Positions 1 to 64,000 of a DNA stretch of 64,000 nucleotides are shown one piece after another; the stretch's first letter is position 1, and each line of letters starts with the position of its first letter. The translations under genes were made by a program, and so were the position numbers. The notes under the pieces were generated by a model. That model saw only the letters and a list, made by a program, of their open reading frames with translations, searched no databases and had not been told where the DNA came from. Source of the DNA: an uncultured Gammaproteobacteria bacterium. GTDB lineage: Bacteria > Patescibacteriota > Patescibacteriia > Magasanikbacterales > UBA922. The DNA is taken from positions 44,215 through 108,214 of the forward strand of contig CAYFPM010000001.1 in assembly GCA_964345045.1 (NCBI GenBank), read 5' to 3'.

Positions 1-1
1 A

Positions 2-226
2 ATGAAGGAAGCTTCGGAAACTTATCTAAAAGATATTTTGGCCGTAACCGACGAGCCATTGGTATCTAGCGACTTTATTGGCAATCCTTATTCTTCTATC
101 GTTGATTTGGGACTTACCAAAGTAGTTGGTGGCAATTTGGCCAAAATAATTTCTTGGTACGACAACGAGTGGGGCTATGCCAATAGATTGGTAGAAATGG
201 CAGGGATTGTAGGTAAAAGTTTGTAG
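2..226 (+). CDS. gap: glyceraldehyde-3-phosphate dehydrogenase, C-terminal fragment (gene begins upstream of window)
   Basis: C-terminal motif ISWYDNEWGYANRLVEMA typical of GAPDH; followed by pgk. Confidence 0.8.
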   Translation: MKEASETYLKDILAVTDEPLVSSDFIGNPYSSIVDLGLTKVVGGNLAKIISWYDNEWGYANRLVEMAGIVGKSL

Positions 227-235
227 TTTACTTTT

Positions 236-853
236 ATGGATAATTTTGCCAAAACTATCCAAACTTTTGACGAAACTGCCGAAGATTATCAAAAGAATAC
301 TGACAATTTGGCTCCAACAAAACTTTTAGATAAATTTGTAAACTGCTTACCAAAACAAGCCAAAGTTTTGGATGTTGGTTGCGGGCCTGGTCGCGATGCA
401 GATTATTTACAAAAACAAGGTTTGGAAATTTTTGGTGTAGATGCCTCACAAAAAATGATTGAATTGGCCAGACAAAGAAATAAAGAAGTTTCTTTCGAAG
501 TTATGGATATGCGTGAGCTTAATTTTGCACCAAAAAATTTTGATGGAGTCTGGGCTAGTGCTAGTGTATTTTTTGTAGACAAAGAAACTGTAAAAAAAGT
601 CTTTGCCAAGATAAAAGAAATAATGAAAAAAGATGGAATTCTTTTTGTATCGGTAAAAGAAGGTGAAGGAGAAATTTTTTCTCCAGATGACAGGTATGGG
701 GGTAGGGACAAATTTTATGCCTATTACCAAGAAGCAGAGATTAAAGGTCTGTTAGAAGCAGCTGGTTTTGAAATAATAGATTCTAGCAAAAAAGAAGCAA
801 GTAATAAGTACCAAAGAAAAACAGTTTGGATTAATATTTTTTGTAAATTTTAA
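236..853 (+). CDS. class I SAM-dependent methyltransferase
   Basis: LDVGCGPGRDADYL glycine-rich SAM-binding motif I. Confidence 0.65.
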   Translation: MDNFAKTIQTFDETAEDYQKNTDNLAPTKLLDKFVNCLPKQAKVLDVGCGPGRDADYLQKQGLEIFGVDASQKMIELARQRNKEVSFEVMDMRELNFAPKNFDGVWASASVFFVDKETVKKVFAKIKEIMKKDGILFVSVKEGEGEIFSPDDRYGGRDKFYAYYQEAEIKGLLEAAGFEIIDSSKKEASNKYQRKTVWINIFCKF

Positions 854-912
854 AGATGTAAATTAAAAAATATACTGAATCACTATTATATTTAGTAATT
901 CAAATTTTAAAA

Positions 913-1683
913 ATGAGTTATACAGAAAAATACAAAATAGAAAAAAAGTATTTACCAGCACCTAGCAAGCGTCGATCTGGTGATTTGATTGCAGCAGCTG
1001 TAAAATTTGTAGTAGCTCACGATACTGGCAATCCAGGTTCAACTGCTATGGGCAATGTAGATTATTATATAAGATCTGCCGGAAGCATTTATGCTTCGGC
1101 GCATATATTTGTAGATGATAAGAAAATTGTAGAGTGTATACCAGCTCTTACTACAGAAAGACCAGAAAAAGCTTGGCATGTGCGCTACAGCAGACCAGAA
1201 GACAATGCTAGATTTGGAGTCGAAGCCAATGATACGGCCATAGCCGTAGAGTATTGCTATGGCGGGAATATAAACGCAACCGAAGCCTATAAACGCTATA
1301 TTTGGGTCTTGGCCTACATTTGCTATCAGTACAGTTTGCCCCCAGAAGTATCTGTAGTAGGGCATTATTTGCTAGACCCTGGCCGAAGAACAGATCCGGT
1401 TTCTGGTTTGGCTGCTAGCGGAAGAACTTATGATACTTTGCTACGAGATGTGGTTTTGGAATATAATAAGTTTGTAAACGAAAGTAATACTATGAAACTA
1501 ATAAAAAGTAATCGCTCCAACAAAGTTTTTGCTATTGGCAAAGATAATAAAAAATATTGGATTTTTAATGAAGAAACTTTTTTGGTGGGTAACCAAATGG
1601 GTATGTGGGGGAGTTGGGCAGATATAGAAACTGCCGACGATAGTATTTATCCAACTGGACACACTATTATATTTGTAAAGTAA
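913..1683 (+). CDS. N-acetylmuramoyl-L-alanine amidase (Amidase_2/PGRP-like) domain protein with unknown C-terminal domain
   Basis: AHDTGNPGSTAMG...KAWHVRYS...AIAVEYCY resembles Amidase_2 family. Confidence 0.5.
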   Translation: MSYTEKYKIEKKYLPAPSKRRSGDLIAAAVKFVVAHDTGNPGSTAMGNVDYYIRSAGSIYASAHIFVDDKKIVECIPALTTERPEKAWHVRYSRPEDNARFGVEANDTAIAVEYCYGGNINATEAYKRYIWVLAYICYQYSLPPEVSVVGHYLLDPGRRTDPVSGLAASGRTYDTLLRDVVLEYNKFVNESNTMKLIKSNRSNKVFAIGKDNKKYWIFNEETFLVGNQMGMWGSWADIETADDSIYPTGHTIIFVK

Positions 1684-1704
1684 TTTTTTTGTAAAAAAGT
1701 AATT

Positions 1705-2907
1705 ATGCCTCTAAAATCAATTTCAAAAGTTAAAGAGTTAAAAAATAAAAAAGTTCTGGTAAGAGTAGATATGAATGTTCCGGTAGAAAGGGGAAAAGTA
1801 AAAGATGATACCAAAATAAGAGAAAGTTTGGATACAATAAAATACCTTTCAAAAGAAAAAGCCAAAGTAGTGCTAATGACCCATCTGGGGAGACCCGGTG
1901 GCAAAAAAGATCGCAAGTATAAGCTGGGTCCGGTTGTAAAAAAGTTGGAAGAATTGCTTGGCAAAAAAGTGCAAAAACTACCTAGACTAACTGGCGAAGC
2001 GGTGGCCAAGCATATAAATGGTTTGCGTGGTGGGCACGTAGCCTTTTTGGAAAATACTAGATTTCATCCAGGAGAAAAAGGAAACAAAGGAGAGCTTGGC
2101 AAAGAATTGGCAGGACTAGCAGATATGTTTGTGCTAGATGGATTTGGAGTTTCTCATCGCACAGATGCTTCGGTAGTAGGAGCAGCCCAGTTTATTCCTA
2201 GTTACGCTGGTTTACTTTTGGAAAAAGAAATCAAAGGTCTAGAAAAAGTAACCAAAAAGCCAAAAGCTCCGTTTGTGGCTGTAATTGGTGGTGCCAAAAC
2301 AGAAACCAAAATTCCAGTAATAGAAAATTTGCTTCCAAAAGCTGATACAATTTTGATTGGCGGAGGAATTCTAAATACTTATCTTGCTGCTCTTAAATAT
2401 AAAATTGGTGATTCTCTGGTAGACAAAGATTTCAAAAAAGAAGCCTTGGCTTATTGCAAAAAAAGAAAAGTAATTTTGCCCGTTGATATAGTAGTAGGTA
2501 CATTAGATGGCAAAAATGTAAGAGTTGTAGATATAAAAAAGAAGCCACATCAAATTTGTAAAAAAGGAGAAGGGATTTTTGATATAGGACCGGAGTCAGT
2601 CCGGCTTTTTGCCAAACATATCAAAAAAGCCAAGACTTTGGTGTGGAATGGAGCTATGGGTTATTTTGAACAAAAACCATACGACATGGCTACTTTGGCT
2701 GTGTCCAGGCTAATAGCTTCTCGATCTAAAGGTCAGGCCTATGGAGTAATCGGTGGAGGAGAAACTATCCAAGCTATGGAACTGGTAAATATGCTCGACG
2801 ATATTGATTTGGTTTCTACTGGTGGGGGAGCCATGCTAGAATTTTTGTCTGGCAAAGAATTGCCTGGTATAGAAGCTTTGAAAAAAAACAAGAAAACAAA
2901 AAAATAA
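1705..2907 (+). CDS. pgk: phosphoglycerate kinase
   Basis: VLVRVDMNVPV...LMTHLGRPGG and full-length PGK architecture. Confidence 0.9.
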   Translation: MPLKSISKVKELKNKKVLVRVDMNVPVERGKVKDDTKIRESLDTIKYLSKEKAKVVLMTHLGRPGGKKDRKYKLGPVVKKLEELLGKKVQKLPRLTGEAVAKHINGLRGGHVAFLENTRFHPGEKGNKGELGKELAGLADMFVLDGFGVSHRTDASVVGAAQFIPSYAGLLLEKEIKGLEKVTKKPKAPFVAVIGGAKTETKIPVIENLLPKADTILIGGGILNTYLAALKYKIGDSLVDKDFKKEALAYCKKRKVILPVDIVVGTLDGKNVRVVDIKKKPHQICKKGEGIFDIGPESVRLFAKHIKKAKTLVWNGAMGYFEQKPYDMATLAVSRLIASRSKGQAYGVIGGGETIQAMELVNMLDDIDLVSTGGGAMLEFLSGKELPGIEALKKNKKTKK

Positions 2908-2999
2908 AAAAACAATAAAGCAAGAAAACATAACACAAGAAACAAATTTTGTGTTATACTATTTGTATCTTGAAATTTGTTTCTTTAATTTTCAACTTT

Positions 3000-3827
3000 A
3001 TGCCTGTCAAAAAAAATATGGATAACAAAAAAAATATCTTCAAATCTTCCATGGGTTGTTGTGGAGAAGGTTATGCAAGTAAAATCTTTGCTACTTTGTG
3101 GGGCATACTTATTGTGTACGCCATAGTTTTGCTTGGCACCATGATAAGAAACAACATGCAAGCGTACAATTATATTGGCCAAGCCGATAGACCCGAACGT
3201 ACCATAACTTTGAACGCCGAAGGCAAGGTAACAGCTACTCCGGATATTGCTGTGACTACTATGGGAATGATAGTCAAGGGGGACACTGTAGTCGAAGCTC
3301 AGGCCGAAAATACCAAAGTAATGAACAATCTTATAAGTAAATTAAAAAATTTGGGTATAGCCGAAGATGACATCCAAACTACCAACTATAATATCTATCC
3401 ACAATACAATTACACTCAAGACGAAGGAAGAATACTCACAGGATACGAAGTCAGTCAAAGTGTAACCGTAAAAATCAGAAATTTGGACAAAGCCAATAGT
3501 GTGTTGGCTCTAGCTGGAGAAGTTGGTGCCAATAGTGTCAGTGGTTTGAGATTTACTATAGACGATAGAGAAGTTTACAAACAAGAAGCCAGAGAAAAGG
3601 CCTTGAAAAAATTAGCAGAAAAGGCACAATCTTTGTCTCAATCTTTGGGAGTTGAATTTGTTAGTATTTCTTCTTACAACGAATACGAAGGTGGTAATGG
3701 TCTACCGGTTCCAGCACCTTACGAACTAAGAGCTCTAGATGGTTTTGGTGGGAGTGCCGCTCCTAGCATAGAGTCTGGTAGTTTGGATATTTTTATGAAT
3801 GTTAATGTAACTTTTGAGATTAGATAG
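3000..3827 (+). CDS. SIMPL/DUF541 family secreted protein (ORF opens at 2949; internal ATG at 3000 is the likelier start)
   Basis: N-terminal TM/signal segment plus ITLNAEGKVTATPDIA...VTVKIRNLDKA pattern of SIMPL domain. Confidence 0.55.
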   Translation: MPVKKNMDNKKNIFKSSMGCCGEGYASKIFATLWGILIVYAIVLLGTMIRNNMQAYNYIGQADRPERTITLNAEGKVTATPDIAVTTMGMIVKGDTVVEAQAENTKVMNNLISKLKNLGIAEDDIQTTNYNIYPQYNYTQDEGRILTGYEVSQSVTVKIRNLDKANSVLALAGEVGANSVSGLRFTIDDREVYKQEAREKALKKLAEKAQSLSQSLGVEFVSISSYNEYEGGNGLPVPAPYELRALDGFGGSAAPSIESGSLDIFMNVNVTFEIR

Positions 3828-3918
3828 GCAGTAGGGTATAGGCAGGAGGCAGTAGAAAATAGAACAAGGGAGAATCCCCGAAAGGGACTCTTTTTTCATA
3901 TTTAAACTACTGCTATAA

Positions 3919-5223
<1,305 letters not shown>

Positions 5224-5299
5224 TTGTCTGAATTGTTAAAATTGTTGTAAATGACTTAAATAGGTTTCCTCCGACTTTTGTCGGAGGATTTTTGTTTTA

Positions 5300-5328
5300 T
5301 TGAAATATCCAGCCCAATCTAATATAAT
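5300..5328 (+). promoter_or_regulatory. sigma70-like promoter TTGAAA-17-TATAAT ending 8 nt before gpmI ATG (near-leaderless transcript)
   Basis: sequence ttgaaa tatccagcccaatctaa tataat directly upstream of 5337. Confidence 0.55.
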
Positions 5329-5336
5329 GCCACCAT

Positions 5337-6923
5337 ATGAAACAGAAAAAAGAGGATAAAAATAAAAAAAGAGGGGGTAGATTGACCCTTCTTGTTATAT
5401 TGGATGGATTTGGTTTGGCTAATTTTGCCAAAAAAGGGAATGCCATTACTCCCAAGACAGCCCCCAATATTTTGGGTTACATGGATAAGTACCCGAGTAC
5501 CAAACTAAAGGCACATGGCAAAGCAGTAGGGCTTGCCAATAACCAACAAGGCAATTCCGAAGCCGGGCATTTTAACATAGGAGCAGGAAGAGTGGTAGAG
5601 CAAGATTTGGTGCGAGTATCGAACGCTATCAAAGATGGAACATTTTTTAAAAATGAAGCTTTTAAACAAGGCGTTCATCATGCCAAAAAATACAAAAGTG
5701 CAGTACATGTTTTTGCTCTTTTGACGCACAAAAATAGTGTACATACTTCTCCAGATCATTTGTACGCTGTTTTGGATATGTTGCACAAACACCAACAAAA
5801 AAAAGTTTACTTACATTTGTTTACAGATGGCCGAGATTCTTCGCCTCATAGCGCAGTTAGCTTTTTGCGAGCGCTTAACAAAAAGATAAATGGCAATGAA
5901 AAAATTGCCACAGTTATGGGAAGATTTTATGCCATGGATAGAAACAAAATTTGGGATAGAACCAAAGAAGCTTATGAAGCAATTGTTTGTGGTCATGGTT
6001 GCGAAGCCCCATCTGCCGAAGAAGCTATAGAAAGAGGTTACAATAGAGGAGAAAGTGATGAGTATATGTGTCCAACGGTGATAAAAAAAGATGGCAAACC
6101 TGTAGCCACTATAGACGATAACGATGTTATAGTTTTTGTAAATGCCAGGAGCGATAGAGCCAGACAAATCACCAAAGCTTTTGTGCAAAAAGATTTTCAA
6201 AAAAGAAATGAAGATGCTTTTGCCAGAAAAAAATTTCCTAAGAATTTGCGTTTTATTGCCATGACAGATTTTGGGCCAGACTTACCGGGGATTCTTACAG
6301 CTTTTCCTAGCCCCGATGTAGAAGAGAGTTTGGCGCAAGTTATAGATGGTAATTATAAACAATTGTATATATCAGAATCAGAAAAATACGCTCATGTAAC
6401 TTATTTTATAAATGGAGGATATGCTGAGCCGATAAATGGGGAAGAAAGGATTCTTTTGAAATCACCAAAAATAAAATCTTACAAAGACAAACCGGAAATG
6501 AATGCCAAGGGATTGACTGATATGGTTTTGGGATTTATAGAGAAAGGTAATTATGATTTTGTAGCTGTGAACTACCCCAATGCCGACATGGTCGGGCATA
6601 CCGGAGATTTGTCGGCTGCCAAAGTGGCTGTAAATGTTTTAGATAAAGAAGTCAAAAGATTAGTCGATTTGGCATTGAGCAAAAACGGTCAAGTTGTGAT
6701 TACTTCAGATCATGGTAATGCTGAAGAAATGATAAATGAAGAAACTGGAGAAGTTATGACTCAACATTCTATTAACCCAGTTCCGTTTATCTATATTGCC
6801 AAAGATAGCAAAGAAATTAAATTAAAAAGTGGTGGAAAATTGGCAGATGTAGCACCAACCCTATTAAAGGTGATGAATGTAAAAAAATCAAAATTAATGA
6901 CAGGGAAGAGTTTGATTGGATAG
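5337..6923 (+). CDS. gpmI: 2,3-bisphosphoglycerate-independent phosphoglycerate mutase (iPGM) paralog 1
   Basis: ILDGFGLA...GNSEAGHFNIGAGRVV...DHGNAEEM metal-binding motifs. Confidence 0.88.
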   Translation: MKQKKEDKNKKRGGRLTLLVILDGFGLANFAKKGNAITPKTAPNILGYMDKYPSTKLKAHGKAVGLANNQQGNSEAGHFNIGAGRVVEQDLVRVSNAIKDGTFFKNEAFKQGVHHAKKYKSAVHVFALLTHKNSVHTSPDHLYAVLDMLHKHQQKKVYLHLFTDGRDSSPHSAVSFLRALNKKINGNEKIATVMGRFYAMDRNKIWDRTKEAYEAIVCGHGCEAPSAEEAIERGYNRGESDEYMCPTVIKKDGKPVATIDDNDVIVFVNARSDRARQITKAFVQKDFQKRNEDAFARKKFPKNLRFIAMTDFGPDLPGILTAFPSPDVEESLAQVIDGNYKQLYISESEKYAHVTYFINGGYAEPINGEERILLKSPKIKSYKDKPEMNAKGLTDMVLGFIEKGNYDFVAVNYPNADMVGHTGDLSAAKVAVNVLDKEVKRLVDLALSKNGQVVITSDHGNAEEMINEETGEVMTQHSINPVPFIYIAKDSKEIKLKSGGKLADVAPTLLKVMNVKKSKLMTGKSLIG

Positions 6924-6976
6924 TAAGCAGATTAGGCAGAGTAAGCAGAATAAATAGTCCTCACTTAATTCTTATT

Positions 6977-8590
6977 TTGCTTACTCTGCTTACTAACTTA
7001 GTTTATAATTTTATTATGAGACCAAAACCATTAGTACTAGCTATTTGTGATGGTTGGGGGGTAGCACCGGACGCAGATGGCAATGCTATCACTAGGGGTA
7101 AAACTCCTAATTTTGATAAATTCTTAAAAGAGTTTCCAGCTATGACTTTGCTTGCTTCTGGCAATGAAGTCGGGCTTATGTTTGGAGAAATGGGAAATTC
7201 CGAAGTTGGGCATTTGAATATTGGAGCTGGTAGAGTTTATTATCAAACTTTTCCTAGAATAAACAAAAGCATTAGTGACGGAAGTTTCTTTTCTAATGAA
7301 GCTTTGCAAAATGCTATTGGACATGCCAAAGAAAATAAATCAGATCTCCATATTATGGGGTTGGTAAGTCCGGGCAATATTCATGCTAGTCAGGATCACT
7401 GTTATGCCTTGCTGGAACTGGCCAAAAAAGAAAAAGTTAAAAATGTTTATATTCATGTTTTTTTGGATGGACGTGATACTGGCAAAGATACTGCAATTGA
7501 TTTTGTAAATAAATTACAAGCAAAAATGAAAGAGTTGAAAATAGGAGAAATCGCTAGTCTATCCGGCAGGATGTATGCTATGGATAGAGATAATAATTGG
7601 GATAGGATAGAACCAGCCTACAAAGCAATTGTAGAAGGAGTCTCCACCGAATATTTTGCCGATCCTATAGAAGCTATCAATGCTTCTTATGAAAAGCAAG
7701 TTTATGACGAAGAGTTTGTCCCAACAGTAATTGGGAAAGAAGGTAAACCGACTGCCATAGTCAAAGATAATGATGCTGTAGTATTTTTTAATTTTCGTCC
7801 AGATAGAGCGCGTCAATTGACAAAAGCTTTTGTTCTGCCGGGTTTTGATAAATTTGCCAAAAAAGAATTGCAGAATTTGTTTTTTGTGACCATGATAGAA
7901 TACGAAAAAGAATTGCCAGTAGAAGTAGCCTTCCCTCCAATTGTAGTACACAACTGTTTGGCCGAGGTTTTGAGTAAGAATAATTTGAAACAATTACACA
8001 TTGCCGAAACACAAAAATATGCTCATGTTACTTTCTTTTTGAATGGAACATTGGAAGATCCTTTTCCTCTAGAAGATAGAAAATTGATCCCTTCTCTAAA
8101 AGTTAATTCTTTCAAAGAAGCTCCGGAGATGTCTGCAGCTGAGATTACCAAAGAAGTTGTAAAAGCAATAGAATCTGATGTGTATGATGTGATTATTCTA
8201 AATTTTGCTAATTCCGATATGGTAGGACACACTGGAGATTTTGAAGCGGCCAAACAAGGTATAGAGATAATAGACAAAGGTCTTGGAGCTATTGCAGATC
8301 ATGTTCTTGCCAAAGGTGGAATATTTATGATTACAGCGGATCATGGCAATGCCGAAGAAGAGATTAATTTGCAAACTGGGAATATAAACAAAGAACATAC
8401 TACCAATCCGGTACCATTTGTAATTATTGGCGAACAGTATCGTGGTCAAGCTGGGCCAGGTGGAGATGCGCCAAATGGGGATCTAAGCTTGCTGCAACCT
8501 GTGGGCATGCTAGCCGATGTAGCGCCGACTGTATTGTCTGTACTTGGTTTAGAACAGTCACCGGAGATGACAGGGAGAGCACTTATCTAA
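6977..8590 (+). CDS. gpmI: 2,3-bisphosphoglycerate-independent phosphoglycerate mutase (iPGM) paralog 2
   Basis: ICDGWGVA...GNSEVGHLNIGAGRVYYQ...DHGNAEEE; same family as upstream gene but clearly diverged. Confidence 0.85.
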   Translation: MLTLLTNLVYNFIMRPKPLVLAICDGWGVAPDADGNAITRGKTPNFDKFLKEFPAMTLLASGNEVGLMFGEMGNSEVGHLNIGAGRVYYQTFPRINKSISDGSFFSNEALQNAIGHAKENKSDLHIMGLVSPGNIHASQDHCYALLELAKKEKVKNVYIHVFLDGRDTGKDTAIDFVNKLQAKMKELKIGEIASLSGRMYAMDRDNNWDRIEPAYKAIVEGVSTEYFADPIEAINASYEKQVYDEEFVPTVIGKEGKPTAIVKDNDAVVFFNFRPDRARQLTKAFVLPGFDKFAKKELQNLFFVTMIEYEKELPVEVAFPPIVVHNCLAEVLSKNNLKQLHIAETQKYAHVTFFLNGTLEDPFPLEDRKLIPSLKVNSFKEAPEMSAAEITKEVVKAIESDVYDVIILNFANSDMVGHTGDFEAAKQGIEIIDKGLGAIADHVLAKGGIFMITADHGNAEEEINLQTGNINKEHTTNPVPFVIIGEQYRGQAGPGGDAPNGDLSLLQPVGMLADVAPTVLSVLGLEQSPEMTGRALI

Positions 8591-8625
8591 AAAACAAAAA
8601 AGCAAAAAAACATTAAAACAATTTT

Positions 8626-8656
8626 AAAACCGCCAGAGTTGGCGGTTTTTGTTTTT
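8626..8656 (+). terminator. rho-independent terminator
   Basis: aaaaccgcc agagtt ggcggtttttgtttttg hairpin plus T-run after gpmI. Confidence 0.7.
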
Positions 8657-8685
8657 GAAGGAGTGGGGTGTCTGGTTTCGTCTGT

Positions 8686-8802
8686 TTAGAAGAACTTGTC
8701 GATCGCAAGCGCGATGGCGCCGATTAGTGTGCCGAGAGTTCCTCCGATTAGTCGCATGGTAGCTACTTGTTGATACATGGGCATTCTCAAGAATTTTTCC
8801 AT
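8686..8802 (-). CDS. small (38 aa) single-TM membrane peptide, GC-rich
   Basis: MEKFLRMPMYQQVATMRLIGGTLGTLIGAIALAIDKFF; own upstream GC-box/hairpin element; not in ORF track (<60 aa). Confidence 0.4.
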   Translation of the reverse strand: MEKFLRMPMYQQVATMRLIGGTLGTLIGAIALAIDKFF

Positions 8803-8911
8803 GAGGGACTTCCTTTTTCGAGATTTGTGTCAGCCACCCCTTTTTATTTTTCTAACAAAAACAAAAAGGGAAGATTGATCTGGGGTGGTGGAGAGTTCGC
8901 ACGTCTTCTTG

Positions 8912-9268
8912 CTAGAGAGATTGGATCATCTCGAGCAGAAAGCTGAAGCATTGGTAGGTGAAGACTGCGGCTAGCGCGAGTATGAGAACCATTGTTGGTT
9001 TGCCATCGTACCAGCTGACTCTATCCAGGTTTGGCTTCTTGAAGACTAGCAGATAGGTTATGTACAGTAACGCGTAGAACGACAGAATGGTGGAAGCCCC
9101 CGCTGCAAAAGTCACGAAGACTTTCTCCCCCGCGAGCATTGCAACCGAGACCGCCCACAAGAATTCAACGAGCTTCGGCCAGATTCTACCTTTGCGTATC
9201 ATCCGCAAAAAGTAAACCGCGGTCGCGGTGAGGAGGGCAAACTTTACACAAATCAAAAACGTATCCAT
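8912..9268 (-). CDS. 4-TM small membrane protein (start at MDTFL; ORF extends to 9298)
   Basis: four hydrophobic helices; start context AGAAGGAAGACG-ATGGAT inside a repeated 5-prime element. Confidence 0.5.
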   Translation of the reverse strand: MDTFLICVKFALLTATAVYFLRMIRKGRIWPKLVEFLWAVSVAMLAGEKVFVTFAAGASTILSFYALLYITYLLVFKKPNLDRVSWYDGKPTMVLILALAAVFTYQCFSFLLEMIQSL

Positions 9269-9311
9269 CGTCTTCCTTCTCTCTAGGGCATTATCCACCG
9301 CCCCTTTTTGT
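9265..9311 (-). repeat. repeated 5-prime element (copy 1) spanning RBS and first codons of 8912-9268 gene
   Basis: tccatcgtcttccttctctctagggcattatccaccgcccctttttg nearly identical to 9566-9614. Confidence 0.7.
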
Positions 9312-9395
9312 CGACATTACAAAAAGTGGAAGTGGATTTAAATATTAATTTTAAAGAATGTGAATTGGGTTGGGGCGGAGGGTCTTCGATAGTCA

Positions 9396-9569
9396 TTAGA
9401 AGCCTTTGTTGAGGATTAGAAAGGTCAGCAAGGCAAGGCCTCCAAGAGTCATAGCAACTTTGGCTACGAGAGCCACCCCCCCGAAACTTTCGGGGAGTTC
9501 TATGGCTTCCAGCCAGCTTGGACCATTGCCCATGTGCAAGTTCGGAGTGTCGAGTTCGTTAGTATCCAT
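9396..9569 (-). CDS. small (57 aa) protein with C-terminal TM helix, GC-rich
   Basis: MDTNELDTPNLHMGNGPSWLEAIELPESFGGVALVAKVAMTLGGLALLTFLILNKGF; shares 5-prime UTR and first codons with neighbouring gene. Confidence 0.45.
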   Translation of the reverse strand: MDTNELDTPNLHMGNGPSWLEAIELPESFGGVALVAKVAMTLGGLALLTFLILNKGF

Positions 9570-9614
9570 CGTCTTACTTCTCTATAGGGCATTATCCACC
9601 GCCCCTTTTTATCT
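9566..9614 (-). repeat. repeated 5-prime element (copy 2)
   Basis: tccatcgtcttacttctctatagggcattatccaccgcccctttttatc; about 48/50 identical to copy 1. Confidence 0.7.
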
Positions 9615-9702
9615 TTTTACAAAAAACAAAAAGCGAGGGTGGATTGGTTGGTATAAATTGTAAAGAATGATGGGGAAGGGAGATGTGAGATAGTTTTGAC
9701 TA

Positions 9703-10053
9703 TCATTTTTTGACTCTCGGGCAGTTGGCTTTGATCGATATTTGTAGCCAAGGATTCGGTCTGCATCGACGAGGTTTTTTGCAAATACCTTGTCGCTTTC
9801 CCTGTAGTGAAAAGAGTTTCTTCTCTAGCCGACGTAAACTAGTTTTTACATCTTGGCATTTTTCACTTTCGGGGCAGAGTTCTTCCTGGCAGTTTGTCTC
9901 GGCTTCTATTTCTATCAAAACAGCAGCGATTTTTCTATCCAACTTTTGTAAGTTGTTCACCTTTTTTTTGTTGGTGGTTAGCGAGATCAGTTGCCCTACC
10001 AAAAGAGCAATAAACCCCACTGTCGCCAGAGAAAACAATGTTTGTCGTATCAT
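9703..10053 (-). CDS. hypothetical N-terminal TM, coiled-coil, Cys-rich protein
   Basis: TM helix FSLATVGFIALLVGQLISL then heptad-like and CxxxC-rich C-terminus. Confidence 0.35.
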   Translation of the reverse strand: MIRQTLFSLATVGFIALLVGQLISLTTNKKKVNNLQKLDRKIAAVLIEIEAETNCQEELCPESEKCQDVKTSLRRLEKKLFSLQGKRQGICKKPRRCRPNPWLQISIKANCPRVKK

Positions 10054-10123
10054 TTGTCTCCCTCTTTGTATACATGAATTTTTCACGTTTACAAAGTGAA
10101 AGACAAACCTTTTATTTGGTAAA

Positions 10124-11269
10124 TTATTGTTTTACTCTTTCCAACAGCATCTTTAGTATTTCTTCTTCAACTTGTTTCAAATTTTTGTTTTTAATTTCAA
10201 AAGAAACCTGATTTTTGTTACCAACAACATTATAACCGGATAATAGTTTTTTTGCATCTAGATTGTTACTATGAACTCTTAGTATACCATGAATAATATT
10301 TTCTACTTTGGAATGTTCGTGAAGTAGTAGAGTTAGTTTGGCTTCTGGAGAATTGCTAATTAATTCGTCGACAATTTCTACCAGATCCCCTTCTTCTGCT
10401 CCACTGCGTACAAAATTATCTCTAGTGATAGTACTATAAACCAAACCAATTTCCGGTTTGGTTTGCATATGGGTTAGCACTTGCCCCCAAAGCTTAAGGG
10501 TAGACACAGAACGAGTACGATAAAGATTGGTAACAATTTTTTCTCTATCTGCCCCTAGGCTCATTAGTTTGCCAGCGGTGGCTAGTGTATGCGGTTTGAT
10601 ATTGTCGGCCTTGAAACTTCTGGTTTTGGCAATCATACCGGTGAGTAGAGCTGTGGCAATATTTTCGTCCAAAAATTCTTCACCTAGTTTTTTCATTAGA
10701 GAAAACAAAATTTCAGCTACAGAAGTTACAGTCAAATCGGTTAAATTTATTTGGCCAAAATGTTCATTGCCAGATTGATGGTCAATATTTACAATTGGGG
10801 TTTTGTAAAATAATTCTGTATTGTTTCCGTAAATCCCAGCAAGAGAGTTTAGATCTTCTGCTCCAAGTACAAAAATTAGATCGTATTTGAAATCACTTTG
10901 GGCAGTGCGAATGTGATCGCGAGTTAGAAAACCAAGTTTTGGAGTTACAAAGATATTAAGCTTTTCATTTTTTACATCGTAGCTTAACTCTTTTACTCCA
11001 GAGTCTTTTATATCAATTGAGATAATCAATTTTTGCAAATTAGTAGCGTTGTTTTTGATTTTATCTGAATTTTTTAAAAATTTGTATGAAGCAGGCAAAC
11101 TAAAATTGTCGCAAACTACATCTACTACTTTGCCTTGCTTTTGCAAAAACAAAGAAAGCGCAATCGAGCTAGCGATTGCGTCTCCGTCTGCAGCTTTGGG
11201 AAAAGTTATTAAAATGTTTTTCTTTTCTTTGGTTAGCTGATTAATTTTTTCAACTTGATTTAAAGCCAT
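10124..11269 (-). CDS. DHH/DHHA1 family phosphoesterase (NrnA-like nanoRNase/pAp phosphatase)
   Basis: DGDAIAS...IDHQSGNEHFG (DHH-type motif) and C-terminal DHHA1-like region; start at internal Met MALNQ. Confidence 0.6.
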   Translation of the reverse strand: MALNQVEKINQLTKEKKNILITFPKAADGDAIASSIALSLFLQKQGKVVDVVCDNFSLPASYKFLKNSDKIKNNATNLQKLIISIDIKDSGVKELSYDVKNEKLNIFVTPKLGFLTRDHIRTAQSDFKYDLIFVLGAEDLNSLAGIYGNNTELFYKTPIVNIDHQSGNEHFGQINLTDLTVTSVAEILFSLMKKLGEEFLDENIATALLTGMIAKTRSFKADNIKPHTLATAGKLMSLGADREKIVTNLYRTRSVSTLKLWGQVLTHMQTKPEIGLVYSTITRDNFVRSGAEEGDLVEIVDELISNSPEAKLTLLLHEHSKVENIIHGILRVHSNNLDAKKLLSGYNVVGNKNQVSFEIKNKNLKQVEEEILKMLLERVKQ

Positions 11270-11474
11270 GATTATAATTTTCAAATTACAAGAAACAAGA
11301 TACAAATTTTGCAAGATTAAGCTAAATATCTTACTTAACACTGTTTTTACAGTAATAGCTGATATTATCAGAGGAAGTGATTTTTGTCAACTAAGTACTG
11401 GGCAGTTTGGGGGTAGCCTCCAAAAAAGAGATCTTATTGATTATTTCGCTAAAATAAGGTATTGTGGGCATATT

Positions 11475-11729
11475 ATGGATATAGAAAAGGAAATAAATAA
11501 AATCCAAGCTAGGAACATTAAAGTTGAGGCAAACAAGGCTTGGGAGACTAGCCAAACCAGAAGATGGTCTATTTTCCTAATAACCTATGTAATTGCTGTA
11601 ATCTGGCTTTATTCCATTGGGGAGTCAGGTTATTTATTAAAAGCTTTTGTGCCTGCATTGGGTTGGTTACTTTCCACTATGACTTTGCCTTTTATTAAGA
11701 ATATTTGGTTAAAAAAGAGAAATAAATAA
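11475..11729 (+). CDS. small 2-TM membrane protein (hypothetical)
   Basis: MDIEKE...WSIFLITYVIAVIWLYSIG...LGWLLSTMTLPFI. Confidence 0.3.
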   Translation: MDIEKEINKIQARNIKVEANKAWETSQTRRWSIFLITYVIAVIWLYSIGESGYLLKAFVPALGWLLSTMTLPFIKNIWLKKRNK

Positions 11730-11731
11730 AT

Positions 11732-14407
11732 ATGAAAGAACTTCCAAAAGCCTACGAACCACAAAAATACGAGGATGGGATTTATAAAAAATGGGAAGAA
11801 TCCGGCTATTTTAATCCGGACGTTTGTATTGAAAAAGGAGTTACAGATAAAGACGCCGAGCCCTTTAGTATTGTGTTACCCCCACCAAACGTAACTGGAA
11901 CTCTACATATTGGCCACGCGGTCATGCTTGCGATCGAAGATGTCATGGTGCGCTATCACCGCATGAAAGGTGATAAGACTCTGTGGGTACCAGGGACTGA
12001 CCATGCCGCTATTGCTACCCAAGAAAAAGTAGAGAGATTACTATGGGATACCGAGAAAAAGACTAGGCATGATCTAGGTCGCGAAGAATTTCTAAAGCGC
12101 GTAGATCAATTTGCCAAAGACAGTCACGACACCATTGTAAACCAAGCCAAGAAAATGGGAACAAGTCTCGACTGGTCACGTGAATACTATTCGCTAGATG
12201 AAAATTTGAACATTGCTGTTCGTACTGCTTTTACCACCATGTACGAAGAAGGTCTTATTTATCGTGGTGACAGAATTGTAAACTGGGATCCAAAGATGCA
12301 GTCGAATGTGTCGGATATAGAGGTAGATAGAAAAGAACAAAAAACCAGATTTTATTATTTCAAATATGGTCCGTTTGAGATTGGCACTGCCAGACCAGAA
12401 ACCAAGTTTGGGGACAAATATGTAGTCATGCATCCAGATGATAAACGTTACAAGGATTATAAACACGGGGACACATTTGAGTGCGAATGGATCAACGGCA
12501 AAATTACCGCCACCATTATAAAAGACGAAGCCGTTGACCCAGAATTTGGAACAGGGGTAATGACCATTACTCCGTGGCACGACGCCACTGACTTTGCGAT
12601 TGCCGAGCGTCACAATCTCGACAAAGAACAGATTATCGACAAAGACGGCAAGCTCATGCCGGTGGCTGGTGAATTTGCTGGCATGGATATTTTTGAAGCC
12701 AGACCAAAGATTGTCGAGAAGCTAAAAGAAAAAGGTCTGCTGACCAAAGTAGACGAAGATTATGTACACCAGATTGCAACTAACAGTCGTGGTGGTGGGG
12801 TGATCGAGCCGCAGATTATGAAGCAGTGGTGGATGGATGTGAATAAAAAGTTCAAAGCGAAAAGCGGGAAGCTAACAGGGATAAAAGAAGGGCAAGAGAT
12901 AACACTTCAGGAAGTGATGCAACAAGTAGTGAAGTCTGGTCAGATCGAAATTCTACCAGAAAACTTTAAGAAAATTTATTTTCATTGGATAGATAATCTG
13001 CAAGATTGGTGCTTATCGCGCCAGCTTTGGTTTGGGCATAGGGTGCCAGCTTGGTATCGTGATGACGAAGTGTATGTAGGAGTGGACGCTCCAGAGGGTG
13101 AGGGTTGGGAGCAAGATCCAGACACACTTGATACTTGGTTTTCTGCTGGGTTATTTACTTTCTCTCCACTAGGGTGGCCAAACGAGACTGATGATTCCAA
13201 AATTTACCATCCTACAAGTGTCCTCGAAACTGGTTACGACACTCTTTTCTTCTGGGTGGCCAGAATGATTCTTATGAGTACCTATCATTTGGGTGACATT
13301 CCATTTAAGACCGTTTACTTGCATGGTTTGGTACGAGATGAAAAGGGTAGGAAGATGAGTAAGTCGCTTGATAATATTATCAATCCGCTTGATGTGTGTG
13401 AGAAGTATGGGACAGATGCTGTGCGACTTTCACTTATGATTGGTTCGACCCCAGGGAATGACACCAAACTTTCGGAAGAGAAGATCGCCAGTTTTCGTAA
13501 TTTTGCCAATAAGCTTTGGAATATATCTCGTTTCATGTTGATGCAAATTGACAATGAACAAATAACAATGAACAATGAGCAAACTCTAGAAGCGAGAACG
13601 TTGTCAGATTTGTGGATTTTGAAAAAAATGGAAAGTGTGGTTGCTATTATTTCTGGAGATCTCGAAAATTATCAATTCTCTCAAGCCGGTGAAACGCTTC
13701 GTGATTTTACATGGAACGAATTGGCTGACTGGTATTTGGAAATTGTTAAAATCGAGGGTGGTAAGTCTGAGATTTTGAATTATGTTTTGAACACTATTTT
13801 GAAACTTTGGCATCCATACATGCCGTTTGTAACAGAAGCTATCTGGAAAGAAGTTTATGGTGAGGATCAAATGTTGATGGTCGAATCTTGGCCAAAAAAT
13901 ACAGATGGTGTAGAGCAAGGTTACAAAAAAGGTGTGTCTACATTTGTAGAATTTGGGATTATTCAGGAGATTATTGTCGGAATTCGTTCCCTGCGAGCAG
14001 ATTTAAATATTGAACCTGGTAAAAAGATCAATATTAGAGTGAGTGCAGGGGATAAAGTTGATTTATTAAATGAGAATGTTGAGGTTATAAAGGGGTTGGC
14101 ACGACTTGAAAAGATTGAGATTGAAACTAAGATTGAGAAAAAAGATGGAGAGGTGGGTTTTGTATCTGGTGGTATAGAAGTATTTGTAAATTTGTCTGGA
14201 GCAGTGGACATAGAAAAAGAAAAATCTAGAATCGAAAAAGAAATTGCCAAGGTAGAGCCATATGTAAGTAGCCTTGAGAAAAAACTTTCGAACAAAGGCT
14301 TTACAGATAATGCTCCAGAAGAGATACTAGCAGGTGAGAAGAAAAAATTGGAAGAGGCGAAAGAGAAGTTGGAGAAATTGCAAGAGCAGTTAACCAATCT
14401 AAATTAG
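11732..14407 (+). CDS. valS: valyl-tRNA synthetase
   Basis: PPPNVTGTLHIGHA (HIGH), KMSKS, C-terminal coiled coil. Confidence 0.92.
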   Translation: MKELPKAYEPQKYEDGIYKKWEESGYFNPDVCIEKGVTDKDAEPFSIVLPPPNVTGTLHIGHAVMLAIEDVMVRYHRMKGDKTLWVPGTDHAAIATQEKVERLLWDTEKKTRHDLGREEFLKRVDQFAKDSHDTIVNQAKKMGTSLDWSREYYSLDENLNIAVRTAFTTMYEEGLIYRGDRIVNWDPKMQSNVSDIEVDRKEQKTRFYYFKYGPFEIGTARPETKFGDKYVVMHPDDKRYKDYKHGDTFECEWINGKITATIIKDEAVDPEFGTGVMTITPWHDATDFAIAERHNLDKEQIIDKDGKLMPVAGEFAGMDIFEARPKIVEKLKEKGLLTKVDEDYVHQIATNSRGGGVIEPQIMKQWWMDVNKKFKAKSGKLTGIKEGQEITLQEVMQQVVKSGQIEILPENFKKIYFHWIDNLQDWCLSRQLWFGHRVPAWYRDDEVYVGVDAPEGEGWEQDPDTLDTWFSAGLFTFSPLGWPNETDDSKIYHPTSVLETGYDTLFFWVARMILMSTYHLGDIPFKTVYLHGLVRDEKGRKMSKSLDNIINPLDVCEKYGTDAVRLSLMIGSTPGNDTKLSEEKIASFRNFANKLWNISRFMLMQIDNEQITMNNEQTLEARTLSDLWILKKMESVVAIISGDLENYQFSQAGETLRDFTWNELADWYLEIVKIEGGKSEILNYVLNTILKLWHPYMPFVTEAIWKEVYGEDQMLMVESWPKNTDGVEQGYKKGVSTFVEFGIIQEIIVGIRSLRADLNIEPGKKINIRVSAGDKVDLLNENVEVIKGLARLEKIEIETKIEKKDGEVGFVSGGIEVFVNLSGAVDIEKEKSRIEKEIAKVEPYVSSLEKKLSNKGFTDNAPEEILAGEKKKLEEAKEKLEKLQEQLTNLN

Positions 14408-14456
14408 GTCCTCCTCTTTCAGGAGAGGAAACTTTATAAGGGGAAAATAATAAGAT

Positions 14457-15638
14457 ATGTCAATTAATACAAACAACCAAAAAATCCAAGAACTTCTTAG
14501 TCGTGGGGTAGAAGAAATAATTGGCAAAGAAAGTCTGGAGAAAAAATTAAAATCTGGCAAGCAGCTCCGCATCAAGCTTGGCATTGACCCTACTAGTCCA
14601 AACATCCATGTTGGTCGCTCGATTCCACTACTCAAACTTCGTGACTTTCAAGAACTTGGTCACAAAATTGTTTTTATACTTGGAGATTTTACCGGGGTAG
14701 TGGGCGACACTAGCGACAAAGATAGTGAACGTCCAATGCTAGACAACAAAAAAATAAAACAAAATCTGAAAACATATGCCAAACAAGCTGGCAAGATCCT
14801 CGACATTAAAAAGTGTGAAGTAGTTAAAAATAGTAAATGGCTTGGTAAACTTGGTTATCACGAAATTGCCGAGCAGGCCAATGTATTTTCTGTCCACGAA
14901 TTTATTGCTCGCGAAAATATAAAAAAGAGACTAGACGCTGGCAAAAGAGTTTCTTTGCGCGAAGTGCTTTACCCACTTATGCAAGGTTACGACTCTGTGG
15001 CTATTAAGTCTGACGTAGAACTTGGAGGTACAGACCAACGCTTCAACTTGCTCGCAGGGAGATCACTCCAAGAAAATTTTGGTCAAAATCCGCAAGACAT
15101 TATTATGGGGCCAATACTAGAGGGGACAGATGGCCGCAAGATGAGTAGTAGCTGGGGCAACACTATCAACCTAACAGACGAACCAAACGAAATGTTTGGA
15201 AAAGCCATGTCTATACCGGATGATCTTATTATCAAGTATTTCCGCTTGGCTACCAGAGTGCCATTGGACGAAGTAGAAAAGATTGAGACTGAGATAAAAA
15301 ATGGGGGGAACCCTCGTGATGCCAAAGTGAAGTTGGCTAGTGCCTTGGTGCAGATGTACCATGGAGAGAAAGAGGCCAAAGCGGCAGAAGAAAATTTTGT
15401 AAACACCTTTGCCAAAAAGCAGGTGCCGGATGATATTAAAGAATTAAAACCTTCTGCCTATGATATCATTACAGTTCTAATCGAGGCTGGATTTGTGAAT
15501 AGTAAATCCGAAGCCAGAAGAGCTGTGGAGCAGGGTGGGGTGAAGGTGAATGAAGAAAAAATAACTAAGATTGAGACGGAGATTAAGATTGGCGACATTG
15601 TGCAAAAGGGGAAAAGATTTTTTGTGAAGATTAAGTAA
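14457..15638 (+). CDS. tyrS: tyrosyl-tRNA synthetase (class I, with C-terminal S4-like domain)
   Basis: GIDPTSPNIHVGRS, KMSSS, C-terminal RRAVEQGGVKVN S4-like. Confidence 0.7.
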   Translation: MSINTNNQKIQELLSRGVEEIIGKESLEKKLKSGKQLRIKLGIDPTSPNIHVGRSIPLLKLRDFQELGHKIVFILGDFTGVVGDTSDKDSERPMLDNKKIKQNLKTYAKQAGKILDIKKCEVVKNSKWLGKLGYHEIAEQANVFSVHEFIARENIKKRLDAGKRVSLREVLYPLMQGYDSVAIKSDVELGGTDQRFNLLAGRSLQENFGQNPQDIIMGPILEGTDGRKMSSSWGNTINLTDEPNEMFGKAMSIPDDLIIKYFRLATRVPLDEVEKIETEIKNGGNPRDAKVKLASALVQMYHGEKEAKAAEENFVNTFAKKQVPDDIKELKPSAYDIITVLIEAGFVNSKSEARRAVEQGGVKVNEEKITKIETEIKIGDIVQKGKRFFVKIK

Positions 15639-15680
15639 TTTTGTAAATAATAATTAGTGAACAGTAAATAGAATCTAATT

Positions 15681-17390
15681 ATGATAGATAAGATTAAAAA
15701 AGATATAATTTCTATTTTGGAAAAAGTCGGGGTGACTGGTGAGATAGAGCTAACTAGTCCTCCAAAGAGAGAGATGGGGGACTTGGCTTTTGGGTGTTTT
15801 GCTTTGGCCAAGGTAGAGGGAAATAATCCAGTAGAAATTGCAAAGGAACTAAAAGCGAAAAGCGAAAAACTAACAGGGGGCTTGATTGAGAAGGTAGAAG
15901 CTTTTGGGCCTTATGTTAATTTTTTCTTGAATTCCAATGAATTAGCCAAACAAGTGTTGGAAAATGTAACTAAGGAATATGGAAAAAACGAAATGGGAAA
16001 AGATGAGAAAGTAATGGTAGAATTTGCTCATCCCAATACTCACAAGGCCTTTCACATTGGGCATTTGCGAAATATTATCACTGGTGAGAGTGTCGTGAGG
16101 ATTCTTGAGAATGCTGGTTACGAAGTAATCCGAGCCAATTATCAAGGCGATGTTGGTATGCATATTGCCAAGTGTCTTTACGGATTTCAGATTTCAGATT
16201 TAGGATTTCAGAATTTATTAAAATTGAGTGATAAGTCTCTTGAAGAAAGAATAAAGATGATTGGGGAGGTGTATGCCAAAGGGTCTAAGGCGTTTGAAGA
16301 AAGTGAAGAAGTAAAAGAAATTGTTCGCGATCTTAATACAGACATTTACGAGCAAAATGAAAATATAAAAGAAATCTACCAATTAACTCGTGGTTGGAGT
16401 TTGGAATATTTTGATTCTATTTACAAAAGAGTTGGCTCTCATTTTGGCAGACTTTATTTTGAGTCCGAGGTTTTTGCCCGGGGGATAGAGATTGTAAAAG
16501 AGTTTGTAGGCAAAGGAGTTTTCAAAGAAAGTGAAGGAGCGATCATATTCCCTGGCAGTGAGTACGGCTTACACGATCGCGTATTCATCACTGGCAAAGG
16601 CTACCCAACTTACGAAGCCAAAGATTTGGGGCTAGCAGAATTACAATTCAAAGAAAAAAATCCAGACAAAATTATTCACGTAGTCGGCAAAGAACAGACA
16701 GATTATTTTAGAGTTGTTTTTAAAGCTTTGGAATTTACTTTGCCAGAAAGCAAGGGAAAAGAAGAACATCTCAACTATGGTTGGGTAGATTTGAAGCATG
16801 GCAAAATGAGTTCTAGAACCGGAAACGTGGTGCTGGGCGAATGGCTGCTCGATGAGGTAGAAAAAAAAGTTGCTAGTATAATGGGAGCAAGAGAAATAGA
16901 GGAAAAACAGGAAGTAGTAGAAAAAGTAGGAATGGCTGCTACCAAATATGCCTTTTTGAAAACTGGAGTGAAAAATGATATTAAATTCGATTTGGATGAA
17001 TCTGTTAGACTAGACGGGGATAGCGGCCCATATTTGCTTTATATTGTCGCTAGGATTAAAAGTATTTTGAAAAAGGCTAACAGCGGAAAGCTAACAGCGA
17101 AAAGCGATTACAATATTGAAATATCAGAGTCGGAGAAACAAGTTATACTTAAATTGAGTAATTTCCCAGAAGTGACAAAACTAGCAGCACAAGAATATGA
17201 TCCTTCGAAGATAGCTAAGTATTTGTTTGAACTGGCACAAAGTTTTAATACTTTTTATGCAAATTGTTCTGTGCTAGATGCAGAGAGTGAAAATATTAAA
17301 ATTTTTAGAATTAAATTAATAGAAAAAGTAGAAATCGTAATGGCAGAAGGATTAAAATTACTTGGAATTGAAGCGGTAGAAAAAATGTAG
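15681..17390 (+). CDS. argS: arginyl-tRNA synthetase
   Basis: FAHPNTHKAFHIGHLRN and KMSSRTGNVV motifs; DALR-type C-terminus. Confidence 0.88.
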   Translation: MIDKIKKDIISILEKVGVTGEIELTSPPKREMGDLAFGCFALAKVEGNNPVEIAKELKAKSEKLTGGLIEKVEAFGPYVNFFLNSNELAKQVLENVTKEYGKNEMGKDEKVMVEFAHPNTHKAFHIGHLRNIITGESVVRILENAGYEVIRANYQGDVGMHIAKCLYGFQISDLGFQNLLKLSDKSLEERIKMIGEVYAKGSKAFEESEEVKEIVRDLNTDIYEQNENIKEIYQLTRGWSLEYFDSIYKRVGSHFGRLYFESEVFARGIEIVKEFVGKGVFKESEGAIIFPGSEYGLHDRVFITGKGYPTYEAKDLGLAELQFKEKNPDKIIHVVGKEQTDYFRVVFKALEFTLPESKGKEEHLNYGWVDLKHGKMSSRTGNVVLGEWLLDEVEKKVASIMGAREIEEKQEVVEKVGMAATKYAFLKTGVKNDIKFDLDESVRLDGDSGPYLLYIVARIKSILKKANSGKLTAKSDYNIEISESEKQVILKLSNFPEVTKLAAQEYDPSKIAKYLFELAQSFNTFYANCSVLDAESENIKIFRIKLIEKVEIVMAEGLKLLGIEAVEKM

Positions 17391-17439
17391 AAGTATTTTT
17401 TATTAGAGGTGTTTAAATAATTTACTACTAGTATAAGGA

Positions 17440-17643
17440 TTGCTTATGCCAAAAGTTAATAAAGAACCAATAGAAAGAGTAACATTAAAGTTACCAAAAA
17501 GTGTTGCTACTTATTTTCGCAAAGCTTTTCCACATGGGAGACGTAGTGAGTTTGTAGCCAAATGTATTTTGGATTACAAACACAAGCAAGAAGTAGAAGA
17601 CATTGAAAAAGAATTAAGAAAAGTTAGCCAAAATAGACAATAA
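17440..17643 (+). CDS. ribbon-helix-helix (CopG/Arc-like) antitoxin candidate
   Basis: 67 aa, N-terminal beta-strand ERVTLKLPKSVATYFRKA; immediately upstream of MazF-like gene. Confidence 0.5.
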   Translation: MLMPKVNKEPIERVTLKLPKSVATYFRKAFPHGRRSEFVAKCILDYKHKQEVEDIEKELRKVSQNRQ

Positions 17644-17687
17644 TTATTTAGATTGTTGGATTATTATTTTTTAAATTAAGAGATAAT

Positions 17688-18062
17688 ATGGAATTTGATT
17701 TGGACAATATGTATTGTGGGGCCATTCGTAGAGGCGATATTTTTTTGCACGAAGAGCCAGACAATACCGAAAAACCTGTGGTGGTACTACAAGATAATCT
17801 TCTTAATGATGGTTTGCCTACTATTGTGTGCGCGCTTTTGGTGCCACACAAAAAAGAACACGAAGTATTTGCCAATGAAGTTTTTTTGGACAAAAGTGAA
17901 ACTGGTTTGGGCAAAGATGCTATTTGCCAATTGCACAAAGTTATTACTATGGATAGAAGAGGAATGGTAGCCAAAAAAGGAGAACTCCACCCAGAAAAAT
18001 TGCAAAAAGTATACAAGGCTTTGGATATAAATTTTGGAAGATTTCGTGATAAAAAGATGTAA
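17688..18062 (+). CDS. MazF/PemK family endoribonuclease toxin
   Basis: RGDIFLHEEPDN...KPVVVLQDN...IVCALLVPH...MVAKKGELHPEKLQKVYKAL matches PemK/MazF fold landmarks. Confidence 0.6.
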   Translation: MEFDLDNMYCGAIRRGDIFLHEEPDNTEKPVVVLQDNLLNDGLPTIVCALLVPHKKEHEVFANEVFLDKSETGLGKDAICQLHKVITMDRRGMVAKKGELHPEKLQKVYKALDINFGRFRDKKM

Positions 18063-18100
18063 ACAATATTTTTTATTAAACTTTTTACAAGAATAAAAGT

Positions 18101-18125
18101 AGACTAAACGTCTATTTTTTATTTT
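18101..18125 (+). terminator. intrinsic terminator after TA pair
   Basis: gtagactaaacgtctatttttt. Confidence 0.5.
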
Positions 18126-18132
18126 ATTAAAA

Positions 18133-18161
18133 TTGACAGAAAGGGTTTTTAAAGGTATGTT
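18133..18161 (+). promoter_or_regulatory. sigma70-like promoter TTGACA-17-TATGTT driving GC-rich gene 18222
   Basis: ttgaca gaaagggtttttaaagg tatgtt; RBS aaaggaaaaacc before ATG. Confidence 0.5.
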
Positions 18162-18221
18162 GGATGTACCAAAATTTCGTTCTTTTTACTTTTTTAGAAA
18201 AAAAAGAGAAAGGAAAAACCG

Positions 18222-19361
18222 ATGCAACAGAGAGCATCACCGGCAACTACTGCCGTCAACGCGGTGAACGCGACGTCTCGAAGAAAGCCTCGTCGTCCTA
18301 CGTGGCGGCGGATCATGCTTCAGCTAACGAAGCCACTTCGTCAGCTTTTCACTCTCGTGTTGGTATTCGCCTGGAAACTATACCAAGGAGTTTGGGGGCA
18401 TCGAAAGAGGATCCCCTTCGTCTTCTTCGTGTACGGCACCGAGCGTGACAAGCGGGCCTACTTCCCTGCTTGGGCCGAGGAGATCCTTCCGGATGTCTTC
18501 CCCATTGCACTCATGAAGTTTCGTGGTCGCAGTGGCCGCGTGATGGCCACCTTCAATGACGTCAACAAACTGCGCGAATCTCCCGCTTTGGCGGTTGGCC
18601 TTTTGGGCTATTACCGCAAGCTGTTCCCCAATTCGGGACCGGTGGCCTTGGCTGGGCAGCTGCCTAGCTTGGTACACAAAGCTGGCGGCAAACTAAAGCA
18701 GCCGTTTGTCCAAGGCACCCGTGGCACCCGTTTTGCCCTCATCGAAGGCTCCCGAGCCTTGGCCAGAGAGTATGGGAGCGATCCAAAGAATCTGACCATC
18801 GCTGTTCTTGGGGGCGCTGGCTATACCGGCCGGTTCGTGGTGTTCGACTTGTCGAACATTTTTGGGCGGGTTGTTGCCTACGACCCTCGGTACACCAAAG
18901 GCCCTACCAACAGCGTGCCGGATACCCCGATCAACATTGCTTTCACCGCAGATCCCTCCGAGTTGGGAAGAGCCGATGTGGTGATCGTCCTCACAGCTAG
19001 TGGAGACGACATTGACGGTGTGGTTGATAACTTGCGTCGAGGAGCAATCCTTGGCGACGACACCCATCCCTGCATGGGTGAAATCGTGCGTGGGCATCTG
19101 GAAGATGCTGGGGTCAAGTATCTCAAGCTTACGACTTCGACTGGTGGTAAAGTACGGATCTTACCGCGTCTCCCCAACTTCCGGGGTGATGACGTTCCGG
19201 GTTGCTTGATCGAAGCCTTGGTGGTAGCAGAGGGACACGAAGTATCTGCGTGTCCCAAAGAACCAAATCCTGGTGATTACGATAGGCAGCACGCCTTCAA
19301 CGAAGCGGCGCGCGAACTTGGTTTCCAAGCCAGGCTGGCCGAGCATACCGGTGATTCATGA
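18222..19361 (+). CDS. Rossmann-fold NAD(P)-binding oxidoreductase-like protein on a high-GC island (family not resolved)
   Basis: IAVLGGAGYTGRFVV glycine-rich dinucleotide-binding motif; GC content far above flanks. Confidence 0.35.
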   Translation: MQQRASPATTAVNAVNATSRRKPRRPTWRRIMLQLTKPLRQLFTLVLVFAWKLYQGVWGHRKRIPFVFFVYGTERDKRAYFPAWAEEILPDVFPIALMKFRGRSGRVMATFNDVNKLRESPALAVGLLGYYRKLFPNSGPVALAGQLPSLVHKAGGKLKQPFVQGTRGTRFALIEGSRALAREYGSDPKNLTIAVLGGAGYTGRFVVFDLSNIFGRVVAYDPRYTKGPTNSVPDTPINIAFTADPSELGRADVVIVLTASGDDIDGVVDNLRRGAILGDDTHPCMGEIVRGHLEDAGVKYLKLTTSTGGKVRILPRLPNFRGDDVPGCLIEALVVAEGHEVSACPKEPNPGDYDRQHAFNEAARELGFQARLAEHTGDS

Positions 19362-19514
19362 CTCGTTGTTTTCCTAACTTCTTAATTGATCTTTTTTTGT
19401 CGAGAAGCGTTGATTCTCAAAAATCTTCGCTTCTCCACAAAACTCCATTACAAGATGGTGTTTTTTTATTTTTAGAATTAAAAACAAAAATGTTGTATAA
19501 TATACAACAAAAAT

Positions 19515-21152
19515 ATGTTTGAATTTGATTTTCGTAACATAATTGTTTTCGTTTCATTAGCCATTCATGCTTTGTTGCTTTGGATATTGTTTCGTTATGG
19601 TAGAAAAACTCCTGGAGGCAAAGCCTACTCCATTGCAATTTTAGCAATTGCCGGTTGGGTGCTCCCCATGACTTTTTATCGGGCGCATTTTTTTGGAGAA
19701 GTATTACTTTGGGCAAGATTGTTATATATAATGGCTTCGTTTACTTCGACCAGTTTTTTCTTTTTTACACTGGTTTTCCCGGAGAATAAAAAAATACCAC
19801 TTTGGCTTCAGTTATTTATAGTTTTAGAAAACTTAGCAATCATTTCTATAATTTTACATCCGACCTGGATGATTCGAGGAGTCCAAATAGTAAAAGATGC
19901 CGAAGATGTAATTTTGTGGGGGCCACTGTATTTTGTATATGTAAATCATATATCCCTATACTTTTTGGCTGGTTTTGTTACTCTTTTTCGCAAAATGCGC
20001 AAAGCCAGTGGAGTATTGCACAAACAGATCGCGACTATTTTGACTGGCTATTTTGTGGCAGCCAATTTGGCTATGACCACCAACTTAATTTTACCTTGGT
20101 TTGGGTATTTTGAGCTAAACTGGATAGGTCAATTCTTTTCTACATTGGTAGCTGCTTTTACTACCTACGCTATCTTAAAACACAAACTATTGAATATAAA
20201 AGTATTGGCAACAGAATCTTTTATTCTCCTGTTAAATTTATTTTTATTCTTCCAGTTCATTTTGTCCGGTTCGCCAGTAGAATTTGCAGTTAATGCTTTG
20301 TTGCTTTTTGCTGTTATGGTGATTTCTTACTTGACCATACGAAGTGTAGCCAAAGAAGTGGAACGCCGAAGAGAGGTAACCGAATTGGCCGAATCTTTGG
20401 AAAAAGCCAATTTAAGACTGTTAAAATTAGACAAACAAAAAACAGAATTTTTATCGATTGCTTCTCATCAATTACGCACACCGTTGTCTATTATAAAAGG
20501 ATATATAGAACTTATTTCCGATGGAGCTTATGGTAAACCAACACGAAAAATGAAAAAGATTTTAGGAGATATAGATAGTAGTAATGAAAGGTTGGTAAAA
20601 TTGGTAGATGATTTTCTAAATATTAGTCGTATAGAACAAGGTAGAACCAAATATATTTTTGAATACAATGATTTGGCAGAAACCATAGACGGAGCTGTAA
20701 AAGAATTACAAGAAAAAGCCGAAGAAAAAGATATGCAAATAGAATGGAAAAAAGAAGATGAATGTTCTATATTTATGGACGAAGAAAAAATTAGACATGT
20801 TGTATTTAACTTTGTAGACAATGCGATAAAATATAGTACAGAAGGTGTTGTTAAAGTGTTTTTGGAACATGATGGTGTCGACGTAACTGTAAGAGTGGTA
20901 GACGATGGTATTGGTTTCAAAAAAGCCGATGGAGCTAATTTTTTCCAAAAATTTTACAGAGGAGAAAATGTAAAAAATACCAATGTAAACGGAACCGGTT
21001 TGGGTATATACGTTTGCAAAATGTTTATAGATGCTCATAGCGGAAAAGTCTGGGCCAAAAGCCCGGGGCTTGGCAAAGGTTCGGAATTTGGTTTTACAAT
21101 CCCAATAGAACAAGGGGATAGACCTGCTGAATTACAAATGGAGGCAGAATAG
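19515..21152 (+). CDS. sensor histidine kinase with multi-TM N-terminal sensor domain (no adjacent response regulator)
   Basis: about 7 TM helices, HisKA H-box LSIASHQLRTPLSIIKGY, HATPase_c N/G boxes. Confidence 0.85.
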   Translation: MFEFDFRNIIVFVSLAIHALLLWILFRYGRKTPGGKAYSIAILAIAGWVLPMTFYRAHFFGEVLLWARLLYIMASFTSTSFFFFTLVFPENKKIPLWLQLFIVLENLAIISIILHPTWMIRGVQIVKDAEDVILWGPLYFVYVNHISLYFLAGFVTLFRKMRKASGVLHKQIATILTGYFVAANLAMTTNLILPWFGYFELNWIGQFFSTLVAAFTTYAILKHKLLNIKVLATESFILLLNLFLFFQFILSGSPVEFAVNALLLFAVMVISYLTIRSVAKEVERRREVTELAESLEKANLRLLKLDKQKTEFLSIASHQLRTPLSIIKGYIELISDGAYGKPTRKMKKILGDIDSSNERLVKLVDDFLNISRIEQGRTKYIFEYNDLAETIDGAVKELQEKAEEKDMQIEWKKEDECSIFMDEEKIRHVVFNFVDNAIKYSTEGVVKVFLEHDGVDVTVRVVDDGIGFKKADGANFFQKFYRGENVKNTNVNGTGLGIYVCKMFIDAHSGKVWAKSPGLGKGSEFGFTIPIEQGDRPAELQMEAE

Positions 21153-21209
21153 TCCATATTTGAAAGGATTATACTTTTGTAGTAATATAGCTTAGTTCCT
21201 AATTAAATT

Positions 21210-21668
21210 TTGTATATGTTTCAAAAACCATCACCAGACATTGCGCTTTCTCAAAATAATTATAACGAGGGAACCGATGATGTAGAGACTGTTGTAGGCC
21301 CGTCTGTTCATGTAGAGGGGGATTTTGCCTCCGAGGGGAATATATTGGTAAAAGGGATTGTGTCCGGTAGTGTAAAAACCAGCAAACTTTTGACTGCCGA
21401 AACCGGCTCCAAAATATTGGCCAATGTAAAGGCTGGTAGTGCTATAATTTCTGGTTCTATAAAAGGTAATGTAAAAGTAGCAGACAGATTAGAAGTAACT
21501 GCTTCTGCCCAAATTGCCGGAGATATAGACTGCAAAGTATTGGTAGTAGAAGCCGGGGCAAAAATACATGGCAAAGTAAACATGAAAGGGATTGAAATAG
21601 AAGGTGCTGCCAGTAAAAAAAGTATTATAAGAAAATCAAGTAAAGGAGACGAAGATAAAAAAGAATAA
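21210..21668 (+). CDS. bactofilin (DUF583) family cytoskeletal protein
   Basis: repetitive beta-helix pattern GDFASEGNILVKGIVSGSVKT...KGNVKVADRLEVTASAQIAGDIDCK. Confidence 0.75.
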   Translation: MYMFQKPSPDIALSQNNYNEGTDDVETVVGPSVHVEGDFASEGNILVKGIVSGSVKTSKLLTAETGSKILANVKAGSAIISGSIKGNVKVADRLEVTASAQIAGDIDCKVLVVEAGAKIHGKVNMKGIEIEGAASKKSIIRKSSKGDEDKKE

Positions 21669-21829
21669 AGTGAGGCTTACATAGCTATAGAGGCTTACAC
21701 AGCTTATGGGCAAACTAACCTCTTAAGCTTTGTAAGCTTTTTATGCATTGTAAGCCTTTATTGTTTATGTACGTTTATTTGTACGATAAATTTTTGGAGC
21801 AAAAAAAGTACGATACTTTGATAAAGTCT

Positions 21830-22534
21830 ATGGAAACCCGGTTGACTGATTTTGGGATAGCTGGTAAGATATTGCGACTTCGAAATTTTAGCAACCCTAA
21901 ATCAATAATAGAAGAAGAAATCAAAAAAGGTGCTACAGCCATAATTTTGGTAGGGGACGACAATACTTTTGGAAGAATTCTTTCTAGAGCGGCTACTTGT
22001 CAAACTTTGTTTGGTTTTTTGCCGGTAGGACCAAACAATACTATCTGTGATGTGTTGGGGATCCCGGTTGGGGTAGAAGCTTGCGAAGTTTTGTCTAGAA
22101 GAAGAAAAGTAAAATTGGATATTGGTTGGATAAGCAATCGAAATAGATATTTTATTTCTCAACTTCATATTCCCTCTAGTCCGATTACCATAGAATACGA
22201 CGAAAAATTTAAAGTTTCGGGTAGAAATAAAAAAATGGAATTGGTGGTTTGTAATTTGCAACCGTTTGTTTGGAAGGATACTCGAAAGAGTAAATTTGTT
22301 GTTCACCCGCAAGATGGCAAACTAGAAGCTTTTTTGCGACCAGTAGCTGGCAAAGGAATTATAAAGGAAAAATTCGAAGAACCAAGTGTTTTCCCTTTTC
22401 AAGAAATGATTATAAGTAGTCCAACTCCATTTGTAGTAAAGGCAGACGGGGACACTAGCAAAGAGACAAAGATTGTAATAAAATTGGCTAGAAAAAGAAT
22501 AGAGATGATTGTAGGGAAAGATAGAAGTTTTTAA
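21830..22534 (+). CDS. diacylglycerol kinase catalytic-domain (YegS/BmrU-like) lipid kinase; ORF opens at 21743
   Basis: ILVGDDNTFGR (GGDGT-like) motif. Confidence 0.5.
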   Translation: METRLTDFGIAGKILRLRNFSNPKSIIEEEIKKGATAIILVGDDNTFGRILSRAATCQTLFGFLPVGPNNTICDVLGIPVGVEACEVLSRRRKVKLDIGWISNRNRYFISQLHIPSSPITIEYDEKFKVSGRNKKMELVVCNLQPFVWKDTRKSKFVVHPQDGKLEAFLRPVAGKGIIKEKFEEPSVFPFQEMIISSPTPFVVKADGDTSKETKIVIKLARKRIEMIVGKDRSF

Positions 22535-22540
22535 AATAAT

Positions 22541-22626
22541 GCTCAGGTGGCGGAATTGGTAGACGCGCTAGCTTGAGGGGCTAGTCGAGGCTTTTCTCGG
22601 TGGAGGTTCAAATCCTCTCCTGAGCA
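22541..22626 (+). tRNA. tRNA-Leu (anticodon GAG), long variable arm
   Basis: acceptor GCTCAGG/CCTGAGC, D-loop AATTGGTAGA, anticodon loop TTGAGGG, T-loop GGTTCAAATCC. Confidence 0.85.
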
Positions 22627-22633
22627 CAAAAGG

Positions 22634-22657
22634 AAACGCCGATAGGCGTTTTTTTTG
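22634..22657 (+). terminator. intrinsic terminator after tRNA-Leu
   Basis: aaacgccgataggcgtttttttt. Confidence 0.7.
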
Positions 22658-22766
22658 TGTAAAGGGAGGAAGCAGAACCTGGGGGTGGTAGGGGGAGGAA
22701 CCCCCTACATACTGTGGAGAGATGGAGAACTGGAAAGTTCTCCAGGAGCGCGAAGACGCGACGTGA

Positions 22767-22785
22767 AAATCCTCTCCTGAGCACA
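22767..22785 (+). repeat. 19-bp direct repeat of the tRNA-Leu 3-prime end (att-like)
   Basis: aaatcctctcctgagcaca identical to 22610-22628; lies between tRNA and GC-rich island. Confidence 0.7.
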
Positions 22786-23415
22786 ATTGGTCAAACAAAA
22801 AAATTCGACTTAATTAGTCGAATTTTTTGTTGTCTTGTTTTTTGTGATAAGCCGAATTTTGTACTCAGGCAAGCTGAGTGATGATCATTTCTCTAGCCAG
22901 TACATTGCTGTACTGATCATAACGAGCTAACTTATCACCAATGCGAAGCATTGGCGCTGCTCTTTCTCTAGGTAGGGTTTACCACGCTCTGGTGTCACCA
23001 CCAGAGGAGTATAGTAGCTTTTGCCAATTGAACAAAAACTTCCATACACTTTTCACCTTTCACCGACGCTCCGCATCGGAAGCTCCAATAATCAAGTTTC
23101 AAGAGACAAATTTGTAACTTGAAATTTTTGATTTGGAATTTCCAATGCGAAGCATTGGTTAGTATAGTCTCTGCGGCACTATCCCGCTCTATACCTCGCA
23201 GCATAGAGGGTGGGTGTTACCCACTACCAGGACCGACGCTCCGCGTCGGAAGCATTGGTCAGAGTTCGGACTTTCCTCTCCGACGTGACGTCGGAGCGAT
23301 CACCTACAAAGAACAAGACCAAGAAAATATAGCATAAAAATGGCGGATTGTCAAGGTAAATGAGTTGTTTTTTGGCTAAATTATAAGGGGGAAGTCTTCT
23401 AAAGGATAGGGGGTC

Positions 23416-23444
23416 TTGACAATGCAACTCATTTGCATTAGGGT
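23416..23444 (+). promoter_or_regulatory. sigma70-like promoter TTGACA-17-TAGGGT, leaderless GTG start at 23451
   Basis: cttgaca atgcaactcatttgcat tagggt ggaatc GTG. Confidence 0.45.
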
Positions 23445-23450
23445 GGAATC

Positions 23451-24326
23451 GTGAGACATCATAAATTGTTTGTCCCAATCTGTGTTCTTTTCTTTGGGAT
23501 GTGCCAGGTATCTCCTGTAGAAGCCTGCATGTACCATGGATCTGCAACCGATCACAAAGAAAAAGACGAATTGACTCTTTTGCTATCCGGGATCCTAGAA
23601 TGGCATGGCGATGTGAGTGCCGGAGCTCCTCATGCCGAAGATATCCCCGATGGTGACAAGCTTGTCTTGACGGTTGATCGAGATTTTCGTCTCTACGGGG
23701 GGGCTGTTGTAGGAAGTTGCTACCAGAGATTTTGTGCTTTTGGTCAATTCTCTCTGGGACTGGGTATCCCAAACCAACATGTGGGATTCCATTTTGCCTA
23801 CCAAATAGGCCTAACACTTCGAGCCTCTATCACTCCGGAGCTGGCGTTTTTTGTTTGGGGTCTGCTAGAGTCCCCTCACCCTGCCGAAGAAGAGGAAGAC
23901 CCTCAAACCGAAGTTGAAGTTGACGAGTCTGGAACTACTGTGACAGTCGAAATCTCTAACCCAAGTCAATCAGACAAACAAGGCAATTCTCCTGCGGGGC
24001 TGCTTGTCACTGGCATTATGGGTGAGAACTTTGGCGTGGGGGTTGGTATTTTTGGATCAGATCTTGGAGCAGGACCGGCTATTATGCTTGCTGGACGAAT
24101 AGGCTTTTTTACAGCCCACATCAGCGTAGCCGCAAATGACAAGTTTGCACGAGGAGATTTTGGGGTAGGTTTTACATCTGCATTTCTTGAAGGAGATCAC
24201 GACGAACATAAGCATACGGAACCCGAAAGTAGGTGCGAACTAAGCGAGGGGGATTGCGAGCTTTGTGGTGGACACTGGCACGAAGCTTCCAAAGGGACAG
24301 GATCCTGCCATATAGGAGAGCATTAA
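23451..24326 (+). CDS. secreted hypothetical protein with C-terminal Cys/His-rich metal-binding-like tail (GC-rich island)
   Basis: signal peptide LFVPICVLFFGMCQVSPVEA; C-terminus CELSEGDCELCGGHWHEASKGTGSCHIGEH. Confidence 0.45.
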   Translation: MRHHKLFVPICVLFFGMCQVSPVEACMYHGSATDHKEKDELTLLLSGILEWHGDVSAGAPHAEDIPDGDKLVLTVDRDFRLYGGAVVGSCYQRFCAFGQFSLGLGIPNQHVGFHFAYQIGLTLRASITPELAFFVWGLLESPHPAEEEEDPQTEVEVDESGTTVTVEISNPSQSDKQGNSPAGLLVTGIMGENFGVGVGIFGSDLGAGPAIMLAGRIGFFTAHISVAANDKFARGDFGVGFTSAFLEGDHDEHKHTEPESRCELSEGDCELCGGHWHEASKGTGSCHIGEH

Positions 24327-24551
24327 CAGTAAGATTTTCTTACTTGAGTAGGGTGTTGCGAGTGCAATGCCCTACCAAATAATCAATCTATTTTTTATAT
24401 AATTATAGAGTGTGTAGCTCTGTTTTTTATTATATTTGTTTTTGATAATTTTAGTTTTAGGCGTTGAATTAAGCGTTATTTTGGAATAATAGTCCCACGT
24501 CAAAGGATTGACTAAACGCCTTTTTTTGGCTATATTATAACTAATATTCCT

Positions 24552-25970
24552 ATGAAAAGATCAGAATTAATTATCATGATGTTGCAAGTCCCTTTGGACT
24601 TTTTGCTTTTGATACTCTCTGGAGTTTCGGCTTATTACTTGCGTTATACAAACTGGGCAATTGCGCTAAAACCGGTTCTTTTTGATATTTCAGTAACTAA
24701 TTTTATAGAAATTATCATGCCAGTAGCAGTAGTTTGGTTGGTAGTTTTTGCTTTGGCCGGGCTTTATTCGGTAGATCCAAATCGTAAACTTATGAATACT
24801 ATAGGCCGAGTATTTTTGGCTTGTTCGGCTGGTCTTTCTGTAGTAGCTCTTTATATCATGTTTACACAACAATTATTTGATTCTAGATTTTTGGCTGCAG
24901 GAACTTGGGCTTTTTCTTTACTTTACATTACTTTAGGCAGATTAATTATAAGAGGTATAAAAGCGATTTTGTATCGCAAAGGGATTGGTTCTAGGGGAGT
25001 GGCTATTATTGGCCACCATGGAGCTGCCGAAGAAATTATAAAAACATTAAAGCAAAGAAAAGAATTAGGCTATATAGTAATTGGCCAATATGTACATTTT
25101 GACAAAAATACTAAAAAAGATTTAAAAAAGAAAAAACCCGATGAAATTATTTTTACCAATCCTAGAGCTCACGAGGACGAAACTTTGGAAGCAATTGAAT
25201 TTTGCAATGATAATCATATAACTTTCAAATATTCTGCCGATCTTTTTGATACTTTTTCTACCAATATGACAGTTCACCCACTTGCCGGAATTCCTGTGGT
25301 AGAATTGAAACGGACACCTCTAGAAGGTTGGGGAAGAATAATAAAGAGGATATTCGATATCATAGCGAGCACGTTTATGATAATTATTTTTAGTCCAATT
25401 ATGCTTTTGGTAGGGATTGGAATTTTGGTAGAAACTGGTTCCCCTGTAATTTACAAAAATAAAAGAGTTGGTATTCGAGGTAACAAATTTTTTGCTTGGA
25501 AGTTTCGTTCTATGTACAAAAAAGATTGTACAGGTGAACAATTTGGCGAAAGAGGAGTTCACGCTGAAAAGAGAGAAAAAGAACTTATAAAAAAACAAAG
25601 CGTGCGAGTTGGACCAATTTATAAGATCAAAGACGATCCAAGAGTTACCAAATTTGGTAAATTTTTGCGTCGTAGTAGTTTGGACGAATTGCCGCAATTT
25701 TTTAATGTTCTTTTTGGTTCTATGAGTATAGTAGGGCCTAGACCACACCAACCGAGAGAAGTAGAACAATACGAAAAAGATCACAAACATGTCTTAACAA
25801 TCAAACCGGGTATTACTGGTCTTGCCCAAATTTCCGGTAGGAGTGATTTGTCTTTTGACGAAGAAATAAGATTGGATGTGTTTTATATAGAAAAATGGAG
25901 CTTACTGTTGGATATAATCATTTTCCTAAAAACACCTTTTATATTATTTAGAAAACGTAAAGCCTTATAA
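24552..25970 (+). CDS. undecaprenyl-phosphate sugar phosphotransferase (bacterial sugar transferase, WbaP/CpsE-like)
   Basis: multi-TM N-terminus, KRIFDIIAS...PVIYKNKRVG..KFFAWKFRSM..VGPRP. Confidence 0.85.
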   Translation: MKRSELIIMMLQVPLDFLLLILSGVSAYYLRYTNWAIALKPVLFDISVTNFIEIIMPVAVVWLVVFALAGLYSVDPNRKLMNTIGRVFLACSAGLSVVALYIMFTQQLFDSRFLAAGTWAFSLLYITLGRLIIRGIKAILYRKGIGSRGVAIIGHHGAAEEIIKTLKQRKELGYIVIGQYVHFDKNTKKDLKKKKPDEIIFTNPRAHEDETLEAIEFCNDNHITFKYSADLFDTFSTNMTVHPLAGIPVVELKRTPLEGWGRIIKRIFDIIASTFMIIIFSPIMLLVGIGILVETGSPVIYKNKRVGIRGNKFFAWKFRSMYKKDCTGEQFGERGVHAEKREKELIKKQSVRVGPIYKIKDDPRVTKFGKFLRRSSLDELPQFFNVLFGSMSIVGPRPHQPREVEQYEKDHKHVLTIKPGITGLAQISGRSDLSFDEEIRLDVFYIEKWSLLLDIIIFLKTPFILFRKRKAL

Positions 25971-26013
25971 GCAAATTAAGCAGACTAAGCAGTAAGCTTA
26001 TTACTTAGTCTGT

Positions 26014-27168
26014 TTGGTACTCAAACTTATGAAAATTGCTCTAGTTCATGATTATCTAGCTCAAGATGGGGGAGCAGAAAGAGTTTTGCAAGCGTTTCAC
26101 GAGATGTGGCCAGAAGCGCCTATTTTTGTTTTGTTTCATGATAGAGAAAAGATAAAAGGTTTTGATAAAGCCAAGATCAAAGAATCATTTATTGCCAAAT
26201 TTCCTTTTGCTAAAAAAAGATACCAATGGCTACTCCCACTTATGCCCATGGCTACCGAAAGACACAATTTGCACGAATTTGATGTGGTGTTATCGTCTAC
26301 CAGCGCTTTTGCCAAAGGAGTTTTGACTAGACCCGAGACATTGCATATTTCATACTGCCATACTCCCACCAGATATCTTTGGACAGATACTCACGAATAT
26401 ATTGCTGACTTAAAATATAATTCGGCTGTTAAGGCGCTCTTGCCTAGGATAATTCATCATATGAGATTGTGGGACAAAATGAGCGTGGATAGAGTCGATC
26501 ATTTTATTGCCAATTCCGATACTGTTCGTCATAGAATTAACAAATATTATCGTCGAGATAGCGACATTATCTATCCGCCGGTAGATACTCACAATTTCAA
26601 AGTTGCCGAAGAGGTTGGGAATTATTTTGTAACTGGTGGCAGACTAGTGCCATACAAACGTACAGATTTGGTAATTCATGTTTTCAACCGTCTTGGTTGG
26701 CCACTAAAGATTTTTGGGGATGGACCGGAATTTGCAGAGTTAAAAGCTATGGCCAAAGATAATATCGAATTTTTGGGTAGAATTAGTGATGAAGCAAAAT
26801 CCGATCTTTTGGCCAAAGCCAAAGCTTTTATTCACCCGCAGATAGAAGATTTGGGTATTACACCAATAGAATCTATGGCTAGTGGTAGACCGGTGATCGC
26901 CTATCCGGTCGGGGGAGTCACCGAGACAGTTATCCCAAATGTAACCGGACTTTTTTTCAAAGATCAAACTTGGGAATCATTGCTTGATACTATTTTGGAC
27001 TTTGATAGTCTAAATTGGGATAGCCAAACAATAAAAAAGCATGCTGAAAGATTTGGTTCGGAATTGTTTAAAGACAGAGTAAAAAAATATGTGGAAGACA
27101 GATACGAAGAATTTCAAAGAGGTTTAAACCAATGTAGGATCCCACTTAGAAACAAAATGCTGTGGTAA
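26014..27168 (+). CDS. glycosyltransferase family 4
   Basis: MKIALVHDYL N-terminus; GT-B fold signature region. Confidence 0.75.
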   Translation: MVLKLMKIALVHDYLAQDGGAERVLQAFHEMWPEAPIFVLFHDREKIKGFDKAKIKESFIAKFPFAKKRYQWLLPLMPMATERHNLHEFDVVLSSTSAFAKGVLTRPETLHISYCHTPTRYLWTDTHEYIADLKYNSAVKALLPRIIHHMRLWDKMSVDRVDHFIANSDTVRHRINKYYRRDSDIIYPPVDTHNFKVAEEVGNYFVTGGRLVPYKRTDLVIHVFNRLGWPLKIFGDGPEFAELKAMAKDNIEFLGRISDEAKSDLLAKAKAFIHPQIEDLGITPIESMASGRPVIAYPVGGVTETVIPNVTGLFFKDQTWESLLDTILDFDSLNWDSQTIKKHAERFGSELFKDRVKKYVEDRYEEFQRGLNQCRIPLRNKMLW

Positions 27169-27172
27169 TACT

Positions 27173-28327
27173 ATGAATATTGGAGTAGATATTAGATGCT
27201 TGCTTTCTTCCAAAAAAACTGGGGTAGCCAGATACACAGAAGAACTTTTGACAGCACTTTTTAAAATAGATAAGGCAAATAGCTATTATCTATTTTTTAA
27301 TTCTTATAAAGATTTTGAAGATTATCTGCCTCACTGGGAAGGGGACAATATTCATTTTGTGAAAACAAATTTTCCAAACAAAATTTTTAATTTTTTAACC
27401 AAAGTTTTTGTCTGGCCAAAGTTGGATAAGTTGGTTATAAGAAGAGTATCTAAAAATAAAATTAAAAATATAGATTATTGGTTTAGCCCAAATTTGAGTT
27501 TTACGTCACTATCAAAAAATACAAAACATATTTTATTAATTCATGATTTATCTTTTGAATTTTTGGGGGATTGTTATACCCAAAAGAGAAGACTTTGGCA
27601 CAGAGTGCTAAATCCCAAAAAACAATGTCAAAAAGCAGATTTGGTTTTGGTTCCGTCGCATAGTACAAAAAGTGATCTGTTGGATTTGTATAAACTAGAA
27701 GAAAATAAAGTAAAAATTTTGACACCGGGTTTGTCTAATGTTTTTAACTTTCAATTTTCTACGGATCAATTGAAAGCTGTAAGCGAAAAATATAATTTAC
27801 CAGATAAATTTATCTTTTTTTTGGGGACACTAGAGCCTAGAAAAAATATTATTGCTATTGTAAAAGCCTTTGAAAAATATCAAAATAAACATTCTACAAA
27901 TTACAAGCTAATAATTGCCGGTCCAAAAGGTTGGAAATATAATGAAATAATGAAATTAATTTTCGAAATACCAGGGGCAGAATATGTGGATTATATAGAA
28001 GAAAAAGACAAACCACTAGTTTACAAACTATCTAGCTTGTTTGTTTTTCCAAGTCTTTACGAAGGCTTTGGATTCCCGGTTTTGGAAGCCATGGCTTCTG
28101 GATTGCCGGTGGTTACTTCAAATTTGTCATCCCTGCCACAGCTTGTAGACGACAGTGCTAGCTTGGTTAACCCTCATAATATTACGGAAATCTCACAAGC
28201 AATAGAAACTTTGTTGGAAGATAAAGAATTAAGAGATTTTTATATAAAAAAAGGTTTTGATAGAAGTAAAAATTTTGACTGGGACAAGACATCTGAAGAG
28301 TTTCTTTCTTTTTTAAAGAGTAATTGA
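27173..28327 (+). CDS. glycosyltransferase family 4
   Basis: EGFGFPVLEAMASGLPVV motif. Confidence 0.8.
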   Translation: MNIGVDIRCLLSSKKTGVARYTEELLTALFKIDKANSYYLFFNSYKDFEDYLPHWEGDNIHFVKTNFPNKIFNFLTKVFVWPKLDKLVIRRVSKNKIKNIDYWFSPNLSFTSLSKNTKHILLIHDLSFEFLGDCYTQKRRLWHRVLNPKKQCQKADLVLVPSHSTKSDLLDLYKLEENKVKILTPGLSNVFNFQFSTDQLKAVSEKYNLPDKFIFFLGTLEPRKNIIAIVKAFEKYQNKHSTNYKLIIAGPKGWKYNEIMKLIFEIPGAEYVDYIEEKDKPLVYKLSSLFVFPSLYEGFGFPVLEAMASGLPVVTSNLSSLPQLVDDSASLVNPHNITEISQAIETLLEDKELRDFYIKKGFDRSKNFDWDKTSEEFLSFLKSN

Positions 28328-28372
28328 CCACTATTATATTGATTGATATTATATATAAATAAAAATATTACT

Positions 28373-29161
28373 ATGAACAATGAAAAAAAACCTTCTGAAA
28401 ATCAAAATTATTTAATAGAAATGGTTCAAAATGCTTTTGGAGGAAGCTGTGCTGGTAAATTTTTGGCAGTTGCTATTTTGGTATTTTTGCTTATTTATGC
28501 TGGAGCCAATGGCTGCAATAAAAGTTCACAAGCACCAAACAATACAGCCCCGCATATAACAAATAATTCCAAAAAATCTACAGAAAGTTGTAATTATAAA
28601 TTTTCAGATTTTAAAGTTGGTACCAATTTTTCCTCGCCAACAAAAGATATGGATATGGGGACTTGGCCACTAGCAAGAGTCGAAACTTTCAAAACAGATG
28701 TTAATTTGGCTGAAACATTTTCTTCTGGTGGTAGATTGGCAGATAAGTATGTGATTGTAGAAGGTGATTGCCCTGGTAGATTTTGTAATATTATTAATAT
28801 AATAGATGCAGAAACTGGTGGAGTTGTTGCACTTAATATGCAAGTTTATGGAGGGATAAAATACCAAAAGAATAGTAAACTTGTGATAGTAAATCCACCT
28901 GGTCATGATGGACAAGGATACGATGTGGGAGCAGAATTTTCTACAGATTATTATGTTCTCGAAGATGGAGTGACTAGGCTGCTTTGTAGCAAGCCTTCTC
29001 CAAATTTTAAAAAAGAATTTTGTGATAATAGACCTTTTTTGGGGGTAAGTAACCAAACCAGAGAAAGAAAGAATTTCTCCAGCTCTTGTGAAATGCCAAA
29101 TCAAAATTGGGGGGCAGCTTTGCCTAATCAAGCAACAGATAATAACTTTTGGAGTAAATAA
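28373..29161 (+). CDS. hypothetical secreted/membrane-anchored protein
   Basis: TM helix KFLAVAILVFLLIYAGA then Cys-containing extracellular region. Confidence 0.35.
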   Translation: MNNEKKPSENQNYLIEMVQNAFGGSCAGKFLAVAILVFLLIYAGANGCNKSSQAPNNTAPHITNNSKKSTESCNYKFSDFKVGTNFSSPTKDMDMGTWPLARVETFKTDVNLAETFSSGGRLADKYVIVEGDCPGRFCNIINIIDAETGGVVALNMQVYGGIKYQKNSKLVIVNPPGHDGQGYDVGAEFSTDYYVLEDGVTRLLCSKPSPNFKKEFCDNRPFLGVSNQTRERKNFSSSCEMPNQNWGAALPNQATDNNFWSK

Positions 29162-29163
29162 TA

Positions 29164-30288
29164 TTGGTTATGCGTATTGGTATAGATGCTCGCATGATGG
29201 GGGAGGGGTATGGAATTGGGCGGTATATATCACAACTTGTAAAACATTTGGAACATGCTGGTGGTAATCATCAGTATGTTTTGTTTACAAATAATACAAA
29301 CATAGAAACATACAAACATATAAACAAATCTAGTTTTGAGATAATGGAGATTAATGTTCCTTGGTACTCTTGGCAAGAGCAGTTGAAGATGCCTGGAATT
29401 ATAAAAAAAGCAAAAGTAGACTTGATGCATTTTCCGCATTGGAATGTTCCAATTTTTTATTCAGATCCTTTTGTCCTTACAATTCACGATTTAATAATGT
29501 TTCATTATTCTAGGCCACAAGCAACTACCTTAGGACCAATTAAATTTTTTATAAAAGACCAAGTACATAGATTGGTATTGAAGCTAGCGGCCAAGAGAGC
29601 CAAACATATTTTGGTAACTAGCGAGTTTACCAAGCACGATGTGGCCAAAACTTTGGGAGTCGATAAAAACAAAATGACAACAACTTATCAGGCGCCATTT
29701 GTTGTTAAGGAACAAGAAACAAGAGACAAGGAACAAGTTTTAAAAAAATATAATATCGACAAACCGTATGTTTTGTATGTTGGTTCTGCTTATCCGCACA
29801 AAAATTTACCTAATTTATTAGGAGCTTGGCAAATTTTTTGTGAAAAATATGGAGAAGATTATCAACTGGTTTTGGTTGGCAAAAAAGATGTTTTTTGGAA
29901 GAAGCAAGAATTAAAAATAAAAAATAAAGAATCTATTATTTTTACTGGATTTGTCCCCGACAAAGAACTGTCTGTTTTTTACCAAAATGCTGATTTGTAT
30001 GTATTTCCATCTTTTTACGAAGGTTTTGGTTTGCCACCACTCGAAGCCATGCTACATGGAGTTCCGGTAGTTTCCTCTAGTAATTCTTGTCTGCCAGAAG
30101 TTCTCGGTGAGGCCGTTCTTTATTTTGATCCCAATCACCAGTCTCAAATTGCCGAAGTAATTTACAAAGGGTTGACTGATGAAAATATCCGTCGAACCCT
30201 TAGACTTGCTAGTAAAAAAGAGTTAAAAAGGTACTCATGGCAGAAACTGGCAGAACAAACAAGAGATATCTACGAAAAGAATATTTAA
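29164..30288 (+). CDS. glycosyltransferase family 4
   Basis: EGFGLPPLEAMLHGVPVV motif. Confidence 0.8.
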   Translation: MVMRIGIDARMMGEGYGIGRYISQLVKHLEHAGGNHQYVLFTNNTNIETYKHINKSSFEIMEINVPWYSWQEQLKMPGIIKKAKVDLMHFPHWNVPIFYSDPFVLTIHDLIMFHYSRPQATTLGPIKFFIKDQVHRLVLKLAAKRAKHILVTSEFTKHDVAKTLGVDKNKMTTTYQAPFVVKEQETRDKEQVLKKYNIDKPYVLYVGSAYPHKNLPNLLGAWQIFCEKYGEDYQLVLVGKKDVFWKKQELKIKNKESIIFTGFVPDKELSVFYQNADLYVFPSFYEGFGLPPLEAMLHGVPVVSSSNSCLPEVLGEAVLYFDPNHQSQIAEVIYKGLTDENIRRTLRLASKKELKRYSWQKLAEQTRDIYEKNI

Positions 30289-30331
30289 AAAGTTATTAAG
30301 GTCGCTTTTTACAAGCGATTTTTTTATTTGT

Positions 30332-30358
30332 TTGTGATATAATAAGCCTATCACAAAC
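30332..30358 (+). promoter_or_regulatory. 9-bp inverted repeat (operator-like) immediately upstream of DUF4012 gene
   Basis: tttgtgata taataagcc tatcacaaa. Confidence 0.4.
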
Positions 30359-30365
30359 ACTTTGT

Positions 30366-32861
30366 ATGCCAGAAAAATCTGTGCGAAAATGTTCTTTATG
30401 TCGTAGTCCTGGGCACACCAAAAGAACATGTGACCAAAAACAAAATTCAAAAAAAATACCAGCCACCAAACCACCGGTGGTTGTTCGGGTTGTGCCAGAA
30501 ATAGACAAATCTCCACATGTTGTAAATTTAAAAAAAGAAGTATTGGAAGATCCTTTTATAAAAGTAGAAGTATACGAAGAAAGTTCTGTAAAAAACATAG
30601 CAGTTAACCAAGTAGTAGATTTGGCCAAAGCTGTAAAATCGGCAAACAACAAAAAAATGCAAGAGTGGAAAGAAAAAATGGTGGCTGTAGAAAAAGGACT
30701 TTTTAAACACAAAGAAAAAATCGTCAAAAAACCATTGGCCAAAGCAGGTTCTCCATTGTCTAAATTTTTTTACAAAACAGATTCTGCCGTTGCAATTAAA
30801 CCACTCCCACAGAAAACTAGACCAAAGATAAAAATCTCCAAACCACAGGTTAATATTTTTTCTAGAAAAAGATTGGCTTATGCTACGTTGTCTTTGGCAG
30901 TTATCTTGGCACTCCCATTTCCAGCTATTGGCTATGTACAACATTTGCAAGACGTAAACGGCGTAGTCGTGGCAGAGAGTACCAATGCTTTTTTGGCTTT
31001 GCAATCTTCTACTGTAGCCGCTCTCAAATCCAATTTACCACAAGCAGAAACAGATCTTACCAAAGCTTTACAATCTTTTGCTACGGCCAATTCTTTGGTT
31101 GAAAAAGAATATCATCTTTTGACATCTGTAGCTTCGTTTTTGCCAATTATTGGTAATCAGGTAACCAGTCGGCAAGAACTATTGGTAGCCGGACAACACT
31201 TGGCACTTGGCAACACCTACTTGGTAAAAGGAATAAAAGAAACTAGAGAAGCAGAGGAATCACCAATAACCGAGAGGTTTTCTATTTTACAAAGGCATTT
31301 AAAAAGTTCTATCCCACAATATAACGAAGCTTTGTCTAGCTTGAATCAAGTAGACCCAAAAGCTATCCCAAGCAAATATCAACAAAGTTTTGCAGATTTT
31401 AAAATTCTTTTTGGGGCTTTTATAAACGACATGAAAGATTTAACAGATTTGATGGCGGTGTTCAACACAATTTTTGGTGATGATTCTTTTAAAAGATATC
31501 TGGTGATTTTTCAAAACAATCATGAGTTAAGGCCAACCGGTGGGTTTATGGGGAGTTTTGCAATTTTGGATGTGCAAAAAGGTAAAATTCTAAATATAGA
31601 AGTTCCTGGTGGGGGAACCTACGATATAAAAGGGCAGCTAACAGAATATGTTAAACCACCCTTGCCTTTGCAACTTTTAAATAAACGTTGGGAGTTTCAA
31701 GATTCTAATTGGTTTCCAGATTTTGCAGCTTCGGCTAGCAAAATGGAGTGGTTTTATGAAAATAGTCGTGGCAGCACGGTAGACGGGGTTATCTCTATCA
31801 ATGCTAATTTGCTGGAAGATTTTTTGGCAGTGGTAGGACCACTAGAAACAGGAGAGGGTGCTTTGGATGAAAATAATGCTCTACAAAATTTACAAGAAGA
31901 AGTAGAGTTGAATTATGATAAAGAAAAAAATAAACCAAAAGAGATTATTGGAGAATTACTAGATGAATCAATTAACATTGTAAAAGATTCTGATAAGTTG
32001 GATATAGTTAGATTATTATCTCTTCTTCACAAAGCTGCAGAAAAAAAAGATATACAAATTTTTATAAATGAAACAGAAGTACAAGACGAACTAAGAAGTT
32101 TTGGTTGGACTGGAGAGATTTTTCCAACTCATAAGAATCAAGATTATTTAATGGTAGTTCACTCCAACATTCAAGGACAAAAAAGTGATGCCAAAATAAA
32201 ACAAGAAATTGAACACCAAACCAATGTTTTGGAAGATGGTTCAATTGTAAACAATGTGACTATTAGAAGAACACATACCGGTACCCCTGGGGAACAGTTT
32301 TATGGATCACAAAATATTAGCTATGTTCGGGTTTATACCCCAGAAGGTTCTGAACTTCTTTCTGCCGATGGTTTTGTGTTTCCTCCAGAAGATGCTTTCA
32401 AAGTTCCAGAAGCTTGGTATCAAGAAGATCCACATTTAGAAACACTAGAAGAAGAACTATCTATAGACGAAGAAAGTGGGACTAGAATTACCAAAGAGTT
32501 TGGCAAAACAGCTTTTGGTAATTGGGTAATTACACAACCGGGAGAAACTAGTGAAATCAGTTTTTCTTATAAGTTACCTTTTGTACTAAATTTGCAAGAG
32601 ATTCCACTAGAAAATACCCAAAAATGGAAAAGTCTTATCTTGCCAGACACACAAGACGTAACTTCTCGTTATAGTTTTGTTTTGCAGAAGCAATCTGGTT
32701 TGGATAGTGATATAAAAATAAGTATTAAATATCCAGAAGAATGGTCCCCGGTATGGAAATCAAAAGAAGAAATAGACTTGTCTTTAAATGGAGCCGAATA
32801 CGATACCGTCTTGGATAGGGATTTAATTGTAGGTTTAGTAATGAAAAAACAAAATTATTAA
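30366..32861 (+). CDS. DUF4012-domain membrane protein with N-terminal CX2CX4HX4C zinc-knuckle-like motif
   Basis: CSLCRSPGHTKRTC; TM LAYATLSLAVILALPFPAIG; FQNNHELRPTGGFMGSFAILDV DUF4012 hallmark. Confidence 0.65.
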   Translation: MPEKSVRKCSLCRSPGHTKRTCDQKQNSKKIPATKPPVVVRVVPEIDKSPHVVNLKKEVLEDPFIKVEVYEESSVKNIAVNQVVDLAKAVKSANNKKMQEWKEKMVAVEKGLFKHKEKIVKKPLAKAGSPLSKFFYKTDSAVAIKPLPQKTRPKIKISKPQVNIFSRKRLAYATLSLAVILALPFPAIGYVQHLQDVNGVVVAESTNAFLALQSSTVAALKSNLPQAETDLTKALQSFATANSLVEKEYHLLTSVASFLPIIGNQVTSRQELLVAGQHLALGNTYLVKGIKETREAEESPITERFSILQRHLKSSIPQYNEALSSLNQVDPKAIPSKYQQSFADFKILFGAFINDMKDLTDLMAVFNTIFGDDSFKRYLVIFQNNHELRPTGGFMGSFAILDVQKGKILNIEVPGGGTYDIKGQLTEYVKPPLPLQLLNKRWEFQDSNWFPDFAASASKMEWFYENSRGSTVDGVISINANLLEDFLAVVGPLETGEGALDENNALQNLQEEVELNYDKEKNKPKEIIGELLDESINIVKDSDKLDIVRLLSLLHKAAEKKDIQIFINETEVQDELRSFGWTGEIFPTHKNQDYLMVVHSNIQGQKSDAKIKQEIEHQTNVLEDGSIVNNVTIRRTHTGTPGEQFYGSQNISYVRVYTPEGSELLSADGFVFPPEDAFKVPEAWYQEDPHLETLEEELSIDEESGTRITKEFGKTAFGNWVITQPGETSEISFSYKLPFVLNLQEIPLENTQKWKSLILPDTQDVTSRYSFVLQKQSGLDSDIKISIKYPEEWSPVWKSKEEIDLSLNGAEYDTVLDRDLIVGLVMKKQNY

Positions 32862-32869
32862 TTTTATCT

Positions 32870-35014
32870 ATGCCAAAAAGTAATAAGAACAAAACAAAAA
32901 AGACCAAAGAAAAAAATGAAAAACCAGAAGAGATAGAAAAAGAAATGGTTGTAGATGAAAAAGAAGTCGCTTTAGAAGAGGATCATGTTTTTGTAAAAAA
33001 AGAAATTACCAAAGAAGAAAATTTGGAAGATATAGAAGATAAAGAAGACAAAGTTGCTGCCGTTACTTATAATTCTATAGACGAAGCTGAAACTAAGGTT
33101 AATGAAGATTCTGGCGTGGTGGAATCCGTCTCTGCTAAAGGGTCTGCTGAGGTGAAACCCGCCGTCGCTCGTCCTGAGGCGAGCTATGGCGTGGTAAAAG
33201 AGAAAAAGAAAAAAGGAAAAAGAAAAAATACAGACAAGGAAAAAATAGATAACAAAATTACAGAAATATACGAAAATGCCGATGGCAGTATGCCAGATAT
33301 GCAGCATTTTCAAAAAAGAAAAAGAAATAAGTTCTTATCCGCTTTGTTAACATTGTTTGGTTCGATTGGACTTTTGGCCGTGGTTTTTTGGGTGGTGTTT
33401 TTTGTTTTTCAAACAGAAACTTCTTTTTCCGAAGAAGATGTAATATTGTCTATCTCTGGAGAAGAAACTGTGGTAGTTGGCGAAGAATTAACTTATAGAG
33501 TTAGATACCGCAATGCCCAAAATACCAGCTTAAAAAATGTAGTTTTGCAGGTACATTATCCAGAAGGTTTTGTTTTTGCAAAAAGTAGCTTAGAACCAAC
33601 GGGAGAAAACAATGATAAATGGGATTTGGCTAGCTTGTCTGGGCAAGACAGTGGCTATATAGATATTTCTGGTCGTATGTATGGTAGCTTGGATCAAAAA
33701 CAATCTTTTCGAGCATTTTTAAATTATACTCCGGAAAATTTTAGCTCAGAATTTCAAAAGGCAGATACAGTAGCAGTTGGTTTTGATGAAATACCAATTG
33801 ATTTTGTAATAAAGCATCCAGAAGAAGTGATAATAGGTAGTGAAGTAGAAATAGATATCACAGCTGATTTGCTTTTGGATGAGCCAATAGAAAATTTGGC
33901 TATAGAAATAGAAGATAATAATATTTTTAATAAAAAAAGTAGCAGTTTGGAGAGTGACCAATTTGAAGATTTTGTTTGGTCTATTGCAAAGCTAGAAGAT
34001 GAATTTAATCTAAAAGTAACAGGTTCTTTTGCCAAAGATACTAATGAAAAAACAAATTCGATAAAAGTAAAATTGATTGGCTGGAAAGATGCTGACAAAA
34101 CTATAGAACCATATATATACGCAGAGAAAGATGTAGAATTTAATTTTTTGGAAACTAATCTATCGGCTAATTTGGTGATAAACGGAGCTACCAAAGAATT
34201 AAATGTAGAGCCTGGAGAAACTTTGAACAGTAGTGTTATTTTGAAAAACGCTGGAGACACTCCGCTCAAATCAGTAAGCGTTAGAACTGTCTTTGACGCA
34301 CCTTCGGCAAACAAAAAAAGTATTTTGAATTGGTCGGAAATTTTGGACGAAGCAGATGGAGATATTGTAGGAGAACAACTAAATAATGAAACTAGACGAG
34401 GTATAATAGCTTGGGATAGGGGGGAGATACTGGATTTGCGCCAATTGGATCCTGGCGAAGAATTGATTATAGATTTTTCACTACCAATAAAATCTTTTGA
34501 AAACACTGATTTGAGTAAATTTACTACTACCAATATAGAAGCTACCTTGGAAGTGCAGTATGAATTAGAAGGAGAACCAAAAATATACTCTTCGAACCCA
34601 ATTAAAATGAAGCTTAATTCGGATACAGAGTTTGAAGTGAGGGATGAAATTGGAGAAAAGAAAGGTAAAGAAGTTCATACTGTGACTTGGTTACTTACCA
34701 ACAGATTTCATGAATTATCGGATCTAAGGATAGAGGCGGATATCTACGGTGACGTATCTGTCGACAAAAATAAAATAGATGTTCCGGCCGGGGAGATTGA
34801 GTATGATAACGAAAATAAAAAATTGGTTTGGACAATCGAGTCTATGCCAGTGAGTTTGGATGTACTTGCTTTGCAATTTGATATTGTAATCAATGGCACT
34901 AATCCTAGCCAAACTAATCTAACTTCAAAAGTTTCGGTGCAAGCCACAGATGTTATTTCTGGAGAGAGAGTGGTAGAAGTGGGAGATGAGATTTTGTTGG
35001 GTTCGGGGGAGTAG
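32870..35014 (+). CDS. cell-surface protein with Lys-rich N-terminus, TM anchor and DUF11-like beta repeat domains
   Basis: KKTKEKNEKPEE..., TM LSALLTLFGSIGLLAVVFWVVFFVF, repeated VxGEELTYRVRYRN / ILKNAGDTPLKSVSV units. Confidence 0.45.
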   Translation: MPKSNKNKTKKTKEKNEKPEEIEKEMVVDEKEVALEEDHVFVKKEITKEENLEDIEDKEDKVAAVTYNSIDEAETKVNEDSGVVESVSAKGSAEVKPAVARPEASYGVVKEKKKKGKRKNTDKEKIDNKITEIYENADGSMPDMQHFQKRKRNKFLSALLTLFGSIGLLAVVFWVVFFVFQTETSFSEEDVILSISGEETVVVGEELTYRVRYRNAQNTSLKNVVLQVHYPEGFVFAKSSLEPTGENNDKWDLASLSGQDSGYIDISGRMYGSLDQKQSFRAFLNYTPENFSSEFQKADTVAVGFDEIPIDFVIKHPEEVIIGSEVEIDITADLLLDEPIENLAIEIEDNNIFNKKSSSLESDQFEDFVWSIAKLEDEFNLKVTGSFAKDTNEKTNSIKVKLIGWKDADKTIEPYIYAEKDVEFNFLETNLSANLVINGATKELNVEPGETLNSSVILKNAGDTPLKSVSVRTVFDAPSANKKSILNWSEILDEADGDIVGEQLNNETRRGIIAWDRGEILDLRQLDPGEELIIDFSLPIKSFENTDLSKFTTTNIEATLEVQYELEGEPKIYSSNPIKMKLNSDTEFEVRDEIGEKKGKEVHTVTWLLTNRFHELSDLRIEADIYGDVSVDKNKIDVPAGEIEYDNENKKLVWTIESMPVSLDVLALQFDIVINGTNPSQTNLTSKVSVQATDVISGERVVEVGDEILLGSGE

Positions 35015-35032
35015 AGTTTTAAAAAATAGATC

Positions 35033-35065
35033 AAAAAACCACCACAGTAATGTGGTGGTTTTTTG
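35033..35065 (+). terminator. intrinsic terminator
   Basis: aaaaaaccaccac agtaat gtggtggttttttg. Confidence 0.7.
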
Positions 35066-35175
35066 ATCTTGCCGTTTCGTTTTGTTGTGCGAAACGGCTC
35101 TCCTTGGTTGGGTGATGAATGAGTCTCTGCGGGTAAAAAACTTGATTTTGCTACGACAGTAGAGTCAGACAAAAT

Positions 35176-37761
35176 CTAGATTAGTTTTTTTGATCTGAGT
35201 TTTTGTAGCCGGTCTCTCGCGAGTTTGCCATCCCTGGCCAGTTTACGCTGTCGGGATAGCCAGCTTGTTGAACCGTTGTCTAGTTTCCCACTAGATTCTA
35301 GGCCAGTAAGCAATTCTTGGTATCTTTGATCCCAGCTCTTTTTGGTTTTGCCCCAATCGAACTTTAGGAGATCAAGTTTGCGTACTCGTTCCTTAGAAAG
35401 TTTCCCTTTTCTTCTTCTTACTCTTTGTTGGGCTACCCATGTCGCAAGAGTTTGGTCTTCGTAGAACCTAGTAACCTTGCTGTGACCGTTAGCCTTGAAG
35501 AATGCTGAAAGGATATCGTATGATTCTTCCCAGCTCCTTTTGTCTCGGTACTTCCAACGCAGGCCAATATCGCACAAAGCAACATAGCGTTCGCGAGGTA
35601 GAAGACCTCTAGTGTGACGATCTCTTTGGTAGTTGATCCATCTGCTCAGAGAGTAATTGTCAGGATCCCCAAAGGGGACGTTGCAATCCCCATATTGCTC
35701 CTTGTAGGCGAGCAATTGACCAAACATTTCATCCCAGCTCGAGGTCAACTTGTCTACGCATCGTGTTGTGATCGCGTTACGCAGCAACTCGAGGTCGATC
35801 CCATCAGCTCCAATCACGTCGACTATATCCGCATCGTTGACGTGGTCTTTGCCTTGGTCTCCATTGCTCCCACGTTCACCTCGCTCCTGGCGGAGTCTAG
35901 TGATTTTGTGGGCCATGGCCTCGTCTTGCTCGCGCATGGCGTTGAGCACAGCCCAAACCTCGCGGAAGTCTGCACGCTGCACAGCGTCCTCGATGGATTC
36001 GTCCTCGTGTTGTTCCACATATAGCGGCACAAGAATATAGCCCTTTTTCTTGCCGTTGGCTCGGCGCATGGCTCGGCCAGTAGCTTGGACAATGTCGATG
36101 AGACTACGCTTTTTGGTGAAAAACGCGACCAAATCGACCGTAGGTACGTCCACACCCTCGGTGAGACATCGGGCGTTCGAGATTACTGCTCGCGCAGAAT
36201 GTCGGAAGCCTTGCATCTCTTCTTCGCGCACTGCTGTCGACATATCGCCGTTGACATTGTGGACTGTGAAGTCGCTGGGGATATGGGGAGCCACCGAACG
36301 TGGTCCATCACCAGTGAAAGCCTGGGCATCGACGACGTTGGCATGGAAGGAAAACACTTTGCCTACGCCGTGGCGCTCGATTGCCTTGGCTAGTGAGATC
36401 CAGTTGGCCGCCTCACGCGCCTTGACTCGTACCCCGTCACCCATGTCTACGAAGCCCTTCTCGATATTATCAAGCATCCCGCTTGTCACCACCGACACAA
36501 CGACTTCGTAGTCGCAGATAATGCCTTCGGCAACTGCATCTCGGAAATTCATCTGGTACGCGGTCGGTCCGTAGATTTCTTCATCGTCCATCGAATAGAC
36601 GAGTCTAGCTTCATCATCGTCCTTCTTACTGTCGGGTATATCCCAATGTCTGGGGGTTGCCGTCCAGAAAGTTCGAATGATGATTGGTAGATTCTCGTCT
36701 TCGAGCGCGAATGCGAATTGCCCGCCCTTCTGGGTAGCTGTCTTGTGTGCTTCGTCAAAAACGCCGAGTTCAAAGACGTGCTTCCCACCCATCCCCTCGG
36801 CCACAATCGGTGCCGAGTGGTAGGTGGTGAAAATAATCTTAACCCCATGAGTCTGTGATGCAAGGAATGCAGAAACCGCTGCTGCCTCGTTGGTTACAGG
36901 GAAATCGAGTTCGGTTTGTCCGATCTCGAATTCATGGACACCTTCTGCAACAGTTCGATCCGAACACACGCATAGGAAACTAGGTCGCTGCCAGCTGGTA
37001 TGCTGGAGCCACTCGTGCAGAGTTTGGCGAACTAGTGCAAGTGACGGCACGAGAACTAGGATGCTCTCGACGCCGAGTTGCTCGGCTACAAAAAGCTGAG
37101 TGGAAGTTTTGCCCGTGCCACAGGGCATGATGATTTTCATCCGAGGTTTGTTTTGTGTCACCACCAGGTCACACACATTGTCGCAGGCTTCTTGCTGGCG
37201 TGGCATTGGCTTACGGAGGGTCTTGGCAACTTTGGGTTGCTTTCCGGCAATCCAAGCTCCAATCGCTCGGAGGTTGTCCCGCGTCAGGCGGCTCAGATCT
37301 TTGCCCGAGACTACGTAGATCGATTTAGCTAATCCGTCGATCTCTTCTGGGATCATTTCGACGTTGGTGAAAAGTACATGCGTGCTTCCCCCTCCAACTG
37401 AGAAGAACGGGGTGAGCGCTTCGACGTCTATCTCTTCAGTCTTGTCGCAGAACAACGAATGGTAAACTTGGAGCTCGCCAGTCGCAGTTTCGATGACCCC
37501 ATCGATCAGGTGCGAGTGTAGCCGGAATGTAGCAAAGCCTCGAGGTGCCTGCGTCTCAACCGACCATACCCTCTTGGCTTGTGCCACGGGCATGACAGTG
37601 AGATAGGCTTGCGCGAAGACCATGAAGGCTTCCATGCGCTCTTCTGGATTTTTGAGTCGCGCGATTTTTCGTTCGATCTGCCGGAAGGTGTTGGCGTTTT
37701 CGTAGATACCCATGCGGTTGAAGGTTGCTGCCTTCGGATGTCTGATTGTCTTCAAAGCCAC
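35176..37761 (-). CDS. superfamily-2 DEAD/DEAH-box helicase with C-terminal helicase-associated (HA) domain repeats; GTG start; high-GC island
   Basis: MPCGTGKT Walker A, FDEAHK motif II, QATGRAMR motif VI; repeated W..F..L..Y....G..NVP / L..W...QR C-terminal modules. Confidence 0.7.
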   Translation of the reverse strand: MALKTIRHPKAATFNRMGIYENANTFRQIERKIARLKNPEERMEAFMVFAQAYLTVMPVAQAKRVWSVETQAPRGFATFRLHSHLIDGVIETATGELQVYHSLFCDKTEEIDVEALTPFFSVGGGSTHVLFTNVEMIPEEIDGLAKSIYVVSGKDLSRLTRDNLRAIGAWIAGKQPKVAKTLRKPMPRQQEACDNVCDLVVTQNKPRMKIIMPCGTGKTSTQLFVAEQLGVESILVLVPSLALVRQTLHEWLQHTSWQRPSFLCVCSDRTVAEGVHEFEIGQTELDFPVTNEAAAVSAFLASQTHGVKIIFTTYHSAPIVAEGMGGKHVFELGVFDEAHKTATQKGGQFAFALEDENLPIIIRTFWTATPRHWDIPDSKKDDDEARLVYSMDDEEIYGPTAYQMNFRDAVAEGIICDYEVVVSVVTSGMLDNIEKGFVDMGDGVRVKAREAANWISLAKAIERHGVGKVFSFHANVVDAQAFTGDGPRSVAPHIPSDFTVHNVNGDMSTAVREEEMQGFRHSARAVISNARCLTEGVDVPTVDLVAFFTKKRSLIDIVQATGRAMRRANGKKKGYILVPLYVEQHEDESIEDAVQRADFREVWAVLNAMREQDEAMAHKITRLRQERGERGSNGDQGKDHVNDADIVDVIGADGIDLELLRNAITTRCVDKLTSSWDEMFGQLLAYKEQYGDCNVPFGDPDNYSLSRWINYQRDRHTRGLLPRERYVALCDIGLRWKYRDKRSWEESYDILSAFFKANGHSKVTRFYEDQTLATWVAQQRVRRRKGKLSKERVRKLDLLKFDWGKTKKSWDQRYQELLTGLESSGKLDNGSTSWLSRQRKLARDGKLARDRLQKLRSKKLI

Positions 37762-37782
37762 TGCTCCTTAGAGTCAAAAATG

Positions 37783-37845
37783 TTGTGGTTTCAAATTTCT
37801 CGCCACCTACGCAAATCGCAGGTAGATAAGAAATTTGAAACATTT
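37783..37845. promoter_or_regulatory. 13-bp inverted repeat gtttcaaatttct...agaaatttgaaac in helicase upstream region (operator candidate)
   Basis: perfect 13-bp arms around a 29-nt spacer that itself contains cctacg...cgcaggtag palindrome. Confidence 0.4.
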
Positions 37846-38070
37846 TAAAGAACATCAAATGGCCACAAATTTGAATTTGTGGAACAATCTAAATTAGCTT
37901 ATTTTAGCGAATTTGTCAAGGTTTTTTATTAATTTTGTTTAAGCAAAAAAAAACGCTTAAATAAAGCGTTTTTTTATTTGTGCTTCCGGAGGGAATCCCA
38001 GCCTTCGGCTGATGACCCGTAGGGTCAGAACCCACATGGATGGTTCTCTCGATGAATGATTTTCTGTTTG

Positions 38071-38142
38071 TGCCCCCGGCAGGAATCGAACCCACATCAA
38101 CGGTTCCGAAGACCGTTGTGTTATCCATTACACCACAGGGGC
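38071..38142 (-). tRNA. tRNA-Arg (anticodon TCG)
   Basis: reverse complement GCCCCTGTGGTGTAATGGATAACACAACGGTCTTCGGAACCGTTGATGTGGGTTCGATTCCTGCCGGGGGCA folds as cloverleaf, anticodon loop CTTCGGA. Confidence 0.8.
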
Positions 38143-38155
38143 TTTTAAAAAAATG

Positions 38156-38230
38156 CTCCCCCTATCAGGGGGAGTTAGAGGGGGTCTGGTAGACGATTTG
38201 ACCCCACCTAACCTCCCCTGATAGGGGAGG
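38156..38230. repeat. composite GC-rich palindromic element (CTCCCCCT-N4-AGGGGGAG family), intergenic copy
   Basis: ctccccctatcagggggag ttag agggggtctggtagacgatttgacccc ... cctcccctgataggggagg; same architecture as in-frame copy in queA. Confidence 0.7.
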
Positions 38231-38240
38231 AAAAGAGTAG

Positions 38241-38310
38241 TGAGTTGTGCAGGGTTCGAACCTGCGACCACCTCCGACAAGAGTCGAGGCTGCTCTACCA
38301 TATGACAATA
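38241..38310 (-). pseudogene. tRNA-like fragment (D-loop TGGTAGAGCAG and T-arm GCAGGTTCGAACCCTGC present, acceptor/anticodon stems do not close)
   Basis: could not fold a complete cloverleaf by eye; may be a degenerate or unusual tRNA. Confidence 0.3.
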
Positions 38311-38314
38311 TTTG

Positions 38315-38387
38315 TGCGCCCAGAGGGATTCGAACCCCCGACCGTTTGGTTAAGAGCCAACTGCTCTACCAACTGAGCTATAGGCGC
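38315..38387 (-). tRNA. tRNA-Lys (anticodon CTT)
   Basis: reverse complement GCGCCTATAGCTCAGTTGGTAGAGCAGTTGGCTCTTAACCAAACGGTCGGGGGTTCGAATCCCTCTGGGCGCA; anticodon loop CTCTTAA. Confidence 0.75.
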
Positions 38388-38522
38388 CTAGATTAATTAA
38401 ATATTGTCAACTGAGCTAACAACCCATATATTATGTACAAATTACGAATATTGTGAATTTACGAATTCTGCTATTTGAAAAATTCGCGCATTCGTATAAT
38501 TCGTAATTCGAACATCTATATC

Positions 38523-39284
38523 TTATCCAATTGGATCTTCTGGAGTTCGCTTTAGTATTTCCACTTTTGGACCTTTCCAACCTTTTTTGTTAAGGGCGGC
38601 TTCGGCAGCGGCTACTTGGGCTTCTTGCTTGCTACCACCTTCACCTTCACCAATTTTTTCTTTGTCTAGATAAACTCCAACCACAAATTTTTTGTCATGA
38701 TCAGGGCCACTTTCATTTAGGACTTTGTAGTTTGGAGTAATCCCAATAATTTCCTGAGAAGCTTCTTGAAAACGAGATTTGGGATCCATCCACAAACCTT
38801 TTTCTAAAACTTCTGGCAATTTGGTAATAATCCAGCGAGTAATAAATTGTTTGGATATATCCCAACCTTGGTCTAGATAGATAGCTCCGATCACCGATTC
38901 CATGACATTGGCCAAGATATATTCTCTAGCTTTTGTGCCGGCATCTTTGGATTCGCCGTGGCTTAGAAAAAGATATTCTTCCAAACCAATTTCATTGCTA
39001 ACCGCTGCACACATTTTGGCGTTGACCAAGGCTGCGCGCCAGTTGGTTAGTTCACCTTCTGGATTAAGATAATTTTCAAATAGATATTCTGTTACTACCA
39101 ATTCTAGAACAGCATCGCCAAGAAATTCTAGGCGTTCGTTGTGAGATAGAGGGAAGTCTCTATTTTCGTTTAGATAAGATCTGTGTACCAAAGCTTGAAC
39201 AAGGAAATCTTTATTGTTGAACACAATGCCGATTCTTTCTTCCAACTTGGCAAAGTTTTTTTCTGTATAAGCTGGTATAGTCAT
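38523..39284 (-). CDS. rnc: ribonuclease III
   Basis: ERLEFLGDAVLELVVTEYLF catalytic signature plus C-terminal dsRBD. Confidence 0.9.
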   Translation of the reverse strand: MTIPAYTEKNFAKLEERIGIVFNNKDFLVQALVHRSYLNENRDFPLSHNERLEFLGDAVLELVVTEYLFENYLNPEGELTNWRAALVNAKMCAAVSNEIGLEEYLFLSHGESKDAGTKAREYILANVMESVIGAIYLDQGWDISKQFITRWIITKLPEVLEKGLWMDPKSRFQEASQEIIGITPNYKVLNESGPDHDKKFVVGVYLDKEKIGEGEGGSKQEAQVAAAEAALNKKGWKGPKVEILKRTPEDPIG

Positions 39285-39365
39285 ATTTTTTCAGTCAGCC
39301 ATTTTCAGTATCTCTATATTTATACTATATAGGTACTAAAAGCGGGGGACTGTAATTAATAATAA

Positions 39366-39797
39366 TTATTTTTCTTGTTTAGCAATATCGTTGTACATAG
39401 CTCCCAAAATTCCATTTACAAATTTGCCACTAGATTGGCCACCAAAACTTTTGGCAACTTCAATTGCTTCATTGATAGCTACTTTATCTGGGATTTGATC
39501 ATTGTGATAAAGTTCGTAAACTCCGACTCTTAAGATATTTCTGTCTACCAGAGTCATAGAGTCAATCGGCCACTTGGGAGCGTACTCGGTAATTTTTTTG
39601 TCGATTTCTTCTAATTTGTCCAAGACTTTGTCTATTGTCTCTATAATGAATTTTTTGTTTTCATCGTCTAGACCAATCCCAAATTCAGCAATTGTTTCTT
39701 CTACAATTGCCGGTATTCCAGCGGTTGGTTTTCCTTTGAAATCCCACTGGTAGAGGGTTTGCATTACTATAGAACGGGCTAGGTGTCTGTTGGACAT
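39366..39797 (-). CDS. nusB: transcription antitermination factor NusB
   Basis: RHLARSIVMQTLYQWDF N-terminus, 143 aa. Confidence 0.8.
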   Translation of the reverse strand: MSNRHLARSIVMQTLYQWDFKGKPTAGIPAIVEETIAEFGIGLDDENKKFIIETIDKVLDKLEEIDKKITEYAPKWPIDSMTLVDRNILRVGVYELYHNDQIPDKVAINEAIEVAKSFGGQSSGKFVNGILGAMYNDIAKQEK

Positions 39798-39824
39798 ATA
39801 AATTAGCTCTATAGAGCCAAGAGA

Positions 39825-40031
39825 TTAAGATTTCTTCTTGGCTCTTTTGGTAACTCTTTTTAGAGTGTCGATTACAGTACGACCGCGGTATTTGCCTGTT
39901 TTTGGGGTAGAATGATGAGGCAAATGTGGGTTGCCATCGGCATCAAAAGCAACTTGGATTGGCTTTAGAGCATGATGTGAACGACGAGAACCTTTGCGAT
40001 GACGACTGTGTCTTTGGGTAGGTGTACTCAT
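39825..40031 (-). CDS. rpmF: 50S ribosomal protein L32
   Basis: RHSRHRKGSRRSHHALK L32 N-terminal signature. Confidence 0.7.
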   Translation of the reverse strand: MSTPTQRHSRHRKGSRRSHHALKPIQVAFDADGNPHLPHHSTPKTGKYRGRTVIDTLKRVTKRAKKKS

Positions 40032-40160
40032 AGCTGTTAAGTAAAAAGCTTAAAATCATAAATCAAAAGTTGATTGATTTACGATGGGGCTTAGTATAGC
40101 TTATTTTATAAAAAAAATCAAGACCTATAGCTCTAATTGCTATAGAGAGCAAATTTCGCT

Positions 40161-41180
40161 ATGATAAAGGCTATGAAAGCTATAATTTGTCAAAATAAAA
40201 CTCTTTGGGAGGGGGGACAGACTCCGGGGCAAAACTCTTCTTTTTTGCAGTCTTGGGAGTGGGGAGAATTTCAAAAGTCTGTAGGAATTGCTCCAATTAG
40301 AATTCAGGTTCTGGAGGATAAAGATGTAAAAGTACAAATTCAAGGATTTTCTTACAAAATTTTGCCAGGGATAAATTATTTTTATGCAGCAAGAGTCCCA
40401 GATCTTGAAGAAGAATTTTTTGGGGCAATATTAGATTTTCTAAAAGATGAAGGTTTTACATTTGTCAGAATAGAGCCAAACAAAGAACTACTAACTACTA
40501 ACTACTCACTACTCACTACTAAGAATCGTCAGCCGCAGGATACTTTGGTACTAAACCTAAAAAGCGACAATGAAACTTTGCTTTCTGAAATGCACAGCAA
40601 AACCAGATATAATATTCGCTTGGCCGAAAAAAAAGGAGTGATTGTAAAACAAGAAAAAAATATAGAAAATTTTTGGAAGCTAAACCAAGAAACAACGGGG
40701 AGAGATCAATTCAAAAGTCACGACAAAAATTATTACGAAAAAATGTTGGAACTAGAAAATTGTTTTCAACTAACAGCTTATTTTGAGGATAAACCAATCG
40801 CTTCTAATATTTTTATTAATTTTGATAAAACTTTTACTTATTTGCACGGGACTTCTGGCAACCAATTTAGAAATTTGATGGCGCCGTATTTGTTGCAATG
40901 GCGAGGAATTGAATTGGCCAAAAGTCTTGCTTGTGAAAAATATGATTTTTGGGGGGTAGCCCCGTCAAAGAACAAGAAACAAGAAACAAGAAACAAAATT
41001 ATTGAAACTAGTTTCCACAATTACAGTTGGAATGTGAATCATAAGTGGACTGGGATTACTAGGTTCAAAGCGGGTTTTGGTGGTATACCGGTTTCTTATG
41101 GAGAAGCGCGAGATATTATTTTGAACAGTTGGAAGTATAGTTTATTTAATTTTTTGAAAAAGCTTAAGGAAAGTTTATAG
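40161..41180 (+). CDS. FemAB-family peptidoglycan aminoacyltransferase
   Basis: SFLQSWEWGEFQK start, GNAT-like duplicated fold length; contains two short tandem-repeat insertions. Confidence 0.65.
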   Translation: MIKAMKAIICQNKTLWEGGQTPGQNSSFLQSWEWGEFQKSVGIAPIRIQVLEDKDVKVQIQGFSYKILPGINYFYAARVPDLEEEFFGAILDFLKDEGFTFVRIEPNKELLTTNYSLLTTKNRQPQDTLVLNLKSDNETLLSEMHSKTRYNIRLAEKKGVIVKQEKNIENFWKLNQETTGRDQFKSHDKNYYEKMLELENCFQLTAYFEDKPIASNIFINFDKTFTYLHGTSGNQFRNLMAPYLLQWRGIELAKSLACEKYDFWGVAPSKNKKQETRNKIIETSFHNYSWNVNHKWTGITRFKAGFGGIPVSYGEARDIILNSWKYSLFNFLKKLKESL

Positions 41181-41250
41181 TTAGTAGTTTGTAGTGAGTA
41201 GATTTTTATTTACTACTAACTACAACCTATAAACTACTAACTATAAAAAT

Positions 41251-41796
41251 ATGCAAAAACAAGATTGGAAATTACTAGAAACAAAAGAAGTTTTTGATGG
41301 GCCTCATGGTTCTAGAATTGAAAATTGGAAAATGTCTACGCATCATGGTAAAGAGAAAGATTTTACAATTCGGATTGGTAAAGATTTTATAATTTTGTTT
41401 GCCCTAACAGAAAACAAAGAAGTGGTTGTAGTCCATGAATATTTTCCAGCCAATCAAAAAAGATTAGCTTCTTTGGTTGGGGGGATTGTTGATCCGGGAG
41501 AAACACATAGAAGCACTGCCGAAAAAGAGCTTTTGGAAGAATCCGGTTATACTGCCAAAGAGTTTGTACATTTAGGAGCTTTGTCTCGTGGCAAATATAA
41601 TAGCGGGATTATGCATAGTTACTTGGCAATTGATGCCAAAAAGATACAAGAGCAAAATTTGGAAGAAGAGGAAGATATTGAAATAGAAATTATGACAATA
41701 GAAAAGTTTAGAAAGTTTTTGGCAGAAGGGAATATAGAATGTGTATTTGAAGTGGCGACCTGTTATCAAGCCCTAGATTATTTAGGTTATTTATAA
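41251..41796 (+). CDS. NUDIX hydrolase
   Basis: Nudix box GGIVDPGETHRSTAEKELLEESGY. Confidence 0.8.
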   Translation: MQKQDWKLLETKEVFDGPHGSRIENWKMSTHHGKEKDFTIRIGKDFIILFALTENKEVVVVHEYFPANQKRLASLVGGIVDPGETHRSTAEKELLEESGYTAKEFVHLGALSRGKYNSGIMHSYLAIDAKKIQEQNLEEEEDIEIEIMTIEKFRKFLAEGNIECVFEVATCYQALDYLGYL

Positions 41797-41798
41797 GT

Positions 41799-41878
41799 CA
41801 GTCATTGCGAGGAACGAGGTCCCAGTGACGTAGCAATCTCTAATACAGATTATGAGAGATTGCGACGGTCGCAATGAC
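41799..41878. repeat. nested-inverted-repeat MITE-like element, copy 1
   Basis: outer IR gtcattgcga...tcgcaatgac, inner IR gcaatctct...agagattgc, shared core cgaggaacgaggtcccagtgacg with copy at 55759-55859. Confidence 0.6.
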
Positions 41879-41892
41879 AGAAATAAATAAGT

Positions 41893-42447
41893 ATGAAGTT
41901 AAGTTGGAGTCACAAATTATTTTTACGCATAAATAATCAGGTTGGCAAAAGACGTTGGCTAGATTTGTTTATGATTTTTTGTGCTAGATGGTTGATTTAT
42001 ATACTTTTGGTACCGTTGTTATATTTTGGTTGGGTAACATCAATATTGGCATACAAAAATACAGAAACCACTTTTTCATATACAGTTTTACTAACAATTT
42101 TTGGAGTATTTTTTTTAAGTTATATTATTAGTCTTATACTTGGAATTATTTTAAAAAAGAAAAGGCCGGTTAGAGAATTACCAAATATAAAAACTTTGGT
42201 CCCTACACTGGCTACTTGGAAATCTTTTCCATCGGACCATACTATGTTTTCTTTTTTAATGGCTTATTTCTTTTTTTTCTTTAATGGAGGTTTTTCTATA
42301 TGGTTTGTGTCTTACTTTTTTCTTGCTAGCTTGGTGGCAGTTGGCAGAGTCTATACAGGAGTACATTATCCTAGAGATATCCTAGGAGGATTCTCTTTAG
42401 CTTCTCTAGCTTTTTTGTGCTACTATTTATTGATTACCATTTATTAA
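41893..42447 (+). CDS. PAP2 family membrane phosphatase (undecaprenyl-diphosphatase-like)
   Basis: PSDHT...GRVYTGVHYPRDILGG PAP2 motifs, multi-TM. Confidence 0.75.
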   Translation: MKLSWSHKLFLRINNQVGKRRWLDLFMIFCARWLIYILLVPLLYFGWVTSILAYKNTETTFSYTVLLTIFGVFFLSYIISLILGIILKKKRPVRELPNIKTLVPTLATWKSFPSDHTMFSFLMAYFFFFFNGGFSIWFVSYFFLASLVAVGRVYTGVHYPRDILGGFSLASLAFLCYYLLITIY

Positions 42448-42456
42448 TTATTCGTT

Positions 42457-43149
42457 ATGAACGCTATTATTCTTTGTGGGGGATTATCTACCAGATTGGG
42501 AGACATTACCAAAAGCATCCCTAAGATATTGCTAGATGTGGGTGACAGAAAAATTTTGGATTGGCAATTGGAAAAATTAAAAAGTACAGGTGTTACTACC
42601 GTTGTACTAGCTGCTGGGCATTTGGCCGAAGTTTTACGAGAAGAAGTTGGAGAAGAAAGAAATGGTATAAAAATGATTTATGCTGTAGAAGACAAAAAAT
42701 TGGGGACAGGTGGAGCTATCAAACACGCCATGGAATTTGTAGAAAACAAAAACGAGCCAACTATAATTTTGAATGGAGATATTTTGACAACAGTTGATTT
42801 GAAAGACATGTCCAGTTATCTAAAGCCAGAATCAGATGGAATTATTTTGGCCAGTTATGCTAGTGATGTAGCAAGTTATGGCACTTTGGAATACAATTCA
42901 GATTATCATCTAAAATCTTTTAAAGAAAAAGAAGGTTTGCATAAACCAGGTTACCAAAATGGTGGTATTTATATTTTTAATCAAAGTGTAAAAAAATATT
43001 TTCCACCTAGGGATACTTTTAGTATTGAGTACGATGTTTTTCCACATATGAAAGACTTGTATGTTTACGAGTCGGATAGAGATTGGATAGATGTAGGTGT
43101 GCCAGATAGATTGGAATGGGCTAGAGAAAATTGGGAAGTGTTTAAATAG
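42457..43149 (+). CDS. sugar-1-phosphate nucleotidyltransferase
   Basis: MNAIILCGGLSTRLGDITKSIPKILL N-terminal NTP_transferase signature. Confidence 0.8.
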   Translation: MNAIILCGGLSTRLGDITKSIPKILLDVGDRKILDWQLEKLKSTGVTTVVLAAGHLAEVLREEVGEERNGIKMIYAVEDKKLGTGGAIKHAMEFVENKNEPTIILNGDILTTVDLKDMSSYLKPESDGIILASYASDVASYGTLEYNSDYHLKSFKEKEGLHKPGYQNGGIYIFNQSVKKYFPPRDTFSIEYDVFPHMKDLYVYESDRDWIDVGVPDRLEWARENWEVFK

Positions 43150-43206
43150 TTCATGGCCAATAGCCAATGGCTAATAGTTATTGGTTCTTAGTTTTTATAT
43201 TATTTT

Positions 43207-44253
43207 ATGAATCAAAATTTATACAAATTAATTGGCGCGTTATTTTTGGTACTAATTTTGGCAGTACCGTTTTATTTTTATATTAGTATTTTTTCAAATA
43301 GTACTAGTGAAGAACAAATAAATTTTGAAGTAAAAAAAGGGGAGTCTGTTTCGGAACTATCAATAAGGCTAGAAGAACAAGGAGTAATAAAAAATGCTAA
43401 TTTATTTAGCAAATACGTTGCTTTTAAAAAATTAGATAGACAAGTACAAGCTGGAAATTTTGTAGTAGATCCGCCAGTAACTATTGCCAACGTAGCCAAA
43501 TCCCTAAAACAAAGAGCCGAGCAAGAAGAAAGATCTATAACAATAATTCCAGGTTGGGGTCTGCACGACATTGCAGCTTACTTTGCCAAAGAAAATATTG
43601 CCAAAGAAAAAGAAACTTATTCGCTGCTAGGTGAGCCGGCCAAAAAACCAACTATCCCAAAAATAAAAGCTTTGTCTAATTTGGATTTAAAAGTTTTGAA
43701 AGATAAACCGGTTGGAATTAGCTACGAAGGTTACTTGGCACCAGATACATACCGTATTTTTACCAATGCGACTTACCAAGAAATTTTGGAAAAACTAATA
43801 AAAGAAAGAGACAAACAGTTTACAGAAGAAATGTATGCCGATATAAAGAAATCAGGTAGAAGTGTTCACGAAATATTAACTATGGCAAGCATTGTCGAAA
43901 GAGAAGTAAGAGGCAAAAGAGACAAAGCCAAAGTTGCTGATTTGTTTTGGCGCCGTTATGACAGTGGTTGGGGATTGCAGGCAGACTCTACCGTGCATTA
44001 TATAGCTGGCAACAAAGATGGGGATTTTTTTACAACTAGCAAAGAGAGAGATATAGATAGCGAGTGGAATACATACAAATATGCCGGGCTCCCCCCAGGA
44101 CCTATTTCTAACCCAAGCTTAGAATCAATCATGGCAACTGTTTATCCAGAGCCAAATGAGTTTTGGTATTTTCTTACCACCTTTGATGGAGTGGTTAAAT
44201 ACGGCAGAAATTTAGACGAGCATAATGCCAATGTACAAAGATATCTACGCTAG
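43207..44253 (+). CDS. mltG: endolytic murein transglycosylase MltG (YceG-like)
   Basis: N-terminal TM, LAPDTYRIF and SIVEREV motifs. Confidence 0.75.
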   Translation: MNQNLYKLIGALFLVLILAVPFYFYISIFSNSTSEEQINFEVKKGESVSELSIRLEEQGVIKNANLFSKYVAFKKLDRQVQAGNFVVDPPVTIANVAKSLKQRAEQEERSITIIPGWGLHDIAAYFAKENIAKEKETYSLLGEPAKKPTIPKIKALSNLDLKVLKDKPVGISYEGYLAPDTYRIFTNATYQEILEKLIKERDKQFTEEMYADIKKSGRSVHEILTMASIVEREVRGKRDKAKVADLFWRRYDSGWGLQADSTVHYIAGNKDGDFFTTSKERDIDSEWNTYKYAGLPPGPISNPSLESIMATVYPEPNEFWYFLTTFDGVVKYGRNLDEHNANVQRYLR

Positions 44254-44340
44254 ATTATGTTGACAAAAAAGGTTTTTTAGAGTAAAAAAGTGCTTCGGCA
44301 TTTTTTTTGATAGAAAAGTATTTTGCTGTAAAATAAAATT

Positions 44341-45156
44341 ATGTTTAAGCCCAAAAATTTTAATTTATTCTGCTTAGCTTTTTCGGCTTTTTTTGTCTTG
44401 GGAATTTTTTGGCAGTGGCGGAGTGTGTTTGCGGTTGAGAAGGTTGTAGATGATGTAGTTGTTGAAACTGGTGTATTTGTTGAGAAAGAAGTTAAAAAAA
44501 AGGCAGAAAACGAAAAGCGAAGAGCTGAAAGCTCTAATAATTTAAAAGAAAGCCTGAAAGAAGAATCGCTTTCTGCTAAAGAACTGCCAGAGAAAGTCAA
44601 TCTAGGTGTGCCATTTACTAGCCAGGCACCAGAGAAAAATTGGGAACAGCCTTGGCAAGATGCTTGCGAAGAAGCTGCCCTACTTATGCTAGATGCTTAT
44701 TACAAAGGTTACGGGGTTAGTCCGTTATTTGCTCGTGACGAAATAATAAAAATGGTAGATTGGCAAGATGGTTTGGAATGGGGGGATAGTATTTCGATCG
44801 AAAGAGTTAAAAAAATGGCCGAAGATTTTGTTAATCTAAAAATAAAAAATAAAAAATTAGTTGTTGTAAAAGATCCAACTGTAGAAGAAATAAAAGTATT
44901 TTTGGCAGCTGGCGACCCGGTATATGTAGTGGCCGATGGTCACAAGCTTCCCAACCCTTATTTTAGTGGAGAGGGGCCAGAATACCATGCTTTGATTATA
45001 AAAGGTTATAATAAAGATTCGTTTATTACCAATGATCCAGGTACCTGGCGTGGAGAAAATTTTGAGTATAAATTTGATGATCTTATGAATGCTATTCACG
45101 ATTGGAATGGTGGTGATGTAGAAAATGGTGATAGAGTAATAATGGTAGCTAAATAA
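44341..45156 (+). CDS. secreted peptidase_C39-like (papain-fold) domain protein
   Basis: signal/TM then QDACEEAALLMLDAYYKG..Cys, ..HALIIKGYN.. His region. Confidence 0.5.
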   Translation: MFKPKNFNLFCLAFSAFFVLGIFWQWRSVFAVEKVVDDVVVETGVFVEKEVKKKAENEKRRAESSNNLKESLKEESLSAKELPEKVNLGVPFTSQAPEKNWEQPWQDACEEAALLMLDAYYKGYGVSPLFARDEIIKMVDWQDGLEWGDSISIERVKKMAEDFVNLKIKNKKLVVVKDPTVEEIKVFLAAGDPVYVVADGHKLPNPYFSGEGPEYHALIIKGYNKDSFITNDPGTWRGENFEYKFDDLMNAIHDWNGGDVENGDRVIMVAK

Positions 45157-45160
45157 AATT

Positions 45161-46294
45161 ATGAAAACAATAGATTTTGATTATAATTTACCAACAGAGT
45201 TAATTGCTCAAAAAAGTGTGGAACCAAGAGACCATTCTAGGTTAATGCTGGTCGATAAAAAAAATAAAAAAATTGAACACAAAAAATTTTTTGATATTGT
45301 AGATTATTTTAATAAAGGAGATCTAGTAGTGTGGAATAATTCCAAAGTTTTCAAAGCCAGACTACTTGGTAAGCTGGTTTCGGATAATAATGAAGAATTG
45401 AGAGATCACAAAAAACCAATGGAAATTTTTCTTGTTCGTCCCATGGAAAACTATGGTGTATGGCAAGCACTGGCCAAACCAGGCAAGCATGCCAGACCCG
45501 GCACCAAGATTCATTTTGCCAGTGGTTTTGATGCCGAGGTAGTAGTAAAGAAAAGAGATGGGACTATCTTAATCCAGTTTGATTATGATGCGGATAAAGT
45601 TCGTGAACTAGCAAATAGACATGGACACATTCCAATTCCGCCGTATGTAAAAGACGAACCGCACGAGCTAGAGATGTACCAAACCAGTTATGCCAGTCTA
45701 GACAAAGAAGGTTCGGTAGCCGCCCCTACAGCCGGCTTTCACTTTACTCCGGAATTAATTGAGAAGCTAAAAGCCAAGGGCGTAGAATTTGCCGAGGTGA
45801 CGCTACATGTGGGGTTAGGGACATTCTTACCAGTGAAGTCTGAGCGAATTGAAGACCACACTATGCACAGCGAGTGGGTAGAGCTAAGCAGTGAGACTGC
45901 CGAGAAGATAAATAAGGCCAAGAGTGAGGGTAGGAGAGTAGTGGCCGTGGGGACGACTACGGTGAGGACGCTAGAGGGGATTGCGAAATTTTCTCTCCCC
46001 CTAAGAGGGGGAGCTGGAGGGGGTCCGGATTCAGATAGACCCCCCTTTGTCCCCCCTGATAGGGGGGAGGTTGTCCGGCCCTACGTGGGAGACATCAACC
46101 TCTTCATCACTCCTGGTTTTGAGTTTCGGGTGATTGACGCCATGATTACCAATTTCCACCTGCCAAAATCTACCTTGCTAATGTTGGTAGCTGCTTTTGT
46201 GGGGGACAGGGAGTTTACTTTGGATTTTTATAATAAAGCAGTAGAAGAAAGATATAGATTTTTTAGTTTTGGTGATGGGATGTTTATTTATTAG
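45161..46294 (+). CDS. queA: S-adenosylmethionine:tRNA ribosyltransferase-isomerase, with in-frame GC-rich insertion
   Basis: MKTIDFDYNLPTELIAQ..PRD..RLM and ITNFHLPKSTLLMLVAAF; extra Pro/Gly-rich segment LPLRGGAGGGPDSDRPPFVPPDRGEVVRP. Confidence 0.85.
   Translation: MKTIDFDYNLPTELIAQKSVEPRDHSRLMLVDKKNKKIEHKKFFDIVDYFNKGDLVVWNNSKVFKARLLGKLVSDNNEELRDHKKPMEIFLVRPMENYGVWQALAKPGKHARPGTKIHFASGFDAEVVVKKRDGTILIQFDYDADKVRELANRHGHIPIPPYVKDEPHELEMYQTSYASLDKEGSVAAPTAGFHFTPELIEKLKAKGVEFAEVTLHVGLGTFLPVKSERIEDHTMHSEWVELSSETAEKINKAKSEGRRVVAVGTTTVRTLEGIAKFSLPLRGGAGGGPDSDRPPFVPPDRGEVVRPYVGDINLFITPGFEFRVIDAMITNFHLPKSTLLMLVAAFVGDREFTLDFYNKAVEERYRFFSFGDGMFIY
45995..46070. repeat. composite GC-rich palindromic element inserted in frame in queA
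   Basis: ctccccctaagagggggag ctgg agggggtccggattcagatagacccc ... cccccctgataggggggagg; near-copy of 38156-38230. Confidence 0.75.
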
Positions 46295-46410
46295 AAAACA
46301 TTGATTCCACAGATTAATAAAAGATTGCACTGATTTAAAAGTGGATAATTCCCCTCTAAAATTTGGGTAATAAGGAGTTATAGTTTTTTTCGATTCATCA
46401 TTTTGATTTT

Positions 46411-46450
46411 AAAAACCGCTCCGATTTATGTCGGAGCGGTTTTGTTTTTG
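46411..46450 (+). terminator. intrinsic terminator after queA
   Basis: aaaaaccgctccga tttatg tcggagcggttttgtttttg. Confidence 0.75.
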
Positions 46451-46514
46451 AAGTAGGGACGACCGGAGACGAGGTTTGTTTCGCCTCCGGTCGTGGCGAG
46501 GCCGGCAGAGAAAA

Positions 46515-46688
46515 TCAGCCAGTGGTCTCACCCTCTTCGGGTGATATATGGCCGTCGGTCGAGGCATCTTCGCCTTCGCCAGCGTCCGGCTCGGCGTCAT
46601 CCTTGCGGAACTCGACTTCAGCTACCTGGGAAGCGGGTAGAGTCTTTTTCGGACCCCGTCCCTTTTCGAAGTGTACAGAACTCGCCAT
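46515..46688 (-). CDS. small (57 aa) acidic GC-rich hypothetical protein
   Basis: RBS aaagaagga upstream of ATG; MASSVHFEKGRGPKKTLPASQVAEVEFRKDDAEPDAGEGEDASTDGHISPEEGETTG; hairpin terminator 46455-46495. Confidence 0.3.
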   Translation of the reverse strand: MASSVHFEKGRGPKKTLPASQVAEVEFRKDDAEPDAGEGEDASTDGHISPEEGETTG

Positions 46689-46727
46689 TGGCGGTCCTTC
46701 TTTCACACTTAAAATTATCAAGTGGTG

Positions 46728-47399
46728 TTAATTTTGTAAAGATAGAGGATTAAAATTCGTATCTTTGTCGTAGTAATCTTCGTGTTCTACTTTTTTCATT
46801 TTGTTTACAACAGCGTAAGTCGCTGGAAGAAGTATTACTTCTACTCCAATTTTGAAAATATAGTTAGCTATCCATATAGCCCACAAAACAGAACTTGGCA
46901 AAATACCGGCAAAGGCTACCAACACAAAAATACTAGTATCTACAAATTGACCAACTACCGTAGAACCAATAGCACGTGCCCAAAAATTTTTTCCATTCAT
47001 TTTTACTTTCATTTTGGCCAGCACATAAGAGTTTAGAAATTCACCAGCCAAGTAGGCGAGTAAACTAGCCAAAACAATGCGAGGCACTACGCCCAAGACT
47101 CCCAAGAAAGCACTGTGAGAAACAATAGATTCGGCATGAGTTGGGAGCGCTCCAACGGCAGCAAAAGTAAGTACCATAAGCAAGTTCATAGTAAAACCAA
47201 TCCAGATCACACGACGAGCACGGGCATAGCCATACACTTCTGTTAGGATATCGCCAAAAATGTAGGCAAGTGGGAAGAGAATCATGCCACCATCAAAAGC
47301 CATAAAACCAAGGTCGACGGTTTTGATGCTAGTGATATTGGATAGAATTAGAACGACGGCGAAAGTTACGGTGACGAGATCGAGGTATTTGTATTTCAT
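46728..47399 (-). CDS. queuosine precursor transporter (YhhQ/DUF165 family)
   Basis: MKYKYLDLVTVTFAVVLILSNITSIK..FDGGMILFPLAYIFGDILTEVYGY. Confidence 0.75.
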   Translation of the reverse strand: MKYKYLDLVTVTFAVVLILSNITSIKTVDLGFMAFDGGMILFPLAYIFGDILTEVYGYARARRVIWIGFTMNLLMVLTFAAVGALPTHAESIVSHSAFLGVLGVVPRIVLASLLAYLAGEFLNSYVLAKMKVKMNGKNFWARAIGSTVVGQFVDTSIFVLVAFAGILPSSVLWAIWIANYIFKIGVEVILLPATYAVVNKMKKVEHEDYYDKDTNFNPLSLQN

Positions 47400-47560
47400 A
47401 GGTTGAGAGGCTGAAGAAGCTATAGAGGCTCGAGAGGCTTAAATTTTTAAATCAAGCATCTCAGGCCTTTTCGGCTTTTTTAGCATTTTTATTAAATAAA
47501 AAAAGACAAGACCTAACTTGCCTAATGTCACCTCGGCAGAGGATTGAAAAAAAGTATATA

Positions 47561-48856
47561 TTACATCCACTTTTTTTTCAAGTTTAAAAATTTGTTTTTT
47601 TCTATAGCTTCGCGCATTTCTTCCATAAGTTTGGTTAGGAAATGAAGATTGTGAATAGTGCCTAGTTTGTAAGCCAGCAATTCTTCGGCTTTGAAAAGGT
47701 GGTGCAAATAGCCTGCAGAAAAATTCTGGCAAGTATAGCAATCGCATTTTTTATCAATTGGTTTTTTGTCAGTTTTGAATTTGGCGTTTAGGATGTTGAT
47801 AGTATATTTTTTTCGTCTACCGAGTTGCCCCCCTCTCGCACTCGCTACGCTCGTGTCGTCTCCCCCTACAAGGGGGAGAGAATAAGGGCGTACATACAAG
47901 GTTCCGTTGCGGGCGATGCGAGTAGGCGAGACACAGTCAAACATATCAATCCCACGTTCGACTACCTCGAACAGGTCTAGTGGCGAGTGGCCTAGACCCA
48001 TGGTGTAGTGAGGTTTGTCTTCTGGAATGTGCGGCATAACCCAGTCTAAGATTTTTTTGGTAGCGGCCATGTTGTAGCCTATGCTCTCACCACCAATGGC
48101 AATGCCATCGAAATTTTGTTCGGAGATAAATTTGGCACTCTCGATCCTCATGTCCTTGTGCCCGGCGCCCTGCACAATACCAAATAGGAATTGTTTGTAG
48201 CCATGATATTTTTTATTTTTTTTATGAGCTTCGATAGACTCTATAGCCCAGCGGTGGGTTCTTTCTAGGGCTTCTTTAGTGTATTTCTCATCAGCCTTAT
48301 CTGGAGTACATTCGTCAAAAGCCATAATAATATCTGCTCCAATTTTGTGCTGAATATCTATAGAAGATTTGGGAGTGAATCTATGTTTCGATCCATCGAT
48401 ATGACTACGAAAATCTACTCCGTTTTCATCTATGCTTACGAGTTTGCTGTTGTTTGAAGCTTGTTTTTCCCCTTCGAATGACCCCCTCTGGCCTTCGGCC
48501 ATCTCCCCCTTGTAGGGGGAGAGATTTTTTCTTTCTTTCATCTCCATTTGTTTCCCGAGGGAGAAAACTTGGAATCCACCAGAGTCAGTCAAGATTGGAC
48601 CATCCCAGCCCATAAATTTGTGTAGTCCTCCAAACTTGGCAACGAGGTCTTCGCCTGGTTGCAAATGCAAATGATAAGTATTTCCGAGAATTATCTGCGC
48701 ATCTAGAGCTTGCAATTCATTAGGATCAAGAGATTTTACAGTGGCCTTGGTTCCCACTGGCATAAAACACGGAGTTTGGATTTCACCGTGATCAGTTTTT
48801 ATTACCCCAGTGCGGGCATTGGTTTTTTTATCTTTGTGTTTTATTTCGAAAAACAT
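47561..48856 (-). CDS. tgt: queuine tRNA-ribosyltransferase with two in-frame GC-rich insertions
   Basis: GVIKTDHGEIQTPCFMPVGT, DSGGFQV, CDCYTC zinc site; insertions of about 35 and 27 aa relative to canonical Tgt. Confidence 0.88.
   Translation of the reverse strand: MFFEIKHKDKKTNARTGVIKTDHGEIQTPCFMPVGTKATVKSLDPNELQALDAQIILGNTYHLHLQPGEDLVAKFGGLHKFMGWDGPILTDSGGFQVFSLGKQMEMKERKNLSPYKGEMAEGQRGSFEGEKQASNNSKLVSIDENGVDFRSHIDGSKHRFTPKSSIDIQHKIGADIIMAFDECTPDKADEKYTKEALERTHRWAIESIEAHKKNKKYHGYKQFLFGIVQGAGHKDMRIESAKFISEQNFDGIAIGGESIGYNMAATKKILDWVMPHIPEDKPHYTMGLGHSPLDLFEVVERGIDMFDCVSPTRIARNGTLYVRPYSLPLVGGDDTSVASARGGQLGRRKKYTINILNAKFKTDKKPIDKKCDCYTCQNFSAGYLHHLFKAEELLAYKLGTIHNLHFLTKLMEEMREAIEKNKFLNLKKKWM
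47826..47885. repeat. GC-rich palindromic element (core ctccccctacaagggggagag) in frame within tgt
   Basis: core hairpin CTCCCCCT-ACAA-GGGGGAG; encodes Pro/Gly/Arg-rich insertion. Confidence 0.7.
48478..48530. repeat. GC-rich palindromic element (core ctcccccttgtagggggagag) in frame within tgt, inverted relative to 47860 copy
   Basis: reverse complement of the 47860-47880 core; preceded by ggccttcggcc hairpin. Confidence 0.7.
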
Positions 48857-48984
48857 TTTAATAGGGAATATTGAGTAGGGTGTAGGCAGTAGTTTATTTT
48901 TATGATTTGATATTAACGTTTTTTGCTGCTTTGTTCAAGGTTTGGTAGACTCTATTAGTATCAACAAACTAATTTATATTTTTT

Positions 48985-49446
48985 ATGAATTCACGAGAAA
49001 ATGGAGGATTTAATCCAGAGGATATTGTAAAACCAGATGATTTTAAAGATGGAGAGAAAACAACAGTAAATACAGGTCAAGTAGGAAATATCATGGAAAG
49101 ATTAAGGGAAAGATCTGGTGATCTTAAAGAAACTAGAAATATTGGTAATGGCAACCAGAATGGCAATGAGGAAAAATCTACTTTGGCAGTGGGAGAAGCT
49201 CTTAGACCTCGTACCAGCCAAGAAAAAGCTAGAGAGGAAAATAAAAGTAGATTAGATAGTGTGCTTGCAGCTGCTGGATGTGATTTTAGGTATAGTGTTT
49301 TGACAGGTTCATCGGACGAGGGATATGAGTTTAAAGTTTTTATAGATGTCAAAGCATATAGAGAAAATAATCCTTTACATACTTTTACTGGTGCTAGAAT
49401 TTCCGATATAGAAGCTTCAATTCATGCAAAATTTAGGGACGAATAA
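48985..49446 (+). CDS. hypothetical protein
   Basis: ORF only; Asn/Gly-rich low-complexity N-terminus. Confidence 0.3.
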   Translation: MNSRENGGFNPEDIVKPDDFKDGEKTTVNTGQVGNIMERLRERSGDLKETRNIGNGNQNGNEEKSTLAVGEALRPRTSQEKAREENKSRLDSVLAAAGCDFRYSVLTGSSDEGYEFKVFIDVKAYRENNPLHTFTGARISDIEASIHAKFRDE

Positions 49447-49525
49447 ATGATTAATTTTGAAAAAGAACTTAACAAAGAACCATGTACAACTCACTTCGTT
49501 CGTTTCCGTGGCAAGCAATTTCAAT

Positions 49526-51673
49526 ATGATTAGATTTGAAGAAGAGCTCAATAAAGAACAATTGAATGTGGTTCAGCATGGCGATGGGCCGTGTTTGGTT
49601 TTGGCTGGAGCAGGGAGTGGCAAGACCAGAGCTATTACTTACAGAGTAGCTTATTTGCTAGAAAAGGGTATTGCCCCCAAAAATATTCTTTTGGTTACTT
49701 TTACCAACAAAGCTGCCAAAGAGATGAAAGATAGGATAAGTCAGCTTATTGAGCGTAGACCCCCCCTAGCCCCCCCTTCGCAGGGGGGGAACTTAAGTTG
49801 GTCTGGGACGTTCCATCACATTGGCTATAGAATTTTGCGGCAATATGCACCACTACTTGGTTACAAAAATAATTTTAGTATTCTAGATAGTCAAGATAGT
49901 TTAGATTTAATTAAAATTTGTTTAAAACAAGAAGGAGTAAATAGAACCGAGCGTAGGTTTCCTTCGGCCAAAGTTTTGCTTTCTATTATTAGCTATGCCA
50001 GAAATGCCGAGACTACCATAGTAGATGTGCTAGACATGAAATACCCAAACTGGCTGGATCTCTCCGAAACTATTGGCAGAATTGCTGCCGAATACGACAA
50101 ACGTAAAAAAGAGGCCAATGCTATGGATTTTGATGATCTTTTAGTAAACACTTATTTGTTACTTTTGAAGTCCGAAAGGGTGAGAAAAAAATATAGTGAG
50201 CAATTTCAATATGTGCTGGTAGACGAGTACCAAGATACTAACAAGATTCAGGCTTCGATTGTAAAATTGTTTGCTTCGCATCACCGCAATATTTTGGTAG
50301 TAGGTGACGATGCTCAGAGTATTTATTCTTTTCGAGCCGCCGACATTCAAAACATTCTCGACTTTGAATCGCATTATCAAGATGCCAAAGTTTTTCGTTT
50401 GCAAACAAACTATCGTTCTACTCCAGATATTTTAGATGTAGCCAACCAAGTTATAGAAAATAACGAGAGTCAGTACAAAAAAGAATTAAAAAGTGTTATA
50501 GAAAATTTTACCAAACCAGAAGTTCATGCTTTTGCCGATAACCAAGAAGAAGCTCAATTTGTGGCCGGAAGAATTTTGGAATTACGAGACGAAGGAGTCG
50601 AATTAAACAAAATTGCTGTTTTGTTTCGCGCAGCTTTTCATTCGCAAGCACTCGAAGTAGAACTTACCAAGCGAGACATCCCGTATGAATTTCGGGGTGG
50701 CGTAAGGTTTTTTGAACGGGCGCATATAAAAGATGTATTGGCGTATCTTAAAATTTTTAATAATAGAGAAGATGAGATCGCTTGGAGCCGAGTTTTGAAC
50801 ATGCAAACTGGGATTGGGCCGGCCAGTGTTCAGAGGATTGTCAGTCAAATAAAGAGTTTTGATGTCATTTCGAGCCCAGAGGGCGAGAAATCTTTCCGAG
50901 AACAAAGTAGTCAGACAGAAAGATCTCTCGTCGAGTCTGACGACTCTCCTCGAGATGACAATTTTTTAGATGGTATTTCTGAAGTATTACCTGCCAGAGC
51001 CAAAATTGGTTGGAATGATTTTTTGCAAGTCTACGAAGCAATGCAAAATGAATTAGAAAAAAATCCAGCCCAATTAATTAGAGCAGTGACTAATTCTAAG
51101 TACCAAGATTACTTAGAAGCCGAATACCCAGATTATCGTGAACGTTTGCAAGATTTGGAACAACTAGCAATTTTTGCCGAGCGACAACCTGACCTTAATA
51201 AATTTTTGGCCGAAGCTAGTTTGCAAGAAAGTTATACTGCGGGACAGACCAAAGATGTAGAGACAGATGACGAAGAAAAATTAATTTTGTCTACTATTCA
51301 TCAAGCCAAGGGGTTGGAGTGGGAAGCTGTGTTTGTACTTAGTGTAGCGGCTGGCCAATTTCCTAGCGACAGATCCCTAAAAGAAGAAAAAGGGATAGAG
51401 GAAGAGCGCAGACTCTTTTATGTGGCCATTACTCGCGCCAAAAAGCAGCTCTATTTGTCTTATTCTCTCACTGGAAGTTTCGACAGTGCTTTGCAAGGGC
51501 CGAGCATATTTATAGAAGAGATAGACAAAGATTTACTAGACCACCATTTTATACAGGGCGGAACGGTATTTACTGATCCTTCGGACAGTGTAGACGACGT
51601 AGTTTATGAGCCATTCGAAGATGATCATTTTTCCAAAAAGAAGAGGCCGGGGAGTTTCTTAATCGACGTTTAA
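49526..51673 (+). CDS. uvrD: UvrD/PcrA-family ATP-dependent DNA helicase (ORF opens at 49457)
   Basis: VLAGAGSGKTRAITYRVAYLL Walker A, DEYQDTN motif II; contains small GC-rich in-frame insertion ERRPPLAPPSQGGNLS. Confidence 0.85.
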   Translation: MIRFEEELNKEQLNVVQHGDGPCLVLAGAGSGKTRAITYRVAYLLEKGIAPKNILLVTFTNKAAKEMKDRISQLIERRPPLAPPSQGGNLSWSGTFHHIGYRILRQYAPLLGYKNNFSILDSQDSLDLIKICLKQEGVNRTERRFPSAKVLLSIISYARNAETTIVDVLDMKYPNWLDLSETIGRIAAEYDKRKKEANAMDFDDLLVNTYLLLLKSERVRKKYSEQFQYVLVDEYQDTNKIQASIVKLFASHHRNILVVGDDAQSIYSFRAADIQNILDFESHYQDAKVFRLQTNYRSTPDILDVANQVIENNESQYKKELKSVIENFTKPEVHAFADNQEEAQFVAGRILELRDEGVELNKIAVLFRAAFHSQALEVELTKRDIPYEFRGGVRFFERAHIKDVLAYLKIFNNREDEIAWSRVLNMQTGIGPASVQRIVSQIKSFDVISSPEGEKSFREQSSQTERSLVESDDSPRDDNFLDGISEVLPARAKIGWNDFLQVYEAMQNELEKNPAQLIRAVTNSKYQDYLEAEYPDYRERLQDLEQLAIFAERQPDLNKFLAEASLQESYTAGQTKDVETDDEEKLILSTIHQAKGLEWEAVFVLSVAAGQFPSDRSLKEEKGIEEERRLFYVAITRAKKQLYLSYSLTGSFDSALQGPSIFIEEIDKDLLDHHFIQGGTVFTDPSDSVDDVVYEPFEDDHFSKKKRPGSFLIDV
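49757..49790. repeat. GC-rich palindrome cccccccttcgcaggggggg inserted in frame in uvrD
   Basis: 7-bp C/G stem hairpin inside otherwise AT-rich CDS. Confidence 0.6.
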
Positions 51674-51778
51674 CGTTTTTAGAAAGATTGATTGTTTAGT
51701 GGTATGTTTTCTAATACTGTGATGGGCTACACTTAATATATTGTTAAATTGCTATATTGTTAATTAAATATAAAATAT

Positions 51779-52156
51779 ATGGAGGGGAAGTTTTTAAAAT
51801 TGAATGATCTAAATGTTTACAAGGTTTCTTTTCATCTCTCTAATTATGTTTGGAGGGTTGTTATAAAATGGGACTATTTTTCTAAGAAAACCATTGGAGA
51901 TCAGCTAGTCAGATCAATTGATTCTATATCGGCCAATATTGCAGAAGGTTTTGGTAGATATGGGAAAAAGGATAAGATTAAGTTTTATAGGTACTCGATG
52001 GGTTCTATCAAAGAATCCCAAGATTGGATACAAAAAGCTTGGATTAGAAATATTATTGAAGAAAATGAGTATAATCACATAATATCAAAGCTTAATGATT
52101 TGCCAAGAGAACTGAATCATCTGATTAAATTTACAAATGAGAAATTAACAATTTAG
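51779..52156 (+). CDS. four-helix-bundle protein (23S rRNA IVS-protein-like family)
   Basis: SISANIAEGFGRYGKKDKIKFYRYSMGSIKESQDWI. Confidence 0.65.
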   Translation: MEGKFLKLNDLNVYKVSFHLSNYVWRVVIKWDYFSKKTIGDQLVRSIDSISANIAEGFGRYGKKDKIKFYRYSMGSIKESQDWIQKAWIRNIIEENEYNHIISKLNDLPRELNHLIKFTNEKLTI

Positions 52157-52194
52157 CCATATAGCAATATAGTAATATAACCTTTTAAGAAAGC

Positions 52195-52223
52195 TTGACA
52201 ATCTCCGTCAATTTTCCTATAAT
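52195..52223 (+). promoter_or_regulatory. consensus sigma70 promoter TTGACA-17-TATAAT upstream of ndk
   Basis: cttgaca atctccgtcaattttcc tataat. Confidence 0.6.
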
Positions 52224-52263
52224 CCTCCCAAACTTACCTTAATAGAGATAATTTTTTAAAAAT

Positions 52264-52746
52264 ATGAATTTTGAAGGACTTCACGAAAAAACTTTGGTTA
52301 TTATCAAACCAGATGCTATCCAACGTAGTTTGGTAGGTGAAATTATTAGTCGTTTTGAGAAAAAAGGCCTAAAATTGGTAGGTACCAAAATGACAAAATT
52401 GCAAGAAGATATTTTGCGTGATCATTATTCTCATATTGCCGACAAGCCATTTTACCCAGGGATTGAAGAATTTATGATGAGTTCTCCAGCAATTGTACAA
52501 TGTTGGGAAGGACTAGACGTAGTAGAAACAGTTCGTCTAATTACCGGTATTACCAAAGCCAGAGCTGCCGAAGCAGGTTCTATTCGTGGTGACATGGCTA
52601 TGAGTGTAGGTTGCAATGTAATCCACGCTTCTGACTCTGTAGAAACTGCCAAAAGTGAAGTAGCAAGATTTTTTTCCGAAGAAGAATTGTATGACTACGA
52701 CAAAACAGACTACATGCATGTATATATTGGAGAGGAAAGGGAATAG
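52264..52746 (+). CDS. ndk: nucleoside diphosphate kinase
   Basis: LVIIKPDAIQRSLVGEIISRFEKKGLKLVG, NVIHASDS active site His region. Confidence 0.9.
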   Translation: MNFEGLHEKTLVIIKPDAIQRSLVGEIISRFEKKGLKLVGTKMTKLQEDILRDHYSHIADKPFYPGIEEFMMSSPAIVQCWEGLDVVETVRLITGITKARAAEAGSIRGDMAMSVGCNVIHASDSVETAKSEVARFFSEEELYDYDKTDYMHVYIGEERE

Positions 52747-52829
52747 ACCAAAGCTTGCAAGGCATAAGAAGCAAACAAGGCTCACAAGGCAAATCGTTTT
52801 GTGAGTTTTTATTTAATAACTAGGAGGGT

Positions 52830-53186
52830 ATGCAAGATTATCAAAAATTATTGGTTTGGAAAAAAGCAATGGAATTGGTTTCATTGACTTATAGACTGGC
52901 GAAACTATTTCCAAAAGAGGAAATATTTGGTTTAACTAGCCAAATGAAGCGTTCTGTTGTTTCGGTGGTAGCAAACATAGTTGAAGGTAGGGGCAAAGCT
53001 ACAGATAAAGATTTTTTAAAATTTTTATATATTGCCAATGGATCTTTGAACGAAACTAGGTGCTATTATGAAATTGCCCTAGAACTTGAATTTATAAATG
53101 ATGAACAATTTAAATTTGTAGATGAAAAACGTAAGGAAGTGGGATATCTACTCCAAAAGCTAATAAAATCAATCCAAAAAGCCTAG
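52830..53186 (+). CDS. four-helix-bundle protein (second paralog)
   Basis: SVVANIVEGRGKATDKDFLKFLYIANGSLNETRCYYEIA. Confidence 0.65.
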   Translation: MQDYQKLLVWKKAMELVSLTYRLAKLFPKEEIFGLTSQMKRSVVSVVANIVEGRGKATDKDFLKFLYIANGSLNETRCYYEIALELEFINDEQFKFVDEKRKEVGYLLQKLIKSIQKA

Positions 53187-53780
53187 TAAGCCTCCCAGGC
53201 ATTGTAAGCCTTTCTAGCCTCCCGGGCTTTCCTACTGTGGATAACCAATTTGACTCAAACTTTCGTCTATACTAATCTACTTACTAATATGAAAAATATT
53301 TCTCTAACAATTCGTCGTTGCGTGAAAAGCCTATGGACTACACTGGCTGCCTTTGCATATGTGACAAATGTCTATAAGACACATACATATGTGCCGGCCA
53401 CTGGGGTGATGTACTTACAAAATGACGAAGGAGAAGAAAGCAACTGCGATAACTGCGGATGCAGAGGAAGCGAAGAATAAAAAGTCATTATAAAAAAGTA
53501 AATCACCCTAGAGATAGGGTGGTTTTGTTTAATAGAAGCTTACAAAGCTAGCAATGCCCACAAGGCTTACAAGGTTTAAAAAGCCTGGTAAGCCTCGTAG
53601 GCCTTATAAGCCTTGTAAGCATTTACAGAGTTCTTTTTACAAGGAGAAAATAAATGGTAATGGAAAAAACTGTGTCGGTATTAGCCAATAGATTTGTTGG
53701 TTGCTACCGACACAGTTAGGTCGCTGGGTTGGGTGCAGGCTCTGTCTGCAAAAAACAATGACCAGGAAGGCTTCGTTACA

Positions 53781-53984
53781 ATGACTACTAGAAAAATTAC
53801 AATGACTCAGTTCATCAGCGATTCGGCCGAAGCGGCGGCTACCCAAGGTGGTTCCCACGACGCTATCGCAACCGGGCTCGATATCGAGCTTATGCCCAAG
53901 GGGGATACCAACAGTGAAGAACCTCTTCCTATCGCTGACTGCAGCACGTTCGCTTGGGGCGATAGACCCTGGTATCTGCAGTAG
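53781..53984 (+). CDS. small (67 aa) GC-rich hypothetical protein
   Basis: RBS aggaagg 8 nt upstream; preceded by a 21-codon uORF with strong RBS aaggagaaaataa-ATG and an 11-bp-stem hairpin. Confidence 0.3.
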   Translation: MTTRKITMTQFISDSAEAAATQGGSHDAIATGLDIELMPKGDTNSEEPLPIADCSTFAWGDRPWYLQ

Positions 53985-54274
53985 CAGCAAGTCTCAACCT
54001 AGGATCAATTCCATTACCACCATTCCTATATACATTTTTTTACAAAGTGTATAGAGACAATGGAAAAATTTAAAACAAATTATGAATTTAAATACTTATA
54101 CATATTATTATTTGCTTCCACTAGCCAAGTGAGAGTAGTTTTGTTTTTTTGCAAAAACACTCCTTGGCTAGGGGTGTTTTTGTTTGTGGGTTGCCAAGAG
54201 ATTTTAAATAGTTTAAAGTCTGCTGGGGATTCTGCAAGGAGAATTTCTCCTGCAAAAAAGGAAGGAGGAATCCT

Positions 54275-54451
54275 ATGTCGAATACGTTTCAGGTCGAGGG
54301 GCACAAGCGCTGCGTGGTCAGCATCGTTGGATCTGCGGATCTGGGGGTGCCTACCGAGATCAAGTGCCTGGACTGTGGAAAGAAGGGGAATGAGGCTCAG
54401 CTCGAGGTCGAGCCCTGTCGAGAGGTCTCGAGCGAAGACGAAGCCGCTTGA
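54275..54451 (+). CDS. small (58 aa) Cys-containing acidic protein, GC-rich
   Basis: strong RBS aaggaggaa; C..CLDC..C pattern; followed by hairpin terminator 54488-54520. Confidence 0.4.
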   Translation: MSNTFQVEGHKRCVVSIVGSADLGVPTEIKCLDCGKKGNEAQLEVEPCREVSSEDEAA

Positions 54452-54586
54452 ACCAAGCCTACATTTTTCATCTTTCACCTTCGTCATTTGCCCGACCGCA
54501 ACAGCGAGTCGGGCACCATTCACAATTATATTTGCTACAAAGTATAATGGTGCAGTGGTAAAAGATTTGTGCTATTATCTAAAAAT

Positions 54587-55723
54587 ATGAAACTCAATAG
54601 CAAAATAAAAAATTTAGCAGAGTCTGCTACTTTGGCTATAAATAACTTGGCTTTGGAAAAAAGAAAAATGGGGGAGCGAGTTTTTAACTTGGCTGCCGGT
54701 GAACCTATGGTAGAAACTCCAGAGGTAGTGATAAACGCCGCCACCAAAGCCATGAAAAATGGCAAAACACACTATCCTCCAGTTTTGGGGATTCCAGAAT
54801 TACGGACTGCTGCCGCAGAGTGGATAAACAAAAATTACCAAACCAATTTTACTACAGAAGAAACAATTGTTACCTGCGGCGGCAAACACGCTCTGGCTAT
54901 GACACTAGAAGCCATTTTGGATCCGGGAAACGAAGCTATAATAATTTCTCCATATTGGGTGTCTTATCCAACTATGGTAGAAAAAAATGAAGGAGTAGTT
55001 AGAATTGTAGAAACGCAAGAAAAAAATAATTGGAAAGTTAAAATAGAAGATTTGGAAAAAAGTTGTACAGACAAAACCAAAGTTTTACTTTTTAACAATG
55101 CTGCCAACCCTACCGGAGTGCTTTATGAAAAAAATGAAGTGGAAGCAATTTTAAAATTTGCCAAAGAAAAAAATATAATAGTTATTTCGGACGAGGTTTA
55201 TAGTGGATTAGTTTATGATGATAAAAAATTTACCTCGGCCGGAAGTTTTGCCGAACACAAAAATAATGTTGTAATTATACAAAGTGCTTCCAAAAGTTTT
55301 GCTATGACGGGGTGGCGAGTTGGTTTGGTATTTGGGGAGATAGAATTGATAAAAGCCTTAAAAAAATTACAAAGTCAAACTACCAGTGGAACTAGTAGCA
55401 TAAGTCAGTGGGCCGCTTTAGCCGCTTTGCAAAATTCAGAAGAGATAACTAAAGAGCTTAAAAAAGAAATGCAAAAAAGAAGAGATTTTTTTGTAGATAA
55501 TTTTTTTACGGAAATAAACAAACCTCAAGCTGGTTTGTATAGTTTTATATCTTTGCAAAAATTTGGCATAGAAAATAATAACTCTGTAGAATTTTGCAAA
55601 AAAGTTTTGCAAGAAAAAAATATTGCCATGGTTCCGGGAGCTCCGTTTGGGGCAGAGGGGTTTGTAAGAATTTCTTTTGGGGTGGAGATTGAGGAGTTGA
55701 AGGGAGCTTTGAGTAGTTTGTAG
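54587..55723 (+). CDS. class I/II pyridoxal-phosphate aminotransferase (aspartate aminotransferase-like)
   Basis: NLAAGEP..., SASKSFAMTGWRVG PLP-lysine motif. Confidence 0.85.
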   Translation: MKLNSKIKNLAESATLAINNLALEKRKMGERVFNLAAGEPMVETPEVVINAATKAMKNGKTHYPPVLGIPELRTAAAEWINKNYQTNFTTEETIVTCGGKHALAMTLEAILDPGNEAIIISPYWVSYPTMVEKNEGVVRIVETQEKNNWKVKIEDLEKSCTDKTKVLLFNNAANPTGVLYEKNEVEAILKFAKEKNIIVISDEVYSGLVYDDKKFTSAGSFAEHKNNVVIIQSASKSFAMTGWRVGLVFGEIELIKALKKLQSQTTSGTSSISQWAALAALQNSEEITKELKKEMQKRRDFFVDNFFTEINKPQAGLYSFISLQKFGIENNNSVEFCKKVLQEKNIAMVPGAPFGAEGFVRISFGVEIEELKGALSSL

Positions 55724-55758
55724 TTGGTTGTGGGTAGTTGGTAGTGAGTAGATTTTGA

Positions 55759-55859
55759 GAGTCATCCTGACTCGCCGTGGCGAGGAAGGATCCCAGTGGT
55801 AGTCCAAAGAGATCCTTCGACTGCGTTCGTCCTTTGGACTCACTCCGCTCAGGATGACT
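55759..55859. repeat. nested-inverted-repeat MITE-like element, copy 2
   Basis: outer IR gagtcatcctga...tcaggatgact, inner IR gtccaaag...ctttggac, core cgaggaaggatcccagtgg shared with 41799-41878. Confidence 0.6.
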
Positions 55860-55895
55860 TTGCTTAACTCTTTCATTATTCCTTATTCCAATCAT

Positions 55896-56097
55896 TTGAC
55901 ACTCTTTTTCAAGAGGCATATACTAAAAGTGATCCTGGCAAATTTGGACGAATATTCATATTCTACAAACTAGCTATTATGGAATACCTATATCGTCTCG
56001 ATCCGTGGATTGAGATTGCGGTTATCCACCTATTTTATAGGGATAGCGAATAACGTCCGGCTTGGATCATCAAAAAACAGCTAAAAGGCTGTTTTTT
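55896..56097 (+). promoter_or_regulatory. promoter (TTGACA-17-TATACT) + 24-codon ORF MEYLYRLDPWIEIAVIHLFYRDSE + intrinsic terminator, followed by second promoter TTGATT-16-TAGTAT at 56110-56137
   Basis: same promoter/short-ORF/terminator layout as the three downstream attenuators, but peptide not strongly biased (3 Tyr, 1 Trp). Confidence 0.35.
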
Positions 56098-56167
56098 GTT
56101 TTTTCTATTCTTGATTTTTTATCAATTTATGCTAGTATCAATTTCGCAACAACGGTGTTGCTAAAGA

Positions 56168-57772
56168 GTGAGGTTTGTCGTGAAAGTTTTGAGAGAAGTA
56201 GCAAGTGATATTGGTGGGCTCGTTTCGGTGGTGAACCGTGATACGGTTCGCCAATTCGCGCCGAACGATGGCGGCAATGTGTCGCCTATCGCCATGGAGT
56301 GGAGTTCCTTCTTGAGAGGGACGAGTGCCGACCAGGACTTGATCAAGCTGTGTAAACGTAACCAGGTGTGGCAAGTCATCGTGGTCACGCTCCCCGTGAA
56401 TACCTCCTACCTCGAGTTGGTTCGGGGGAGCGAGTTCGAGGGGGCTGACGTCGAGGAAATCTCCAATATGAATGGTGGGTTTGTCCACTACGTCCTGGTT
56501 CGGGCCAACGAGGGGCCGGCCGGCCCCATGAGCGTGGCAATCGGGGGCGATTGCCTGCGCCCAGAGGCCACCTTGACCGAGGTGTTCGAGAGAGCCTCGC
56601 TCTTGGCCACGGCCATGAGAGCAAAGGCCAGGTCGTTTTTGCCCAGTATGCCCGGCTTCCACGCCGGCAAAAAGGGAGCCCTACTCCTCGTCGACCGAGA
56701 TGGCGAGCGCGTGGTGCTGAGCAATCCCTCGGCCATGGCACTCTCGGCACCGGCCATGGTGCTTGGAGTGGGGTTTGCCAACCGACTACGCGTAGAGAGC
56801 TGTGCTGCTTGGGCTAGCCGCTATCGACTACCGCTCGGGGTTTTGTCTCCGGATTCTCTCTCCCCGGACGTGGTTACGGGAGGAGGGTGGACTCGGCTTG
56901 CCCAGGCATTCCGCTACTACGGGCTTGACTCTCGTATGGCCACCTGCCAGCCGGGCAAGACGCCGAATCCCTCGTCGGTGCCCACTGGCCAAGGTGTAGC
57001 CACGGCTGCTCTAGAAGTGGCCAAGTGGCTGCGGGAGTCGGGTAGAGTCCCGCAGGGCGAGCCGATTCGGGTGCTTGTCGAGGCTGCTGGCGCAGTGACG
57101 CAGGGCATGTTCCCACTGCTGCTAGAAGAAGGATTGGTGAAACCCGAGTACCTCACCTTCTACGACCCTAGCAGAGAGGCGATCGCCGTGATCGAGGCTC
57201 TGGTACCCGGCTGCCAAACGCTCTGTCGTTCGAACGATGTGGCACTCAGCAAGTTGGCCAACAAGACCTTCGATATCTTGATCAACAATGGCCTGGGCAA
57301 CCACTTGGGTACGCCAAAGCATATGGAGCACTTGGGAAGGATGGTTAGGTCTGGAGGACAGTTGGTGGTCTTGGGTGGAGCCAACAACATCATCAAGTGG
57401 GACAACCCGGCACTCAACTTGCCTCTCGTCATGGCTGAACGAGGAATTCAGGTGATCCCCGATACGGCTGTGTCGGGCGGTGGTTGGACCTTGGCCTTGG
57501 CTGGCCAAGCTGCCGAAGTGGCCGGGGTTGACCCGAGCAAATTGGCCAACCCGGTCAGTTCGTTTGTGTGTCGCTCGGTCTCGAGGAGAATTCAATCTGC
57601 CCTTGTCGCCTTCGGCGAGGGTGGTGGCGACCACCTCTGGAAGATCGTCTCGGAGCAGATGGAAGAGGCCGCTCCGTCGCTCGACCTGGTTCTCCCCGAG
57701 GACGAGTGGGCGGCGGCTGTCGATCCGAGAGACTTCCTGCGAGCGATAGGTGTGTCGCTCCAGGGCGAGTAG
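56168..57772 (+). CDS. Glu/Leu/Phe/Val-dehydrogenase-family (amino-acid dehydrogenase-like) protein, highly divergent; alternative GTG start 56180
   Basis: VVLGGANNIIKWDNPALNLPLVMAERGIQVIPDTAVSGGGWTL aligns with family block EGANGPTT..A..IL.ERGI.V.PDILANAGGVTVS; canonical GxGxxG replaced (VEAAGAV). Confidence 0.45.
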   Translation: MRFVVKVLREVASDIGGLVSVVNRDTVRQFAPNDGGNVSPIAMEWSSFLRGTSADQDLIKLCKRNQVWQVIVVTLPVNTSYLELVRGSEFEGADVEEISNMNGGFVHYVLVRANEGPAGPMSVAIGGDCLRPEATLTEVFERASLLATAMRAKARSFLPSMPGFHAGKKGALLLVDRDGERVVLSNPSAMALSAPAMVLGVGFANRLRVESCAAWASRYRLPLGVLSPDSLSPDVVTGGGWTRLAQAFRYYGLDSRMATCQPGKTPNPSSVPTGQGVATAALEVAKWLRESGRVPQGEPIRVLVEAAGAVTQGMFPLLLEEGLVKPEYLTFYDPSREAIAVIEALVPGCQTLCRSNDVALSKLANKTFDILINNGLGNHLGTPKHMEHLGRMVRSGGQLVVLGGANNIIKWDNPALNLPLVMAERGIQVIPDTAVSGGGWTLALAGQAAEVAGVDPSKLANPVSSFVCRSVSRRIQSALVAFGEGGGDHLWKIVSEQMEEAAPSLDLVLPEDEWAAAVDPRDFLRAIGVSLQGE

Positions 57773-57899
57773 AGCGACTGCCTGGCTCCGGCCCCTAGTC
57801 TCTTTTTAGGCCAGGCGCGACACCAATTTTTGTTCTTTTTTGTTGCGGCGAGCCTAGATTTTACCTTTGGTATATCTGGGCTCGTTGCACACACTCATC

Positions 57900-58059
57900 T
57901 TGACAAGAAGCAGAGATTTGTGTATATTAGTTTTAATCTTATGAAAACAAATATCCACAACTTCTTTTTCTTTTCTTTCTTTATCCCGCCAAAGAGTCGT
58001 GGTGTTTTGAGTTAATGCAAATTAAAATCAAGATTACCCCGACTCGTCGGGGTTTTTTG
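57900..58059 (+). promoter_or_regulatory. Phe-rich leader-peptide attenuator: promoter TTGACA-17-TATATT, near-leaderless ORF MKTNIHNFFFFSFFIPPKSRGVLS (57941-58015), intrinsic terminator 58036-58059
   Basis: 6 Phe codons in a 7-codon run (TTC TTT TTC TTT TCT TTC TTT); alternative pairing gagtcg(57998)/cgactc(58042) could act as antiterminator. Confidence 0.6.
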
Positions 58060-58167
58060 TTTATTCGGGTTTGGCGAAAGGTGATTAGACTTTTCGCTAA
58101 CCTCGAAGCCATAGTGGCTGAGGGGTTGAGACAATTTTTTCGCGAAAGCGAGAGAGGACAATAGACA

Positions 58168-59019
58168 ATGAAGAGTGAGCGAGAGTTTCTTGCCCAATAC
58201 ATGGACGGACCGGAGCATCGGCCAGACTGGGCTGGACATTCTGCGTTCGAGCTCGAAGGTCAGTTTGCCTTGCGTGGTGGCAATACCAACACCCAGCTGG
58301 TCTACCCGGTTGGACATTTGGTCTACAATGGCTTGATGAAAAGCTTCCCAAATGATCAGGAGCGCTTTAGCCCAGAGTTCAGCAACACTCAGGTGGAGCT
58401 GAACACCGGTGCTTGTGCAACCCCCGATCTGACGCTGGCAAAATTGCTCGAGCTGGTGGGGAAGATCAACCAGGTCGCTGGTCGTCACAACTTCCAGTTC
58501 GTGGATCACGAGTTCATCCCACTCAACGTGTGGGTTCCCGAGCAGGTATCACCGCTGGTGCCCCGCTACCAGCAGTTTGCCAACGATCCAGCCAACGTCG
58601 AGCGCGTGCCGCTGATGCACCGGGTGGCAGCGGCTCAGGTGCAGTGGGGCTGCGCCGATCCGGAGGAGCGTTTGGCACTCTTGAACGCCCTCACCACCGA
58701 ACTCGGTACCATGGAGAGCTTGGGATGGATCGACCCTGGTCGCAAGGCCGCGTTCGAAAAAATCCATGCCGGTTGGTACCCGCCTCCCTTCGACACTTGG
58801 AGTCGGTTTTACGAGTACATCCGAAGTCACCAAGATGGCGTGGCCATGATCGAGAGCCCGGCTCTGTACTACGCAGCAGTGCGTCCTCACCACGTGTACA
58901 GCACTGTCGAGCTCCGGCTCCCCGGCGCTACGCTCGATCCGGAGCGCTTGTTCCAGATTGTGTCGTTCGTGGCCGAGGTGTACAGCCAAGTCTGTAGGCG
59001 ACGTAGTGTAGCTGTCTAG
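58168..59019 (+). CDS. GCS2-family (glutamate-cysteine ligase family 2 / carboxylate-amine ligase) paralog, short form
   Basis: N-terminal AFELEGQ (E-x-E) and C-terminal STVELRLPGATLDPERL resembling YbdK TVEVRVMDTP block; middle HVHVG/LSAASP blocks not recognised. Confidence 0.4.
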   Translation: MKSEREFLAQYMDGPEHRPDWAGHSAFELEGQFALRGGNTNTQLVYPVGHLVYNGLMKSFPNDQERFSPEFSNTQVELNTGACATPDLTLAKLLELVGKINQVAGRHNFQFVDHEFIPLNVWVPEQVSPLVPRYQQFANDPANVERVPLMHRVAAAQVQWGCADPEERLALLNALTTELGTMESLGWIDPGRKAAFEKIHAGWYPPPFDTWSRFYEYIRSHQDGVAMIESPALYYAAVRPHHVYSTVELRLPGATLDPERLFQIVSFVAEVYSQVCRRRSVAV

Positions 59020-59136
59020 TCCCCCCCGAAGCATTCCTGCCCCACAAGAATGCTTCACCCCTTCCCTTTGTACAAAAATAATTTTGTATAGAGAAAAGAG
59101 GATTCTATTTTAAAAAGGAGATTATGCACATTTTGA

Positions 59137-59300
59137 TTGACAGGAAAGTAGAATTTGGATAATATCTAAATATTATGAAAAATAAGCGCAACATTCTGCT
59201 ACTAAGCCTGCTAGCTCTAGCCCCAGAGAGTGGTGATGTTGTGTTATCTGCCTAAGCAAAAACACATATTAGCAACACCGCTCATCTGCGGTGTTTTTGT
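59137..59300 (+). promoter_or_regulatory. Leu-rich leader-peptide attenuator: promoter TTGACA-17-TAATAT, leaderless ORF MKNKRNILLLSLLALAPESGDVVLSA (59175-59255), intrinsic terminator 59275-59300
   Basis: 6 Leu in 8 codons, four of them rare-looking CTA; terminator caccgc tcatct gcggtg ttttt. Confidence 0.6.
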
Positions 59301-59368
59301 TTACTTTGTCGAATTAAGCTTGGACTGAGTAGAGTAAAACTCATTCAGTTCAGACCGATTCTGACAAT

Positions 59369-60694
59369 TTGATTGGACGCTGCGTTGCAGCAAGGAGAGA
59401 AAGCCCCATGGCAACCCCGTGGACTACAGAAAACCTTCAAACCGCTGGCCGAGATGCACTTGCAAATTTGCTGGCGGAGAGTTCGCGAGCAGTTGCCAAG
59501 GCCTCAAATTCTGGTTGGATGGCTTTCGAGATGGAAGCCTCTCTGACCAAACTTCGCATTCCTGATTTGGCTGGGGTCTGGCCTGAAGTGAAGAGGGCTG
59601 ACGAGGTAGGTGTGGTCGTGGACGAGTTTCAAGACTACATGATCGAAGGCGTCCCTCCGCGTGACGCTGGAATCGTGGACGCGATGGGACTTCGTAGTTC
59701 GATCCTAGATGTAGCAGAGGCTATGGTCGCTGCTTGCGACAAGGCTGGCGTGCGCCTTACTCCCATTGCTCACCCTGATTCTTGGGGGGGGAAGCGGGAT
59801 ACCAAGATGCCTCAAAAGGCCGACCACCAGCGCATGGTTCGAGACACCATGCCGGCGGTTGGCTTGGGGGCTATTGGGGCCTCGCTCCAGCTCCACTGTG
59901 CCCACCCCTGCAACATCACCGAGGACAGATACTGGCGTACCCTCTTGCTCCTCCAGCAGCACGCGCCGCTCCTCTTGGCCTTGTCGGCCAACAGCCCCAA
60001 GAGCGGTAGCATGATTCATGGCAGCGTTCGGTATCTGCTTAGCCGATCGGTTTGGTCATTCCAGCCGTACTTCTGGCAGAGCTACGAAGAGTTCGTGGAT
60101 CATGTGCATGCACTTGTCCAGTACGGCAGCATCACCGGGCCGCACAACCTGCACGGTTGGGTCAAAGCCTGTGTCGGTTCGATCGAGCAACGTATCTGCG
60201 ACATTCCCGGTACTGTCCAAGAGATCTGGACGCTCTGTGCTCTGATGCGCGCTTTGGTGCAGTACTGCTACGAGCAGGCAGCTGACCCCAATGGATTCCT
60301 TCTTCAGGGAGATATTGGTCGTGATCAGCTGCTCTTGGCTCTGGAGCAGGCGGCCACCTTTGGCCTTTCCGACATGCAGGATTGCCGAATCCAAAGCCCG
60401 TGGGAAGGTCAGCGCGTCAAGCTCTACGATCTGTTCATGGAGCTCGGCAATCGCGTCGGAGATATCATGACGGATCAAGGGGCTGACTGGGAGAGGCAGT
60501 ACCTCTTCGAGCATATGCTCGCCGATCAGAAATGCGGCGAGAACGGAGCCACCCGGTTTGCGCGTTGGCACGAGCAGCACGACGGCAACATGACCAGGGT
60601 GGTGGAGGCCGCTAGCCGGCACTTCGGGCAGTCTCTCGGAGAGGCGAAAAAATCTCTGTCTGCGATGCAGCCAGATCAAGTCGTGAATCAATAG
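59369..60694 (+). CDS. GCS2-family carboxylate-amine ligase (glutamate-cysteine ligase family 2)
   Basis: LQLHCAHP (cf. HVHVG), LLALSANSPKSG (cf. LSAASPYMQG), SIEQRICDIPGT (cf. TVEVRVMDTP). Confidence 0.55.
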   Translation: MIGRCVAARRESPMATPWTTENLQTAGRDALANLLAESSRAVAKASNSGWMAFEMEASLTKLRIPDLAGVWPEVKRADEVGVVVDEFQDYMIEGVPPRDAGIVDAMGLRSSILDVAEAMVAACDKAGVRLTPIAHPDSWGGKRDTKMPQKADHQRMVRDTMPAVGLGAIGASLQLHCAHPCNITEDRYWRTLLLLQQHAPLLLALSANSPKSGSMIHGSVRYLLSRSVWSFQPYFWQSYEEFVDHVHALVQYGSITGPHNLHGWVKACVGSIEQRICDIPGTVQEIWTLCALMRALVQYCYEQAADPNGFLLQGDIGRDQLLLALEQAATFGLSDMQDCRIQSPWEGQRVKLYDLFMELGNRVGDIMTDQGADWERQYLFEHMLADQKCGENGATRFARWHEQHDGNMTRVVEAASRHFGQSLGEAKKSLSAMQPDQVVNQ

Positions 60695-60890
60695 TTCCTT
60701 TTGTGTAGTTAGCCATAGTTTTGGAGGCTGGCCCACTACACTCCCTTCCTTTTGCACAAAAGTTATTTTGTATAGAAGAGAGGTATAAATTAGTTTTCAC
60801 GCTGGCTCCATAGTCCCAGAGGTCTATGGAGCCAAATTGCCACAATACGGCTCCACAGGGCTACGCCACTATGGAGCCAGCATAGTAGTT

Positions 60891-60991
60891 CCTCCCCTAT
60901 AAGGGGAGGCTAGGTGGGGTCAAATCGTATACCAGACCCCCTCCCCGATGCTTTGATCGGGGCAGGCCAACTCCCCCTATTAGGGGGAGAG
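60891..60991. repeat. composite GC-rich palindromic element (CTCCCCCT-N4-AGGGGGAG family), long variant, just upstream of Ile-leader promoter
   Basis: cctcccctataaggggagg ... ggggtcaaatcgtataccagacccc ... ccccgatgctttgatcgggg ... ctccccctattagggggagag. Confidence 0.7.
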
Positions 60992-61009
60992 TTTCTGTCC
61001 ACAAAAACA

Positions 61010-61165
61010 TTGACATCCGCCTACAGCTCTGATAGGGTGAAGATAATATGAACAAACTATTCAACATTATTATTTGGATTATCGCCCAGTTTGGTGGTAA
61101 GTTTGTTCGTGAATAAAAATATTTACAACAAAAAATTACCGCCGGAGATGGCGGTATTTTTTTTC
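61010..61165 (+). promoter_or_regulatory. Ile-rich leader-peptide attenuator: promoter TTGACA-17-TAGGGT, leaderless ORF MNKLFNIIIWIIAQFGGKFVRE (61048-61116), intrinsic terminator 61136-61165
   Basis: 5 Ile in 7 codons; terminator taccgcc ggagat ggcggta tttttttt; RBS taggaagg before downstream gene. Confidence 0.6.
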
Positions 61166-61267
61166 TCGATCTTTGCAAACGTACTGGGTAGCACTGTGAT
61201 TACAAAATGTATTCAGAGTGGTGCCTAGTACCAAATTTTGTTTTTTGACAATGCAATATAGGAAGGT

Positions 61268-62617
61268 GTGACAATGAATCGGAAAATGAAAGAAGTTGCT
61301 CGTCGGGTCGCAGACCTGATCGAGGCGATGAACTACGCTGGACAGCGTGGGCTCCAGCTTGGGACAGAGCGAGAATTGGTAGCTGTGAAGGCCTCGAATC
61401 CTCGAGAGGTCGGAGGCTTTGCACTCTCTGTCGCCCAGAATCTCGCGACACAGCCAGGTTGGACAGCTGTCTACGACGGCACCACCGATCTGGTGGTTGG
61501 AGCCAAAAGTCCTGGTGGCGAGTACGAGGTCATGACCGACGCTGGCAAGTGGGTTCTAGAATACTGCCCGCTCGCACCGTGCGACTCTCTCAATAGTCTC
61601 GATAGGTTGTGTGGGGAGGCCGAGCGAACGATTATCTCGGCATCCCAAGGGCTTGGTTTCGAAGTTCTCGGTCTTGGGCGGCATCCGCTCTTTCTGGCAA
61701 ACCGGAGTAGCTGGACCCCAAAGCTGCGCTACAATGGTCTGCAGTCAGTTCTCAAGAACGGGGGCCACGAGACCTGCGAGACTGCTTCGCACCAAGATAC
61801 TGTAGACGTACGAAATTCGGGACACATGATGCAGGTGGTCAACATCGGCAACGCTCTAGCAGGTCCGGTTGCCGCTATCTGCGCCAACTCGCTAGTGTTT
61901 CACGGAGAAGTGCATCAAGATCAACTGGCCAGCCGGTTGCTGACGTGGCAAAGGATTTGCCACCCGGTACAATTCGCTCGAGTGGGTATCCCCATGGTCT
62001 TTCGGGACGTAGGGCACTACGCCGAATACCTGGTGCGTTTGCCGTACCTCTTCCACATTCACGAAACTGGTGTTGCCGACGTGTTCGACAAACCTTTCTA
62101 CGAAGCGGTTGAGTACTTCGAGAGCGTTGACTTCGGACGTTTGCTGCAGATTCACATGGCTTGCGTGTGGTTCGATGCTCGGGTACGCATGAACAAGTGT
62201 GCCAGTGTCGAGCTGCGAGCACCGTGTGCTCAGCCTCAAGGCATGGGTCAAGCGGTGTCTGCTCTACACCTAGGGCTGGTTCACAACTCGGCAGCTGCCA
62301 GCAACTTGGTGCTGACGCATTCTTGGGATGAGTGGCAGGCAGCGCGCTTCGATGCCGCCAATTTGGCACTCAACGCCAGCGTTGGATCTGAGCCTATGGC
62401 AGAGGTGGTCCGGTCTATGTTGCACGTGGCCGAAGATGGCTTACGCTTAGCCGGAGAGGACCCTACCAGGCTTGCCCCGCTGTGGCAACGACTCGAGGAT
62501 CCTTCTCAATTGCCAGCTATGATGGCCGGCAAGCTCTTTGTCGAGGGTGGAATAGATGCCTTGGTAGAGGCCAGGCGCTTCCAACTACAGCAAGAGCCAG
62601 TAGCTCGCGCTTCTTAG
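61268..62617 (+). CDS. GCS2-family carboxylate-amine ligase paralog
   Basis: LGTERELVAV N-terminal E-x-E, ICANSLVFHGE, ASVELRAPCAQP (cf. TVEVRVMDTP). Confidence 0.5.
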   Translation: MTMNRKMKEVARRVADLIEAMNYAGQRGLQLGTERELVAVKASNPREVGGFALSVAQNLATQPGWTAVYDGTTDLVVGAKSPGGEYEVMTDAGKWVLEYCPLAPCDSLNSLDRLCGEAERTIISASQGLGFEVLGLGRHPLFLANRSSWTPKLRYNGLQSVLKNGGHETCETASHQDTVDVRNSGHMMQVVNIGNALAGPVAAICANSLVFHGEVHQDQLASRLLTWQRICHPVQFARVGIPMVFRDVGHYAEYLVRLPYLFHIHETGVADVFDKPFYEAVEYFESVDFGRLLQIHMACVWFDARVRMNKCASVELRAPCAQPQGMGQAVSALHLGLVHNSAAASNLVLTHSWDEWQAARFDAANLALNASVGSEPMAEVVRSMLHVAEDGLRLAGEDPTRLAPLWQRLEDPSQLPAMMAGKLFVEGGIDALVEARRFQLQQEPVARAS

Positions 62618-62744
62618 TTCTTTTGCGGATCTCATCCATCCGCCTACTCCTTTTGTAGACGAAAAATCGTCTGCAAAAGAAGACTCTTAGCCAATTGACT
62701 AAGGGGAAAAATTTTGATATATTTTATTCCATTTATAAAAAATT

Positions 62745-63842
62745 ATGGACAATAATAAATTGGACGACATAGTAGCCTTAACCAAAAAATTGGTTCATTT
62801 TCGTGGTACCGAAAGTAGAGTAGAAAATCTTCGCCGTTGTGCAGATTTTATTGCTGATTATTTTATAGATAGTGGCCTTACAGTAGAGCGCTTTGAAAAA
62901 GATGGATACCCTTCGGTCGTAGTCACCAAACATGGCACCAAAAAACCCAAAATTTTTCTAAACGGACATTTTGATATGGTAGAGGGAGAAGATCACCAAT
63001 TTGATCCCAAAATAGAAGGAGACAGAATGTTTGGTAGGGGAGTGTTTGATATGCAAAGTGGCAATGCTGTTATTATGACATTGATGAAAGAACTAGCTCA
63101 TACCGAACACGATGTAGGATTAATGCTAACCGGAGACGAAGAAGCCGGTGGTTTTCGGGGTGTTGGTTATGTAATGGATTTTAACTATAGTTCGGATGTA
63201 GTAATAATTCCCGATGGTGGCATGGCCGTAGAAAATATTATAAGTAGAGAAAAAGGGATTATAAGATTTGATCTACAAGCTCATGGCAAAAGATCTCATT
63301 CGGCCTATCCTTGGCTTGGTGACAATGCTATTACCAAATTGATGAGTGGAATAGAAAAAACACTAGCTCTTTTCCCAGAATCAGAAAAAGATATAGAAGA
63401 TAATTGGACAACCAATGTAGCTGTAACCAAAATTAATGCTGGTATAGGTGGCAATGTAGTACCGGAAAAAGCCTATGCTCATTTTGATGTTCGTTATATT
63501 ACAGAGGACAACCCCGAAGAAATCTTGGAAAGAATTAGAAAAGTTTTGCCAGACGGAGTAGATTTAAAATTAGATTTTATAGAACCAGCTACCAGCACAG
63601 ATACTAGTAGTCCATATGTAGAAAAATTTGTCGAAACCCTAAAAGAGCACGACAAAGAACCAAAATTCATTTCGGCTATGGCGGCCTCTGATTCTAGATT
63701 TTTTCACGAAAGAGGCATTCCGTTTATCATAAGCCAACCAGAAGGTGGCGGACATCACGGTCCATACGAATGGGTAAGAGTTTCGGCAATTGGCAAATAT
63801 TACGATATACTAAAGTCATACCTAGATAAGGTTGCCAGGTAA
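62745..63842 (+). CDS. M20-family metallopeptidase (ArgE/DapE/dipeptidase-like)
   Basis: LNGHFDMVEGE and TGDEEAGG metal-ligand motifs. Confidence 0.8.
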   Translation: MDNNKLDDIVALTKKLVHFRGTESRVENLRRCADFIADYFIDSGLTVERFEKDGYPSVVVTKHGTKKPKIFLNGHFDMVEGEDHQFDPKIEGDRMFGRGVFDMQSGNAVIMTLMKELAHTEHDVGLMLTGDEEAGGFRGVGYVMDFNYSSDVVIIPDGGMAVENIISREKGIIRFDLQAHGKRSHSAYPWLGDNAITKLMSGIEKTLALFPESEKDIEDNWTTNVAVTKINAGIGGNVVPEKAYAHFDVRYITEDNPEEILERIRKVLPDGVDLKLDFIEPATSTDTSSPYVEKFVETLKEHDKEPKFISAMAASDSRFFHERGIPFIISQPEGGGHHGPYEWVRVSAIGKYYDILKSYLDKVAR

Positions 63843-64000
63843 TTAAAGATTAGAATTTAGATTAAGAATAGGATTAAAAATTTATTTTTTAAAAGCTGTA
63901 GAGCTAGAATTTTCAGGCTAGTAAGCCTTGCAAGCTTTGTAAGCCTCTTATATATATGTACCACGTACTTCTATACTACAAAATAGTCAAAATCAAAAAT

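Follow-up and report, generated by a model that had tools for sequence, protein, structure and literature searches.

Leader-peptide attenuation is textbook biology. The enterobacterial leaders ilvL (ilvGMEDA) and ivbL (ilvBN), like those of trp, his, leu, thr and phe, carry a short open reading frame (ORF) with a run of regulatory codons, regions that pair alternatively as 1:2, 2:3 and 3:4, and an intrinsic terminator ahead of the first structural gene; stalling of the ribosome favours the antiterminator. Typically the regulated gene makes or charges the cognate amino acid, a trait that is not essential to the mechanism. We describe an element that shares this short ORF, codon run, set of regions and terminator, located in a 64-kb stretch of DNA, the whole of which is called here the window. 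It differs from the enterobacterial leaders in that the host has a CPR/Patescibacteria-like genome and is not a proteobacterium, in that the ORF has no Shine-Dalgarno sequence and starts a few nucleotides from the predicted 5′ end of the transcript, and in that each putative attenuator would control a single non-biosynthetic gene (a GCS2-type amidoligase) instead of a biosynthetic operon. Moreover, one island has several such units in tandem, each for a different amino acid. While ilvL mixes Ile, Leu and Val, as does one of the related leaders described below (NLLVILVIIL, contig L016), the leader in the window is Ile-only.

The element belongs to none of the enterobacterial families by sequence or by Rfam model. 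At gathering thresholds, no Rfam match was obtained in the region. Allowing E ≤ 10, the Phe_leader model (RF01859) aligned over its full length, below threshold, with the Ile unit (32.2 bits, 61044-61164) and with a sister unit rich in Phe (27.1 bits). We rejected membership, as the gathering score is 55, far above these values, and many of the aligned pairs are non-canonical; the hits carry no weight because an unrelated AT-rich stretch of contig L011 that contains a terminator also scores 26.8 bits with this model. The pheL leader has Phe runs, which the FFFFSFFIPP of the Phe unit resembles.

Three other systems invite comparison. ErmCL and CatA86L are short hydrophobic leader ORFs on which a stalled ribosome remodels the downstream RNA; they depend on a conserved peptide and a ligand and act mostly on translation, whereas here the repeated codon alone is conserved and the output is a terminator. 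T-boxes share the sensing of the charging of a specific tRNA and an antiterminator/terminator switch, but they have leaders of 200 nt or more, whereas the present one has about 90 nt, an ORF instead, and no stem I, specifier loop or T-box sequence; a search of 55700-62800 and 60990-61290 returned no T-box match (RF00230) at E ≤ 10. In mycobacteria, leaderless polycysteine short ORFs are Cys-responsive attenuators (bioRxiv 10.1101/834739). The mycobacterial ORFs resemble the window's unit in being leaderless or near-leaderless, in standing at the transcript's 5′ end with a run of codons for a single amino acid, and in making downstream genes depend on its supply. They differ in phylum, amino acids (Ile, Leu, Phe and Tyr here) and targets, and the present units have an explicit terminator/antiterminator pair. 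As far as our literature search went, no leader-peptide attenuation has been described in bacteria of the Candidate Phyla Radiation (CPR). The mechanism is already known; what is new is the lineage and the regulon, which consists of divergent Glu-Cys-ligase-like amidoligases and an M20 peptidase on a lineage-specific GC-rich island.

The Ile leader and its alternative folds

The putative leader promoter (61010-61038, + strand) consists of a -35 TTGACA (61010-61015), a 17-nt spacer, an extended -10 TG (61030-61031) and a -10 TAGGGT (61033-61038). The latter is weak and matches the consensus at only three of six positions, which is why our consensus promoter scan did not call this site. The distance from TTGACA to ATG is 32 nt, the same as in the Leu unit of the island (59137-59175), whose promoter was called. 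The leader ATG stands 9 nt past the -10 hexamer; a leaderless or near-leaderless start is plausible, at a predicted position of about 61045, 2-3 nt ahead of the ATG. In all related leaders the -10-to-ATG distance is 7-13 nt, except for the Ile leader of contig L015, where the promoter is ambiguous; such short distances are consistent with near-leaderless ORFs.

Downstream of this TTGACA, and 157 nt upstream of the ATG of gene 4 (61274) on the same strand, lies the leader ORF (61048-61116, + strand; 22 codons; product MNKLFNIIIWIIAQFGGKFVRE). It opens with ATG AAC AAA CTA TTC AAC, continues with the consecutive codons ATT ATT ATT TGG ATT ATC (61066-61083) and closes with GCC CAG TTT GGT GGT AAG TTT GTT CGT GAA TAA. 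An earlier note on this DNA, made from the letters alone, had counted five Ile in seven codons; this was even conservative, with five Ile falling in six codons. The hydrophobic core of the peptide, LFNIIIWIIAQF, has 12 residues. At least five identical residues in seven codons were obtained in 10 of 5000 dinucleotide shuffles of the ORF and in 10 of the 360 other short ATG-ORFs of the window. From the stop codon to the terminator stem there are 20 nt, and this gap is 17-22 nt across all five units of the island.

The intrinsic terminator (regions 3:4; 61137-61164, + strand) is formed by TACCGCCG-GAGA-TGGCGGTA (61137-61156) followed by T8 (61157-61164), as the note had read it. Its stem has eight pairs, five of them G-C, with an energy of -12.2 kcal/mol; the minimum-free-energy fold of the free leader contains it, and it appears terminator-like on both strands. 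Two further regions lie within the ORF. Region 1, TTATCGCC (61079-61086), is inside the last Ile codons and pairs in the free RNA with region 2, TGGTGGTAAG (61092-61101), to form a hairpin at 61079-61100. Region 2, which covers the Gly-Gly-Lys codons, can pair instead with region 3 (61133-61144), made up of the 5′ arm of the terminator and its A-rich lead-in. The resulting antiterminator (61092-61144), in which the 2:3 helix closes an inner helix and hairpin, has an energy of -20.5 kcal/mol. The 2:3 duplex itself reaches -12.6 kcal/mol, compared to -6.5 ± 1.8 in shuffles (p ~0.007; the fraction at or below the observed value was 0.006-0.008). The leader RNA as a whole (61045-61170) is much more structured than its shuffles, with z = -5.6 and 0 of 200 shuffles folding as well.

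The effect of a translating ribosome was modelled by masking its footprint in equilibrium folding. The RNA folds into the antiterminator while the A site is on codons 2-9, which takes in the first three Ile, and into the terminator from codon 10 up to the stop; in this model the terminator is thus already favoured at the last two Ile codons (10-11 of the peptide). Varying the 3′ edge of the footprint from A+11 to A+16 shifts the switch point by no more than one codon (onset at codon 9 or 10), and the same switch was shown by 8 of 400 shuffled leaders (~2%). When only the RNA available before region 4 was folded, the antiterminator was obtained for stalls on any of the Ile codons 7-11, and region 3 was fully free with the ribosome at the stop codon. 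In these models, a ribosome stalled in the run thus leaves region 2 free, and a ribosome at the stop covers it.

From this anatomy we infer the start of the transcript, the translation of the ORF, a response to Ile and a physiological role. Transcription would start about 3 nt before the AUG, so that a ribosome would load on the 5′ end at once. With ample Ile-tRNA, it would reach the UAA at 61114 and cover region 2 (61092-61101); regions 3 and 4 would then fold as the terminator (61137-61156 and U8), and the transcript would end after about 120 nt. With scarce Ile-tRNA, stalling would occur on the ATT/ATC run (61066-61083) with the ribosome over region 1 alone, and region 2 would pair with region 3 once the latter is made. 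This antiterminator (61092-61144) would block the terminator and RNA polymerase would proceed into gene 4. Without any ribosome, 1:2 and 3:4 would form and transcription would terminate, as in the classic four-region design.

Gene 4, sister units and homologous loci

Past the terminator, the imperfect long inverted repeat that had been placed at 61176-61235 was recovered as a hairpin at 61181-61231, followed by AAATTTTGTTTTTT (61181-61246 in all, + strand). Only its inner part, 61219-61233, was called terminator-like. A long hairpin stands at the same place in all four related loci (below). It is a candidate weak second terminator or stabiliser of the 5′ UTR, and with its U-run it could stop read-through transcripts. 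The ribosome-binding site that the note had seen before a third GCS2 gene was also found: a Shine-Dalgarno AGGAAGG, read from the sequence at 61260-61266 (+ strand), precedes ATG 61274 of gene 4, the third GCS2 gene in a row, and the gene caller of another assembly picked the same start (447 aa, P0001).

Gene 4 (61274-62617, + strand; 447 aa; 57% GC) encodes a GCS2-superfamily amidoligase (Pfam GCS2, E 4e-10), most similar to plant-type glutamate-cysteine ligase. An exhaustive HMMER search returned 444 homologues, and the family profile matched PDB sequences 2gwc/6gmo over the full length (E 4e-53); this profile search was taken in place of a structure prediction from a 3-sequence alignment, which was unusable (pLDDT 37). 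Downstream lies a DapE/ArgE-like M20 peptidase (62745-63842, + strand) with its own promoter-like site (62695-62723). It is a conserved partner, found after the gene-4 homologue in L013, L015 and L016 (37-44% identity).

The island contains other units of the same design, each short and self-contained, made of a promoter, a 16-27-codon ORF and a terminator. The Phe unit (57900-58062, + strand; promoter TTGACA-17-TATATT; ORF 57941-58015, MKTNIHNFFFFSFFIPPKSRGVLS; terminator 58036-58053 with a T-run) precedes gene 2 (58168-59019, GCS2); its run occurs in 1 of 5000 shuffles and its switch in 7 of 400. The Leu unit (59137-59303, + strand; promoter TTGACA-17-TAATAT; ORF 59175-59255, MKNKRNILLLSLLALAPESGDVVLSA; terminator 59274-59295 with a T-run) precedes gene 3 (59408-60694, GCS2), with corresponding values of 59 of 5000 and 4 of 400. 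The weakest, a Tyr/Thr unit (54082-54188, + strand; ORF 54082-54132, MNLNTYTYYYLLPLAK; terminator 54155-54179 with a T-run), precedes a GC-rich 58-aa ORF (54275-54451); no clear promoter was found for it, its switch is seen in 3 of 400 shuffles and its run is not significant (594/5000). The Ile, Phe, Leu and Tyr units share one geometry, including the gap of 17-22 nt between stop and terminator, and each run uses one amino acid (FFFF, LLL, III, YYY). Scanning the whole window for short ORFs with an amino-acid run that end 5-35 nt before a terminator retrieved only these four, all on the + strand, ahead of GC-rich genes and within 7 kb of the 64 kb. A further unit, unit 1 (55979-56053), was considered as a fifth attenuator and rejected, since it has the same layout with neither run nor switch. 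Recent tandem duplication of the three GCS2 genes with diverged leaders was also rejected because the proteins have no similarity detectable by BLASTP and the spacers align in layout only.

Homologous loci were taken from four CPR-like contigs (L013-L016), which hold the best 4 of the 444 gene-4 homologues (34-37% identity). A mini-ORF rich in Ile or in Ile/Leu/Val lies upstream of the homologue in three of them: MSISSYLILIIGIILPKRAVWLS (L014), MKQNHAFIINIIIRNP (L015) and MFNMHRNLLVILVIILASGGGMLAYQR (L016). The earlier note would have been contradicted by the absence of an Ile-rich short ORF from homologous loci; the ORF is thus present at 3 of 4, and L013 keeps an ORF and terminator without the Ile run. 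In L014, L015 and L016, a terminator is present in each leader, covariation links its regions 2 and 3 (p ≤ 0.002), and the per-codon profiles flip from antiterminator to terminator at the run. Under a stricter test, which requires the terminator with the ribosome at the stop, the switch is retained by L014 and L015 and not by L016. L013 preserves the 2:3 complementarity (p 0.02) and has no equilibrium switch. Beyond richness in Ile/Leu/Val or Phe, nothing is conserved among the leader peptides, as expected if only the codons matter. Other island genes of the relatives also have such leaders, rich in Phe/Tyr for the gene-2 homologue of L016 and with Phe runs for other genes in L015 and L016. 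In every unit, in the island and in the relatives, the frame of the first ATG ends 17-34 nt ahead of the terminator.

The exact Ile leader was found in three further contigs (L007, L008 and L010). These are identical to the window and represent one organism; they confirm the assembly and, being identical, offer no within-species variation to test. Searches for related loci gave no match with the M20 protein or alignment A6 in genome contigs, nor with gene 4 or A6 in metagenome contigs. Using a word-based protein search, we obtained only two distant relatives of gene 4, whose loci have no upstream spacer and are uninformative, and zero relatives of gene 3.

Competing explanations

We conclude that the element is likely a transcription attenuator of the ribosome-mediated leader-peptide kind, with the supply of charged tRNA-Ile as its signal. 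Computation shows its sequence elements and alternative pairings, that they exceed what shuffles give, and that they recur at paralogous and homologous loci. The central proposal of the earlier note, in which a leader peptide rich in Ile governs the downstream GCS2 gene by way of a terminator, is thereby supported by the anatomy, the masked folding, the paralogous units and the homologous loci. We consider it unlikely that the unit is instead an autonomous small gene, either an sRNA of ~120 nt or a small hydrophobic type I toxin or membrane peptide, beside an independently transcribed GCS2 gene. A strong -35, a structured RNA (z -5.6) and an efficient-looking terminator, terminator-like on both strands, would suit such a gene, and unit 1 of the island resembles a stand-alone transcript. 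Among the relatives, L014 has a strong promoter-like site (TTGACA-18-TATGAT, 11/12) between leader terminator and gene, and ~460 nt separate the leader unit from the gene in L016, so that in these two contigs the leader unit may not be the sole control or may be partly autonomous. In the window, however, no promoter-like site was found between the terminator and gene 4, and all units are co-oriented with the island genes and directly upstream of them. An autonomous gene would need neither a 2:3 complementarity that covaries from locus to locus nor a switch point that coincides with the run. The hydrophobic stretches, of 8-12 residues, are too short for a membrane span, and the peptides are unconserved between homologous loci save for their Ile/Leu/Val or Phe richness; the Ile leader accordingly has neither the spanning segment nor the conserved peptide of a type I toxin or small membrane peptide. 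A RiPP-precursor reading of the ORF was set aside, as were the T-box and type I toxin readings.

An attenuator whose signal is not Ile, working through nascent-peptide stalling by a drug or metabolite (ErmCL/CatA86-type) or through general translation stress, appears very unlikely. ErmCL and other inducible leaders are short and hydrophobic, which we counted in its favour, together with the fact that none of the island genes encodes an enzyme that synthesises its cognate amino acid. In the Phe and Tyr units, moreover, the antiterminator is already favoured in the free RNA, so that anything that slows the ribosome would induce them. Yet stalling peptides keep their sequence, whereas what is conserved here is just which amino acid is repeated; four units with different single-amino-acid runs bear the signature of codon-specific sensing, and each has its switch point at the run. 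Less credible still is a real switch worked by an RNA-binding protein or, in a T-box-like manner, by uncharged tRNA, the ORF being a by-product of an AU-rich tract of low complexity. Indeed, (AUU)3 in the Ile unit and (UAU)3 in the Tyr unit amount to one low-complexity sequence in different frames, and the other reading frames of the leaders are also poor in stop codons. Such a switch would nevertheless require neither a first ATG 7-13 nt after the -10 nor a frame ending 17-34 nt before the terminator, the ~90 nt before the terminator are too short for a T-box stem I, and a search of Rfam down to E ≤ 10 yielded neither a T-box nor, apart from the discounted Phe_leader alignments, a suggestive match to another family. 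The explanation to which we give least credence is a chance ORF in an AT-rich spacer beside an ordinary terminator, for example one that ends upstream transcripts. A 22-codon open frame after an ATG is not rare at ~30% GC (about 1/5 by estimate), and the Tyr run is not significant when taken alone. What weighs against chance is that run, gap and switch are jointly rare in shuffles (10/5000 for the run, 8/400 for the switch) and that 7 kb contain four instances of the pattern while the rest of the 64 kb has none; it also recurs at homologous genes in three other genomes. Furthermore, 440 nt separate the terminator from the end of gene 3, and a -35 TTGACA of its own precedes it.

A possible amino-acid-starvation regulon

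The attenuator that we favour probably switches on an amidoligase/peptidase pair related to amino acids in a scavenging, auxotrophic CPR cell that is short of Ile. CPR bacteria do not make most amino acids and are difficult to grow in culture. The regulated gene neither makes nor charges Ile: gene 4 encodes a Glu-Cys-ligase-like GCS2 protein and its partner an M20 peptidase. That gene 4 lies outside Ile biosynthesis weighs against our reading. The idea that the island genes are GC-rich to avoid their inducing amino acid was rejected, as the Phe content of gene 2 (5.3%) and the Leu content of gene 3 (9.8%) are both at host level; gene 4 alone is poor in its amino acid (Ile 2.2% vs 6.8%). The bias of the island genes is compositional, since their GC3 is 60-78%.

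Tentatively, and as a possibility more than an expectation, we propose that the island is a previously unrecognised amino-acid-starvation regulon of auxotrophic CPR bacteria, made up of divergent Glu-Cys-ligase-like amidoligases and an M20 peptidase, each gene gated by its own near-leaderless, one-amino-acid attenuator (Ile, Leu, Phe, Tyr). The islands of the relatives also hold a C26/GATase-type gene resembling gamma-glutamyl hydrolases. If this reading is true, the pairing of one amino acid with one enzyme would report the specificity of each enzyme, for instance in forming or cleaving gamma-glutamyl amino acids to capture or release that amino acid, and a cassette of GC-rich genes with AT-rich leaders would spread among CPR genomes. 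In themselves, the attenuators would act as built-in labels. They would mark four GC-rich orphan genes, of which three are distantly related to glutamate-cysteine ligase, as each wanted when Phe, Leu, Ile or Tyr is short. This provides a testable hypothesis for the function and substrate specificity of an uncharacterised protein family of a few hundred members, and a testable view of how an obligate scavenger may sense its amino-acid supply.

Anatomy and predicted folding of the Ile leader

All the elements that the earlier note had listed (an Ile-rich ORF, a terminator, a long imperfect repeat, a ribosome-binding site (RBS) and the third GCS2 gene) are present on the forward strand. The leader ORF (61048-61116, MNKLFNIIIWIIAQFGGKFVRE) contains the Ile codons ATT ATT ATT TGG ATT ATC (61066-61083) and is followed by the terminator (TACCGCCG/GAGA/TGGCGGTA plus T8, 61137-61164), a long imperfect hairpin (61181-61231) with a U-rich tract after it, the RBS AGGAAGG (61260-61266) and the ATG of gene 4 (61274). 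A putative promoter, read from the sequence, combines TTGACA (61010), 17 nt and TG-a-TAGGGT, leaving 9 nt from the -10 hexamer to the ATG. It was missed by a simple consensus scanner because its -10 matches only three of six positions. The distance from TTGACA to ATG (32 nt) is identical in the Leu unit before gene 3, whose promoter was called by the scanner. Scanning the window identified no promoter-like site between the Ile-leader terminator and gene 4. A second short ORF (61148-61228, MAVFFFSIFANVLGSTVITKCIQSGA) begins in the terminator 3' arm, reads the T8 run as FFF and ends in the long hairpin's 3' arm. It lacks a usably spaced Shine-Dalgarno sequence and is probably incidental. Its translation would open the hairpin at 61181-61231.

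When the ORF was dinucleotide-shuffled 5000 times, five identical residues in seven codons arose in 10 shuffles, and the leader RNA folds far better than its shuffles (z = -5.6). Region 2, the Gly-Gly-Lys codons TGGTGGTAAG (61092-61101), is complementary to the terminator 5' arm AAATTACCGCCG (61133-61144), with a 2:3 duplex of -12.6 kcal/mol compared to -6.5 ± 1.8 when the upstream sequence is shuffled (p about 0.007). Its alternative partner, TTATCGCC (61079-61086), lies within the last Ile codons. These segments are the four regions of a classic attenuator. The free leader RNA folds 1:2 and 3:4 and is therefore predicted to terminate.

The effect of ribosome position was modelled by masked folding, in which a 33-nt footprint was forced single-stranded and the A site stepped codon by codon. 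For A-site positions at codons 2-9, up to and including the third Ile, the antiterminator is the minimum-energy fold, with zero terminator pairs; from codon 10 through the stop, folding yields the terminator. This switch point shifts by at most one codon across footprint 3' edges from A+11 to A+16, and the combination of antiterminator on the first two run codons and terminator at the stop occurred in only 8 of 400 shuffled leader bodies. In a kinetic fold, limited to the RNA available ahead of region 4 synthesis, a ribosome stalled on any of Ile codons 7-11 gives the antiterminator (61092-61144, -20.5 kcal/mol), and one at the stop codon leaves region 3 wholly unpaired.

Sister units and homologous loci

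The host genome is low in GC (about 35-40%), and the closest matches of the window's aspartate aminotransferase are CPR proteins (up to 59% identity, e.g. Magasanikbacteria, Uhrbacteria). Between 56168 and 62617 lie four forward-strand GC-rich ORFs (57-60% GC, GC3 60-71%) separated by AT-rich spacers; three match GCS2 (glutamate-cysteine ligase family 2), weakly but clearly, and the Ile unit occupies the spacer before the last. Both strands of the window were scanned for ATG-initiated ORFs of 10-40 codons with at least four identical residues in seven codons, ending 5-35 nt before a terminator. Only the Ile unit and three sister units, arranged alike ahead of other GC-rich genes, were recovered: Phe (57941-58015, +, MKTNIHNFFFFSFFIPPKSRGVLS), Leu (59175-59255, +, MKNKRNILLLSLLALAPESGDVVLSA) and Tyr/Thr (54082-54132, +, MNLNTYTYYYLLPLAK), the last preceding a 58-aa GC-rich ORF. 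The stop codon is 17-22 nt ahead of the terminator stem in every unit. All three sister units have a ribosome-dependent switch at the run, reproduced by few shuffles (Phe 7/400, Leu 4/400, Tyr 3/400). The runs themselves are significant for Phe (1/5000 shuffles) and Leu (59/5000), and the Tyr run by itself is not (594/5000).

A candidate fifth attenuator (unit 1, 55896-56106) was dropped, as it has no amino-acid run, no antiterminator and no switch. It comprises a promoter (TTGACA-17-TATACT), an ORF (55979-56053, MEYLYRLDPWIEIAVIHLFYRDSE) and a strong terminator (56071-56098), and could be a decayed attenuator or an independent gene for a small RNA or peptide. Downstream, gene 1 carries a weak promoter-like sequence of its own (TTGATT-17-TAGTAT).

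A word-based protein search found almost no homologues of the island GCS2 genes, and an exhaustive HMMER search with gene 4 returned 444. The family profile aligns along the whole length of plant-type glutamate-cysteine ligase structures (E 4e-53). We compared the contigs of the four closest homologues (L013-L016; 34-37% identity by BLASTP), which are low- or medium-GC and CPR-like, with a GC-rich GCS2 gene there too. As in the window, an M20 peptidase lies directly downstream of this gene in three of the four. An Ile or Ile/Leu/Val-rich mini-ORF lies upstream in L014 (MSISSYLILIIGIILPKRAVWLS), L015 (MKQNHAFIINIIIRNP) and L016 (MFNMHRNLLVILVIILASGGGMLAYQR), each with a terminator and a region 2 complementary to its own region 3 (-15 to -19.7 kcal/mol, p <= 0.002), and their per-codon fold profiles switch at the run. 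Terminator and region-2 sequences differ across loci yet covary, and the leader peptides have nothing in common but the repeated residues. L013 retains the ORF, an 18-nt gap, the terminator and 2:3 complementarity (p 0.02), and lacks the Ile run and the equilibrium switch. Further leaders precede the gene-2 homologue of L016 (30% identity, E 1.5e-7; MNTQTLKNFRFYFIRPLGGLCSAA), a GATase/C26-like gene of L016 (MVHTKQFSFSFFFTSSFGG) and an unannotated 501-aa gene of L015 (MKATTPKNTFFNFFGNYLER).

The -10 hexamer is 7-13 nt ahead of the ATG in all units of these relatives except the L015 Ile leader, where the promoter reading is ambiguous; this spacing supports a leaderless start. Two caveats apply: the L016 mini-ORF unit is about 460 nt from its GCS2 gene, and L014 has a second strong promoter-like site (TTGACA-18-TATGAT, within 7837-7900) between the Ile-leader terminator and the GCS2 gene. 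The latter site is followed by a four-codon ORF, ATG TTC TTT TTA TAA (MFFL), which may be a second, minimal leader.

The island and its surroundings

Every gene-4 homologue examined has a nearly perfect long hairpin (17-24 bp) in the 5' UTR shortly before the RBS (window 61181-61246; L013 ~743-793; L014 ~7911-7951; L015 ~7613-7663; L016 ~7836-7888). The L013 and L016 hairpins have a common stem sequence (GTCCTTGTC/GACAAGGAC); a U-run follows the hairpin in the window alone. This hairpin might stabilise the RNA, mark a processing site or add a second layer of regulation. In all five genomes, island genes (window 56168-62617; L013 854-2158; L014 8001-9326; L015 5790-9116; L016 6287-9368) are far more GC-rich than the host (GC3 57-78% versus 25-50% in neighbours), with leaders and spacers that resemble the host in AT content. 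A GC-richness that persists in such divergent genomes is not obviously explained by recent transfer alone.

Three assemblies of the same organism (runs ERR2281801-3) yielded the exact Ile leader, which turned up nowhere else. All are identical to the window, which shows that assembly did not create the GC-rich/AT-rich junctions but leaves zero variation to compare. L011, a related CPR genome, has syntenic flanks (aminotransferase, rhodanese, L28, M50, S12, S7, EF-G) and lacks the island, indicating a lineage-specific insertion. The aspartate aminotransferase of L011 follows a structured leader of ~190 nt, set between a promoter (TTGACA-17-TATAGT) and a terminator (cagtctcgacatggtcgggattgtttttt) at 6345-6580; this leader matched no Rfam family at E <= 1 and may be an undescribed cis-regulatory RNA.

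Other elements were observed in the window. A 34-nt element with an AT-rich inverted repeat (CCCTTCCYTTTGYACAAAARTWATTTTGTATAGA) occurs as 88% identical copies after the stop codons of gene 2 (59059-59092) and gene 3 (60743-60776), and may signal the gene end in both cases. Five copies of a GC-rich palindrome, TCCCCCT-NNN-AGGGGGA (core CTCCCCCTnnnAGGGGGAG), are present (38157-38173, 45996-46012, 47861-47877, 48504-48520, 60972-60988) against 0.08 expected. The conserved protein-coding genes queA (45161-46294) and tgt (47561-48856, - strand) contain one and two of these copies, respectively, as in-frame Gly/Pro/Arg-rich insertions reminiscent of Rickettsia palindromic elements. The sequences flanking the palindrome are not conserved. 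Two genes for four-helix proteins of the 23S-rRNA-intervening-sequence type (PF05635; 51779-52156 and 52830-53186), assigned from Pfam marks on an identical contig (L008), flank ndk; the second also matches bAvd. Upstream of the aminotransferase, three small ORFs have no family match (53250-53524, 53781-53984, 54275-54451): a 63-aa AT-rich ORF (MKNISLT...NCDNCGCRGSEE) that has a promoter (TTGACT-17-TATACT) and a terminator to itself, a 67-aa GC-rich ORF ending in ...CSTFAWGDRPWYLQ, and the 58-aa ORF behind the Tyr-rich leader, which contains Cys and has an acidic tail (...EVSSEDEAA). They could be candidate carrier or precursor peptides for amidoligases.

Proposed mechanism and function

What computation establishes is that the elements exist, can pair in alternative ways, exceed chance expectation and recur with covariation in paralogous and homologous loci. 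The best explanation is a ribosome-mediated attenuator keyed to charged tRNA-Ile, working like the enterobacterial ilv, leu and phe leaders and resembling the leaderless polycysteine ORFs that serve as attenuators in mycobacteria (10.1101/834739). A ribosome stalled in the Ile run would turn gene 4 on, and one reaching the stop codon would turn it off. The transcript start, the translation of the ORF and the response to Ile are inferred. Readings as a T-box, a type I toxin or a drug-inducible leader fail on the tested features, and membership of an Rfam leader family was rejected because the Phe_leader matches are sub-threshold and proved non-specific.

When Ile runs short, the leader would presumably serve to induce the Glu-Cys-ligase-like amidoligase, whose gene has an M20 peptidase gene close by. 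More speculatively, the GCL-like fold, the conserved M20 partner and the C26/GATase gene in relatives' islands suggest the formation or cleavage of gamma-glutamyl amino acids for amino-acid capture by an auxotroph. In a literature search of incomplete coverage, leader-peptide attenuation was described neither for CPR bacteria nor before GCS2 genes. We conclude that the Ile unit is a real, well-built attenuator, of known mechanism in a new lineage and regulon. The four amino-acid-specific leaders open a direct route into a CPR gene family that is uncharacterised and widely scattered.
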